DNA of 63,994 nucleotides, the filler included, from Streblomastix strix (taxonomy: Eukaryota): assembly GCA_008636045.1 (NCBI GenBank). It is 3 parts of 3 records of this genome, joined end to end, with 100 filler letters (N's around TTAATTAATTAA, not from the genome) between each part and the next. Parts side by side here need not be neighbours in the genome. Positions count along the whole stretch, not along the records: positions 21,815 to 43,522 come from SNRW01000358.1; 2 more parts are not named here. One strand, written 5' to 3'. Every line of letters starts with the position of its first letter. The first letter of the stretch is position 1. Shown here piece after piece: positions 1 through 63,994 of the stretch. The notes under the pieces are model-generated. The model was given only the letters and a program-made list of their open reading frames with translations, was not told where the DNA came from and did not search any database. A program made the translations under genes and the position numbers.

Positions 1-83
1 ATTATTATTATTTATAATAATTATATTAATAATAATATAAATTTCCATTTTTAATTTTAATTTTAATTTATTCATAATTATTC

Positions 84-1212
84 ATATATAATGACAATAT
101 AATCTTTGCGTTAATTTATTTACAGCCTGTATGCTTATTATTTAATAAATAATATTTTAATAAATAATAAATGAAATTATTCATTTATAAACAATATTTT
201 ATTATAATTATTATTATTTTTTATATTTAATTAATTTAAATTATTTAATAATTCAGATTGTATGACTAAATTACAAAAATTAAAAAATTTATTTATAAAT
301 ATATTTTTTGAAATAATTTTAACTTAAATTTTAATAATTATCTTAATTATTTTAAATTTTACCTTATTTATAATTATTAATATATAATGAAAATGCAATC
401 TTTGTAATTATTAAATAAAAGGCCGTATGTTTATAATTTAATAAATCTACGTATTAATTTCAAATTATTACTTATTCCATATATTATTTTTATTAATATT
501 TCATATTTTATATAATGATATATTTTTTATTTAAATAAAAGTCTGTATGATCAAAATTTAATAACATAAAAAGTTTTTATTTATATTATTTATTATTATT
601 ATTAATTTCTAATTAATTTTTAACCTTTATTAATTATTATTTGCATTATAAATTGACTGGTCTATATTATATTAATTTTAAGATGGTTTAACTGGAATTT
701 AAAAATATACAATAATATAAATATTATTATTTTTAAATTTGATTTTTTTATTATATTTAATTTTGATTTATTTTATAATTGTTCATATTTGTTGATTATA
801 TGATTATTATATTTATCAATATTTCAGAAAGTATACTCTTAATTTTAAATAAATTATTATAGAAATATTAATTTATAAATATTATTATTTAATTATTTTT
901 TTATGATAATTGTATTATTTTTATTATAATTTTTATTTGTATGATCTAAATTGTTTATGAATTAATTAAGATTGTATGTTTAAAATATAAAAATATAATA
1001 TAATATAGCTATATTTATTAACAATTTGAATTATCGTTTATAATTTTAATTTATTAATTTTATTTTATTAATTGAATATACTAAATATGTATTTTTTGAA
1101 AAACAGCATGTATGTTCAAAATTTAGTAAAATTATAATATTTATTTCATTTTTCTAATATTTAAATTATTATTTCACAAATTTTTAATTTAATAAAACAA
1201 CAGAAAGTATGT
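84..1212 (+). repeat. Degenerate tandem array of ~95-165-nt intron+microexon units, each ending (C/A)AG-NNN-GT(ATG)
   Basis: AG|NNN|GT at 126-128, 257-259, 422-424, 542-544, 683-685, 828-830, 971-973, 1107-1109 and 1204-1206. Seven of nine donors are GTATG. Flanks such as tatataatga...aatctttg and ..tttaataa recur between units. Confidence 0.7.
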
Positions 1213-1776
1213 TTAAAATATAAAAAAAATTATAATTATATTTTATTTTAAACATTAATTTTTAAATTAATATTACTTTTTATATTTTATAATTAGGTGG
1301 TGATCATTCTATTAATTATAAAACAAGGTATTAATTAAAAATATTAAAATTTTAAAATATTTTATTTATTTTTTTATGATATTTTTTTAGTGGCAGCCTT
1401 TCTCACATCATTAAAGTTCAAAATAGAACCCAAATTTCTTCACCAATCAATGGAAACATGCCATTCACTTGCGGATAAAAAGTGTCGATTGAATTGGATA
1501 TGACATCAACTCCTCGCCGTGCCACCTTTTTCGTTGATGGAAAAGTATAATAGAACACAGTGACTGATCTACCTAAAGCTATTCGCTTTTTTGTTTGCAA
1601 TAATTTCTATATTAATTAAATATTTAATTTTTTTATTTATGTTAATCATTTAGGCATTTATTCAAAAAGCTGGCTCTTCATTCCAAATCACAAAGTTTGA
1701 AAGAGTTGCTCATTCACCTGCCCGTAGATATTCTGGATCAAAAGAGTGGAAATGGGGATAAAACTGGAAACAATGA
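126..1776 (+). CDS. SPRY/B30.2-like (ConA-fold) family protein, 5'-incomplete; exons 1297-1327, 1391-1592 and 1654-1776 plus nine candidate 3-nt microexons upstream
   Basis: Spliced translation (TAR=Gln): GDHSINYKTSGSLSHI...NGNMPFTCGQKVSIELDMTSTPRRATFFVDGKVQQNTVTDLPKAIRFF|AFIQKAGSSFQITKFERV...KEWKWGQNWKQ*. GT-AG introns at 1328-1390 and 1593-1653. Clear paralog of 12732-13805 with a shared 31-nt exon. The fold assignment is by resemblance only. Confidence 0.75.
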
Positions 1777-2588
1777 AAGAATAGGTGAAATATTATCAAT
1801 ACCGATAAAAATTATACAAACACAAAAGTAACTTATCAAACAATAAAGAGTGTCTCATTTAATGTTTTATATAATTTATTTTTTGAACAATTAAAACAAT
1901 TTGAAATAAATATTGAAGCAAAAACTATTCATAAAGGACCATTGCAATAGACTTGGACAGTATTATTTCATAAAGAAGCATGCAAACACCACTCAATTAT
2001 AATGGATAGACAGCATAAAGTCCACATTCAAATCCAAATCAACAACATGGATAAGGATACATACAGATATAATCACACTAGATGGTGCCTGAAGAAAGTG
2101 TGCAGGATTCAATACGCTCACCTCCAGCTGATCAGCCCGATTGATTTGATTTTGAATCAGTATCAAATATTTTTATTTTAAGGACATTTATATCCATATT
2201 TGATTAATTTGAACTTATATTTGATTATAATTCAATAAAATATTTTATTATTAAAATTTACAACAATTTAAATATCAAAGCCATGATCAGAAGATAAGTT
2301 GACATTTTTTCATAATTTTGCTTATAATTCATTCCACAGGAGTTTTGAAGTAGTATATACCAAAATCCAATTGAAAATATTTATACTTTATATTTTTTAA
2401 TGCTTTATTCGCAAAAATATATGCCAATTATTATTTTTTTAAATAAATTGAAAAACATAGATTTGTGCACTAAATAACAGATTATATTTCAATTAATCGT
2501 ATTTAAAATATTAATTTTATTTCATTGGAGCATATTGATTATAATTATAATTATTATTATTAATATTATTTTCTGATACGTATAGAAA

Positions 2589-5000
2589 ATGCAGAAATAA
2601 GAAAATAATATTTTGGACGTGAAAATCTAGGCATAGTACATCATAAAAGATATTCCAGATTAAAAAAGTGCAGGTCAATAAGATTCTGAAGGAAAAACAT
2701 AACATGCAAAGCGTATTACAGCGAAGGGTGAGCGTATGAAGAGCAACCGAGAACAAAAACAGCAAAAGCTCTGCAAATAAATTTCGATAGGCGACGAATG
2801 TACTAATCCTCGTTGTATTTTCTCTCATGATATTAATTCTTTTTTGAAGAACAAATTGCCAAATAGCCAACCTGAAACAGAATGCGTTTTCACTAAATTG
2901 AATCGACGGTGTCCATACGGCGTAAAATGCTTGAATTCACACAGCCATATTAAAATCATATCTCAGCAACATTCTAAAGAAAATGATGAAGCAGTTATTT
3001 AAATTGAGTTCACTGACAAACATCTTCCTTTTCCAGAACCAGAACTCAATATATTTGCACATGAAACTGTAAATAGTTTAAATAGAAATTAAGAATAATT
3101 TCCACTTTCTTCTAAACTTGTTATTCCTCTAATAAGCACATTTACAAATTAACTTCGAAATTAATAATAGACAAAATCAGAAAATATTTTAAATGAAAGA
3201 AAATAATAAGATAAACACGACAATTTATAATCTAAAGGTAAAGATATGATTATAGATGATAAATTAAATAGTAATTTAGATGCAGAGGAAGAATAGGATA
3301 AATATGAAGGAGATGAAATGGACACTTAATTCTAAAAGACAAAAAGATAAAGAGAATAAGAGTAAGATGATAAAAAAGAAGAAATCTAAGACATTGAATA
3401 AGAAAAATTGGAAAGAGATAAACGAGTAAGATTAAGAATATCAGAAGAAACTGAAGAATAATCAATAAAATAAGATTCATCATAACTCATAAGTACAAAT
3501 TAATTAATAACATCCTCGTCTTCATTATCACCATAATAATATTCATCATTAATTCAACCATTCCCAATTCATCAACAACATCAATTGAACTTTGATGGTC
3601 TTCTTTATCTTGCGCCATTAACAACTCTTGGAAATCTTCCTTTTAGACGAGTGTGTGTTGAATAAGGAGTTGATATGACCTGTAGTGAAATGGTCGTATG
3701 TCAGACATTACTGAGAGGATAAGGATCTGAACTGGCTCTTCTTAGGAAACACAGGAGTGAGAAGATATTTGGAATTCAGTTGGCTTCATCACGCGCAGAT
3801 CAGACATCGATGGCTGTTGAGGTTATTGAAAGGGAATTTGGAGACAATATTGACTTCTTTGATTTTAATTGTGGATGCCCTATTGATACTTTCTGTAAGA
3901 AGGGGATGTGTGCTGAACTTCTGCGCAGACCTACAAAGGCTATTTCAATAATAAGAGCTCTTACAATGTCTTCTTCACTTGCTCAGGCAATCAGAAAGAT
4001 AGAAAAATAAAGATCATTACAACCATATATTGGTGAATTACATCCACAAACTGCATAGAATTTAGCTGATTAGATAGCTGATTCTAAAACAATAGAAAAT
4101 GCCATTCAAATAATAGAATAAACTTAGAGATCTTTAAATGGAGATTAATTTCAACCATTAACTACAAAACCTATTATAGTCAAAATACGAATGGGTTATG
4201 ATGATAAACATCCAATAGCTCATTCTCTAATCCCATAATTATCAATGTTATCTGGTGCATCAGCTGTAGTATTACATGGGAGATCTAAATTATAGAGATA
4301 TCAGAAGTGTGCAGATTGGTAATATATTCGATAGTGTTCAAGATAATCTCCAATCCCAGTGTTTGGTAATGGAGATATATTCAATTGGAGAGATGTAGTC
4401 AAGATTTGGGAAGATGAAAGTATCAGGAATGAAGAATAGAAGGAAGAAATAATAGAGAAAGAGAAAGAGAAAGAAGAAGATGATATGAATTATTAATAGA
4501 GAGAATAATTTGGATCTTCTGATTCTCACTCATAAAGAATTAAGCCTTCAGTGATGATTGCAAGAGGAGCTCTTATTAAACCGTGGATATTCACTGAAAT
4601 CAAAGAATAGAGAGATATTGATATAAGATCTGGAGAGAGATTACAAATTCTGCGCAATTTCGCAGATTATGGAATGGAACATTGGGGATCTGATGGATAA
4701 GGAGTTGAGAATACCAGAATATTTATGCTTGAATGGCTTTCTTTCTTCTATAGATATATTCCCATTGGTATAATTGAAGGATGTGGTGTGGATCCAATGG
4801 AAGCGTCATCAGTAGAAGCTCTGTCACATACAAGATAGAAACTGAATATGAGATTTCCTCGATACAATGGAAGAGATGATTTAGAGACACTCTTTGCAAG
4901 TTCAAAGGCATCAGATTGGGTTAAAATAACGGAGATGTTCTTAGGACAAGCAAAAGAGGGGTATTAATTTATTCCAAAGCACAAGTCCAATGCATATTGA
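2589..5000 (+). CDS. DUS3: tRNA-dihydrouridine(47) synthase, 803 aa, intronless
   Basis: Two N-terminal CCCH-type zinc fingers. DUS motifs [62 protein letters not shown] and C-terminal [10 protein letters not shown]. Frame is continuous from ATG 2589 to TGA 4998-5000 with TAR=Gln. Confidence 0.93.
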
Positions 5001-5191
5001 GTTTGATTTAATGTATTGCATCTTATAAATAAATGGAAAAAAAATCTATATATTAAACATGAATGAAATATCACTTTATTTTTTACTGTTAGTAGAATTA
5101 AATAAGTGAAATGAAAAGTAAGAATAGTGAATTATTGGTTTAAAATTAATTATTTAGTACTTTGGCCTGTTTATCTATATGTTATTATACA

Positions 5192-8100
5192 TCATCCACT
5201 TCCTGGTTGAGATTATTCACCTTACATGATCTTCATTGTTGCAACAATTGTGGCTTCCATATCAGATTTCATCTGGTTAATAAACAAATAGAAACAAAAA
5301 AAAATAAAAGATATTGAATAATTAAGTTTAAATTAATTAATACTGTTTCTTCTAATTCACGAAGTCTTAACTCCATTTATTATACACGTTCATTAACAGC
5401 TAGAGAATCCTTCATAACCTTCTTGGATAGAACTCGTATAGTCTATGTTGCCATCTCTCGCAATTCATCTCTGATTTTCTGAAGTTTTGGATCCATATCA
5501 ACCAAATTACTTGTATTGTTCTCCATTAATACATATGAGCTCTATTCTAATCCTTTACTTGAAGTTTATTCTTTTACTTTATCTTTAGAAATAATATCCA
5601 ATCTTTGTTAGTCTAATTATTCTAACTATTTCATCTATTTAGTCATTTCAACTATTTTATCTTCTGTTGAATCCAATCTTCTTGTATGAGATCGAATTGA
5701 TGACATTATATCAGTTAGATCTGATTATGATTATGATGTTTATGAAGATGTTTAATGTGATATTTACTCTTTAAATTGAGTAATAATACGTGTCATATTC
5801 CTTTACTCAGATATTATATCTTTAATTTTATCATCTAATTCATCAACCTATCTTTTAGTACTCCTTTAATCCTATTATAATCTATCATAATCTTTTCTCT
5901 ATTTCTCTTTTTCCTTTTCTAATTCTCTTTCTTTTATATTATCCAATCCTCCTGATTTCTTCAATAGAGTTGGAGATGATTCATCCAAAGGTTTTTCTTT
6001 CTTTCTTCTTCTTTCTTATTCTTCTATATCTCTTTGCATATCATCAATCTTCTTCTCAATCTAAGATACACGAGATTGTAATTAAGATGGAATTTAGTTG
6101 GATTTATATTTGCTTGAACTTGATTTATAATCATTATCATCTTCTTCTTATTCATCATCATCTCCATCTTTCATTCCTCCAAGTTTCTTCTCAATATTCT
6201 TAATTCTTTCATCAAATCCCTTCAGAGCTTCTGCAACTTCTCCTCTTAAAGCTGGTTAGTTCATCTACTCCCTATATTATGGTGAAGATTAGGATGGTGT
6301 GAAGAATGATACAAAGTTTGGTGGTCTCTCATTTTATTTTGTAGGTGTGTGATCTGGTGATCTATATTGTCTATATTCTCCACTTCCTTCTTCTTCATCA
6401 TCATAGTCATCTTTTCCTTCTTTTTATCTATCGTCTTGTTTTCTATATAAATTTTGGGGTTGGTTTCTCTATTAATTTGAATTGATTATATTCTTTCCTA
6501 TATTTTATTCTTATATTTAACTTAATATCTATTAAATCATTTTATCTTTTTCTTTGACTAATATATCATCAACTTTATCTTACACTAATTTATTTAATAT
6601 TTCATCCATAATAAAACTTGCTTTTTCTTTCTTTTTCTACTGTAATCCTTTTTATTTTTCAAATTGATTTTAAGATTTTCTTTATTTCTCATTATTTCTA
6701 CTATTATTTAATCCATAACTATTACTACTTTTATCTTCATTATCATCAGAATATGCATCTCTCTCTTCACTTCTACTTTAAGATCTTTATTAACCTTTAT
6801 TTTATCTTTTTTATTTATTATCGTCTTTTCCTGACCTTCTCAAATCTCCTTTCTTTTGATTATTTTGTTTAGATTTCAATTTATTATTAACTTACAAATT
6901 TGGACTCTTAGTTCTATGTATTTGCATATCATCATCTAAATCTCCGCTACTTTACTCATCTGGTTCATATTAATCTTCAATACTTTAATTATTGCTCTGT
7001 CTTTATTTTTATTTTCTTTATTTACCATCGATTCTTTGTAATTCATCATCAAATATTTCTGGAAGCGCTTCACCAACAACTTGAAGACATATTTCTTTGA
7101 ATCTATCAAATAATTATGCTATATAAATAGAAAATAATAATAATATGCTTAATTTTAATTTTCAAATTATTAAACTTTCTTAAAATAATTATTAATATTC
7201 AAATACCTTCAGATTCATTCATTTCCTGCTTTCTCTTCTTTGCCTTCATTGCATCAGCTGCTTTTGCCAATCTACCCAAAATATTCCTTCTTATTCGATC
7301 TCTTTTCTTTTAATCTTATTTCCCTCTGTTATATTTATCTAATTCATCTTCTTAATCTATTTGATCTTCAATATCTTATTCTTTCTTTCTTTATTCTTCT
7401 TCTCTTTCTTCATCTCTTAATGGACCTAGAATCCTTTCTTCAATTAATGTAGCCATTCTCTCTTCTATTATTGGTATTGTACCTTATGCCATTCTATCAA
7501 GCGCTTTCTATTCTTATTTCTTCATCTCCTATAACACAGACTCTTTAACTATTGTACCAAGAAGCTCTTCAGATTTCTATACTGCTGCATAAGCTCCCTT
7601 TTATCCAATCTCTTTGACTATTACAGGTACAATTAATTGAGCTTAATTCTCAATTATACTCAAATCTTGATGTGTTGACAATGCTGTAGCTGCTGCTATA
7701 TCCACTTCAACTGATGATAGTGTTTAATTCACTCTTTATTCAAGTGCTTCTAATGCATCTTTTAATAGTTGAATTGTTAGACGCTATTATTCTTATAATA
7801 ATGCAGAAGGTGATTGATATAGTTATATTTAGTATTATTATTGTTATTAATACATTTATTATTCATTCTAATTATCTCCTTACTCATTAGATGTTAGTTA
7901 TTGATAAGAGGGAAGTGGTATAAATCGAGATTGTAATGATGGATATGGATTTGAAGATATTGATGTGAAATTAATAACTGCAGATGTTGTACCTGGATTC
8001 TATTATTATAAGTTTTGTTATTATTGCATTATTTATTATTAATATCTTTATGAAGCTATGTCTTGTGCCTATTACATCATTTATGATACATTATTAGTAA

Positions 8101-11100
8101 CAACAAGTGTCTTCATTTTCTCAATCATTGCTATAAGTAAAGAACGAATCGCTTCTTATTCTTTTCCAGCATACAAAACATCATCAATCCATTTTTCAAT
8201 CATCTCTTTTGTTCCAATTATTTTAACATTATTCTATTATTAACTTCCCTTTTGAACAATAGCAGTTGATTAAGTCTAATTCATCTATGTTTAATTTAAT
8301 AGAGAATTCTTCATCTAATCTTTCCTATAATTCTAATTATTAACCCCTTTCTTCCCTTAATCTCTCATAGTCTCATTCATATATGTATCCAGAGTCCTTC
8401 CTGTTATTCCCCCAGTCTCTTTATCCCTTTATTATAAGTAGTTCAGTTATTGTGGAGAGAAAACATCTCCAACACCCAGACCCTCATTCTGCCAACTCCA
8501 CTACCTCTCTATTTCTGAGCTGCACCAGGATCTGGTCTCTGAATGGAAATCATCAATGAAACAGTCATCAAGTTAATTATATTCAAGTTGGTATTGGATG
8601 TCGTCTTAATCTTGTTCAATACTGTCTATGTTAATGTTATTAAAGTTTGCTTCTGCATTTGAGAGTAACTATGGTTATGATTGTTAATATACAGATGCGT
8701 ATGGATCTTTAATTTATTATTAGTTGTTTATATTCTCAACCTGATACAATTTAGAGAAAGCTTCGGTCTTCTTCAATTTAGCAGATAATAACCTTTAAGC
8801 AGCAATGAATCTATTCAATCTTAAAGACAGTTATATCTCTTCAACTACATTCTATGGGAGATTAGAAGCAAATAGTGGAGTAGAGAATGGATAGAATGGA
8901 GATGATGAAGAAGAAGGTAATTGTATTGACACTCCTTATAACTGTGCTGCAACTGACTCATGAAATTATAGAAGTAACTATTTTCTAGGTGTATTGACTA
9001 CTGTAATTGCTCCTGTTTTATTTCCTATTGCTTATCCAAATACTGAAGTGCTTATAGACTAAGTTGTGTATTTATTTGTTATTGATTTAACACTTTGTTA
9101 TTATGATGATTTTTGAAGCTATTAGTTAACTTGTGAATGTCTACTTCCTAATTAATTTCCAGCTGATATAGATTGAATGGATTACAATAATCCACCTCCT
9201 GTTGGTGTGTTTACATTCTATTTAGTTGATCCCATTTGTGATGTTGTTTAATATGTATATAAAGTTTGTAAAAATTGTGAGCTTTGCGAAGGTGTTAAAA
9301 TAGAATTCTAACCCAATTTTTATTTTTATACTGATTTTTAGTTTTTGTTTAATTATTTTTATAGTTGTTGTTATAAATTGTGAGATGAAGTTAGATTTTT
9401 AGATGATTGTAATTTTGATTGATTTAATTTTGATATTTTTGATGTTTATGTGGAAGAAAGAACTGAATGTATAATTGAGTAAGTATAAAAAAGAAATAAT
9501 AATTATTAATAATAAAAGTATTTGTAATATTCACACATCCTTCATTATTAGATAATCCTATATTGTATTCTCCAATTGTTTATTATTCTCCTTATTATTA
9601 GAGACTTTCAATTTCATTATCAAAATCTATTATTCCTTATAATTTGAATTATGGATTTTGAAGAAGTGAATTAATTTATAGTTGTTGCAATTAAGGACGA
9701 AGCATCATTCTAATATTATAATTAAAAACATAATTAAATATAAATTATTTGAAAAAAATTATTAATTTTTATTGTTATTTATAACTATCTAAATAAAAAC
9801 CTCAAATCAACAACAGAAATACTCTTTCTAATCGCTTCTCCAATCAATATTCCAGCTTCATCATTTGAAACATCAATAAATAATCTTCTTATATGAAGAG
9901 ATTATTATAATGCCTATAAATATATATTTGATGGATGAATGAATAGGAAAATAAAATTCATATGGAATTATGAAATGAAAATAAATATAATAATAATATA
10001 TAATACATACTTATACAGCCCATATTATAGGAGGTTAGAATGTTTTCTGTATTCTATCTTAATTAGCAAATAAATAATGTGGCTGATCTAATTAAGAGAA
10101 TCAAATAAAAAAAAGTAGAATATAAAATATTTTATATTTTTATATAATAACAATTAAAAATTCAAACCTTTTCCAGCCAACATCGCACTCATTAATGTTG
10201 CACTCATTAGTTTACCAGAATATTATTACAATTGTTATTATGAAGATATATTATTAATATTAGATGCAACAGAACCTCGTATTGGTACATGAGATAATGA
10301 TGTGTATGATTAGAATGATTATTGAGTCTAATTCAAATTTTAATTATTATTAATGTTGTTATTATTCTAACTATATATTTATGACTAATAACTTGCAGAA
10401 ACAGAAGGAGGTTATAATTATGAATTCAAAGGCATCCCTTACAAATCAATACAAATAATTGAATTAACTCTTGATACAGCATGTAACAATGTAGCACACC
10501 AATCTGATGATATTAGATTGTGTGACAGATGAAGATGACGAAGAGTGAATGGAGGAATGAATTGAGATTATAATTAAGATTAAAGGTGAGATGATGGATT
10601 TTATTATTGTTGTGTTTGTGATTAATCTTATTTATTATTTAATTAATCGAGTTTATTCTTACTCTATTTCTATTTTATATAATCATTCTAATTAGTATTT
10701 TAATTATCTTAATATAGAGTATTAGGGAAATAAGAAGCAAGTAGTTCAATAATAGCTACTGCTCCTCTATCAGTAATGCAATTTCCTCTAAGTGACAATC
10801 GTTCCAATTGAGTTTAATTCTTTTATTCTGTTTTAAATAATTCATCAAATTATTGATTATTACTTTGTTATTGATTAGTTTTTGAAATGTTATTTAAAGT
10901 TTGTGATGATTATGGAATATCACCTTATTATTCTTTCTATTATTAACTCTACTGTTTATTCTATAATTAAACCAATTATTATGAATATTGAGGGAGTAAT
11001 GATTAAGATATAGCTATAATTCCCATATCTCCAATTACATTAGAATCCAAATTAAGGGATTTAATGTATTTATTCACTCTCAATGCCTGGGCCAATGAAC

Positions 11101-12296
11101 AAGCTCCATCATTTCCAATGTTATTATTACTCAGATTCAATGATTGAAGTGGAAGTTTAGATGGAAGAGATGATTAAGAAGATTATTATTATTAATTTGG
11201 ATATTGGAATGAAGGTGGTGATTGTGTGAGTGAATCTGATAATAATTGTTATTATTATTATTATTAAGATGAAGATGATGATGAAGAAGATTAGAATTCA
11301 CAAGTACCAGTAATTAAAGCACCAGCTAATGCAGCAGCTCCTTCATCGCCAATTCCATTCTCTGAAAGATCTAATGATAATAATTAACATACTCTAAAGA
11401 ATGGTGAGTTGAATTAATTGGAATTAATTTACTTACTAATTACTGAATTAATATCTTATTATTGTTGTTATTGTTATTATTATTCAATATTTTAGTTTAT
11501 ATTCATTGTATGGCGAAAGAATTGAGATGGTGGAGCCAATTACAATGAATTTGCAGATGTTACTGATGCTGTTAAAACTGATTGCGCGTTTGATGATGTT
11601 TTAGTGTCAAAGAATAAATGGAAGTTCAGAAGTCTCGCTATAATCTCAGCCCCTCTATCACCAAGTTTAGTATTACGAAGAGAAAGAACAGTCAATGAAC
11701 TGAATCTTCCATATGGTGGGGATTATATAGAAGGTGAGATATTAGATGCTGCTGATAGAAATTATTTCCTTATTGATTCTTGGAGATTGTCAATTGATTG
11801 CGCTCCAAGTGGATTAGAGGAAAAGTTAACTCGCTTTAAGTGAAATGGAGTTTATGCTTAGCAAAATAGAAGTAAAAATTCAAAAAATGATACAAAAGAT
11901 AGAAAAATAAATATAAGAAAATATAAGTCTTTTCAAACTTCGATTAGATTCGCCTTAAAATAATGCTGACAATCCAATACTACTGATTTAATTACCTTCT
12001 AGATCTAGATGGGCTATCAAAGAACCATTCACAAGAGCTTGCGCTATGCATTTAATATCGATATCTTTCTGGAAACATAGTTAAGAGAAATCACATTTTT
12101 AACAAAAATAATTATTATTATTTTGGCAAACAATTGGTTCTCCTCTATTTGACAGATCACATCTAAACCCAAATGGATCATTCAACGTGTTTACAAATTC
12201 CAGGATAGGAGGAACAGGCGTCAGAGTGCAAATTTGTATATATGCTGAGCATGCATTTTGAGCTCCTTCCTCCGAACCTTGAAGCAGAACTGTCAT
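5192..12296 (-). CDS. Large RI-type leucine-rich-repeat protein with Q/S-rich linkers and a C-terminal coiled coil (multi-exon, ~2200 aa)
   Basis: LRRs LDLEGNQISSIG, LSLRNTKLGDRGAEII, LDLSENGIGDEGAAALA, LNLSNNNIGNDGACSLAQAL, LNLDSNVIGDMG and LSLRGNCITDRGA. About seven short introns. Ends ...SQPGSG* at 5192. Internal exon boundaries are approximate, and a split into two genes cannot be excluded. Confidence 0.75.
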
Positions 12297-12731
12297 CTGT
12301 GTGTAAAATAAAAATTGAAATAATATATGAAAAACAAACTCACATAATGGACAAATAATTATAGAAATGATTTAGAATGAATTTCTCTGTGGAATTGAAT
12401 TAAATTTGTATCTTGATAATTATTTTGAATTTAAATGAATATATTACACTCTAAAAAATATGTGTAATCATAAATTATGCAGTACAATTTGGAATTAATA
12501 AAATGATTAATTTTATCAATGAACATTAAAAACTAAAATTATTTATTTCATGTTGTTAACAGAAATTTATTAAAGCATATATAATCATATTTTTTTTATG
12601 AATTTTTGAGTTTGTCCGGAGGGAAGATAACGAAATGAAGTGATAATTTTTTTTTCTTATACAGATTGAAAGTGATATTTGTTATCATTTATTGATTAAA
12701 TATTAATTTTCTTTTCTTCTTCATATAAATT

Positions 12732-13805
12732 TCAATTCCATTCTTTACCCCATTCCCATGCTTTAGATTTAATATGTTTAGCTGATGGTGCAGAAACTTG
12801 TTCGAATTTGAGTATTTTGAAAGATGAACCAATCCCGTAAAAGAAACACTAATAGCAAATAAAAAATGATTAATAAAAAATAGACGTGAAAGAAATACCC
12901 AGAATCTTACAGCATCGGGTATATTTACGACATAATTGGATTGCTCAACATCATCAATAAAAAAAGTGAGCGATCGATTTGTATTCATGTTCAACTAAGT
13001 ATAATAAAATTGATGATAAAAAATACAAAATTCTATTTATTTATTACAAACCTCCAAAGTAATGCGATGTCCTGGGTCATCAAAGTCAGAATTTCCTTCA
13101 ATTTCATCACCAATATGATGAATATTCCCACTAAAAAAAATATTAAATAAAAAAAATTCAAATAAAGAATTATTTTTTTATCCAGATTTATTATTAATAT
13201 GTAAAATCAAAAATATTTAATAATATAAATATAATTAGCACACTTCCAATAATAGTAAACGATTTTGTTCCACCCTAGAAATGATATTTGTTGCAAAAAT
13301 ATATTAAAAGAGAATTTCATAATATTAAATAATTATTATTCTATAAGGTAATAAATACCAACACTTGAAGGTCTTTCATCTTGACCATAGTGCACAGAAT
13401 CATCAGCAATACCAACACCTATTCAAAAAGGAAATTAATTAAACAAACAATAAAGAAATTATAAGTGAAATCTAATAATAGAATTAAACTTATTATTTAA
13501 TGTTAAATATAATAAATCATGCTAAACCTTATAGATCTTTCACATTGAGAACTTCCATTCTAATAATTCCTCTTCTGATAACAGGATCGAATAGAATTGT
13601 AACTTGGTTATCATTTTCTTTGGAATGGATAAATGTATTTTCATTGGTTTCAACATCATCTGTATGCGGAATTTGTGGAGTATATGAGACTGTAAAATGA
13701 TAAAAACAATTAATAAAATTGAATTAAAAAATTTCATTTAATTCAAAATCTTATTTTCAATGTATTCGTTTTCATGCCTTTTTGTTCTTCCTATGAAATT
13801 GACAT
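12732..13805 (-). CDS. SPRY/B30.2-like family protein (paralog of 126-1776), seven exons
   Basis: TILFDPVIRRGIIRMEVLNVKDLQ|GVGIADDSVHYGQDERPSSVG|WNKIVYYYWN|GNIHHIGDEIEGNSDFDDPGHRITLE|LNMNTNRSLTFFIDDVEQSNYVVNIPDAVRFW|CFFYGIGSSFKILKFEQV...AWEWGKEWN*. The first intron appears to have a GC donor, so the start is tentative. Confidence 0.78.
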
Positions 13806-14594
13806 TGATTCTGTTTAAAAAAAGTTATTATGGAATAAAAATATAAAAAATGAATAATCATATTGATAATTCAAGAAGCATTAATAAAACTTAATTAAAA
13901 TATATGTATTGATTATAAAAATATGAGTAATTAAATAAATTTATTTTTCTTCGTTTGAATTTCTCCATCAAAAGGAATAAAAATTCGTAAGTAAATCGAC
14001 ATCATATGCAATGGTTATTGAATGTAATTATAATTGAAAAAAATAGTTTTTCAAGCATTGTTAATAAAAAAATCTATTGGATGAAAGATTATCTTAGTTA
14101 GATGAAGAAATTGTCTTTTCAATTTAAAGGTCGTAGAATTAACATTTCACAGGTACAATTGTTATAAAATTATTAAAAACAATTAATAAATTTGTACATT
14201 ATCTAATTTTTTAAACTGCTTTATATAATTAATCTATTTGCGATAGAATAAACGAAAGATTCAGTTTTTCCCCATTTTGCGAACATAACTTTTTATATAT
14301 ATAATAAAATTGTATGCAATAACAATAATTACATGTAATAATATAATATTTAAAGATTATGTCTTCCAATCCAATTAATAAATGGTACTAAAAAATTTAC
14401 AAATAAAATTTGCCCTTGCCCAGCCTATACAAACTGAAACATTCTAATATATCTTTATTCGCGATTATTATATACATATAATAATTTTTAATAGCATTTT
14501 AATCCATTTTATTAATTTTTAATTTATAATATAAAGATTTTTTTTATTGTTTTAATATATTCATAATTTTTTGTGATATAAAGACTATTTGTAA

Positions 14595-16830
14595 ATGATT
14601 GTAATATTTGCTCTCTTCGCATATTCTTTTGCTGTTGTATTTGAGAAAGGCAATCTATATTATTCTCCCGATACAGTTGGAGATAATGGAATTCTAATAC
14701 ACAATTTCAAGAATTATAATGAAAACCTAGGATTTTTGAAATCAAAAGAAATAATAAATTTTAATATATTATAAGAAAGTGTGACAAACACTAGTTTATC
14801 TTTCAGCTCTATACCAAGTGATGGTTTTGAGAATCTAAAGACAAATGTTGCATTGACATAAGCAGAAAGAAGATGTAAAGCAGTTTTAGATTCATATAAT
14901 TCAGGTTTATTTGCTCTCTATGGTTATACAGCTAAAGCAGTTGAAGATGCAGATATTGCACCATCAATTACAGCATTAATAAAGAGTGGTCCAAGTCAGG
15001 TACAATATTTGAATGTTCCATCAAATTATAAATAAATATTCAAAGATTATAATGTTACTCAACAATGTAATGGTACATAAATTGAATTGTCATATGGACT
15101 GAATAAATAAGGAGTGATTGACTCATAATGTATCCCCAATACTGATATTCCAGAAGATATAAATAGATGCATTGGTTCTGGAGTTGAATATCAAACACAT
15201 CTAAAAGGATTTAGAGAAGGATCATTCTATAATGCAGATGAGAGAATTGTAAAGGATTTAATAATTAGATTTGGAGTTGTGGTTACAAATGCAGGAATAT
15301 TAATTGGATGGGAATTGAGGAAGTGGGTTTTGGTTGATTATGACTCAAGAGGAAGATACAAACTGAATTTTGTAGATATACCTGCATAGCAGATTTATTA
15401 AGGGACCGTTCTTCTGAATGAAGATAATTCTGTTAATTCAAAATCATCATCATAGAATGTGGCTTATACAGTAATATTTGTGTTATTGGCTGTTGGTATT
15501 GTCATTATTGCTGTTGCTATCATCATTGTTGGATTTGTAATATATTGGAAGGTTTATTATTTATATTGTCTTTATATTGTATATTTCTCAATAATTTATT
15601 ATATTTAATACAGAGGAAAAAATCACGTGAAAGACAAGCGTAGAATCTTTTAAGAAATGTATGATAACTAGTAATATATAATAATATATGAATAGCAATT
15701 ATTTCCAATATGGGATAATTGAGAATAATTTATAATAATTGATATATAATTTAAATCAATCTTTATTGAACTTTTATTTATTAATAATAATACATCTCTT
15801 TCTACAGCGTTCTAGACGTTCAAAAGCTGAACCTAAACCTGATCATGTACATAAGAAAAAATCACATTAAAAAGAAGAGAAGAAAGAAGAAGAAAATGAA
15901 GAGATATATGAAGATGAATAAGAAGAAGAAAATGAGAATAAAGAAAAAGAGAAAGAAAAAGAATACGAAAAAGAAGAAATTAAAGAAACCCTGAAAACTG
16001 TAAATAAAGAAAAGCAGGATTCAATACAACAAACTCATCAAGAAAGGCCAAGAAATGAATAAATTGAAAAGCAGGACTTAATACAGAAAAATATTGAGAA
16101 GGAACCTGATGTTTAAGATGAAGATGAAGATGAAGAAAGTTCATCATCCAATTAACTTCAGATATATACAGCAAAAGATGTAATTAATTAGCTTAAATAG
16201 AATAGAGATAAATAAAATTAGGATAATTAAAAAGAAATTAAATAATAATAAAATTAATAAGGATAAAATACTAGTAGAAGTACTAGTAGTAAATATAATA
16301 ACAAAGATCCAGAGATTAAATAATAATAAAATTAATAAGGATAAAATACTAGTAGAAGCACTAGAAGCTAACTTAGTAACAAAGATCTATCTACTAGTTA
16401 AAGTGGTCAATCAAAAGATTAAATTGGAAAAGAAGATAATAAGAATAAGAAAGAAATAGGATAATAGAAATAAGATATTGGATAGGGCAGTATCAAGAAG
16501 CAAAATAATACCACAGTTAAGCCTGCACTAACTGTGGATAAGAAAGATTAAGATGATAAAGAGAATTAGAAACCGAGTGGATAATAACCGTTAAGTGCAA
16601 GATCAAACACAAAATAAATAACGACACTTCGCAAGCATCGATTTGGAAGTACTTCTCAAAATAAAGACTAAATTGATGATAAGACAAATAAGTAAGAAAT
16701 TGGAAAATAGCAAAAAGAAGGGAAGGACAATAATACAGAGCATAACACATACAAGGTATTGAATAATTAGAATAAATAATTATCAGATTAAGATGATGAA
16801 GAGAACTTTTAAAATTTTAATTAATTGTGA
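14595..16830 (+). CDS. Type I membrane protein: signal peptide, degenerate papain(C1)-like ectodomain, TM helix, charged/Q-rich cytoplasmic tail
   Basis: Signal MIVIFALFAYSFA. Papain-like remnants QQCNGT..GVIDSQCIP..IVKDLIIRFGVV..ILIGWE..KW. TM VIFVLLAVGIVIIAVAIIIVGFVIYW. Two introns near 15552-15613 and 15659-15807. TGA at 16828-16830. Confidence 0.7.
16237..16389 (+). repeat. 78-nt in-frame tandem duplication (IKQQQNQQGQNTSRSTSS..NKD) in the cytoplasmic tail
   Basis: attaaataataataaaattaataaggataaaatactagtagaag occurs at 16237 and 16315. Confidence 0.85.
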
Positions 16831-17255
16831 AGAATATGAATAATTTTGACTTTATTCAACGAGTTTATCATTGTTATATATTTAAACGATGAGTGTTTAA
16901 CTATTTTCATATCAAAACATGTTTTATCAACTAATTTATCATTATTAATAAATAATATTTTAGTCTTACTGGTTATTCATTTGACATAATTGGTGAAAGT
17001 GCATCAGCAAGTCTTTATTATTATTTTAGGTCATTCAAAAATAGGAAAAAACATCATAAAATACTCCAGGTTAGTCAATATTCAATTTGAAAGAGTATAT
17101 TAGATGACAATAATTTAAATATTCCAATTACAAACTTGCTTGTAACTCAAAGATCACATCACAAAATCTTGCTTAAAATTATTAATTAAAACTCGTCCAA
17201 ATGCAATAATTATTGAATATTTCTTTTTAATAATTATATTTTTTCAATAGATAAA

Positions 17256-20200
17256 ATGTCATTAACTAAAATTGATCCACGTTAGAAGTCAATTGAGTAG
17301 GAAGTGCTGGGGTTATGTATGTCTTTTGTTGCAGGGGAGTTTGGAGCGAAAACAGCCGCGACGCTTGCTGCAGAGCTGAAGGAACACTATTAGGGTATTG
17401 ACTGCGAAGCGTTTATATCCGTTGCTGAATATCTAGGTATATTTTTACTTTTATCTAATTTATTATTTAGCATTTTTCTTTAGACACACGCTTTCCGCAT
17501 GTTACATCCAAATCTAATGATGTTTCGTCAGTAGTTGATCCACCTTAGAGAGTTACGTTGCTTATTGAAGCACTTGAGGTCTGCTACAGGGTTATCCTTT
17601 GTTGTACACGTACATTACTGCGTAATTGCACTATGGTAATCGTGCGTATTTAACTTTGTAATTATGTAGAAAGAAGGTCTTTTGTCAAAAGAGCAGATTC
17701 TATTACACTTGTCAATGGACAGAGTACTTGCACTGAAGCTTGTAGAGTCTAAGCGGTTTCAGATCAATAAAAAGCGAACATAACTCCTGTATGCATATTT
17801 CTATTCCTCAGTTGATGAAGCCTATAAATATACTTATTATCATTTCTTCTCACTCATTATAACCTTGCATGTAATTACATATTCATTTTGTGATTTTGAT
17901 GCAAATATAATTCACCTTTTATAGTTTCACATAGAAGAAGTACAATCTGTTACATGAGTCTAATGAGGGATATGCTAAGCTTCTTGTTGCATTGAGTCAT
18001 CCTGATCTTGTTTCAACACCAAAGATACTTGAGTAATGGATTGATATGTTAATAGGCACGAAATATTAATATAAGATAAATATATATGAAAATGAGAGAA
18101 ATTTTGATTTATAGAGAAATTTTAGATTATTAGTTATTTCTTATACTCTCTCATTATTCATTATTTCGCACAATCACTTATTATTCACTATTCGTATATT
18201 CATTCATCCACATTCGTATTTATTATAGAATCCTTCAAACTTGATCCAAATCGGGTACTTGATGCAGTTCTAGAAGCAGCAGAGTAAGTCCTTCAGTTGG
18301 AGCATGACTTGATAATGAAAAGGAAATATGAGTACTATAATTTATATAGTAATGATGTAGTAAGTAAAGATAAAGAGAATGAATAATCAAATCATCATAT
18401 GCATAAGAAGAAGGAATAAGAGAAGAAAGATGAGATCAGATCATTCTATGTCCTTGGAAAGATAAGGAAGGAGATAAGAAAAAGAAAGAAAGAAGAAATG
18501 AATAAGAAATAAGAGAAAGAAAGATTAAGAATAAAAGTAATGATCAAGGATAATGAAGAAGATAATGAAAGTAATGAATTAAATGATTAGAATATGAATA
18601 AGAATATTAATACGAAAGAATTAGATCTATTACAGAAGGATAAGCTGATAAATCATTTGGAGTCAATGCTTTAGACATACACAATCATACTTTAGAAATT
18701 GGATACATCCAACATCATTCCTTATCTTGCATTCAAATTTTCTGCTTATTATGATGGAAGATTCATTGAGAGAAGTAATTTAATTTCTGCAGATCCAAAT
18801 GAGAGCGTTAATGGTAAGATTTCTCCTATAGCTTCTAATTATGCAAAATAATTGTTAGCAAATACACTTGTTACACCTCCAACTCTTCCTAATGCCATTT
18901 CTTAATCAGATTCATAAGGTAAAGATAGTAAAGGGAAAAATACGTAAAGTTCTTCATATTCTTCATATTAATCCCCATAATAACAATTAATACCATCAGT
19001 TAATGAATTGAAATCTGATATTTTTAATTAATTCTCACGAAGGATCAAATCTCCACATTCTTTGTATTTACTTTCTTCATTCTTAATCATCAATGATATT
19101 ATTGATGGAGAAGCTTTGGTATCAATGCTTAAACCAACTCCATAGGAAGTGTCTGAACATTTTAGATTCAGTTATAATGCAAGAATCTACTAAGGGATTA
19201 ATCAAATACAAATCAATGGGTAATTTGACATATCAATGTAAGATAAAGATAAAGATAAAGATAAAGATAATTAGTCATTGGGAGGATATTAGAGTTCAAA
19301 TCTTAATTCCAATGTGAATACGAATACAAATGATGAGAAGAATAAGAATCTATCAATATAGTATTTAATATCTCCATTTTCTCCATATTTGTAAAATCTG
19401 GTTCAAGAATAAGAAAAAGAAAGGTTATTTAGATTAGGATTATTGAAAGAAGATAAAGAAACAAATAAAGAAAAGAAAGAATAATAATCTTCTTCATCTT
19501 CATCATCATCATCTTCTTCTTCTTTCACATCATTGTTATCTAAACTTGATACTTCTATACTTCGAAATCCACAATCACTTCTTCAAAATCCTTATCAGAA
19601 TAATTCCTTTAATAATTCTAATATTGATCCATTGATATTGTAAAGAGAATAGCTACATTAGTAATAAAATGCATAATTCTAATATTTTTCTGGTTAATAA
19701 TAGACAAATAAAGGAGATGGATTAATTCCATTGCCATTGAATAATTAGCAATCGTAAAAGTAATAATAAAATATGAATGATTCAATATTTCAACAATCTG
19801 ATATACAATCCCCTGCTTCAAATTCATCAAAAAGAGATAAAATGAATAACAATGATAATAAGGATGAATATGAAAAACGAGATGATGAAGAATAGTTCAA
19901 AGCTGAGGATGAAGAAATAAAAGGAGCTGTTGAAGTTGTGAATAAGAAAACAGATTCATAAATTGTTTCATTTTTATAATCATCTTCTTCTTCTTCTCAA
20001 ACAGCTCATGATTTCTTTCAAATATCTAAATCTGTTGAGAACATTAATTTAAGTGAAATTGGAATTACAGACATCAATGAAAAGGAGAAAGAAAAACAAA
20101 AAGATCGAAGTAAAGAAAAAGATCGAAGCAGAGAAAAAGAGAAAGAGAAATAAAATTTATTGACACAACCTTCTCCATAATTATAATCATAGTCATAATA

Positions 20201-21714
20201 ATAATAGCAAATTCCACAACCTTAATTCTCTCTCATTCCGGTTCTTACTCCTTTATTCTCATAAGATGAAATAATAGAAACAGAGAAATAAGTCAGTTCA
20301 ATACAACCGACAACAATTCAGATATAAAAGTCAAATTCAACATAATAATAATAGCAATAATCTAATTAAAGTAAATAATCATCATAACCTCTGATTAGTT
20401 AATCTCCAAAGATTAGTCCTAAATCATAACAAGGACCTATTATTCAGTCTACTTCTTCAGGTAGTTAATAGATTAATCAGTAAAATACTAAAAATTAATA
20501 ATAACTAAATCCTTCCAATGCAACATCAAGGTCATAATAATCTTCCTCTACTTCATCTTTATCTCATGCAAAGACTTTCTATTCACCAATTCCTGAATAT
20601 TAACCTTTCTAACTAGCAAAATGCCTTATCGAATAAAATGAATGGAAGATTGCTAATAAATTAGTCATCAGATATTATACAGATGCAGGTGGATTATTGA
20701 ATCTGTAACACAATAATGATGATAAATCAATAAAAGAGATTTCAGCGCAAATATCTAAATTACTGAATGAATATGATAAATTCAATAATGAAGAATTGTT
20801 TAATGCAATAAACGATTAATCAGTAAAATAAAAAGATGATGATAAAAATTCTGGATTATCGAGAGGAGGAAGAAGTGAGACATTTAGATAGAAAATGGAA
20901 AGAGAAAAAGAAAAAGAAAAAATGAAGCAGAAATAAGCTAATGATGATGTGTATAAGAAGATTGGTAATATTATGAGTATTGTATCAAACAGTGGGATCA
21001 ATGTTTCATATTGGAAGAAAAGATAGTAAAGAGAAAAGTTAAAGAAAGAGAAAATAAAAGAGAGAAGGAGAAAGTAGAAAGAATAAGGATTGATGAATAA
21101 GAATGAAAGTGATTAACTTACATAGGAAGATGAGGAAGATGAATTGTCAGATGAAGATGTTGATGAGAAATAATAAGAGAGAATAAGAGTAACTACATTG
21201 AAAAATAAAAATGGGAAAGAAAGTGATGAAAATAAAGATAAGTTAAAAGAAATGAAAAAAGATTCCAAAGATGAAAAAGAAGAGAAAGAAGAAGGTGAAA
21301 TGGAAGATAATTATGCAGATTTCACATCTTTACCAATTCATAAGAGAGCCATTAATAGATATGTGTAGATATTAACAGGAGATGATGATTATTATGCTAA
21401 TGGAAATTAGTTCGATGATATTAATTAAGAATAATATGATGATTAATCTTTTACAAATGAAGATAATGGAAGCATTAAAAAAGAAAATGATGAATCTATT
21501 CAGATTAATAACAACAATATTAATAATAATTAACTTTTGATATTCAATTCATCACAATCATCTTAATATCCTACATTATCTTCAGAATAATTAACTGAGA
21601 TCTAATGTATATCACTTCTTACAAATCAAAGGAGCAAAGAAACCCAAAGGAGAATGAATCAATTTGTATCCAATGTTGATCTTGCAGCTGATTATGAGTT
21701 GTGTGGAGCTGTTA
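17256..21714 (+). CDS. THO2: THO complex subunit 2, 3'-truncated at the contig end, with large low-complexity insertions
   Basis: Spliced motifs RTQLL|FTQKKYNLLHESNEGYAKLL, LIG|..FKLDPNRVLDAVLEA, LAFKFSAYY and SLYLLSSFLI match the Tho2 N-terminal signature (KQxKFNLLREExEGYAKL; FxLDPNRVLD). Confidence 0.85.
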
Positions 21715-21814
21715 NNNNNNNNNNNNNNNNNNNNNNNNNNNNNNNNNNNNNNNNNNNNTTAATTAATTAANNNNNNNNNNNNNNNNNNNNNNNNNNNNNN
21801 NNNNNNNNNNNNNN
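21715..21814. other. Artificial contig-joining linker N44-TTAATTAATTAA-N44
   Basis: Exactly 100 nt with a six-frame TAA spacer, identical to the linker at 43523-43622. Confidence 0.97.
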
Positions 21815-22170
21815 TTCAATTTATTATTTAACTTTATTTTTTATTATTATTTAACTTTATTTTTTATTATTATTTCTATTATTTAATTTAATATTACTTG
21901 ATCAATATGCATGAGATTGAATTTTCATTCTTATTATTGATCGTACAAAAAAATATTATTTTTAAACATTACTTTTTTTGTTTATCGCATAATGATTTAT
22001 CATTTTATTGTTTAAGAAATGAGATTCTTTATTTAAATTTAATTATCTTAATTATTATTTTTAACTAAATTTTATTAATGTTGATTTATTTTCTGACTTA
22101 ATGGGATAATCTTAATAAACTTTTTTCTTTCAAATCCTCTATTTTGATTTATTTATCATAAGAAGAATTA

Positions 22171-22600
22171 CCTCCCTACCCAAGTTGCTTTTACATGAGG
22201 AGAAAAATAAGAGAGCCAAAACCATAAAATATATTATAAAAATTCAACATAACCTATCTAAAATATTAGATGTTACAAATAGTAAATAACTATTATTTAT
22301 TATTATTATTTTATATTTATCATTGTTGTTTACCTTATAGAAACACAAATTCGTCTTCATTGAGTGCAATTGAGGTAGATTCGACTTGGATGCTTTACTT
22401 TAAAAGTATTGTTGAAAATGATGGAATTTCAGTAGGAGATTTAGTTGTATTTGCTGATAGATTTTTATGAGTTTTATATTATGTAGTAGTGCTAGGAATG
22501 TTAGATGTATTTATTTGGTTGATAGTTATATGATATTTGGAACAGATAATGTGTGTTTGTGTTTTGTGGAAAAGCCTTTGTTTTGTATGATATTATGATG
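22171..22600 (-). CDS. Exon fragments of an unidentified host gene next to the left edge of the Polinton
   Basis: Minus-strand open stretch NTSNIPSTTTQYKTHKNLSANTTKSPTEIPSFSTILLKQSIQVESTSIALNEDEFVFLQ followed by a GTAAAC donor near 22333. A further exon ends at a GTAATT donor near 22170. Confidence 0.4.
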
Positions 22601-23250
22601 GATTATTATATAAAGTTGTGTAATTTATAGTAAATTGATAATTAAGATCTATTTAGAAAGAGTATGCCTTTGCATTTGAACCCTACATATATTCCAATGA
22701 TTTGAAGCAAAGAATCATCGCTGTGGTTCAGCAACGATAATAAGAAATTTTAAAATTGTAAGATTAAATCGCTTAGTGTCATAGATAAGCAACATTATTG
22801 CCTGCTCACCTTGGTGAGTAAGCTTTGTAAGGAATATCAATCTTACCAGTGTAAGAAAAGGAAAAAGAAAAGGATAAAGAATCGCTGAAATAAAAGAAAA
22901 ATCCAATCAAAATAAAGTATTCATTAGATAGTTCTAATCTTTATCCTTAATTTATTATGTAATAACTGAAGAGACTAGAATATGACAAGGATGACGACGA
23001 TATTATTTAAAATGAGCCATTTGACTTATTTATATTTGAATTAGATAAATATGATTACGATTATTCTTAATCGTCATCTGAAGCAAGAATTAGAGATTTT
23101 TAAATTAATCGTTTACAGAAGATCCATAGTAACAGAAGGATTTATCATTTCTAGAACCTCTCACAAGTGAAGCATTAGAAAATAAACGTTAAATAAAAAA
23201 GAAAATAATACAATCTCCTATTTAAAAAATAGATGATTAAGAGATATTGA
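22595..23250 (+). pseudogene. Degenerate acidic/coiled ORF upstream of (possibly formerly fused to) pPolB
   Basis: Open frame EYAFAFEPYIYSNDLKQRIIAVVQQRQQEILKLQ...DDDDIIQNEPFDLF, with apparent frameshifts at both ends. Confidence 0.4.
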
Positions 23251-23306
23251 CGCAGAAGATTGCTTCGCAGCCTTTAGATGATTAAGATGATTAAGGTGAC
23301 AAATCG

Positions 23307-26300
23307 ATGTAATTTGAAACTTTAAATGAAGATGTTCAAAAATAAAATCGTCATGAATAATTTCAAAAATATCTTGATGAGAAATATAAAAAGATAAGGG
23401 AATAGCATAAGAACAACGAAGAACTATAACTACAAGCATTTAGACTCTTAGATGAGGAAATGAGAGAATAAATTGAATTGAATGATGGCAGTGGTTTGGA
23501 ATAAGTGGATCCAATAGTAAATGTGGAAGCATTATTATTATGTAAACCTATAGATAAAGATAAATTTATAATAGCATTAATTCAAGCTCATGCTGAATAT
23601 TAAGATCCAATTAGAATTGAATAAAGTAGAATTGAAGATGAACCGACGATTTTCTATTATAATAATAGAATTACTTCATTAGAAGATATATAAAATCATT
23701 TAAATTTCGTAATCCATAAGCAAAAAACTAATCATTTTAAGAATGCTTTCGATTTTGGTTATATAGTTGAAGATGCTATTACTAATAATAACGGTTCTAA
23801 TAAAACAGCAGAATATACTATCAATTATCCAAGATAGAATTTAAATACTACATCTGCAAAAAATATTAAGAAAATAATTTTTTCATTTGTTGATAAGGAT
23901 GAATTTAAAGAGTATGTTCCAACAATTATAGTAAATGATTAAGAAAGGACATAAGAATCAACTCTTCATAAGTTTATTGCAATATTTTCTATGGTTGTAG
24001 TTGTTTGTCGATATCCTCTAACCAATAAAGCAATTCAGGAATTATAAAAATATATTAAACGTCGTTAAGTTCATCTTAATGATTCGCAACATCCTAATAA
24101 TTGTGTATTTGAAGCATTATCATTCTTATCTTTGCCAGACAAAACAAAAGAAAAACGACATTAAGATCATGATAGAGTTGTTGAAGGAGTTTAATTGATG
24201 ATTTACTATTATAGTGTATAAGGAAGCTCTACAAAATGCAAAAATATACAGAAATGTATCAAGGAATATTAAGGATTTGATTTTGTAACAGATGGCAAGA
24301 TACTAGCTAAAATATTTAATATAAACATTTGCATTTATACATGCAAAGAGATCCCAATTTAGTCAGATGATGGTTAGACATCAGTTTTGTATGACTAATT
24401 CTACTTAGATTAGATTATCATATCAGATGAAAATGAAGAAGAGGATGATGAAAAAGAGGAATAAAATGACGAAAATAGACCTTAGTTATAAGATTTTAAT
24501 ATATTATTGTTTAAGTTGAAAAATAATTCACATGTTTTATTTGAATCTGATCCTGAGACATTAACAGGTTATCGTAATTGTCCATTTTGCAAACAACACA
24601 GTGTTTCAGTTAAAAATAAGAATAGACATGCATTAAGAGATTTTGAAAGACATGTTGCAAAATGTTAATAAAATAAAGGTAAATAAGTAATATTATTAAA
24701 ATCTCTTTCACCATTTGCTCCTTATATATTTGAAAATAAAAACTTATTAGTATCTTATTGCAAATGAAAAACTAAACGAATTTAAACCTACAAGATATTT
24801 TATAACGTATGATTTTGAAACTATTCCAAGAATAATAAATTAAGGATATGGTAGTAAATCAGTTGTAAATGGTATTGAGGTTCACAACTCTTAATAACAT
24901 ACTGTGCTCGAACTATTATCAGTTGCATCAACAATTAAATCAAAATCTGGAATTAAGAAAATATATTAAACGTCGTTAAGTTCATCTTAATGATTCGCAA
25001 CATCCTAATAATTGTGTATTTGAAGCATTATCATTCTTATCTTTGCCAGACAAAACAAAAGAAAAACGACATTAAGATCATGATAGAGTTGTTGAAGGAG
25101 TTTAATTGATGATTTACTATTATAGTGTATAAGGAAGCTCTACAAAATGCAAAAATATACAGAAATGTATCAAGGAATATTAAGGATTTGATTTTGTAAC
25201 AGATGGCAAGATACTAGCTAAAATATTTAATATAAACATTTGCATTTATACATGCAAAGAGATCCCAATTTAGTCAGATGATGGTTAGACATCAGTTTTG
25301 TATGACTAATTCTACTTAGATTAGATTATCATATCAGATGAAAATGAAGAAGAGGATGATGAAAAAGAGGAATAAAATGACGAAAATAGACCTTAGTTAT
25401 AAGATTTTAATATATTATTGTTTAAGTTGAAAAATAATTCACATGTTTTATTTGAATCTGATCCTGAGACATTAACAGGTTATCGTAATTGTCCATTTTG
25501 CAAACAACACAGTGTTTCAGTTAAAAATAAGAATAGACATGCATTAAGAGATTTTGAAAGACATGTTGCAAAATGTTAATAAAATAAAGGTAAATAAGTA
25601 ATATTATTAAAATCTCTTTCACCATTTGCTCCTTATATATTTGAAAATAAAAACTTATTAGTATCTTATTGCAAATGAAAAACTAAACGAATTTAAACCT
25701 ACAAGATATTTTATAACGTATGATTTTGAAACTATTCCAAGAATAATAAATTAAGGATATGGTAGTAAATCAGTTGTAAATGGTATTGAGGTTCACAACT
25801 CTTAATAACATACTGTGCTCGAACTATTATCAGTTGCATCAACAATTAAATCAAAATCTGGAATTAAGAAAATATATTTCGATTTACGCAAAGAGAATTT
25901 CATTGAAAAATGCCTTGAACAAATGTTCGAAGAAGCTAAATAATTGAAAGAAGATAATCAATACAATGATCCTGAAATACCTTATGATATTTAAATTACA
26001 GTTCTTGTATATAACTCAGCACATTTCGATATGGTATTTGTATTCAGGTATTTAACTAATCCATTATGGCATATTACAAGTTATTTAGGAGATTTCTCAC
26101 ATATTAAGCGAGTAGAAATTAAACATAAAATTTCTGGAGTAACATTATAATTTTTAGATGCTATGCTATTTGTAATAAAAGGAACATTAAAATAATTTGC
26201 TGCAGATATTGGCAATGGCGGAAAAGATGATTAAATAGGAGTATTTCCTTATGATGCCATTAATACAGATAATTATAATGAGGTCTTATCGAAATCTGAA

Positions 26301-28580
26301 CCATTCAGTAAAGAAGATTTTAACAATGAACTTCGAAAAGAATCTATGACAGATGAAACTTATCAAATTTAGCTAGAAGTCAGCGAATAATTTAAAAATA
26401 GGTGGGACTACTTACAATATTATAATGAACAAGATACCAGTATTATGATTAAACCTATCGTAAATTTAATTGAAATGAATTTTGAAAATTGGATTGATAT
26501 GTTTAATTATATTTCAATGGCAAGTTGTGCAAACACTATTAAGTATAAAATAGCTTGTCATGATTTTGATTTGAATGCACGTTACATTAACCAAAATGAT
26601 TCTTCATTCATCAATTTCTCTCCTTTTAATCTTACTGAGGAATATTGGGAATAAAAAGTAAATTCATATAAATAATAAGACTTAAAAGCTAAACAAAACA
26701 TCAAAAACAATGTATAAGAATCTGATTTTGAACAATTTGCATAATTAATTGAAAAAGGATCTTGATGGTTTTGTAAAGCAAGACTTACTAACGAAAATCG
26801 TCCAACACTTGATAGAATTAATAATGCAATTGGTCGTACAAAAGATATTGTTAGATTAGCATGCGTTTATTGTAATATTGCAAGAGCAAATAGAGATGAT
26901 AAAATAACTCGATTAAAGATATAACTTAAAAGATATTATTTAACAAAAGGTTTACCGAAGCTAATTACTAATGAAGATACTTATCACATTTTAATAAATG
27001 AAATTACAGGAGGATTAGCAAATGTTATCCACATATATAATATTAAGGGCGAAACTCATATTAATAAAATGAAATTTGAGGAAAATAAAGTCATTAGTTA
27101 TGATTTAGATCATATCATGACTCATATAACTGGAGTTGATAAGAATTCATTATATCCATCCATGTTTGGCAGACTCAAACATGATTTCATTAAATACACT
27201 GGCAATTAAATTTATACGCTTGATTATAAAATCAGTAGAAACACATGTACAAATGATAAATAAAAAAATTAAGCAATGGAAACTATAAATAATCCACTTA
27301 GATTTTCCTCAAGACAATCTGATATAAATAAAGTATCAATGTTCGTTGAAGAAGTTAAAGGACACATAGATGAAGAATATATCAATGATTTTATTAACTT
27401 TTCACCATTAATTAGAAAATATAAATACAAGGCATTGGAATCAGATATTGGAAAATATATGCATGAACACTAAAAGAAAAATGGATTACCAATTGATAAA
27501 GAAGAATATAAACTTAATTCGTTTCTCTCAACAATGGGATAATTTATGAGTTTTTATTCATATTATGTTTGGTTTCTTATCGATGATTGTCATTTCATAA
27601 TCGATGAAGTTAAATCTGTTAAGACATTCTCTAAACATCTTGGATTTGCGCCTTTTGTGAAACATTTTAGTCGATAACTTATATAAGCAAAGTTAGAAAA
27701 GAATAAAGGACTTGAATAATACAGTAAGATTTCAATGAATATTTCATTTGGTAGCGAAGGTATGAACTAAGAACACTTCTCGTAAATAAAAATATGTGAT
27801 AAAAATGAAACATTTAGAGCTCATCTCAAGGATATCTTTAAAGTAGACCGTTAATTAAATGAAAATTTATATGCTGTTGAATTTGAAAAGTAGAAATTTA
27901 ATTGCAATATTTGCATTTAAGTTGCATTTGCTATTTTAGATTGTTCCAAGTACTGGGTTATGAATTTATATTATAATTTCTTATATAGATGTCTTGATTA
28001 AAATCGATATCTTTATGTTTATGTTGATACAGATTCAATGATATTAGCTGTTGCTTGAGATCCAAATTAAGATTATACTTAAGGATTCTCTGCAATAATT
28101 TCTGATAAATAATTTTACGATGAAAAATTTTATAAATTCTTCCCTGATCCTAGTAAAGATGTATATGATGAAAAGAAATTACTTAGAGTTGCGTATGAAC
28201 ATTGCGGCTCATCATTATTTGCTTTCGCACCTAAGAATTATTGGCTTTTAGAAAATCTTGATAAGAAAAATCCTGAAATTATTAAACTCAAAGGTCTGAA
28301 TTTAAAATCTAATCCGCAAATTATTAAATAAGCATATGAAGAAAATATTAAGAATGGAACAGTAGTTAAAGGTAAGAATATGTCTCTTAGATAACGTGCT
28401 GGAGAAATGAATTAAATTGAAGTTCTCAAAAATGGAATAACAGGATTTCATACATAAATGGTAACATTACCAAATTAGTGTTGTTGTCCATTTATTTATT
28501 AGCTAACTGCAGATAGTTACAAAATTGCAAACGATTTTGGGACGAGCTTACACAGTCTCAAATGTTAAACGCTTTAATGA
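23307..28580 (+). pseudogene. Protein-primed family B DNA polymerase (pPolB) with N-terminal extension, C2HC finger and HNH-like insert; disrupted
   Basis: ExoI YDFET (24808 and 25719), ExoII YNSAHFD, ExoIII YYNEQDT, GGLANVIH, motif A DKNSLYPS (27138-27161), motif B KISMNISFG (27726-27752), motif C YVDTDS (28020-28037), APKNY and KLKG. In-frame TGA at 26763 and 28056, frameshifts and a 911-bp duplication. Start is approximate. Confidence 0.93.
24047..25878 (+). repeat. 911-bp direct tandem duplication inside pPolB
   Basis: gtcgttaagttcatc at 24061 and 24972; aattaagaaaatatatt at 24951 and 25862; AAAATATATT at 24047, 24958 and 25869. Confidence 0.95.
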
Positions 28581-28627
28581 ATTCGCATTTTATGAATTAA
28601 TTTTATTTTTGATTTAATTCAAAAACA

Positions 28628-30020
28628 ATGAATAATGATTGGAATACAATTTACGTTTCTCCACAAAGATAAGGAGGACATTACTTAAGACCGCGAAAAA
28701 GAAAATCGGAAGAAGAAATTTAAATGACATACTCGAAAGATATAAATCAAGCAATATAAGTACAGTTGAGGAATACCGTTAGTTACAAATTATTATGATT
28801 TAAGAAATACTTAGGAAAAATAAAAATTTAGACTTAGAAGAATTTAATGAAGCACTTGATTTACATGAGAATGATGCCGAGCTTCCAGAATTGTAAGAAT
28901 ATGCAAATATAATAAAAGTAGGAGGAAAATCAATAGTATAATGGTTTAATGATTATGTCTATGAAACGGTAAATAGAGGTTAAATAAGAAAGAATATAAG
29001 ATAGGAATTGAATGTTGGTGAGTAATAATTGAGATAAGATGTGGAATTCCCATTCAAATCAAAAGTAAAAGCATTTTAGAAAATACATGGAATACAGTTC
29101 GATCAAAACGAATTTAAAACTGATGACATCGTCGACATTCCAGATTATTAAGTTAAATAACTATACAAGAAGTTTGGAAGACCTTACTTTTCTCAAAATA
29201 CTAGTTCATGGGGAATTGATTTAGTATTCGCAATGAATATATTAATAAAAAAAGCAAGTGCAGTTCATTTATTCTGTATCAATATCAATACCAAATATCT
29301 TGTTGTATATCGATTAGTTAATAAATCAACAGATTAAATTTTAAAAGCACTATAAGATTTAGTGAACCATCAGGATGTGAGATATATTGGAGGTGATGGA
29401 GAAAAAGGATTTGCTGCTCCATAATTAAAAAACTTCTACGAAGGTCCAAATAATAATAATATAAAAGCATTTTTCATTAGTAGTTCATCTGCCCCATTTA
29501 CAAATCATAATAGAATTGTTGATTCGGTTGTAAACGCCGTCAGAAATGCATTCGGATTAGATAAAAGAGCGTTTACAAATCCTGGTTTAATGTAATAAAT
29601 GGTAGAAATTTATAATAATACTCAACATAAAGCTTTTAATAATTATTTTACACCTGGATAAGTCAATATTAATGAAGATCTTGAAGAAATATTCATAAGA
29701 AAACATAATAAAGAATTGCAAGAAGCAAAACATAAATAAATATTTGAAGGACTGCATAACTTTCAAAAAGGAAATATCATAATGATTCGTGTTGATTATT
29801 CTCGAACATTATATGTTTTCTTGAAATAAAGAAGAAATTTTAATTAACTTGCAGAATTTATTACATATGTTCACGGAAATGTTTGTTGTTGAACATTAAG
29901 ACTTTTTAAGGACTTAAAGTCTATTGAAATTCCAATATATTATTGCAAATATGTACGTAAAAATACTAAAGAATTATATTCTCCCAAATTCAAAGATTAT
30001 TGATAAGTATTTCTAATTTG
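28628..30020 (+). pseudogene. Retroviral-like (rve) integrase of the Polinton
   Basis: SWGIDL (D 29218), LFCININTKYL, IGGDGEKGF (D 29395), NHNRIVDSV (D 29521), YNNTQH..F...TP. Frameshifts in the N-terminal part and TGA at 29890. Confidence 0.87.
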
Positions 30021-30091
30021 ACTAGTACTTTATTTATTTAATTTCATTTTACATTTTTATCTATTTAGTTTTAATTAATTTCAAATTAGAG

Positions 30092-30448
30092 ATGGAAAAT
30101 GAAGAAATTAAGGAATTATTTAACTAAAAGTTAGATAACTTGAAAGCAACAACATAAAGTGTTGTCACAAAAGAAAAAGTCAATCGTGGTAGAAAACGGA
30201 AATATTCATCTGAAGAAGAAGCTAAAACAATTGCAAGATAATAGATTAAGATATATGCTGCTAAATATTCTTTATAAAAATAATATTTCAAATCTCATGC
30301 AACAGATTCTTAATACAGATTAATTAAGAGACCCCAAAAAATAATATTAAGTAACGAATCATTAATATAAATTCATGAAATTGTTGATTAATTTGATGAA
30401 CATATTATAAAATTGAAAGATATAATTTCTACTTAAACCGAAGAATGA
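30092..30448 (+). CDS. Small basic protein (118 aa), putative DNA-binding
   Basis: MENEEIKELF...NRGRKRKYSSEEEAKTIARQQIK...QTEE*; frame is intact. Confidence 0.6.
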
Positions 30449-30469
30449 AAATGAAATAAATTCCTATCT

Positions 30470-31561
30470 TATTTGCAGCCTCACTGCTTATGTCGTAAGC
30501 TCAAAATTATTATTCTTATTTTTCTAAATCTAATGATTACTGTATTGCAGCAAGTTCATTCAATTCATTGTCTCCAGGTTCTCCATTCTGCATTGCTGTT
30601 TTTGGAGGTTTTGAAAGTTAAATTATACGAATCGCCTATTAATAATCCAATATAGGAGGTGTAAAATTAAGTACAAATCCCAAATCAGCTCCATCTTCAA
30701 TTAGCGTTTCTATTTTTGCTGTTTAATCTTTGATTTAGTTGTATAATCCTGCTAGTTCACTTAGTTGTTTTTCTTAAAATAGACTATTAAATACATTTAT
30801 AGCCTATTTATATATCGCCTCACATTATTTTCTAGTTTAAACATTATTATACATTTAGAAGTAATTTGCCTAAGTAAATGCATAATTTGTCTATTCATTT
30901 GCTTTTAATGTTGCAATCCAGCCTATAAAGTATTTTTTCCAAAGGTATGGAGCTAATCTTAAGAAAGATAATTATTATTTTCGACGAAGGGCTTGATTTG
31001 TCCTTCCATGGTTTTCATAAACTGAGTGCCTCATACTTTTAAGAACAATCTGAGCAGCTTTATTAAATAATTATTTTGCAACGGCTGCTGGAATTAATGG
31101 CCTAATTGTTTCATCATACCAAAATCCATGATTATGATCAACTCTTGCTGAATTTGTAGGATATTTGCCTTAATATTAACTCAGCATGAATCTTTATTTC
31201 GTTCAACAGCACGATAATCATCAATAGAATAAAATCCTCTTGAATTAGTCTCAGTTATATTTTTAGTTGTATTTTCATCGTTATCAAGAACTTCATTCTA
31301 AACTTTCCAATTTTTCAAACCTTTATCATTAATCCAATTCTATGCACTTTGTTCATTAACTAGTGTTTTAACTCTTTTAATATCTTTTGCCAATCTTCCA
31401 ACAATATAAATTAACACAGATCCAACTTAATCGGCTAACGCTCTTTATTATGCCCTACGTTTTTCACCTATTCTTCCATTTCCAACTCTAGCTGTAATAT
31501 TTTCAAAAGTAATATTTTATCTTGGAAGTTTTGTTTTTGGTTATCCTCGAATGAAACCCAT
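30470..31561 (-). pseudogene. Uncharacterised Polinton protein with one frameshift (~31200)
   Basis: MGFIRGQPKTKLPRQNITF...WINDKGLKNWKV...FYSIDDYRAVE, then continuing in another frame MLSQYQGKYPTNSARVDHNHGFWYDE. The 3' end is approximate. Confidence 0.55.
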
Positions 31562-31589
31562 ATATCTTGCTTAATTTTTTACATTATAC

Positions 31590-32549
31590 GGAAGATATTC
31601 ATTAGATCCTTTTTTGTAGATATCTTCATATACTCTTCGACTTCTAACACCTGAAATTATTTAATTACTAGAAGCAGAAGGACCTTGGCCTTACGTTGAT
31701 GACGATGATGAACTTGATTGATTCATATTTGTTATGCTTTAGTTGAAAGATAAAACTTAAATTATGATAATGAAATGAAGATGGATGATCGAAATCCATT
31801 TTAAGAATGAAACAAATACTCTTTAGAGCATGAATGCAGTGAGTATGGAAGATAATGAATAAAAATAAGCAACGCAAAGCTCTGCTAATGAATCCAGAAG
31901 GGATCAGTTTTTGACTTATTCATCATGGATAAATACAAAATAATCGAATTAAAGTTAAGTTTTAAAGAGTACATCTCCATCTCTTTAGCCTTTAGACCGC
32001 TAACATAGTTAGTAGAGTGAGAATGTAATGAGTTCAATGATTTCTCCAAGAGCTATTGTAAAAGTCGGTTCTTTATTTGAAAAGGAAACTCAACCAGTTA
32101 CTTAAGGTTTAACTCGACTACGATCATCAATATTTGAAGAAACAATCATGCCAAATCCTTCTATTTGCAGATGGTTATTAGATATAATTAGTGAAGATGA
32201 ACATATGACAAAAGAATATGCACATTTCATTTTATCAGGACCTTAATTAATAAGAGTTGTTGCATACATATATGAAAGTCCTGAAAGTTAAGTTGAAATA
32301 ATTGTTGAAGATGAAACTTGCTGCAGTAAATTTTGTCATGATTGTAAAGAAACAATAACTGATATTGCAATTTCAAACGTGAATATCTTAACATTAGATA
32401 TGGATAAAGTAAATTTATTGAGAAATTCTAATAAAATATGTCTGCAAAAAGTTAGAAAAATATCTAGTATACTTGATTTAGGAGAAATATCATCTAGAAT
32501 AATGAGAGCTATATCATATAGATTAATGTAAGTTCTTTCTAAAGTATGA
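31590..32549 (+). pseudogene. Uncharacterised Polinton protein
   Basis: Long frame LDPFLQISSYTLRLLTPEIIQLLEAEGPWPYVDDDDELD*F...EDETCCSKFCHDCKE...VLSKV* with TGA at 31719 and 31776. Confidence 0.55.
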
Positions 32550-32596
32550 GCATAACATATGTTAATTAATTTATTTTTGTTAGAAATCAACTTAAA

Positions 32597-35500
32597 ATGG
32601 ACGGAGATTTGCATATGCTTGATGTAGTCTTGAAACATGATGAGGTATTGTTCGGCTCTTCTCGTTATAACGTTGTAGGTTTAGTGGATTAAGTTATAAA
32701 CATTAATAATTAAACCAATAATATTAATAACGATCCAGTACAAGATGTATATACAAGACCAGAGGTAAATGAATAATTAAATAAAAAAGCTGAAAAAACT
32801 GATCTTGATGATTATTATGACAAAAGTGAGACATTTGCCAAAGAAGAAGTCTATACAATTACTGAAGCAGATTAGTTGCTCAGTGAAAAAGCTGACAAAA
32901 CTGAATTAATTGATTCTTATAGCAAAAGCGAGACTTTTGCCAGAGGCGAAGTCTGTAGCAAAAATGAAACAGATGAATTGCTTGACGAAAAACTTAATGA
33001 AGCCGTACTTGATGACTACTATAGTAAAACTGAAACTTATGCAAAGATTGAAACATATAACAAAACAGAGCTTAATTCATTTCTTGATGAAAAGGCAGAT
33101 ATTGGCATATCTTACGCAAAATCTGAAGATGTTGCATTGCTGTTATTGAAAGCTGATGAAACATAATTGATCGATTCTTACGCAAAATAAGAAGATGATA
33201 CAATGTTACTGTTGAAAACAGATAAAACAGACTTAATAGATTCTTACACAATGACTGAGACCGATTAAAAATTAAAGATGAAATCAGACAAAACAGATTC
33301 GATTAATTCATATTCTAAATCAAAAGATGATGTGTTATTATTACTGTTGAAGGCAGACAAAACAGATTTGGATAACTTTGTTGATTTATCATCAGCATAA
33401 ACAATATTAGGATAGAAATAATATGGTATAATTTCTGTGTAAAGTGTATCAAAACTGTGTAAAAATGATGCATAAATCTTATTAGCAGGAGGTGGAGATA
33501 TGTTAGTGAATTCTTTAGTAACACAACCATAGTTATAAGAATTTGGAGATATTGCATAAGGTAAATCAAAAAGTTATGTATTTGCAACGACAGAAGAGAT
33601 GAATACTTGGATGGAAAATTAAGAAAATGTTGCAAAATTATCTATTGGTGATAACTTATATATTGTAGATAAGGAAGTTATGGATTATTGGTGGGATGGC
33701 GCAAATTTTCGAGTATTGGAAGCAGAATTACCTGATATCAGTAATGTTGTTGCTATATTAGGTGCAGCAACTGGAAGTGGTAATGCAATAAATGACGTAT
33801 CAATCGATGGAAATACAATAACACCAGCGAAAAATTCTACGTTTTTTACAACTGGATTTGATCAATCTATTACTGGGATGAAAATATTTACAAGCACTAT
33901 TATTTCTAACGGTATTTAATATTCAAGATATGATATTAACTCTGTATTTCTTGCTGATGGTGGAGTTAGAGCAATATCTGATATAAATGCAAGTGTTGAT
34001 TTGAGTAACTATAATAATAAAACAAAGACATATTCTTAAATTGAAACTGATACCTTGCTAAATAATAAAGCAAATACTGGTGTTTCAAACACTAAAGGTG
34101 AAGATGATGAATTATTACTAGCGAAAGCTGATAAAACATAATTAATAGATTCTTATACTAAAACCAAAACAAATAAACTCTTAAATTATAAGAGAGATAC
34201 TGGAGTTTCAAATACAAAAAGCGAAGATAATGTACTCCTATTACTGAAAGCAGATAAGACATAATTAACAGATTCTTACACAAAAACGGAATCAGATAAC
34301 TTGTTAAATAATAAAGCGAATACTGGAGTTTCCGATACAAAAGGAGAATATGACACATTATTATTTGCAAAAGCTGATAAGACATAATTGATTGATGCAT
34401 ATTCTAAATCTGAAGATGATGCACTACTACTATTGAAAGCAGATAAGATATAATTGATTGATTCTTACACAAAAACTGAGACAAATAATCTCTTAAATAA
34501 TAAGACTGATAATGGATTTTCATATACAAAAGGTGAAGATGATACATTATTATATGCAAAAGCTGATAAAACATAATTGATTGACTCACACACTAAAACA
34601 TAAACTGATAATCTATTAAATGATAAGGCAAATTAGTCAACAACATATACGAAAACAGAAACAGATCAATTGATATCTTAAATTGATACAAGTGATGTTG
34701 ATTTAAGTAGTTACTACACAAAAACAAAAACAGATGAATTATTCTATGAAAAGGCAAATACGACTGATCTGTCTAAATATATGACCTTATGTATTGCATA
34801 AACAATTTATGCAAACAAGACATTCAACAACTCTTGCAGATTTGTAAGTTCTAGTGATGAAATGTCGACTGTAACTGGTTCATCATTTATCAAATCTGGT
34901 GCTGATGATAGCGTTGTATTACTTGAAGCTGGTGGTGCTAAACCAATATCTGAGTTTGGTGGTGCTCCAACTTACTTATCAAATTATTATACAAAAACAT
35001 AGATTTTTTCACAAACTGAAGCAAATAATAAATTTGTAAGACCGGAAGGTTCTATTCAATAAACAATAACAGGAAGAGTAAAATATGTAAGTTCATTTGG
35101 TGAAACTTTTTATGAGACATAGGACCCAGGTGCTAATACTTATTTGACAATGTCTGAAGTGGATGCAAAATTATCATCTAAAATGGATTAGAGTGCATTA
35201 GGTAATTTAGTTAATACAATATAAGATTAGACTATTAATGGATCTAAGACATTTATGAGTAACGTTAGTACCACAGGATTTGCGAAAACAGGTAAAGATG
35301 ATACATCAGTTTTTTTTAGTTGGTAGTGGAGATATGTTATTATCAACATTTGGAGGATTAGAATTAGTAAATATTAATTACAAGAGTAATGTAGTTAGTC
35401 CAACTTCAATTTCGTCACTAAAATGTTATAGATTTGGATCACTAGTCAACTTTTACGGTTATATATATATGGGTAATGGAGCGGGTGCATCTGGTGCATC

Positions 35501-35714
35501 AGTTGCAGTTTGTACACTTGAAAGTGCTGGATTTCCAAAGCATTTATTTTATGCAAATGATATAGTTTTTGCTGGCTCTGCACCACATGTTGCAAATTTC
35601 CGATTTGGAACTGATGAAAAGGTTACGATAACTATTAGAGCACTAACTGGAACAGCGGGTTTAGCTGGTGCTGCATCAACATACGTCAATGTTACCCATC
35701 CTGCAGCAAATTGA
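32597..35714 (+). CDS. Phage-tail-fibre-like virion protein (~1040 aa) with YTKxExDxLLxxKA repeats and a C-terminal beta head; one frameshift near 35315
   Basis: Repeats KADKTQLIDSYTKTETNNLLNNK.NTGVSYTKGEDD.LLL; shaft motifs QSITGMKIF and QTINGSKTF; head CYRFGSLVNFYG..LESAGFP..FRFGTDEKVTI (supplied ORF 35280-35714). Confidence 0.75.
34061..34680 (+). repeat. 123-nt (41-aa) coding tandem repeat in the fibre, with one extra 66-nt sub-unit
   Basis: Unit starts at 34061, 34184, 34307, 34496 (+66) and 34619. Related shorter repeats lie at ~32750-33370. Confidence 0.85.
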
Positions 35715-35830
35715 AAACAAAGTAATCAAAGTTAATTTCACCAACTTATTGGTTTAATATACATCTGTTACATAGGTAAAATGAAAGAGTGAATGTATTT
35801 GTAAATTATTTTTGTTATATCCCAAATATA

Positions 35831-36385
35831 ATGACAGTATATATTGATGAAGCATTACTTGACGCAGCTGGACTAATGGATTTTTCAGAATTATACGCAT
35901 ATATTAGAGAAAGAGAATCTAGACATCCTATTGAAACAGCACCTCCTGTTCCTGTTGGAGATTAAACATTATTAGAGTAAGTTAAGATCAATGCAAATAT
36001 TCTTGAAAATACAAATGAAGTTTTCGTACCACCAGAACCAAATATGCCAGTAAAAATAGATTATGGATAATAAATTGTAAATAAACCTTTTGTCTTTAAT
36101 GAGATGCAACCTATACTGATTGTTAATGGTGAAAGATTTACACTAAATTGTTTTGTAACTATAAAGTAATAATTTAAAGGATATGTTTTCAATTCATATC
36201 CTTAAGAGGCCAAACCAAAGGATAATATTAAAATAATTACTATAATCTGTAATAACTTCATTAATAATATTAATTAATTCTGTTATATTGACGAAAATGG
36301 TTCTTATATTTATGTTGAAGATGATAGAGAAATAGCTGCAAATACTTCAATTGTAATATCAACAACTTATAACAAAATAGTTTGA
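35831..36385 (+). CDS. Polinton protein (184 aa) with a C-terminal beta-rich, head-like domain
   Basis: Intact ORF MTVYIDEALLDAAG...FTLNCFVTI..YPQEAKP..CYIDENGSYIYV..IVISTTYNKIV*. Confidence 0.65.
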
Positions 36386-36398
36386 AGCACTTAAATAA

Positions 36399-37426
36399 AT
36401 AAATTATGATTCAAATAATGATGGAAAAGTTGATATTATGGATGTATGGAATGGAAGTGGATAAGGAACTCATGAAGCTTAATCTTATGAGTACGATGTT
36501 ATGAAAAAATAATCTGATTTGGTTGATCATCATATTGAAGGAACAGTTTTACATAATTTCTTGAATAATGACATCAAACTAATAGATAAGTTTGGAATTT
36601 ATAAAACTGATCGTGCTGCATATTATATTTAAGATGGTCCAATTGTTATATTCAGTTTTGGTGCTAAGCTTGAAGATAACATACAAAATATCTATATAAT
36701 ATTTTCAACAGTTGACAACAAAATTTTACCTCCATATGCTAAATATCACGCATTGCATGCTAAGTAAAATGAATTTAAGGGATATTGCTAGTAAATATAA
36801 TAGCTAGATAAATCAACCTCATAATAAGTCATAATCAGTTGTAAATTAGATAAAAAAAAGATTGTGAATTCTCTGGTACATATGTAGTAGATAATTATTA
36901 AAACTTGATTGTTGCAAATGAAAATATTCTTTAGAGCGCCAATAGTATTGGTAATGAAAATTAACCGGAGTCAATCATAGATGATGCGATAATAAAATGT
37001 GATAGAAAACTTGAAACTCATTCAATTAAATAATATACAATTAGTAATGAAATAGGTTAATTGGATATTGTTTAAAGTTTCAATTTAGGATCTCCTCACA
37101 ATCCATTTTATATTATTGATGATGGAGCTTGTAAAGTTTGTGTATTCAACTTATTACTCGAGACTAAGGGATTCTACTAAAAGTACTAACCAGTTTCTCC
37201 AAATCCTGATGAATTAGTTCCCTTGAATAATAATAAGTTGGTGTTTCCAGCAACTTTAATGATAACAGTTGGTGAATCATGTCAAACAGATACTTTTGTA
37301 GGTTATTTTATTGTGAATAGTTCTACAAAATAGCACTCATTTTCTGTTGATAGACCTGTAGTTATATCGCCATAATCATCTAATGTACTTTACTATTGTG
37401 TTAGTGGATTACATTATGTCGACTGA
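36399..37426 (+). pseudogene. Polinton protein with an N-terminal DxNxDG Ca-binding-like motif and two beta-rich domains
   Basis: (ATA)NYDSNNDGKVDIMDVW...; frameshift in the A-run near 36855; ends YCVSGLHYVD*. The start codon appears mutated ATG to ATA. Confidence 0.55.
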
Positions 37427-37489
37427 TGAGGTAAATTAAAAGGATATTGTTTATTTTTGTTTAATCGAAACAAGATTAATATTCAAAAC

Positions 37490-37804
37490 ATGCCTGTCGG
37501 GATTTACAGTAAAATTAAATTATTAATATCTAAAGTTGGCAAATGTTTGTCATGGGTGAATAATCATGTTGTTAAATCTTATGTACTTCCTGCTGCAAAA
37601 TAATTTAGTGGATTACCTCCTGGAGGAAGCTTTGTAACAAAAGGAATTGAAGCATAATCATCTGCTCCTGATGCATTTAATGTGCAAGGATCTAAATAAG
37701 AAGCGAAGAATAAATTTAACGATTTAATGGATGATCCATATTTGCGGAATTTGCCAATAGAATCATTAAGTAGATTAATTAAACTTCGCGGAGGTCAATC
37801 GTGA
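37490..37804 (+). CDS. Small protein (104 aa) with an N-terminal amphipathic helix; candidate adenovirus pVI-like membrane-lytic protein
   Basis: MPVGIYSKIKLLISKVGKCLSWVNNHVVKSYVLPAAKQF...LIKLRGGQS*; lies directly upstream of the major capsid gene. Confidence 0.6.
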
Positions 37805-37900
37805 GACCGAACGTAGTTCGACAACCTGAAAGGTCGCTGCGCAAGCTTGTAGCCAAATCGGAAACAATTTAGACTGGTGTAATAACATAATCTAAAGTAA

Positions 37901-37909
37901 TTATTTTTG
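37901..37909 (+). promoter_or_regulatory. TTATTTTTG gene-start motif of the Polinton (also at 28603, 32571, 35806, 37451 and 39675)
   Basis: Exact 9-mer ending 16-17 nt before the ATG in five genes and 30 nt before it in a sixth. Confidence 0.65.
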
Positions 37910-37926
37910 ATCTTTTACAAATCAGC

Positions 37927-39638
37927 ATGGATCGTTTTCTTGCAAAAGCAATCTAAGTTCAAGGATTAAATACAATTGATTCATAACTCGAGTCTAATAC
38001 AGTAGTACCATTCAAAAATGACGGATAACATCATTATTCAATTAAAGATATTAAACCTGAATTATAGATGCAAGCGTTGTTTGATAAAGAGATCATCATT
38101 AGTTTATCTGATAGTGATCATGATGTAATCCAAACATAAAATTCGTTCTTATCTATTGTGCTGACTGCTAATCTATAATTTGATAATAAGTTCGAATAAT
38201 TTGATGACTCATACAAGGATGGAGTAATATTATTTGTCGGATTAAAGTCAGGAAGCAATATAATTCGAGAATATACTGTATATCATCGTGAAAGAACTAT
38301 TAATGAAAGCTTGCAAAATGATGCAGCAATTGAATCATTCATCTATAACACTATTAAACCGAAGTCTGAAAAAAAAATAGAAAACATATTCATTCATTAT
38401 ATGAAAATATCCATAAATTTGATACATCTGCATGAGGAACTTATAATACTGTGAGAGAGATTGAAGAAGCTATTGGATAATAAACAAAAGTTCCATACTT
38501 AATGCCAGTTAGATTCAAAATCTAAGAACCTTTAGATGATTTGTTGATATTCTCAGCTATCAAGGATTATCCCAACGGAATGTTTGGAGATCTTAAGATT
38601 AAATTCAAGATTAATCCTAATGCATTTGTGATTGCATAAGTTCATCCAACAGTATCTTTGGCTAAATATTATACAATGAATAAGGATGAATTACTAAGTT
38701 CAGGTTAATAGAAGTTGATGGATATTGATTTATTCTTCCGTAATTGGAGCTTAACATTCTAAAATACGAAGCAATTTACATAACTTGGATGTGCGGCAGA
38801 TTTGATAATAAGTATCAGAACTGAATAACTTACTCCAAATGGATTGAACAATCTTGTTTGTGATATTTCACCAGTAACAGTTTCAATAAAGAATTACGAA
38901 GTAACTGAAGTAACTGCAAACATGGCTGGATATAAAGCAACAGATGCATGTCTTGCAAGAGTTAGAGATTTTTTCAGTACCAAAGCGTTTATAGTTCCAG
39001 CTTAGAGAGTTGAAACATGGCCATTCCCAATTTCAGCAACACTTACTCGAATAAGAACTTCATAAAATATTCCATTATCACATGTTACAGATTTTGTATT
39101 GTTATTCCCTAAAGATACAAAATGTATTACTTGTTTCGAAAATCCATGTTATTAAAATATGTAACTGATGACTTGTGGAAGAAGCTTCCCAGATATGCCC
39201 ATGAATACTATTGATTAATAATTCTTCCAGTTATAACGCAATGTAAATAATTTGGATCTATTATTTGAAGCAACAGATGAATTTGAAAACGCATTAACAA
39301 CTCCTGGAAATACTGCAACAAGAAGACTTAATGCTCATACAGATTTAACTTCTTTCATGATTTCGTTACAATGTAAGAGAAATAGTAATGGAACTCTAAC
39401 TTTTGATGGACTAGATACGATGAATCAAAATATTTCAATCGAACTTTTTGGTGCATTAATTTATCAAGGAGTAACTGATAATTATTAAAATGTTGATATT
39501 AATGGAAAAAGACCTCCACCACCAATTTTATGCACAGTTCATGATACATTCTGGTTGTTTAGTCCCAATCATGGAGGTTCATGCTATTATGATACAACAC
39601 ATTCATTTAACGAAGTTGTTAATGAAATTGGTGCGTGA
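37927..39638 (+). pseudogene. Putative major capsid protein (double jelly-roll type), ~570 aa; frameshift near 38375 and TGA at 38433
   Basis: Beta-rich ORF: QNSFLSIVLTANLQF, LFVGLKSGSNIIREYTVYH, PLDDLLIFSAIKDYPNGMFGDLKIKFKINP, FMISLQCKR..LTFDGLDT, ILCTVHDTFW. Size, position and resemblance to parabasalid-type Maverick capsid proteins support the call. Confidence 0.72.
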
Positions 39639-39699
39639 ATATGAAAAGTAATGAAAAAATAAAGAGTTTTAAATTTATTTTTGCTTTAATCTCAAAGAT

Positions 39700-40122
39700 A
39701 TGTTCGTTGCACCAAATAAAAAACATTTTATTATCACTCGTGATCAAATTTAAATCTAAGATCGATCATTTGTAAGAAGATTGCCCGTAGATTTTGTAAA
39801 TTCTTCGAATGACAGAAGAATAACATTCGTTTAATGCATAATTCCATTGAAGATTTAAAAATACGATCATGACCTACTTGCATAAAACGAACCTGATATA
39901 ACTCCAACAGAGCATAGAAAAATATCGTTACATTCGACAATTGTCAAAGAAGAATAATACAACGATTACTATGTTGGAATGTGTGATGAATAAAGAACTT
40001 AGATAATATTTCAGTAAATGAATCATTCTCCATTGATGTAGTTTTTGTTCAAAGATTACGACGGAAATTTATTTGTTACTAACCATTTGGACTTTATATT
40101 GGAGTTAGAGCTAAGATATTGA
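39700..40122 (+). CDS. Putative minor capsid (penton) protein, 140 aa
   Basis: Follows the MCP. C-terminus FLFKDYDGNLF...FILELELRY* matches the hxhxDxxG...hxLxh ending typical of Polinton pentons. Confidence 0.6.
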
Positions 40123-40166
40123 GCTAATTTTAGTGTATACAGTATTTTTTGTTAAATGAAACATTG

Positions 40167-40193
40167 TGACACGCTGTGACACGAGATGACACG
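40167..40193 (+). repeat. Three direct TGACACG repeats at 10-bp period (putative protein-binding site)
   Basis: TGACACG at 40167, 40177 and 40187. Confidence 0.75.
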
Positions 40194-40276
40194 TTTAATC
40201 TTTGACAGTCGATCAGGAAGTCGCTCTAGGACTCCGCTAAAAAACCATTGTTGAAAACATTCCAGAAATATAAATA

Positions 40277-40585
40277 ATGGAGAAATTTAATCCAGATCCT
40301 ATTGAATTTGAAAATGTTAACGAATTTAAGTAATATTTTGCATTAAACAAGGACGAAATGGAGAAGATATCAACGCTTAAATTGAACATTTAATTTTAAA
40401 TAAAAGGATGTTATAGAATTCCTTGATTGAAAGGAATAATATCGTTGAGATTGTGGCCTAAAGAATAGAAGTTAGAAAAATAATCTGAAACTATTGAGTA
40501 AATGTAGAATATTGACTAAAGATTAAAAAATTTAATAAATGCATTAATGATTAATAATATTATATCTGAAGAAGATTTAATATGA
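40277..40585 (+). pseudogene. Small Polinton protein with an in-frame TGA at 40424
   Basis: MEKFNPDPIEFENVNEFKQYFALNKDEMEKISTLKLNIQFQIKGCYRIP*LKGIISL...EEDLI*. Confidence 0.6.
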
Positions 40586-40588
40586 TTT

Positions 40589-41364
40589 TTATGTTACAAT
40601 TTCAATTGTAGTTCCATCATTATTATATATTACAAGTAAAGCTTCTCTTTTTGCAAGTTTTACATATTATTACCAAAATCTTCCTTATCAATTGGTATTG
40701 ACGACTTATAGAAGAATAAATTAAATTTTTATCTGTTAAATGCTCCAAAAAAATATATTGAGTCAACATTAGATTTAATTGCTGCATCAAGACCTATTAT
40801 ATCTTGTAAACAGAGGAAGTAAGTAATTCTTGGTTAACTGTTCTTAAATAATTTCTTGAAAAGAGAACTCGTTTTATTTTTGAAAATGGACATTGCATCA
40901 TCGAATAAAACAATTGTATGAGGTGATTTAATTCTAAAATCATTGGCTTCAGTTTTATTTAATATATTTTACTTAGACTCTTCTTAAAAATATTTATCAA
41001 TTTTTTGTTATACAACTTAATCATAAGCTTATTTTCCTTCAATCAATTCATCAAGAACACCATTAATTTCGACATATGGAACAATTTTAGTTGGACTTTC
41101 AAATAAATGTTTCATTTTTTGATATGTTTGATCGTTATTAGTGTCCGTAATATAAATAAATAAAGTATAACAATGAAATTTTAACTAACTAAGCTTAATA
41201 TGTTCTCTGAATACATTGTAAGTCTTTCCGTTACCACGTTATCCTATCAGTAAGTTAAAAGAGTTGTAAGTAAAATTAAGTTCTTTATGAATCAAAGATT
41301 AAATATCATGCTTGTCCTAATCAATATTTTCTAAAAGTGCATTTACATGCTTTGCTAATGCCAT
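40589..41364 (-). CDS. A32/FtsK-like genome-packaging ATPase
   Basis: Walker A LIGQRGNGKT, Walker B HTIVLFDDAM, then KNSQPRITYFLCLQD (the Arg-finger position reads Ser). No TGA at the expected end, so the 3' boundary is approximate. Confidence 0.88.
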
Positions 41365-41526
41365 TCGTATTTAATATTTAAGCAAATTCTTTATTACTAT
41401 GGTAATTTACGTTGATTAGCATAGCATTAGATCTGCGCCAATTTTTTAATTTTTTATTTTTTATTTTCTTTTTATTTTAAAATTTCATTTTAGTTTTCTT
41501 AGAAAGGCACCGTCCAAAAGATAATA

Positions 41527-42232
41527 ATGGAATTTGACAATATAACACCAAACAAAGATTCAGAAGATGATAACGGCATGATTAATCAAGAATTTATTTA
41601 ATACAGACTTAGCTTGCTTAATCAAGCAGTATAAATTATTGTCTATATTAAGAATATCTAACAAAAATTGAAGACAATTCGAAAATATATTGAAAATGCT
41701 AAGATATTGAACTTTATAGAAGATAGTTTAATCGATTCATATCGTGATCTTATGTATGAACATTCAAGAAGATTAAAAAATAAAAAGTTATCTAAAAAGA
41801 CATTAATTGACATTAATAATATGCGAAATAAGTTGTAAGACTAGCATGAAAAAGATATTTAAATTATTTATTAATATAACTAATCAAATTAAGAAAGATT
41901 GACAAAATTCTATGATGAACATGCTGGAAAACCGTTGAATGCAATTTTATATCTTGGAAAAATTAATTCCAACTACGATAGCTTTAGTGTAGTAAGACGG
42001 AATTATTCACATTGAAAGAGACAACGAAATTGTATACATGCTGCCTATGTAAAGTGCCGAGAACACGTACGAACTAATAAAGAATGATGACATTCTCACA
42101 ATAATGGCACTCACTCGCTCAAAAACCAAAATTGCAACAATTAAAGTCAATGACAAGTTTTTGCCAGTAGCAATAACAGAAATACCAATTGATACACACC
42201 AACAGATATCCATCAAACGGAGATCTTGCTGA
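41527..42232 (+). pseudogene. Uncharacterised Polinton-terminal ORF(s), frameshift near 42005
   Basis: MEFDNITPNKDSEDDNGMINQEFIQYRL...HAGKPLNAILYLGKINS, then HIERDNEIVYMLP...KRRSC*. Confidence 0.5.
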
Positions 42233-42932
42233 ATAAATTACTCAGTTCGTAAAAACCCTAGTAAGTGGGCAAGTAAATTTCACGGGGGAGTGAGTTTAAC
42301 TTATTCATTCACAAAATAATTCGCTCATCAATTAAAATCCATTAGTATGAATACAAAGTATATCTTCACAAATAATTATATATATTTTACTTTTAACTTT
42401 CAAATATGTATCCTTAGGCGTAACAAAAAACATAAACTTTAAATTCACTTTTTTCAGTCAAAACAATTTATTAATCTCTAATGCCAGCAAAATCAACTCA
42501 AAACACCACTATGTCAAAACACCCCCAGATTGATAGTGACGCACGGAGACGGTTGTTTGCATCTTGATTTTACAAAATATGACCATTTCTGTCACTTCCA
42601 GCTCAAAACTGTTCTACAAACACAATTCGTCATGCAAAACAGCTCTATCAGCATTACTTTTTAAATTAATTTTCAAAATTTAATCAAAGGAGCGGACGGC
42701 GCTTTTCCTACATTATTGATATTTTTGTAATTTTTTTTAGTAATATAATGGTTTAAACCTAACAATATATATTTTTGTAATTTAGAAATCTTACCACATC
42801 AGTTATAATTATTATACATCAATTTAATTGAACATTTAAAAATTTAAATATATATTTTTAATAAACTATTAATAATAATAATAATTTTAGATTTTTATTT
42901 TTAGTTTGAAAATTTTCAGTTACAAGTTCAAA

Positions 42933-43522
42933 ATGAGCTATGGAAGATAGTTTTGGATCATAATCAAGTTAAAACTCTCATTATTTTAGTATTAATGCAG
43001 GTATATAACATCATTCTCAGTTACAATCACCTTCAAAAGTTGAAAATTAATTAATAAATTTTCCTCGAATTGATAGATAAAAACCTCATCTTCGAATTAA
43101 TGCCAAACCATTTATTCCTAAAGCAAAATAATAATACCATCCCATGCTAAATACTCTATTAATTGTTGAATAATAATAATAAATACCTATAGCCATTAAT
43201 TAAATCTCAGTTTTAAACTTTTAATAATAATAAAAATAAACAAATTTATTTTATTATAAAGGGAAATATTGTTGAAAATTGAAAGTATTTCAATTAATAA
43301 TTATTATTTACTTTGTTTACTATTTATTTATACAGGATCCAACCAAACGACAAAGGATTGATTAGTTATTTGAATCTGACATTATTTAAATTTAAGCTTT
43401 ATCTGAAAAATTGATTGAAGAGAAAAAATTTAAAAAAATTCGGGAATTAATTATTACTAAAAGATTTCAGAGTAAAAATCATAAATTAATTATTATTTTT
43501 TATTCTTCAGTTCAGAGTTAAA
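42933..43522 (+). pseudogene. Host-gene fragment with a PAM2-like motif and a kinase-tail-like segment, truncated at the contig end
   Basis: HLRINAKPFIPK at ~43087-43122; after a CAG acceptor, DPTKRQRIDQLFESDII. The ATG is out of frame with the main reading. Confidence 0.3.
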
Positions 43523-43622
43523 NNNNNNNNNNNNNNNNNNNNNNNNNNNNNNNNNNNNNNNNNNNNTTAATTAATTAANNNNNNNNNNNNNNNNNNNNNN
43601 NNNNNNNNNNNNNNNNNNNNNN
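43523..43622. other. Artificial contig-joining linker N44-TTAATTAATTAA-N44
   Basis: Same structure as 21715-21814. Confidence 0.97.
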
Positions 43623-43697
43623 CAAATATTATTATATAATTATATATTATTTTAATATTCATATTCATTTTTTACTTATTTTATATTTTTCAAACAG

Positions 43698-43750
43698 GTG
43701 GTGCAATTGCGGGAATAATTATTGCTGCAATTGTTGTAATAGTTGTTGTT
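43698..43750 (+). other. Truncated exon encoding a type I TM anchor (GAIAGIIIAAIVVIVVV), inverted relative to the adjoining gene
   Basis: AT-rich intron and CAG acceptor (43695-43697) followed by a TM-coding segment that stops abruptly where the minus-strand gene's ectodomain sequence takes over. Confidence 0.65.
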
Positions 43751-46700
43751 CCTCCTTCTGCAATAATATTCTTTACATATTCTGGATATCTACGCAACTC
43801 GCGAGTTCTTCTGTCGTCTTCATCATATTCTTCATCGCTATCATCTTCATCACTCAAAGTCTTTATTTCGGTTGGAATCAATTTCTTTCTTCCTTCTGCT
43901 ACTGCTGCTTCATAAACACTGTTCTCTTCAAATAGAGTTGAGTTCGTGAGATCAGCATCAACACCATCCAATACAAGAGCTCCATCAACACCAAGTCCTA
44001 CAAATGTAGAATCACTTATCCTGAGTTTACCACCTTTAACTCTTATAGCTGGATATTTCCAATTGAACTTATCAGGTACTGCTACATCCAAAGTATCTGT
44101 TAATTCTTCTATATTATTAATGGGTTTATCATTTTCTTTTCCACATTTTCCTTTTTCTTCTTCTTCATCATTCAAATATTCATTCTTATCCTTAATTCCA
44201 ACTTTCGCATCTATTGAAGGAACCCAACCTCGTCCATCTATTGTAACATTATTGATCTTAGCTTCTCCAGATGGATGAAGATTCAAATTGAGGATATGAG
44301 ATCCTCCATATTTTCTTCCAATCTTTTTAACTTACACGTTCTCAATTGTTGCATATTACAAAGGACCACTGACATCAATAAGAGGTTTATCACCGCTGGA
44401 AATCCAATCACCAAATTTGATACCCTAAAGAGAAAGTGAATATCCAGATGTCACACTTACAAATGGATTAACAAGGATTTCAGATGCGGTTGTTTTCTCT
44501 AAACTTCTAAGATAGTAATCATAGTTAATCTTATCATCACTCTTCTTTAGCTTTGAGGCTTCTTTCCTAAACGTTGATGATGTTAGTTTTCCAACTCCAG
44601 ATTCTACTAATCTTCGCTATGCAACTTAGAAGCCAACATTTTCGAGAATTAAAACAGCATCTTCTGAAGATTATGAAATAACACTATATCCAAGTGCTTT
44701 CTGAATGAATGTAATTCCACGAAGAGTTAAATGACCTCCAGAAATAACACTTACTTATGCACTATTATCAACCTGGAACACACTACTTGCTCCAATATAA
44801 GTTCTCTTATTATCAACTGTAATTGGATTTTCGACTGTCAGTGATGTTAATGATGAAAATTCACCATTTTTAGTTTCCCAATCGTTTCTAAGAAGAATTG
44901 TATCATATTAACCTGGATAACTCTCCCCAGGAATCTGCAGCAAAGGACTGTCTGCTACAGCTGATACACAATGATCGAATACTTCACGTGGATTGATTTC
45001 CACACCAATGAATCTTATAATCTTCGCTGAAACTGTATCCCTTCCTATTGCATAGAATTCGACATTCTTGAATTTGAGTGAATCTGGTTTGTTCTCAACT
45101 GTAATTGATGCTAATCTGGTGTGATAGAGCATAAATGGAGTTGTTGCTGTTCGTGCATCAAACACAGTGTCAGTCACTTCAAATACACTTCCTGATCCAA
45201 TTGTGATGTTCATGAGTATCTGAGACATGTATTCAATATATTGTGGGAATGTAACTGAGCATCCATTTGTCAGTTTGAATGTTTTTATGGCTTGACTTGT
45301 CTCTATAAATGACACAAACGATCCAATTATAATGAAACTTGCATGGTTTGCTTCAAAGGAACCAAATTCAGTTATAGTTACGACGGAAAATCTTTCAGGG
45401 TTGGACGTTCCTGCTACAGTAGATTATCCACTTGTTATTACTCCATTCAAAGTCAGTGACCCTGAACTGATCAAATAAACAGACCGAGGTTGATTATTTA
45501 ATGGAATCACTGTTATGATTCGTGATGCTTCAGTACTATAGTAAGGGCTCAGACATTCAGATGGATCTCCAATAGTCACTTTGTCATCCAGTATATAGAG
45601 TGTGTTTGTTATTGAGTAGTCTTGTCTGTATAGAACAACATTCAGTTCTCCTTTGGTGCTTCTGGCATTCACTGCATAGTCAAGTGTCTTCAGTGGTGAT
45701 TCAAAAGATCCGATTATTGCATCTGGGTGGTCTGGATCATATGGAAGGTCTTCTCCGCCTGATCTTACATGGACCTGAAATATGATTATTTAATAATAGA
45801 AATATGGAATAGTAAAATTGCTATGATTTATTAAATAACAAAATAAATAAATTTATAGTATGATTTATTAAATATTATGAAATCATATTAATTTCTTTTT
45901 GTAATAATAACAATATTCAAACCTCGCTCCTATATGGATAATATGTTTCAGCTATATATGCATTAATTGGTACCAACACTTCAAGAGCATTCACTTGCAA
46001 AGAATCATTACTCTATCCTCCTCTTTAAACATTGTTTATTATATATTATGCATTACCTCTAATGATTAGTATATCATTTGCTTTATTATCTGATTCCAAA
46101 TCATTTGCTCTGTTCAATGAGAACAAGTTGTTGTTAATATTGAATCGAGGTGATCCCGATGTAGAGTTTATGAAAATGGCACCTGCTGTTAATCCTTTGC
46201 AGTTCTCAAACACATTATGTTGAATTGTTGTATTAACTGACGCTATTGGATTGGTGATTCTGATTGCACCTGCTGCTTCTGTTCCTGCGTTACTGTTTCT
46301 GAATATGTTCGATGCGATATAGAACTAATCTTGTGATCCATCTTCAACAGAAATAGCTGGACCATTGGTAAAATCAGTGAAAGTGTTCCCTCGAATGACA
46401 TTTAACATGTATTAGCCAGTTTGGAAGATGAACATCGCATGATTTTTATCATCGCTGCTGTAGAATTATGCTCCTCTGAAAATACTTGTACTGATCAGAT
46501 TCTACCCATTCTCACCGCTTCTGATGAAAGGTCCGGTCTACTGTAGTATTCCAGTGAAGATGCATTTCTCAATCCTTAATGTTGAACTAACTTGCACCCC
46601 TGATGTTAAAGAATATGTTTGTGTAATCGCTCCTCCGTCTCTAAACTTCCCTCCGTTGAAAGCACAGTTCGTAACATACAAGTTTGTATATCTTCCAAGA

Positions 46701-49411
46701 GTCTTGATGTATGAAAATTCAGTTAAAGAGTCTCCATGCAAACTTATATCATTGAAAACGCACCCATCGATGTTGATACCGCCAACTAAGTTGTCTTAAT
46801 ATCCACTATTGACATTAATCAGATACGGAGCTCTTGATTCTTCAGTTCTCTCAAATGTCAGCCATCGAATAGTAGGTGGATTTGAGCTAGATATAAGAAT
46901 AGGATTGTAATTATCTTCTGTTTTGAGGTATCCTTATGAACTTATTGGATCTGTAGCTTATAATTTTCCTTGGAATATAATGTTAATAGTTGTGATATTG
47001 TATCCACCCATTATATGTGTACCAGTAAGAGTTATTGGATATTATGGGTAGTTAGCGAATCTGTAAGCATAAGCTAATTGTGCTTATATAGATCTGAATT
47101 TTAATGGTTCTGGGTTAGTTCCAACTTTCTCCAGTACAATTGGTTGTGTTCCATCTGAATCATTAGGATCCCAAGTTACAATTGATGGACGATAGTAGAT
47201 TCCGCCAACACCAAATAAACTGGCCATAATAGTTGTACTACTACCTGCAGTTATATCATGTCTCATAGAATAAAGCAGTGGATCAGTGCTTAGATACTGA
47301 TTCCCATTAAAAGAGCATCCATCAATCTTTAAATTGCTTGGCAAGAAATTAGGGAAACCAGTCCCCCAACCTCCAGCGTACATTGCACCAGCTAATCTTC
47401 CTTGATTGTTGATGAATTGGTTTCTTTGCAAGTCAATAACTGGGACAACTGGAGGACTTGGAACAGGATCAGCAATGTTTAGATACAAACCACCTACAGC
47501 GCTTGATGATGTTTGATTAATTGGTCCATTTCCGCTGAAAATGTTGTCTGTAACTGAGATGGAAATTATTGTAACAGGAATTTGTGTTATAGCTAAGATT
47601 CCAGATGAATTAGTACCGAGTTTATTATCTGTGAAGTTGCTGTTCTTGATTACAACTTAGAGTGGAGATGCAATTCTCACTGCTGTATCAGTTGTTGCAA
47701 AGTACCCATCTGAAAAAGTGCACCTATCTATGAAGATATGACTTGCAGTAGCACTCACAAATCCAGAACATCTGATACCAGTTAATAGATTGGTTGAGAA
47801 GTCGACATCAGTTAAACTCAAAGTGCCTCTTTCAACTAAGAAGAACTGACTTGATCTCGCATCTAGACTACCATCAATGTTTCCTTATATGATTCTGAAG
47901 CTGCTCATCGTCAATCTCGCATTGGTTATAACATGGAATGAGAAGGACTATTGATTCACCCATCTGATCAGATTGTATATTGTGGGTTTAGCTTCAACAG
48001 ATCCAATTATCAGTTCTTTGAAGTTGCTGATCTCAGTTCTGTCATTCAGATTGTATGTATTCCCACGAAGTATTATTCTTCCTCCTGAGTCTGTAAGAGC
48101 TTCTGAAGCTAATGTAAAAGTAGGATAAGTACTCTCACCTTATCCATCTGTTTATACATATGCGGTTCTACTGTTAGTCAAGAAGGGAAGTTTGTTATCT
48201 CCTTTTAAAGATACATAGAATGGAACTTGGTTACTGTATGTTTCATTAGTTGAGTATTTGCTTACATCCATCTAATGTGCTTCGTAACATAAATTAAATG
48301 GATCAGCACCCAATTAGCTGCTCAAATCTTCAAAAGTGAAAACACCGCTCGCTTTTTTCTATGGGAAGAATTATGATTATGTGAACTTGTTTCTGGTGAA
48401 TTAAACATTGTTGAAAGTTATTGGACTTCGACTTTTTCCTTTGAAAGCAATCGCCCCTGCAACTGTCCCTGTATTCTCCAGGAATCTTGTGTTCTATATC
48501 AGGATGAATCCATTTGATGTTTCTGTCGGATTGTCAATGAAATCAACAAAAACTGCTCCACTCATTGCGCCAAAGCCAGAATAGACATTACCTTAGAATA
48601 TACAATCTGAGATTGTAAGCTATGTATCTGGTGAAGCTCGTGCATACACAGCAGGTGTATAGAATATGTCAATTTCTGATGTTGACTTCTGATTCACATT
48701 ATTGATTAAGTTGAGCTTTTTAATGTTAGCAGTCTTGCAACCTGACAGCTGAATGCCAGAATATTTTGGTCCTTATTATGTTCCAGTTATTTATTGATTC
48801 GTTTCTAAACCTTCATCTCCTATACTGAAATCAACTTCATTTGCTCTGATTTAAAATCCTGTTTATGCTCCAGTATAAATCCATCTTATTATATTAAGTG
48901 CTCCTTTTGTAATGTCAATTATATTCCCACCACTGAATGTAGGAATTTAATCATCAGAGTTCCCTCCAATTGTAAATAAACAATTTGATGCTTGAATCAG
49001 TGGAACAGTAATGTCTGTGGCAATATTTGGTCTGAGGTAACTTCCATTCAGTATTGTCAATATAGAACCTGAGTATTAGAACAATCCCGAGTTGCCACCA
49101 TCTTGCAAAGTTATGTCTTGGAGGGTTAGAGCAAGATTTTCTCCACCAAGATTAAAGAGAGTGGAATCCGAAACAGATGATGTGATAATGCCGTTGTTTA
49201 TTCCTCTAATAATTATGTTCTTTTCTTTGAGTTTTAAGTTATTAATCTGACTTAAGACGTTAACTGTCCCATCAACTGTAATGACGTGTTTTGGATCTGA
49301 TTCCTCAAGTGCTATGCTCTCAAATGCAGCAATAAGCTCATTTTCATTATTAACAGAGAAATTTTCTGCGTTTATAGTAGTAAGTGCAGCGAAAATAACG
49401 AATATTAACAT
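43751..49411 (-). CDS. Large secreted/surface parallel beta-helix (pectin-lyase/Pmp-like) protein, 3'-truncated; intron ~45777-45922
   Basis: Signal peptide MLIFVIFAALTTINA; repeated FxxN..GAI/GGAI motifs; YGSRPPRCNN/DPDHPD..GSF-type domain starts. Continuous frame with TAR=Gln that joins several supplied ORFs. Confidence 0.8.
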
Positions 49412-50259
49412 CCTGCAATAAAAAAAAGTAAAAAAAAGTTATTCATTTAATTTGTAAAAGTTACGAACAGTGAACAATAAATAAACATGATTTTGAAAAA
49501 TTTTAAAGTAAAGTTATGATTATCGTGATTTAATATATTTTGTTAAACGTTACTTAACTCGTGGTATAATTTATCGATAATCTTCGATTTTCTTGTGTAT
49601 TAATAGGTTAAATAACATATATCGATATGAAGAATATTATGTATCTTAAACTACAGGAAATCATATGCTTTAAGCATACAAATAAACACCAGAACGCGCA
49701 AAACAGGAAACGGCCCCATACTGCTGTTTTATATTAAATAAAAATTTTCTGTAAACTACAGTGTACAATTCATTTTATAAAAAATATTTTGAGTTTGATT
49801 TAATATTTTATTTGATTTAAGGGAAAAGATTAATTAGGAATTTTTACACTAATTTGCTAATATGGATATTTTATTATATTTATTGAAACTTATGATATAA
49901 GCAATTAATATATCATTATTTATTCACTGATTGTGAAAACATAGAGCGAATTCCACAAACTTTTATTTTGACACTTTTTACTCTCATTGTTCATTTTTAT
50001 TTATCTAATTTAAATCCATTTTTTTGAGTAATATTTTTAGCTATATTAAGTATAAGTATTTTCTACCATTTTAAAATGTTAACAACATCATAAAACAAGA
50101 AATATTTTTCTTTTTATAATTTGCTTTGCGAAATTCACTGAACAATAAATATACATTAATTTTTATATTTTTTGCATAAAATATGTATTCTATTAAGTTT
50201 TTGATAATTTTGCTTTTTTTATAATCTATAACTTTTTATATTTCAGAGTTTTTTGATAA

Positions 50260-50886
50260 ATGACTTTAATTAAGCAAACGCCGATGTCTGAGTTAACAGT
50301 TGCACCCATTATGAAACTATATATTGATAACTCGGTTCGATCACATATCTTACAACTTAGACCAGAAGATATCAGTATCCTTGAGCAACCTGCAACGTAG
50401 AATTTAATCAAATCATCTTCGCACTTTCTAATGAAGTTAATTTCTAATGTTCTGTACTCGAATGAGACTCCATAAGATTAATTGTAGAAGAATGAATCAC
50501 TTTTTCTGAAGTTCTAAAGTTTCTTCTCTTATGTTCGTGAATTTGCTCATCTATCAGGATCGGAGTTGATATATACTGTTTATTTAGTTCAGAAACTGGT
50601 TAAATCATAAATCGAATGTTTCAATGAAGATAAAGATTGCATAATGATATCTGATAGTAATGTAGGAACTACATTAGTGTGTGCTGTGATCCTTGCAATG
50701 AAGATTATAAGAGATGTGACCGAATTGAAGAACAACAGTTGGTGGGCAAAGTCTTTTGGAATAAGCTTAGAATTACTCAATCGAAGTGAGCTGGAATTTT
50801 ATACACAACTCGATTTCAATGTTGTGATGGATGAATAATAGTTTATCAGACTATATCACAAGATTGAATCATAATCAGAAATCTGA
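50260..50886 (+). CDS. Pho80/PCL-type cyclin-fold protein, 208 aa
   Basis: FFSYVREFAHLSGSELIYTVYLVQKL...NVGTTLVCAVILAMKIIRD...NNSWWAKSFGISLELLNRSELEFYTQLDFNV; intact from ATG to TGA. Confidence 0.8.
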
Positions 50887-51599
50887 TATATAATTACATC
50901 TAATAAATTATTCCAAATTGCAAACATTATTATTTGAATTATTAATTAACATTAAAATAGTATTTATCTTTTAATCACTATTTTTAATATGGGAATTATT
51001 ATTGGTTTATTGTATCATATTTTTATTGTTTTTCAATTTTACATTTATCAATTTTTTAAAAATTTATATAATAATTTTATTATTATTATTTAAATTCAAT
51101 CATTTTTTATCAAACGATCTGTACATTTAAATTATTACTAATCACAGTCCTATATACATATAATTATTTATTTTAACTTTACTATTTAATTAAATTATTT
51201 ATTTTAACTATAAACCTTGATTAGTTTCTTTATTCTTTTGATAATTTAATTTCACTAAACTCGTTAATTTCAAATCTAATATAGAAAGAACTGTAATATA
51301 AAATTATACTACTTTGATTGTAATTTTTCTTAATGGGTAAAAATCTGAGCTTTCTGCAAAGTCCTATTAACTATGTACGATGGGTCAATTTTGAGTTATT
51401 AATAAATTATTGATCTATGACTCAAGTCTCAAAGATTTTTGAACTCTTCGATATATGTTAATTAGAAAGTTATCGAGAAACAGAAGGAGTTTTATTTTTT
51501 GTGTAAAAATACAGGATTAAAGAATTATATTGTAATTGTTAATAAATTGTATTACTATCAATGCTAAATGTAATATTATTAAATTTAAGTAACTAAAAT

Positions 51600-51935
51600 G
51601 ATACTTATGGCCAAGATTATAGACAACTTCCATAGGCTGAATTAATTATTGCTCTCATTTGAAATAGAAACAGCAACAATGATTATTATGATAATCACAA
51701 CAACAATAGTCAATGCTCCAACAGCAATACCCACAGTAATACAAATTGGAAGATCTTTTCTTTGTTTTTCTTATTCTTCATATTCCTCTTTTTTTTCAAC
51801 ATCATCTTCTTTTTATGGATCATTAATTTCATATTCATCATCTAACACTCCTAACAAATTAAAATACATCTACAATCTAAAGCTGATATTAATGTATTGG
51901 CTACACGCGGATTTGATGTGGAAATTCAGTCTCAA
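51600..51935 (-). pseudogene. Orphan C-terminal remnant of a type I surface protein (acidic stalk plus TM helix)
   Basis: GVLDDEYEINDPQKEDDVEKKEEYEEQEKQRKDLPICITVGIAVGALTIVVVIIIIIVAVSIS, with no upstream coding region evident. Confidence 0.55.
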
Positions 51936-52199
51936 TAATTAAAAATTACATTTTGTTATGTTTTCATACATTAAATATTATTATATGACATATACATACG
52001 ATAATAACATGTTTGTAAGTTGTGTAAGTGGGAAAAGGAGAGAGATTTTTTCAAACAATGAACTTCTGTTTTCCTTACATTTATAATTATATTTAATTTA
52101 TTGTACATTAATAAATATATTATTAATTATTATAAATTGATTTATTTCTTTTTTGCATATTTTTAAAGTGTTTGCTGGGAATAGTTTGCTTTGTTAATT

Positions 52200-53067
52200 T
52201 TTCTAAAATGAAAACTTGTACTAAAATAGTGTAAAGCTTTTTAATAGTTCTTATCATAGTGATGGAATGAATACAGAGAAGTATCATAAAGTTAAAATAA
52301 TGAATAAAAAGTAAACTGAAACAATAATTAGATTTAATGCATTCATGGACGAATAAAATATATCAAAAGTTAATTATCTTGTATAAATAAATCCAGAACA
52401 CTGTAGCTGTAAAACACCTTTATAAGTGGCTTTCTTTGTATTAGATAACGCAAAATATTGGTATCTAAATTTCATATATAACTTCAAGTATAAATGCTTA
52501 GATATTAACAGGATACATTTTATCGAAGGAAATACTGATTCTGCATATTGTGCAATTAGCAGAAATCTTAATGAAGATTTTACTTAGTAATTTAATGCAG
52601 TCATTAAAGACACAGATTTTTATAATGAGAATACTAAGTATTTCTTCCCCACGATTAGAGGAAACGTATATGATTAGAAGAAAATCCTTTGATTAGCAAT
52701 CGAACGGCAAGGTCCATCAATGTTAGCATTAAGTCCTAAAAATTACATTATTGAAACAAACTACTATGCAAATTCAAAAATAAAATTAATAAGAATTAAT
52801 TCAAAAACTAACAAAATCACTAAAGACTAGATAATCGATTACATTAAAGAATTTAAGATAACGAAATGCACTAATATGCGTTTGTGCTAGAAAAATCATT
52901 CGATGAGTTAATCTGCTATTGAGAAAAATGTAATTATTGGAATCCATGATAAAAAGCTAGTGCAAGAGAACTAGGGTTGTTATCCTATCATATTTGGTTT
53001 GACTGCTTCGGATTACTCATTTTAAGATAATGGATCTATTCCGATGGTAGCATGCTTTTTAGCTTGA
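52200..53067 (+). pseudogene. pPolB C-terminal fragment (family 2)
   Basis: LNSSYHSDGMNTEKY, LQVAFFVLDNAKYWYLNFIYNF, HFIEGNTDSAYCAIS (52516-52560), ALSPKNY. Confidence 0.88.
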
Positions 53068-53369
53068 ATGATTGTACGTGTCACGTAACTGAATATTTCT
53101 AATCAAAAATGTTTAAAGATTTCCATTATTTATTAACAAATATCACAATAATATATAATGAAATAATTTAAAAAATTTTCTAAAAAACTATTTTAATAAT
53201 AAAAATTTGAATATAAAATGTTGTAAATTAAATTTATAAAAAAATTTTTAATTGATAAAAAATTTAAATTTTTAATTTTATTTAATACATATATATATAA
53301 TTTTAGATTTTGTATATGTATTTTATTAAATTACTATAATAAATTAATATTATAATAATTATTATGATT

Positions 53370-54452
53370 TATTTCTAAAGACCAATATGAATATAACCAT
53401 AGACTGAAACCATCGGAACTGTCCCAATTGATCATTTATTTTTTGAGTATTTAGAATTTATCCATCCATTTGTTCTGAGTGAAAAACTCATATTTCTTTA
53501 ATGTATTGTATAGTAGTTGGAACTCATCATAATATAAATTTTAAATGGTATTTTCATCGTACATTTATCTTAGATCCGTTTCTCCAAGATATACGCCTAT
53601 GCAAATGACATGGGTTTATATCCTTGTTGTCTTAAACAAATAAGTTGGTCGTTAAGCTATAAAGAAAATAGTGTTTTTTGAATGACGAAAATCACTAATA
53701 AGATGAATTATTGTTTTAGATAATTATGTACTGAATCGTTAGATATCTGCATTAGATCCAATATCATCGAATAACATTAATGTATAGAATAATTACGCAT
53801 TTTTTAATAAAATTTCTTTAATTATATTAATGTACACATTTTATTCATTATCAATAGTTTTGCATTTCATTTAGTGACTAACATTTTGAATTTAAGCAGG
53901 AATATCGAATCTCAATATCTTGATTGGTTAACTAAATGTATTAACGGTTTCGATTACTTTTTATTTGAATAGTTCAGCAATTCTATTCAGATAATCATTA
54001 GGTTTTTCATTCTTTTTAATCTCATTATTTTAAAAGATTTATTCTTCCATTCGCTTAATGAAATCGCTAGTGTATGATTATTTTTGTTCATTCATTTTGT
54101 ACCATGTATACATCTCTTTAGTGGAATATTTTATCTTATCAAACTCGCATAATAATATCATTACTTCTCCATAAGTTGCATTAGTTAGTTATATATCCTT
54201 ATTATTAAGGTTTAATCTCATAGTTTCATCCGCACCATAATTCGAGAAGTATAATATGAATGCATCTATTACTTTCTTATATATCACAATTAGCTTACAC
54301 ATTAATGACGTTTCACCACTTCCAACAGCTCCAACAATATAACGATTTCCATTAATAAGGAACAATGAATTCTTTGTTAATGGATTAGTTCTATGTTCAT
54401 TCAATAGATCTTGATTAATAAATGTTATATCTTATAATTCTTAGAAAATCAT
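53370..54452 (-). pseudogene. A32-like packaging ATPase (family 2); Walker A Lys mutated
   Basis: YIVGAVGSGETS, YTLMLFDDIG, DFRHSKNTIFFIAQRP. The 3' end is approximate. Confidence 0.82.
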
Positions 54453-55581
54453 TTTCTAAAATATTAAATTGAATATACTTAGTTCGATCATTAACGTGAT
54501 GAATTACTTATTTTATGGCGATAACTTTATTATATCTATTCAATTAGTATCAATTCCAGAATAATTAAAGGATACAATTAATATAATAAAGGTTTTAAGG
54601 AGTTATTTTGATATAGTATTAATTTCTTTTAATATAACGATTTATGTTATACAATTCTTTTACAAAAAAAAGACAAAAATTAATCAAAGATTCACTGTTC
54701 ATAGTTATCTTTAGAATATATTGAAGCATTTCTGAACGAAGCAATAACTAATAAAGATTTGGAGTTAGTAATTTATTTGAGATATATACTTTAACTGAAA
54801 ATCCTTAATTGTCATCAGAGTGACGACGTGCTCAAATTAAATGTTTGAAACAAATTAAACGATATAATTATACTGATTAGATAGGAGCTTTGGTGAATCG
54901 TACAATTCGTCCGAGCATGAAAATTTCAAATTATTTGAAGCATTAATAAAAATAAGTTTAAATGATATGAATGATGAGGAAAAATAAGCATACGGTCAAT
55001 TAAAATAACACTTTTGTTTCCAAGAACCAATGTTAGAAAAAATTAACGTTAAAATTATGAAAATCTAATATAGCTATAATCTTAATATTTAAATATTACT
55101 AAAAATAATCGACAAAGTTACTTTATTACTCATCATTCACAAATTAATTGTAAATGTATTTTTCTTCTTCATTAGCTTCAGAGATAATGAACTTCTTTAT
55201 TTGTTATAGTTTATTGTTTAGATCTAATGATTTTTTAATTAATAAATATTTAATTTTGAAGTAATTGTTTTATTCATTAAATAACTTATTTTTATAATCT
55301 TCTTCATCTGCCATTTTCTTTATATTTTAAAATTATTACTATTGAATATTGAGCAGTTTATTAAATGACATTAATTCTTAGGGTAATTGGTGAATTGAAT
55401 CATTTATATCAATCTTTAGTAAATTTTATAAAGCTTCAAATTAAACTTTAATTGTTTCATTATCATCATCACTTGCAGCTTAAATGCAATCTTTAAAATA
55501 TGAATTAACTAATTCATTGAAAAACTATTTGATTGGTTAGGATTATTGTTTTTCCATTTTTGCAAAAATAAATATTATAGT

Positions 55582-57405
55582 TCATGGAGTTGCTGATCCT
55601 AACGTAATTGGTTTTGCTCGCCACTATAGATTAGCTCCATTATTATAAAATCTACCTATTGTATCTACACAATTAATACCCCGAAAGATCGGATTACCAG
55701 CAGAATAATTTACTGAACCACTACTAGCACAATCAATTGTTCCTATACCAGCAATTATACTTCAATTGAAAGATTGGGTATTTCCATCAGCACTAATCAT
55801 TAATCCTCTATTGACTGTATTTTATTCTGATGTTTTAGCAGCTAATATTGATCCTTCAGATTTTTTTATATATTGACCATTAATTAGCAAGAGACTCAAT
55901 AATTGAATTTGGATCATAACCTAAACAAAATAATGACAAATTATTAGTTGATTTTGCAATACATAGTCCTTTTTTAAAATTTCCAGATACTGCATTGGTT
56001 TAAAATGGAGTTTTATATTTATTTGGAAATAAGAAAAACATTTTCTAATAAACAGTAGGTAAAGCACTTGCAACATCAGTTTTAAGCAGATTAACTAATG
56101 GAACTATTGCCAAACTACAATTAGTTTATTTAATGAATCATTAATTTGACCAAACTTCTTTTCATGCCTATAGTTCACCATGTCTATCAATACCAATACC
56201 AAAATATACGATATAAAATGTTTACACTCCAAAAATTAAATTTGATTAAAGCTTACATTAATTTGCTTCCAATCCGCAAGCTGAACAACCCTAATTGAAT
56301 AACTATTATTCAAATCCACTTCTACAAATAAATGTTAGTTCTTTTGATGTCGAATAAGGATAAACAGACACGTTAAATGTACTTAATTTAATAAATCATA
56401 TAGTTCCTACATTACAAAATTCTTTTTATTTTAATACTAATGGTATGGCTTATCCATCTGCCAGCAGTATCTGATATGTTCTTTGAAATTTTTTGATTAA
56501 TTGAGCAATAATAAGTTCTTCAAATATCTTTATACCTGCAATTATTTTTTTTGTTGCAATAGCAACAAAATTATTGGTTATCACTTTTCTTGTTAAATAA
56601 TCTTTTTCTATAGATTCTTCATCATCATCTTTTTTCCAATTTATTTCTTCAATTACTTACAATTTTTATCCAGGATTTTTAAAAAAATCATTATTAATAT
56701 TTATTATAGCTTTTGAATCACCATTAGCACATAATACTTCAACACTAATTCCTCGTGATATAATTAATTTAGTTGTTGTTACATTACCAGCATAAACTAA
56801 TTATGATGGATTTACATGATTATTTCTACTCTAATAGTCACTAATACCATTAGCTGCAGCTGATATATTAACTAAAGGTATGTTTGCAACGTTACGACCA
56901 ACATTAATGGTATGTTAATATTCAGATCTTGCATAATAATTATAATTTCCTCAGACTCCTGATCCAATATCTTTAACAGGTTTATTTACTAGAGTTGGAT
57001 CTGTATTCAATGGATGCTAGTGGTCGGCACTCGAGTATGCAGTTGATGTTTCAATAACTTCTACACTATTATCTCTTTTCGATTTTTCATCACTAACATT
57101 TAATGGATGTTTATGGTTTACTCTAGCGAAATTGTTTGAAATTCCTGCAATACCTGTTTCAATATCAACTTTATGTGTTGATTCACTTGCAGGCGTTACT
57201 TGATCAGGTACTATATCTCCACTGTTATACCAATCTGCTTCATACATCCATAATGTTCCACTATCTGCACTAAATGAAAAATCACCATTAGCTGAATTAG
57301 TTAAACATATAATATCAGAATTCAATAAATAATACCTTTAGAAATGTGTTTAACGTGATAATTCTTAACTAATAGTATCAATATCATTTTTTATATCAGT
57401 GATTT
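55582..57405 (-). pseudogene. Fibre/tail-like protein (family 2), 5'-deleted and frameshifted
   Basis: ANGDFSFSADSGTLWMYEADWYNSGDIVPDQVTPAS, repeated G.AG.S..(F/Y)AR..HxHPLN units, GLMISADGNT and NYSAGNPI..G..FYNNGANLQWRAKPITLGSATP*. Confidence 0.68.
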
Positions 57406-59420
57406 CCACTAATTGCCCAATAAGCTGAAGCAGTGTCTCCTTCTATAAAATGTAATTTATTCATATACAAACAATTATATTTAAAGTTGTAGAAGAAATT
57501 AAAATAAAAATATTTTGCTTTATCTAATTTTAATTAATCCACTTGGAGACTAGTAATATACTTACAATTCTTTAGAATAAATTGCACAGGATAAAGATTT
57601 TCAACTTACTTACGATTATTTATTAATGAATATTTCATGTGGTTTGTTTTTGTATTATTTTTCGAAGGTAATTTTATTCTACTATATTTTATAATTTTTG
57701 TTTCATTCGATCCATAAGAAGCATTTAAAATCGATTTATAAAATTTATCCATTCCGTTATTTTACTATTTGATAGCTTCTGTAATTTTAATCATAAATTT
57801 ATTAACGAAAGCATTAAATTTATTGCTTATAATAAAAGTAACCAATTATTTTATTTCATCGATTATAAAATGACGATCTTCAATTAAGAATCATAAGTAA
57901 AAAAAATAAATTGTCATTTAAATAATGAGTTTTGATAATAAATACGTAAGCATTCTTTCCTAATTATTTGTTTAAAAACTATGTTTTTGAATTTGAATAA
58001 ATATATACATACTCATCAATAATATCTGTGTTAGTTGTATAGGTTAATTTTTGAATTATAAGAGGAAAATTATTGTAACGTTAATATATTTATTATTCAT
58101 CAATACGAATATTATGTAATATGATGAATTGTTGTCCTCGTCCAGATAAACGATCATTTGAATATTTTATTTTTCTTGCAATGTAATAATTAAAAATTAT
58201 CCAATTGACATATCAACACTTATACAATATACTATTAGAATATGTGTTAAACGGATGACATTATGATGTGAAACAAGAGCGAACTAAAGAGTTAAAATCA
58301 ACACCAAAAATATTAATTATAAAATGATTTGTACTGATAATTGTTATAGTATTATTCTCTAAATTTGAATATTATCCTTTAATTGTATCTATTCCAGCTA
58401 TTTTCAAGCGATTCATCACAGTAAACAATCCACCTATGTCATTTTTTTCATTGCAAACATACTTTATCTTTAATGATAGTCAAAAAAGTCGATTAAAAAC
58501 ACAGAATCTAAGCAGTTAAATAATTATATGAGTTAATATTTTATTTTTATCATGTATGTATAAATTGCAGTATGAACAATACGGTTAACTCTTTGAGGTA
58601 TTATATTGGAATTTATAATCAATTTTAATTAAAATTGTTTTAAAAATTGAATATAAATTTATCACAAAAAATACAATATACAAAATGATAGATTAGATTA
58701 TTATAATAAACGAAATCATTAACACTTATAATTCAGTTTATCTTTCCATGTCGTAACTTATCTTATTTATTATATCCTACAAATATAAAATTGCAGTTTA
58801 CTTGAGATTTTATGAAAGGATTACTTTTAATTTAATATTTTAACTATTATTATCTTAAATTTATTAAAATTATCAAAAAAATTATAATTTTCCACTTATC
58901 ATAATGAAAATGTTTATTGAAAAGAACATAATCGGTTCTAGTTGAAATAAATCAAATATCTGAAACCTATTATTTTTAAGGAATTATTTCGTCATAGCAT
59001 TTATTATCTATGGAAAATTATTAAACTTCAATGAATACTTAGTCACACCATTAATTTTTATAAATCTTTTATATTGTATGAATCAAAATAAATAATTTTT
59101 TAAGCAGAAAATCCAATTAATGTTCCGATTTTGTTTTATTGAATAACTTTTTCAAATTAATCTCTCCATTTAAGTTTTATAGTTGATGTAACAGATAATG
59201 GAACGAGTTATGATATCAATTAGCTACAAGACTCATTAACTGAACATATCAACATTGTATTATTAGAACTAGCAAATTTTGTTAACTAATATTTGTATCA
59301 TTATTTATGTGTCTAATTCATTGAACTGCTTCAGATTGTCCAATCATGTTTTAAATTTATTTGCATCATTGAGATACGATTAATATTTTTTATTAGTCGT
59401 CTTCTTATTTTTCGACAATG
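57405..59420 (-). pseudogene. Highly degraded pPolB (family 2, second copy), truncated after motif C
   Basis: GGLFTVMNRLKIAG (~58400-58440), FGVDFNSL (~58285-58310), MNKLHFIEGDTASAYWAISGN (57402-57464). Exonuclease-region remnants lie at 59170-59390. Confidence 0.75.
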
Positions 59421-60039
59421 AATCAAAAGCGCTAATTGAAATTTAAATTAAAATATATTAATTTTTTAGAATTTTCAATTAATTTTCAACTTTTTTTAAT
59501 TATTGAAAAATTATATTGAAAATTGCGAATTGAACTTAATTCAATTTCTCAAATATTAGGCCGAAGCGCTTCGAATTAACCGGAATATAATGTAATTCTC
59601 ATCTTAAACATAAGTATTGTCAACCGAAGCAGTTAAAGTTTAATCAGAAAGGTTACAAATTATAAGAAAAATCTAATATATTAGTAAAAATCGATTTTAA
59701 TTATCGTATCTCTTTCAATAAATTTACCATAAAATTATATTTAATTTATTTCATATAAAACAAATTGAATATTATAGTCAACGTTTGAATTTCGGTTTTT
59801 AATTTTAACGTTTTCTACTTATTTTTCAACGAGGGGTACTCTCCTTGTTCTCATAACTATTTTCTTCTTCCGTGAGTCATTGAGTAGGTTAACATTATAT
59901 AATTTTAATTCCTATTATAATCCAAGAAAAATATTTAGAATTTGGAGTTCTGGAAATTAATTAATAAACTCGATAGAGTAAGTATAACTAAATCTGATTG
60001 AACTAAGCTTGATACTTAAAAAAATTCAATAATAAATAT

Positions 60040-60414
60040 ATTTCACATATTTTATAAAATTCAAAATAAATATTTTTGGATTATAGAAAATATTATCAAA
60101 AAAAATTATAGACATATTGGGTCGGTTATTGTTTTGCACGTTCTGCTGGTAATTTGTATGTGTAAAACGTATGGTTTTCTGTAAATTACAAATTCTAATA
60201 TTTATAGTATTAATACAAATTACTTAACATTTTAATACGCAAGAAAATCGAATATTATCGATAAATTATACATCGAATTAAATTAGTTTTACAAATTAAA
60301 TTTTGTAATGCTGAACATTAATAAACTTACAAATTTGACAAAATCGTGACTTTTTTGTTGTTTACTGTAAATAACTTTTACGAATCGTTTCAATTTACTT
60401 TTTCCCAACGTAGG
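60040..60414 (+). promoter_or_regulatory. Upstream non-coding region conserved with the reverse complement of ~49412-49800
   Basis: caagaaaatcgaa(t/g)attatcgataaattatac and tgttttgc(a/g)cgttctg blocks are present upstream of both paralogs in the same order. Confidence 0.7.
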
Positions 60415-63400
60415 ATGTTTATATTTATCATACTAGCTACACTTACTGCTTTAAACGCAGAAAATTTCACTGTTAGTACTGAAGATTAGCTTAAAAATGC
60501 ATTTGTGAGCATAGGAGGCGCGAGTTCAGGTCCATCGCACACAATTACTGTATCAGGGACCATTAACGTCTTAGCTCAGATTAACTATATGGGTCTCAAC
60601 GATAAGGACATAGTTATTAGAGGAATTAGCAATGCAATTATCACATCATCTGTTTCAGATACTGCTCTCTTTAATCTTGGTGGAAACAATCTTGCTCTAA
60701 CCCTTCAAGACATAACATTGCAAGATGATGGCAACTATGGACTAATCTAATTCTAAGGTTCTGCATTGATTATTAATTCTGGTACTTTAACTAGTGGTGG
60801 TACAAACTCTTTGATCAGGACTACTAATGCTGATGTCACAATTGGAGCAACTGCAGCACCTGTTTTCAGAGGAGTTAAGATACTTGAAATTGCAAACACT
60901 GCTCCTGTTGGTATAAATCCATACAGAACTGTTGTTATCACGAGGGGAACTTTCTAACTACCAGCTGGTTCAGGATCTGCTGGGATACAGATTGTGATTA
61001 ACAACGCTGCAGCTACTTTTGGAATAAACACAACCGTTTCTCCGACTTTTACAGGCCTTGAGCTTCTGCAGGTCACTGGAAGTACTCTGAATGTAGCATT
61101 TAGTACAATTGTAGGTACTTTATTAGCACCAGCACAGATCAGAATTTCAAATTCGACATTAACATATGGATCTAGCACATTTAACCCAACAGCAACTAAC
61201 TTAGAAGTGATTGACATCAGAAATTCCAATTTGGTTGTAAACAGAGGCAATCTTTCAGGAACAGCAACTAATGGTCTCCAGATCCTCATTTCTTATACGT
61301 CTTTTGTTACAATTGGAGGATAGAACACCACAAATCCAACATTCGCCAATCTTGATGTAATAACTGTCGATATCAGTCAATTGGACGTATTAGGTGGTGC
61401 TTTCACAGCCAGGAATCCATAAGCTACTTTGATCACTGCAACAAACTCTGATGTGAACATCGGTAGAGTGGCTGCACCAACTCCAACACTGACATTTTCA
61501 GCATCAAAGGTTCTGGATGTGACAGGTGGAACATTGAACATATACTGGGGTACTCTAACTGGAATTAATCCAGACACAGCGATTGTTAAAACTTTAGATA
61601 CACCTGTATTCATCGGAGGAGGTCCAGCAGCTATTTTCAATGGAGCGAAAGCTCTTGATATCACAAAAGGATCACTTAATATAACAAATGGTACTTTCAC
61701 AGGACAATCTAATATATTACTTGCTATCATTACACTTAGAGATGTTAGTGCAGTTATTGGATCTGGATTCTTCCCAACTTTCGCTGGCTATAATATTCTT
61801 GATACTTATGGTGGTTCTCTGAACTTAAATGGAGGCGTTTCTAGGCAGATAGAGACGTATCAAACACCTGGGACCATTTGGACATTTAATGATACCATAG
61901 TGACTATTGGATTACCTCTTGATCAATATGCTTCATCTACGCCCATGTTCCAAGGATTTGGACTACTGACAGTTATTGGTGGGGAGATAACCGTCCTCAG
62001 TGGAACATTCAATGGAATAACTGCAGGATCTTCAATCATTGCTTCTGATACAAAGTTTACAATTGACAACAAACAGAACTTTCCTTATTTCACATAAATT
62101 ATACTGCTTTAGTTAACCAGAGGTAAACTGGACTTAATCAATTTCTCTTTCTCGGGACTTACAGATGGGTTTATGATATAAGCTATTGAAGCAGATGTTA
62201 CTATTGGAGATGTAACAGCATTAACTAATTTTGGAACAATGAATTATCAGCACAAACCAAGATACACCGCCGTTTATTTAATAGCGTGCAAGTCAGTAAT
62301 TATTCAGAAACAGACTTTCTCATTACTTAGAAATCAGAATGAAGGATAAGCAGTTGATATATTCTATACTCCTGGAGTATATGCACGTGCTTCACCAGAT
62401 ACATAACTAACCATCACAGACTGTATATTCTCTAACAATACATATTCTGGACATGGTGCAATGAGTGGCGCACTTTTCATTGATTTTATTGGCAGCGCGA
62501 CATCAAATGCAGATGGATTTATTTTAATTTAAAACACGTGCTTCACAGATAATATAGGAACAATCGCAGGAGCCATTGTTTTCAAAGGGAAAAGTTCGAG
62601 TCCAATAACCTTGAACAATCTCTTGTTTAAAGGAAACAGATACACTGGATCAGCATCATTCCCGAAAAAGAAGGCAAGTGGTATATTCACTTTTGAAGAC
62701 ATAAGCAGTCAACTTGGCGATAATCCATTTGCAACATGCTATGCACCACATAAAGATCCAAGCTCGTACAGCCCTGATGAAGCATATGGAAATTAGTAGC
62801 CTTTCTATGCTTCACTTAAAAGTGACATTTTAGTTCCATATCTTGAGTCTCAATCTACAATAGCTTATGTATCTAATAGTTAAACTGGAGACGATATATA
62901 TCCAGAATTTAATGTAGCTTTTGGAACTTTATCTAACCATGGAGGGCAGGTATTTGTGCTAGATGACGCGTTCAATTGTATTGGGACAACTATATTTGCT
63001 ATCAATTAAGAAATAACAATCAGCCCAAGTCTACCAAATACAAAATTATACAATTTGATGGTGTCATCCAGTCCTTTATACGTTACGAGCTTTGGACTGC
63101 TTATAATGAGTGACTTCAATGCTATACAAGGTGATGATACAGAATTGGGAGCTTAAACTGGAAGGAGTGAATTCTTCTACATCGGTGGTTGGGCCGAAGT
63201 GAGATTAACTAAAATCAACTTCTCAACTAATTATAGGCCAGGTGTAACTGGAAGAACTTTCATCTATATATCTACTGGTTCACTTCTATTGGATGAATGC
63301 AGTTTCAGCGGCGGATAATTTGTTCAATACGATTCTTAAGTAACAATTGCCAATCCTTAAAAGATAGTAATCAAAAAGAGCAATTTTACAGATGCTTTAG

Positions 63401-63994
63401 GATACGGTAATTATACAGCTGCACTTGGTTTCACCTCCGTTTCTGATATAAGCCAAATATCAATCACTGACAGTATCTTCTCAAACAATAAATAGTCGAC
63501 ACCAGGTGGAAGTACTTTTTATGCTGGTGCTATACACGTATCTTTCCAAGGTGCTAATCATCAAAGATTTGATTTCTCCAGGAATACATTCACTAACAAC
63601 AGCGGATAATATGCAGGAGCAATCTACATATAATATCCTTAAGCGCCATCAGTAACTTTAGATAAGTTCATTTTCGAAGGGTGCATATTCAACGGGAACA
63701 CTTTAACCAATTCTCAGTAATCTGACATCTACTTCAGTCATCCTTTGAATGCTTACTTTAGTGCAACTGGATATTATTATCACCCGTTGGAAGTAACAAG
63801 TGATCCTAGTGCAGTTGATGAAACATTAGAAGTAACACTTCAAAGAAACATCCCTAATTCTGAATTCTACAAATTCAAGACAGTTTCCAGTGCTTTAATC
63901 TTTGCTGGTCGTTTCCGTGATTATCCGAAGTCCCCAATAACAATAATTGACTCAATAACAAGTCTCACTTCTGAAGCAATCACTGGTAATGACA
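60415..63994 (+). CDS. Large secreted/surface parallel beta-helix protein, paralog of 43751-49411; runs off the window
   Basis: MFIFIILATLTALNAENFTV... It shares SSVSD..LFNLGG.NLALTLQDITLQD.GN and DIFYTP.VYARASPDTQLTI.DCIF blocks with the paralog. Open frame with TAR=Gln. Confidence 0.85.

Follow-up and report, generated by a model that had tools for sequence, protein, structure and literature searches.

Do exons of a single codon each spell part of a protein in Streblomastix strix and, if so, are they always used? The question arises at the start of a DNA window of 63,994 nucleotides (filler included; we call this whole stretch the window) from this termite-gut oxymonad (Metamonada), where nine AG-NNN-GT units lead into the exons of a SPRY-like gene. 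A sequence-only reading had taken them for 3-nt microexons that diversify a variable loop of the protein through combinatorial skipping. This interpretation is supported in part, as regards the anatomy of the microexons, the reading frame, the SPRY fold and the position in a variable loop; judging from the DNA, nine one-codon exons in a row appear to spell out a loop at the surface of a binding domain of the SPRY type.

The ladder of putative exons and its host gene

All nine triplets that had been placed between 126 and 1206 are found exactly there (Table 1), and the splice signals, AG and GT, are plain in the DNA for every one of them. The spacers, announced as 90–162 nt, measure 128, 162, 117, 138, 142, 140, 133, 94 and 90 nt and contain 6–12% G+C; in the accessible text of PMC1501061 the introns of S. 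strix span 46–229 nt, so all of these spacers are ordinary in length. Likewise, the count of GTATG donors proved exact, with seven GTATG, one GTTTA and one GTATA, and the donors match the S. strix consensus given in the same text. GTATG is much rarer in the neighbouring gene model, where it opens 1 of 16 annotated introns (Fisher P=0.0005), although those introns are predictions. The acceptors include four AAG among nine, against 4 of the 16 predicted neighbouring introns (P=0.39) and none of 21 cDNA-verified S. strix introns (P=0.005), and their pyrimidine share is 0.54 versus 0.66 for the comparison.

The region 1–1296 contains ten AG-N3-GT motifs, the tenth being the TAT at 1208, whereas 2000 dinucleotide shuffles averaged 0.31 and never exceeded 3; 27 of the 65 G residues of the region fall within the 90 motif bases, and elsewhere in the window such chains reach three units at most. 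Within 1–1400 we found no AG-N(k)-GT with k of 1, 2, 4, 5, 6, 8 or 9 nt, and the four cases with k of 7 merely reflect GTATGT donors. The strict 3-nt spacing rules out zero-nt recursive splicing.

Table 1. Features of the ladder gene and of its paralog in the window (slashes mark putative splice junctions)
Feature	Position	Strand	Remarks
Putative microexon 1, CCT	126–128	+	CAG/CCT/GTATGC
Putative microexon 2, ATT	257–259	+	CAG/ATT/GTATGA
Putative microexon 3, GCC	422–424	+	AAG/GCC/GTATGT; spacer 5' of it homologous to 1–125
Putative microexon 4, TCT	542–544	+	AAG/TCT/GTATGA
Putative microexon 5, ATG	683–685	+	AAG/ATG/GTTTAA
Putative microexon 6, AAA	828–830	+	CAG/AAA/GTATAC
Likely decayed unit	936–952	+	14-mer on donor side equals microexon 4 at 13/14; no AG 3 bases 5'
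Putative microexon 7, ATT	971–973	+	AAG/ATT/GTATGT
Putative microexon 8, CAT	1107–1109	+	CAG/CAT/GTATGT
Putative microexon 9, AAA	1204–1206	+	CAG/AAA/GTATGT
Alternative unit	1208–1210	+	AAG/TAT/GTTTAA; overlaps putative microexon 9
31-nt exon	1297–1327	+	Phase 1 to phase 2; length and phases as in paralog exon 13274–13244
202-nt exon, SPRY core	1391–1592	+	Public model EZS28_002831 begins inside it, at 1458
Last coding exon	1654–1776	+	Ends with family motif W-G-x-x-W-K, then TGA
Paralogous SPRY gene	12732–13689	-	Exons 13689–13528, 13418–13359, 13274–13244, 13130–13052, 12994–12899, 12848–12732

The flanks said to be shared throughout the ladder are clearly so in one spacer pair only, 1–125 and 260–421 (z 5.3–5.6); other pairs reach z of 4.2 at most, and controls 3.3. 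In this pair, the first spacer duplicates the 3' portion of the 162-nt one, from which we infer that its donor would lie some 37 nt before the contig start. An origin of the ladder by tandem duplication, also proposed, is detectable in this spacer pair and in one decayed unit (936–952), and only there; the decayed unit suggests that units are born and die.

The contig begins at position 1 of the window and comprises 21,714 nt, up to the first run of N at 21715, so that the gene is cut short by its 5' half and perhaps by further units. The nine triplets join in frame to the three intact exons downstream, and under code 6 the joined frame, x-YCLYENSQS-GDH as had been predicted, stays open until the stop codon at 1776; the accessible text of PMC1501061 assigns both TAA and TAG to Gln in S. 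strix. This visible part of the gene amounts to 27 nt of microexon and 356 nt of ordinary exon. Its downstream exon is identical to the annotated protein EZS28_002831, a public model that ignores the ladder region, and word-seeded protein searches matched only this model and that of the paralog, with nothing of near length. Directly 3' of the gene lies an intronless DUS3-like tRNA dihydrouridine synthase (2577–5000, +). Elsewhere in the window, a long ORF rich in KADKT-type repeats (32477–35521, +) has no Pfam match and presumably resembles repeats in the fibre proteins of phages or mobile elements, while identical translated segments 911 nt apart (24274–24360 and 25185–25271; 24823–24843 and 25734–25754) point to a recent duplication.

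DNA contigs from four sequencing runs were placed on 1–1335 at 80% likeness; these placements are mostly AT-rich noise and, among the matches listed, none spans the ladder or extends it upstream. An assembly artefact is unlikely, because contigs from an independent study (run X2) match 79–151 and 616–738. Over 616–738, the X2 contig shows five other letters and three gaps with respect to the window; its three listed changes (649, 656 and 678) fall outside microexon 5, with none listed at 681–687, and are too few to show selection.

From their sequence context, the nine units most likely represent true exons, of one codon each, in a SPRY-family gene. AG and GT were kept in nine of nine units while the spacers diverged, and this, together with the GTATG donors, argues for selection on the splice sites; since decaying repeats do not retain splice sites alone, selection for splicing is the simplest reading of the ladder, and a very probable one. 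The region might instead be a decayed tandem repeat that lies in a single long intron or in upstream DNA and is skipped in its entirety; or it might be a relic within a gene that has lost its 5' part. The omission of the region from the public gene model would agree with this, as would the part-homology among spacers, which indicates a repeat origin, and simple tandem repeats, for instance those at loci L012, L015 and L027, do yield AG-N3-GT chains. These repeat chains, however, have one to four distinct triplets and the ladder has seven among nine; its splice dinucleotides are intact in spite of the divergence around them, and the downstream exons are not only intact but also require a phase-1 upstream exon. 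We thus consider a non-exonic ladder quite unlikely.

The SPRY family and the position of the ladder

That the gene is SPRY-like, as had been claimed, was confirmed by the model of a relative and by the family profile score. A search of 1.84 billion representative proteins retrieved 121 relatives; seven of the ten that were looked up come from S. strix, and six of these seven are named SPRY or B30.2/SPRY by UniRef. The joined window protein scored 116.8 bits on a family profile built without it and grouped in a clade of 11 rows (support 97/97), in a tree of 29 of 94 rows whose bootstrap is not fully settled. The fold evidence comes from the model of a close relative, P0106 (pLDDT 86.6), standing in for the window protein, and this model matches the SPRY domains of ASH2L, SPSB3 and TRIM9 (E 9e-9 to 2e-7). 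The PDB sequence matches are all SPRY (4/4, E 0.003–0.47) and the Atlas matches agree. The window exon alone found no match in a Pfam search, and among 73 relatives 11 reach PF00622 with E<=0.05, the best at 3e-4. The family has the same fold as the B30.2/SPRY domains of SPSB1/2/3, TRIM9/67, ASH2L and HERC1, but the S. strix gene is not known to carry a SOCS box or a TRIM part. In this gene, some nine residues are also inserted behind the conserved His (1391–1430), in a second surface loop and at a position common to the relatives P0106 and P0069.

With the next strand as anchor, the ladder corresponds in the model to residues 116–125 of the P0106 loop 109–128; these predicted ten residues would make up half of the loop, on what is likely the ligand face. 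The loop aligns with the stretch preceding the W-A-M-Y strand of TRIM9 and the W-G-L-S-Y strand of SPSB3. Apart from the anchors, its positions rank with the most variable of the domain (3.4–4.0 bits), which bears out the description of the loop as variable. From the SPSB3 and TRIM9 alignments, and from the SPSB2 sequence, we take this to be the loop (SPSB loop D) that holds Tyr120 and residues 123–128 of SPSB2. According to the accessible text of PMC2923778, SPSB2 needs these residues for peptide binding, and the ligand specificity of B30.2/SPRY domains is set by loops A–E.

In 84 of 91 family members this loop measures 23–25 residues, and in P0106 it is modelled as ordered (pLDDT 93–96). Most members (68 of 78) have a Pro that precedes the next strand by 9–10 residues, and the nine-exon chain lacks it there. 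In the register with all nine exons, the first residue can only be S, P, T or A, and 23 of the 31 relatives with 25-residue loops have S, P or A at this place, a fit that concerns one position and was noticed after the fact. In its fit to the family, the nine-exon peptide in genomic order does not surpass those obtained by shuffling the exons (P=0.40 against the ten nearest relatives and 0.54 against all 91; P=0.056 against two relatives that were picked afterwards), and the profile cannot separate the 512 possible exon subsets (115.8–117.3 bits).

The paralog in the window has no ladder, but an ordinary 60-nt exon in its place (13418–13359). The equivalence that had been drawn between the two stands for the last 9–10 of the 20 codons of this exon only, which is all that the ladder spans; the counterpart of the remaining codons is off the contig. 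The public model for this region, EZS28_002833 (1523 aa; 14400–5000, -), takes in only SPRY exons one to four of the paralog, omits the last two and continues across a 755-nt intron into an LRR gene farther downstream, a fusion that is likely a mis-annotation.

Codon-sized exons in other systems

Alternatively spliced, codon-sized mini-exons have been described in the nank (NACHT-ankyrin) genes of Tuber melanosporum, where they reportedly serve to diversify the products through alternative splicing (accessible text of PMC4986451, PMC3689799 and PMC13449251). As in these genes, the S. strix ladder consists of consecutive 3-nt units (nine) with canonical splice sites, and it belongs to an expanded family of likely recognition proteins. 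The family is large (121 relatives), but the sole paralog compared at the DNA level does not share the layout. The two systems also differ in that alternative splicing of the mini-exons is reported in the truffle, whereas the S. strix ladder is known from DNA; in number, with tens of units in nank as described there and nine here; in domain, since the S. strix units lie in the SPRY loop of an oxymonad protein, with neither NACHT nor ankyrin in the visible part of a gene whose 5' half is off the contig; and in their junctions, which in S. strix are phase 1 and read under TAA/TAG=Gln. Both arrays would have originated independently.

The schistosome micro-exon genes (MEGs) cited before as precedent do share very small, symmetric exons that can be skipped without a change of frame, although the nank mini-exons, absent from that comparison, are closer. 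In the accessible text of PMC4350168 and bioRxiv 2023.06.21.545858, MEG exons are mostly of 15 nt (6–81) and their introns reach up to 5 kb, as opposed to strictly 3 nt and 90–162 nt in the ladder, and the micro-exons make up most of a secreted protein instead of one loop of a folded domain. The S. strix gene neither has, in its visible part, a coding region made mostly of micro-exons nor encodes a secreted flatworm protein, its N-terminus being beyond the contig. Isolated 3-nt exons in Drosophila hth and in human RPS24 and MAP4K5 indicate, in the sources as far as accessible, that spliceosomes can include exons of this size, but these are single and not a run of nine. We found no report of microexon-coded SPRY loops or oxymonad microexon arrays in the open-access literature, and the word microexon does not occur in the accessible text of PMC6759080 and PMC10703272. 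In our analysis, the S. strix gene is neither a nank nor a MEG gene, but may work like the former; codon-sized mini-exon diversification is already known in kind from Tuber, and what differs is its setting in the SPRY loop of a metamonad.

Scans for the ladder pattern retrieved six loci from prokaryote genomes, 26 from metagenomes (two-unit pattern) and one of viral origin. The SPRY family is absent from all 27 loci of the last two groups, and a single-exon query found no relative of the SPRY gene among 301 pattern matches in metagenome contigs. The six prokaryote loci are chains of two to five units with one or two distinct triplets and, like these controls, 21 of the 26 metagenome loci are short chains or plain repeats, with one to four distinct triplets. 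The remaining five (L005, L008, L010, L013 and L020) have 13–76 units with a period of ca. 28–30 nt, 11–21 distinct triplets and 13–17% G+C. Letter shuffles (5000 trials) reach a stop-free frame with a frequency of 0 for L010, 0.0002 for L008, 0.02 for L013 and 0.065 for L020. The peptides encoded by L013 and L020 are rich in Cys and homologous to each other (score 77 versus a shuffle maximum of 51), and this is the sole one of ten array pairs to score above its shuffles; their 40 aligned codons comprise 15 identical, 3 synonymous and 22 changed. Although from a different organism and protein, this pair shows, at the sequence level, that single-codon arrays can be coding, and it is possibly more striking than the S. 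strix ladder.

The arrays of L013 (2920–4415, +) and L020 (502–1880, +), from an organism that we take to resemble an AT-rich gut ciliate, have about 45 and 43 putative single-codon exons, introns of ca. 26 nt and standard stops. In both, the array follows W-E-L from a phase-2 donor; what appears to be a 1-nt exon, A (L013 2959, L020 537), then completes an Arg, and the peptides continue as C-H-Y-Q-F..G-E..E-P...C-C..G, with synonymous changes; the L013 array terminates a kinase plus B-box gene, and that of L020 is nearly the whole gene. L010 (930–3236), L008 (3041–5240) and L005 (25–418, minus-strand numbering for the three) contain 76, 67 and 13 single-codon units, some with GC or GA donors. 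The L010 array follows a trypsin-like domain, whose match falls slightly short of the Pfam cut-off, and has no stop in phase 0; that of L008 is stop-free in a shifted frame only, though TGA and TAA occur as triplets.

Inclusion, skipping or choice of the units

Taken as exons, the units could be freely combined as far as frame is concerned. All 512 subsets are TGA-free, as had been claimed, and code for 470 distinct peptides; about half of them (258–264 of 512) would stop under the standard code, which upholds the proposed dependence on TAA=Gln. The absence of triplets starting with GA, invoked as a sign of stop avoidance, carries no weight (P=0.51 by chance). Nor does the uniform size of 3 nt imply skipping, as duplication that preserves the frame would produce it just as well with every unit included, and the tightly held length of the loop argues against the usefulness of all subsets.

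We tentatively favour, at a little under an even chance, that all nine units are included by default and that partial skipping varies the loop. Each unit would be recognised through its consensus GTATG donor and the spacers removed intron by intron; skipping a 3-nt, phase-1 exon would preserve the frame but also alter the junction residue, formed by the last base of one exon and two of the next, and TAA=Gln would keep T+AA junctions sense. Over time, the array would gain and lose intron-plus-codon units by duplication and decay. It would work like the nank mini-exon system of Tuber, in a different domain and a different eukaryotic supergroup. Default inclusion with skipping is favoured by the motif excess, the strict spacing, the strong donors and the open frame into intact exons, by the mapping of the ladder to a variable loop of the SPRY fold, and by the agreement of the all-nine register with the first-residue preference for S, P or A; the skipping of codon-sized exons has a precedent in the Tuber literature as far as accessible, and single-codon arrays that read as conserved protein occur in other eukaryotic DNA. 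Conversely, a length-held, ordered loop means that heavily skipped forms may fold poorly, the exon order does no better than its shuffles and the usual Pro is missing, AAG acceptors are unseen in cDNA-verified introns, and no second ladder was found in any SPRY gene searched, while the upstream exons of this one are missing.

Several of these observations would suit equally well a constitutive ladder, with the nine units always included in a single protein and the loop varied only in the DNA, by point mutation and by gain or loss of units. The loop is ordered and tightly held in length, the all-nine register agrees with the S/P/A preference, the donors are strong, and there is a decayed unit at 936–952; besides, the L013 and L020 arrays retain ordered conserved residues, as expected if most units are included. 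But there is no evident reason to keep nine introns for a fixed sequence, the A-rich and partly AAG acceptors could allow skipping, and the published codon-sized system, as described in the accessible Tuber texts, is alternatively spliced. On balance, we regard constitutive inclusion as somewhat unlikely. A choice of one or few triplets per transcript, with most of the loop provided by an ordinary upstream exon, is very unlikely. It would agree with the upstream exon being off the contig and with the alternative register in which the first residue is the conserved Pro, because the all-nine loop is then 4–5 residues too long (14 versus 9–10) and 4–5 units would have to drop. The all-nine register fits the nearest relatives too, however, and the locus offers no structural hint of exclusivity, with spacers all of ordinary intron length.

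Runs of single-codon exons escape gene finders, as illustrated by the public model of the S. strix gene, which omits the ladder, and they challenge how the spliceosome defines exons; in the open-access literature, as far as its text is accessible, we found one such system, the NLR-like genes of truffles. In its broadest form, default inclusion with skipping would mean that an oxymonad independently evolved a codon-wise splicing diversifier, with up to about 470 variants of a SPRY loop per gene, phase-1 junction residues and half of the variants needing TAA=Gln, perhaps for the recognition of bacterial symbionts or viruses, and that single-codon arrays are a recurrent, overlooked eukaryotic device. 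We hold this extension to be doubtful. If true, the SPRY-loop ladder and the arrays of 13–76 units in other eukaryotic DNA would represent a convergent means of constructing surfaces for recognition, or of varying them.

Follow-up and report, generated by a model that had tools for sequence, protein, structure and literature searches.

Does the 63,994-nt window from Streblomastix strix hold a near-complete endogenous Polinton-type virus with a full virion module, as a sequence-only reading had proposed, and in what state is it? The window is the whole stretch of DNA that was analysed, composed of three contigs with N spacers between them, and the element fills a separate 21,708-nt contig within it (Table 1). 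Because the contigs were joined by spacers, the genes flanking the element in the window are not its neighbours. The element type and the anaerobic protist host had been named correctly, and we consider it highly probable that the contig carries a copy, damaged by mutation, of a Maverick/Polinton-type virus that belongs to the 'Metamonada' capsid group and is present in high copy number. It likely resides in S. strix, and its genes read TAR as Gln.

Gene content and genetic code

Under table 11, the region of 22.6–42.3 kb yielded only scraps, and under table 6 a dense gene array. TAA and TAG made up 265 of the 335 Gln codons (79%) in 20 element ORF pieces and 317 of 449 (71%) in six host ORFs, and every ORF end examined was TGA (10/10), in line with the free in-frame TAA/TAG and TGA ends already noted from the sequence. 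When the major capsid protein (MCP) was aligned to 69 distant relatives, residues facing TAR codons were Gln in 24% of cases (320/1344) compared with 3.6% at other codons, and at one TAA of the MCP 67 of the 69 carry Gln. Gln-Gln pairs between the MCPs of the window and a related locus, L001, had TAR on at least one side in 14 of 15 cases and on both sides in 8. The element genes read TAR as Gln, as the host does. TGA as Cys, prompted by two in-frame TGAs on Cys columns, was rejected: at those columns the relatives encode Cys under table 6, TGA terminates the ORFs, and a third in-frame TGA lies outside Cys columns.

The gene content comprises a family B DNA polymerase of the protein-primed type (pPolB), a putative RVE-type integrase, a fibre-like gene, an MCP, a penton candidate and a putative A32-like ATPase. 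Sequence searches against Pfam, PHROG and PDB assigned none of the window ORFs to a capsid, integrase, ATPase or protease family.

Table 1. Features of the element contig (window positions)
Feature	Position	Strand	Basis and remarks
Element contig	21815..43522	.	N spacers at both bounds; neither terminal inverted repeat (TIR) nor host gene recognised on contig
ORF 5' of pPolB	22639..23247	+	no Pfam or PHROG match
Broken pPolB: N-terminal region (likely terminal protein), vOTU-like domain, Zn finger, exonuclease, endonuclease-VII/HNH insert, palm	23307..28580	+	motifs in order
Tandem duplication, 911 nt, inside pPolB	24032..25878	+	921 nt identical
vOTU-like cysteine protease domain of pPolB (NNCVFEAL ... 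NSHVL)	24060..24545	+	motif; repeated within duplication
RVE-type DDE integrase (WGID, GDGEKGF, NRIVDS)	28628..30050	+	motif only; frameshifted near 28718, likely again near 3' end
Small ORF, basic patch	30092..30448	+	ORF call under table 6; PHROG search without assignment
Gene split by frameshift near 31196	30501..31726	-	indel in X1, X2, X3
239-aa ORF with Cys cluster	31830..32549	+	no profile match
Fibre-like gene	32546..35714	+	22/41-aa repeats (KADKT..DSY.K) and C-terminal head
Likely single gene with breaks around 36373 and 36852	35831..37426	+	indels relative to relatives
104-aa basic ORF preceding MCP	37490..37804	+	also carried by relatives
MCP pseudogene, likely double jelly roll	37927..39638	+	homologues; published Foldseek match of family member; Atlas on P0161
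Penton candidate, open 140-aa ORF	39700..40122	+	position and C-terminal pattern
A32-like packaging ATPase (GQRGNGKT, VLFDDA, CLQD)	40600..41364	-	motif only; frameshifted near 40677
Right-end ORF(s), possibly one frameshifted gene	41527..42232	+	ORF call; profile searches without assignment

The pPolB reported earlier is present with its motifs ordered (motif A reads DKNSLYP), but a frameshift near 24740 and the tandem duplication disrupt the gene, as do TGAs in frame at 26763 and 28056. A relative, P0130 (65% identical), matched PF03175 at E 3.2e-7, above the cut-off, and endonuclease VII at E 3.2e-9, and the gene, though broken, is of the protein-primed family B type found in Maverick/Polinton-type elements. 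Its vOTU-like domain had been overlooked; it gave no profile match, and its Cys and His are recognised by motif, the catalytic positions being retained as Cys in 8/8 and His in 12/13 of the rows with letters (14 rows aligned, with relatives down to 27% identity). The duplication may be either a recent event or an assembly artefact.

The three integrase motifs, which we take to be an integrase pattern, were accompanied by no Pfam, PHROG or PDB match. The ATPase has Walker A, Walker B and polar sensor motifs, with a weak P-loop match (ResIII, E 0.041) and no match in an A32 profile search. The repeat gene, which presumably encodes a fibre, matched phrog_5004 (function not known) at E 4.6e-21, and its head lies in a different frame from the shaft, with a break near 35290. 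The earlier labels 'pVI-like', 'basic protein' and 'head-like' were supported by no search, and the two head-like ORFs are likely one gene with two frameshifts, the pieces of which are bridged by each of P0199, P0209 and P0288; the indel at 36373 had a depth of 5133/5238 in X1.

As stated earlier, no adenain-like protease was recognisable: no protease family was found in 26 element ORFs and 55 further frames, and the motif Q-x4-7-CG-aromatic was absent in six frames, though the test is weak (Pfam also misses the integrase and the ATPase). An adenain/Ulp1-like maturation protease is found in about 74% of Polintons. A minus-strand self-BLAST found no TIRs between the contig ends (best E 0.077), and neither a 6-bp target-site duplication nor a host flank was found on the element contig; the contig may end short of the element ends, or the TIRs may have decayed.

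The capsid protein and its relatives

The best 120 of 271 MCP homologues were all labelled Streblomastix strix. One homologue, P0001, is 99% identical to the window MCP and comes from a contig that is likewise 21,708 nt long, and P0014, P0020 and P0028 are 67–71% identical and match, by eye, an S. strix MCP sequence published by Bellas et al. 2023 (PMC10120064). A published member sharing the N-terminal sequence of P0014, about 70% identical to the window MCP, matches the Sputnik MCP at E 2.6e-12 in Table S3 of that source. In an Atlas search with P0161, a relative of 43% identity, the neighbours included Preaxostyla (0.98), Parabasalia (0.98), Preplasmiviricota (0.97), a Capsid_N cluster (0.97) and Capsid_NCLDV. 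No significant jelly-roll match was obtained from profiles, PDB or our own low-confidence model: AlphaFold of the relative P0002 (56 close sequences) reached pLDDT 38, Foldseek gave some NCLDV capsids at E 0.07–0.7 only, which were not counted as matches, and VIA-align gave a best Z of 3.8 with jelly-roll chains unlisted, which excludes nothing. On the strength of the published model of the family member and the Atlas search, the window MCP is likely a double-jelly-roll capsid protein.

The MCP family is broad (531 representatives), a deep alignment of it comprised 72 sequences at 22–78% identity, and the 12 S. strix-labelled MCPs in a tree of 49 rows formed one clade (12/12, support 1.0). Across 365 codons, the window and L001 MCPs differed with pS 0.80 and pN 0.18, which supports purifying selection on the MCP under table 6, presumably before the decay. 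The clade and this selection both support the long co-adapted lineage that had been suggested. Uninterrupted MCP models of 562–570 aa are present among relatives, and the window gene shifts frame near 38370 and is then interrupted at 38433 by an in-frame TGA, where 62 of 69 distant relatives carry Cys. A real intron, as in the P0001 model, was rejected, with relatives colinear across the site; public gene models such as P0001 span the breaks of such copies via false introns.

The 140-aa ORF following the MCP is a penton candidate, its C-terminal pattern being what we take to be a penton mark. It has one relative, also of 140 aa (66% identity), and a model from this two-sequence alignment reached pLDDT 34, with unrelated chains as best hits (Z 3.2, rmsd 3.7, 90 aligned).

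Damage, copy number and alternative readings

The 'near-complete' description failed on the state of the genes, seven of which, including MCP, pPolB and ATPase, are broken by frameshifts, in-frame TGAs or the 911-nt duplication; as assembled, the uninterrupted MCP, ATPase and polymerase genes of an intact provirus are absent. Indels relative to relatives were seen in the integrase, the 30.5–31.7 kb minus-strand gene, the 35.8–37.4 kb gene and the ATPase. Judged from its sequence, the copy appears pseudogenised or mis-assembled rather than near-intact, and is likely a dead copy of a known family.

Related contigs numbered 10,156 in X1 and 2,240 in X2 (a second study), most of them 90–95% alike. 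A metagenome scan retained 1 locus from 538 candidates, and no relatives were found among the viral contigs scanned. At L001, the related MCP adjoins a gene that we take to be glycosidase-like, with an intron-like split, and the third contig of the window carries decayed paralogues between host genes, both in support of integration of the family; this copy is likely integrated in the genome of S. strix, an oxymonad of termite guts. A replicating but unintegrated virus, sequenced along with the protist cells, would suit a contig that is almost wholly element with no host flank recognised, but the putative integrase gene, the seven broken genes (MCP and polymerase among them) and the relatives adjoining host-like genes make it extremely improbable.

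Some of the breaks may be assembly errors, and the contig might be a chimeric short-read consensus of near-identical, partly intact proviruses, its breaks and duplication being artefacts and intact, possibly active copies existing elsewhere. The duplication is identical over its 921 nt, the related contigs have a huge summed depth with none across the whole stretch, the uninterrupted MCP models would fit, and Bellas et al. demonstrate such errors in short-read EVEs. X1 contains only 0.37 of the sampled words, and at several positions no contig carried the window's letter, in a comparison that covered the contig interior outside the duplication. Elsewhere, however, X1 has the window's letter at low depth (about 7/53,405 at 38375, 10/39,186 at 37980 and 51/60,193 at 33510) and a different letter in the great majority, as expected for one real divergent copy, and missense changes also hit conserved sites (palm motif A, the HNH His, and Ser and Tyr columns changed to TAR), which makes a chimera unlikely. 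A capsid-less transposon with unrelated proteins in the putative capsid ORFs would agree with the missing profile, PDB and own-model jelly-roll matches and with older literature that called trichomonad Polintons capsid-less; against the published structural match in PMC10120064, the capsid clusters among the Atlas neighbours and the wide MCP family under apparent purifying selection, we regard it as very unlikely.

For the damaged copy of a Maverick/Polinton-type virus, the gene set, the code, the many related copies and the breaks were observed, and the life cycle of its ancestors we infer as follows. Intact ancestors would have replicated linear DNA by the protein-primed polymerase, with the vOTU domain cleaving off the terminal protein; the integrase would have inserted the element into the host genome, and the ATPase packed DNA into double-jelly-roll capsids bearing the fibre. 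The lineage presumably multiplied in its host until most Gln codons had turned to TAR, and this copy would then have decayed, now yielding neither polymerase nor capsid. We think it unlikely that the oxymonad lineage is still active and confined to TAR=Gln hosts, with a minimal virion module (no adenain, a 140-aa penton and the pPolB-borne vOTU as sole protease), and that intact copies in the host population still form particles.

Relation to known elements

A paper of 2023 had already described the virus family and its code: Bellas et al. (PMC10120064) list 820 MCP hits for S. strix, note table 6 and a Sputnik-like fold of the MCP, and propose a 'long-term association', so the expectation that standard-code scans would miss the family was mistaken. 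By MCP homology and table-6 genes, the window element belongs to their S. strix or 'Metamonada' MCP group, sharing MCP family, species label, code and inference. The passages and tables consulted give no gene map of an S. strix element, and the locus tag of the window copy was not found in the supplement as consulted; relative to the EVEs described there, the window element adds the vOTU-like and endonuclease-VII inserts, a fibre-like gene, the 140-aa penton candidate and a list of breaks. The family is a clear case of a DNA virus lineage adopting the reassigned code of its host; this would close standard-code hosts to it and makes the family a model for code as a host-range barrier. That the code restricts the lineage to table-6 hosts, as had been claimed, suits this branch, but the wider MCP group includes parabasalid and amoebozoan elements. 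The code-barrier point has been in print since 2023, and the finding is real but ordinary; what this copy modestly contributes is a gene map for an ungrouped group, the polymerase inserts, a short penton candidate and the warning on false introns.

With the Mavericks/Polintons (Polintoviricetes, animal groups 1 and 2; adintoviruses), the element shares the TP-vOTU-Exo-Palm pPolB with a homing-endonuclease insert (PMC11161782, where the vOTU domain of Polinton pPolB was already known), as well as a putative RVE integrase and ATPase, a likely MCP and a length of about 20 kb. It differs from them in that no adenain was found, TIRs were unseen and the code is non-standard, and its MCP is too divergent to be placed among their groups; Metamonada elements were left ungrouped by bioRxiv 2026.06.19.733378.

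Tlr1 of Tetrahymena is a protist element with an RVE integrase, MCP, penton and ATPase and no adenain, a set that the window element probably shares, but differs in having a helicase fusion in place of a full pPolB. Its host also reads TAR as Gln, and the Mavericks of Trichomonas vaginalis use the standard code. The latter, with parabasalid and Entamoeba elements, fall in the same MCP network group as the window element and share about 32% MCP identity with other S. strix MCPs (Table S5), T. vaginalis being a further anaerobic metamonad in which such elements reach massive copy numbers.

Genetic code and relatives of the element

The element was confined to the middle of the three contigs that make up the window, and the outer contigs carried host genes that were open solely under table 6, including a Dus protein (E 2.7e-36) and a cyclin; these genes are not neighbours of the element. 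Under table 11 the element yielded only scraps, whereas table 6, which reads TAA and TAG (TAR) as glutamine, gave a dense gene array. TAA and TAG accounted for 265 of the 335 Gln codons in 20 element ORF pieces and for 317 of 449 in six host ORFs. Across 69 distant relatives of the major capsid protein (MCP), Gln occupied 24% (320/1344) of the positions facing TAR codons of the window MCP, 30% of those facing CAR codons and 3.6% elsewhere, and two TAR codons stood opposite Gln in 67 (TAA) and 59 (TAG) of the 69. All 10 element ORF ends checked were closed by TGA. The claims of the sequence-only reading that the element uses TAR as Gln and that its ORFs end in TGA were thus borne out. When the window MCP was compared over 365 codons with a related MCP on a separate DNA piece (L001), the proportion of differing sites was 0.80 at synonymous and 0.18 at non-synonymous sites, and a TAR codon was present on at least one side at 14 of 15 shared Gln positions. 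The replicating ancestors were therefore under selection in table 6, and the TAR codons did not arise through decay.

The use of the host code by elements of S. strix is already known: PMC10120064 reports it, reads it as long-term association, counts 820 MCP hits for S. strix and places these elements in an MCP group that also includes parabasalid and amoebozoan MCPs. Metamonada elements stay ungrouped in bioRxiv 10.64898/2026.06.19.733378, a giant virus genome in code 6 is reported in PMC13524828, and 10.64898/2026.10.13.758929 and PMC6431247 give further background. Among the open-access papers and preprint texts listed in literature searches, none mapped the genes of an element from S. strix.

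The MCP piece had 271 homologues among 2,200 candidates, the best 120 of which were all labelled Streblomastix strix, and the best match (P0001, the public gene model of this MCP) was 99% identical to the window and came from a contig of 21,708 nt. The same label was attached to 34 of the 36 matches found with the polymerase piece. In a midpoint-rooted tree of 49 rows, 12 S. strix-labelled MCPs picked from the 120 formed a clade with support of 1.0 and three sub-branches, outside which the closest relatives were ∼43% identical. The family was also contained in the read set of a second study (X2; 2,240 contigs); the other read set, X1, is perhaps the source data and lends no independent support.

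Features of the window
Feature	Positions	Strand	Remarks
DUS3-like dihydrouridine synthase	2589-5000		host gene, intronless under table 6
N spacers	21715-21814; 43523-43622		each N44-TTAATTAATTAA-N44
Contig of the element	21815-43522		21,708 nt
pPolB frameshift	near 24740		
pPolB TGAs	26763; 28056		
Integrase indel	28718		vs contigs of related copies
Further indel	31196		vs contigs of related copies
Indels, head-like ORFs	36373; 36852		vs contigs of related copies
MCP	37927-39638		
False intron in P0001	38365-38441		jumps MCP frameshift and stop
MCP frameshift	near 38370		
MCP TGA	38433		
MCP TAR codons	38781; 39003		TAA; TAG
140-aa ORF	39700-40122		3' of MCP
ATPase indel	40677		vs contigs of related copies
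Short stretch	42590-42757	minus	
Large paralogous ORFs	43690-49618; 60415-63994	minus; plus	head to head around remnant
Second remnant	52141-59600	both	third contig
ATPase-like ORF of remnant	53106-54491	minus	

State of this copy

The sequence-only reading had described a near-complete virus with a full virion module. That overstates its condition: seven genes are broken, including MCP, the protein-primed polymerase (pPolB), integrase and ATPase, as follows from the frameshifts, TGAs and indels tabulated and from a 911-nt tandem duplication in pPolB (921 nt identical). Palm motif A of pPolB is also altered, and in the fibre-like gene the head falls in a different frame from the shaft. The two head-like ORFs proposed earlier are likely one gene, in which related copies differ by two indels. 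As judged from its sequence, the present copy would produce neither polymerase nor capsid. No TIR was found on the element's contig.

Some of the breaks may be assembly errors: section 7 of PMC10120064 shows that breaks of this kind can arise from assembly, X1 covered 0.37 of sampled words, and at some positions the window's letter occurred in no contig. In favour of genuine breaks, the window's letter was found in X1 at other positions, at a depth of 4–51 against 10,000–60,000 for another letter.

Public gene models conceal such breaks: P0001 contains a false intron and several further models merge adjacent element genes, so that protein databases overstate intact copies. Between 25700 and 41400, differences from related copies showed an unusual spectrum, with A<->T transversions as frequent as transitions (X1 counts: T>A 238, A>T 196, A>G 238, C>T 194). 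The short stretch near the contig's end recurs, with 54% identity, 3' of the MCP of another copy in model P0076; it may be a repeat of the family or belong to its subterminal sequence.

Protein assignments

The fold check proposed for the MCP, run on its full-length relative P0002, gave a predicted structure with a pLDDT of 38 and fold searches without a significant match. When 1.84 billion representatives were searched with a profile, 531 MCP relatives were retrieved, many of them full-length, and all 20 looked up lacked an informative name. In the Atlas, the relative P0161 adjoins Preaxostyla, Parabasalia and Preplasmiviricota clusters and one with 24% Capsid_N (scores 0.97–0.98), and Table S3 of PMC10120064 lists Foldseek matches of a family member from S. 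strix to the Sputnik MCP (E 2.6e-12) and to a C. elegans Polinton MCP. These neighbours and published matches make a double jelly roll likely, although our own model did not show it. The 140-aa ORF had a single relative, of equal length. The C-terminal pattern of the ORF resembles that of pentons, which makes it a candidate penton.

The pPolB relative P0130 passed PF03175 (E 3.2e-7) and matched endonuclease VII (E 3.2e-9). The RVE integrase and A32-like ATPase are motif calls, profile searches with both having returned no match, and the putative fibre-like gene rests on repeats and a match to a PHROG of unknown function. The stated lack of an adenain-like protease stood insofar as none was recognised in 26 + 55 frames or by motif, a weak test because the same libraries also miss the element's ATPase and integrase. 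Overall, the earlier observation was partly confirmed and its interpretation partly supported.

Relatives among host genes and proposed replication

Two findings support integration of the family: on L001 the MCP lies beside a host-like gene, and the third contig carries decayed pPolB and ATPase remnants amid host genes. On L001, the MCP and an intron-split-looking gene stand head to head at 624-1601 (minus) and 1923-3083; the MCP retains an open 387-aa N-terminal part without upstream element genes, and the split gene is presumably an alpha-mannosidase. The third-contig remnant is much more decayed than the element. It comprises fibre-like pieces, an ATPase-like ORF and, on both strands, pPolB pieces that share 33–55% identity with members of the family; a cyclin gene flanks it on one side and a large gene resembling those for surface proteins on the other. 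The two large paralogous ORFs around it have signal-peptide-like starts and repeated beta-rich units, share 72–76% of their DNA sequence across stretches of several hundred bases, and had no match in Pfam.

Gene set, code, copy number and breaks are what the analysis shows. By analogy with Polintons, as described in PMC4028283, PMC4405056 and PMC11161782, intact members would replicate by protein priming, with the vOTU cleaving the terminal protein, integrate through the RVE integrase and package DNA into jelly-roll capsids driven by the ATPase. In an alignment of 14 rows, the vOTU-like Cys in the N-terminal part of pPolB was present in 8 of 8 rows with letters and the His in 12 of 13; no profile match confirmed the domain. 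A pPolB with an N-terminal vOTU-like Cys/His pair is the layout described in PMC11161782.
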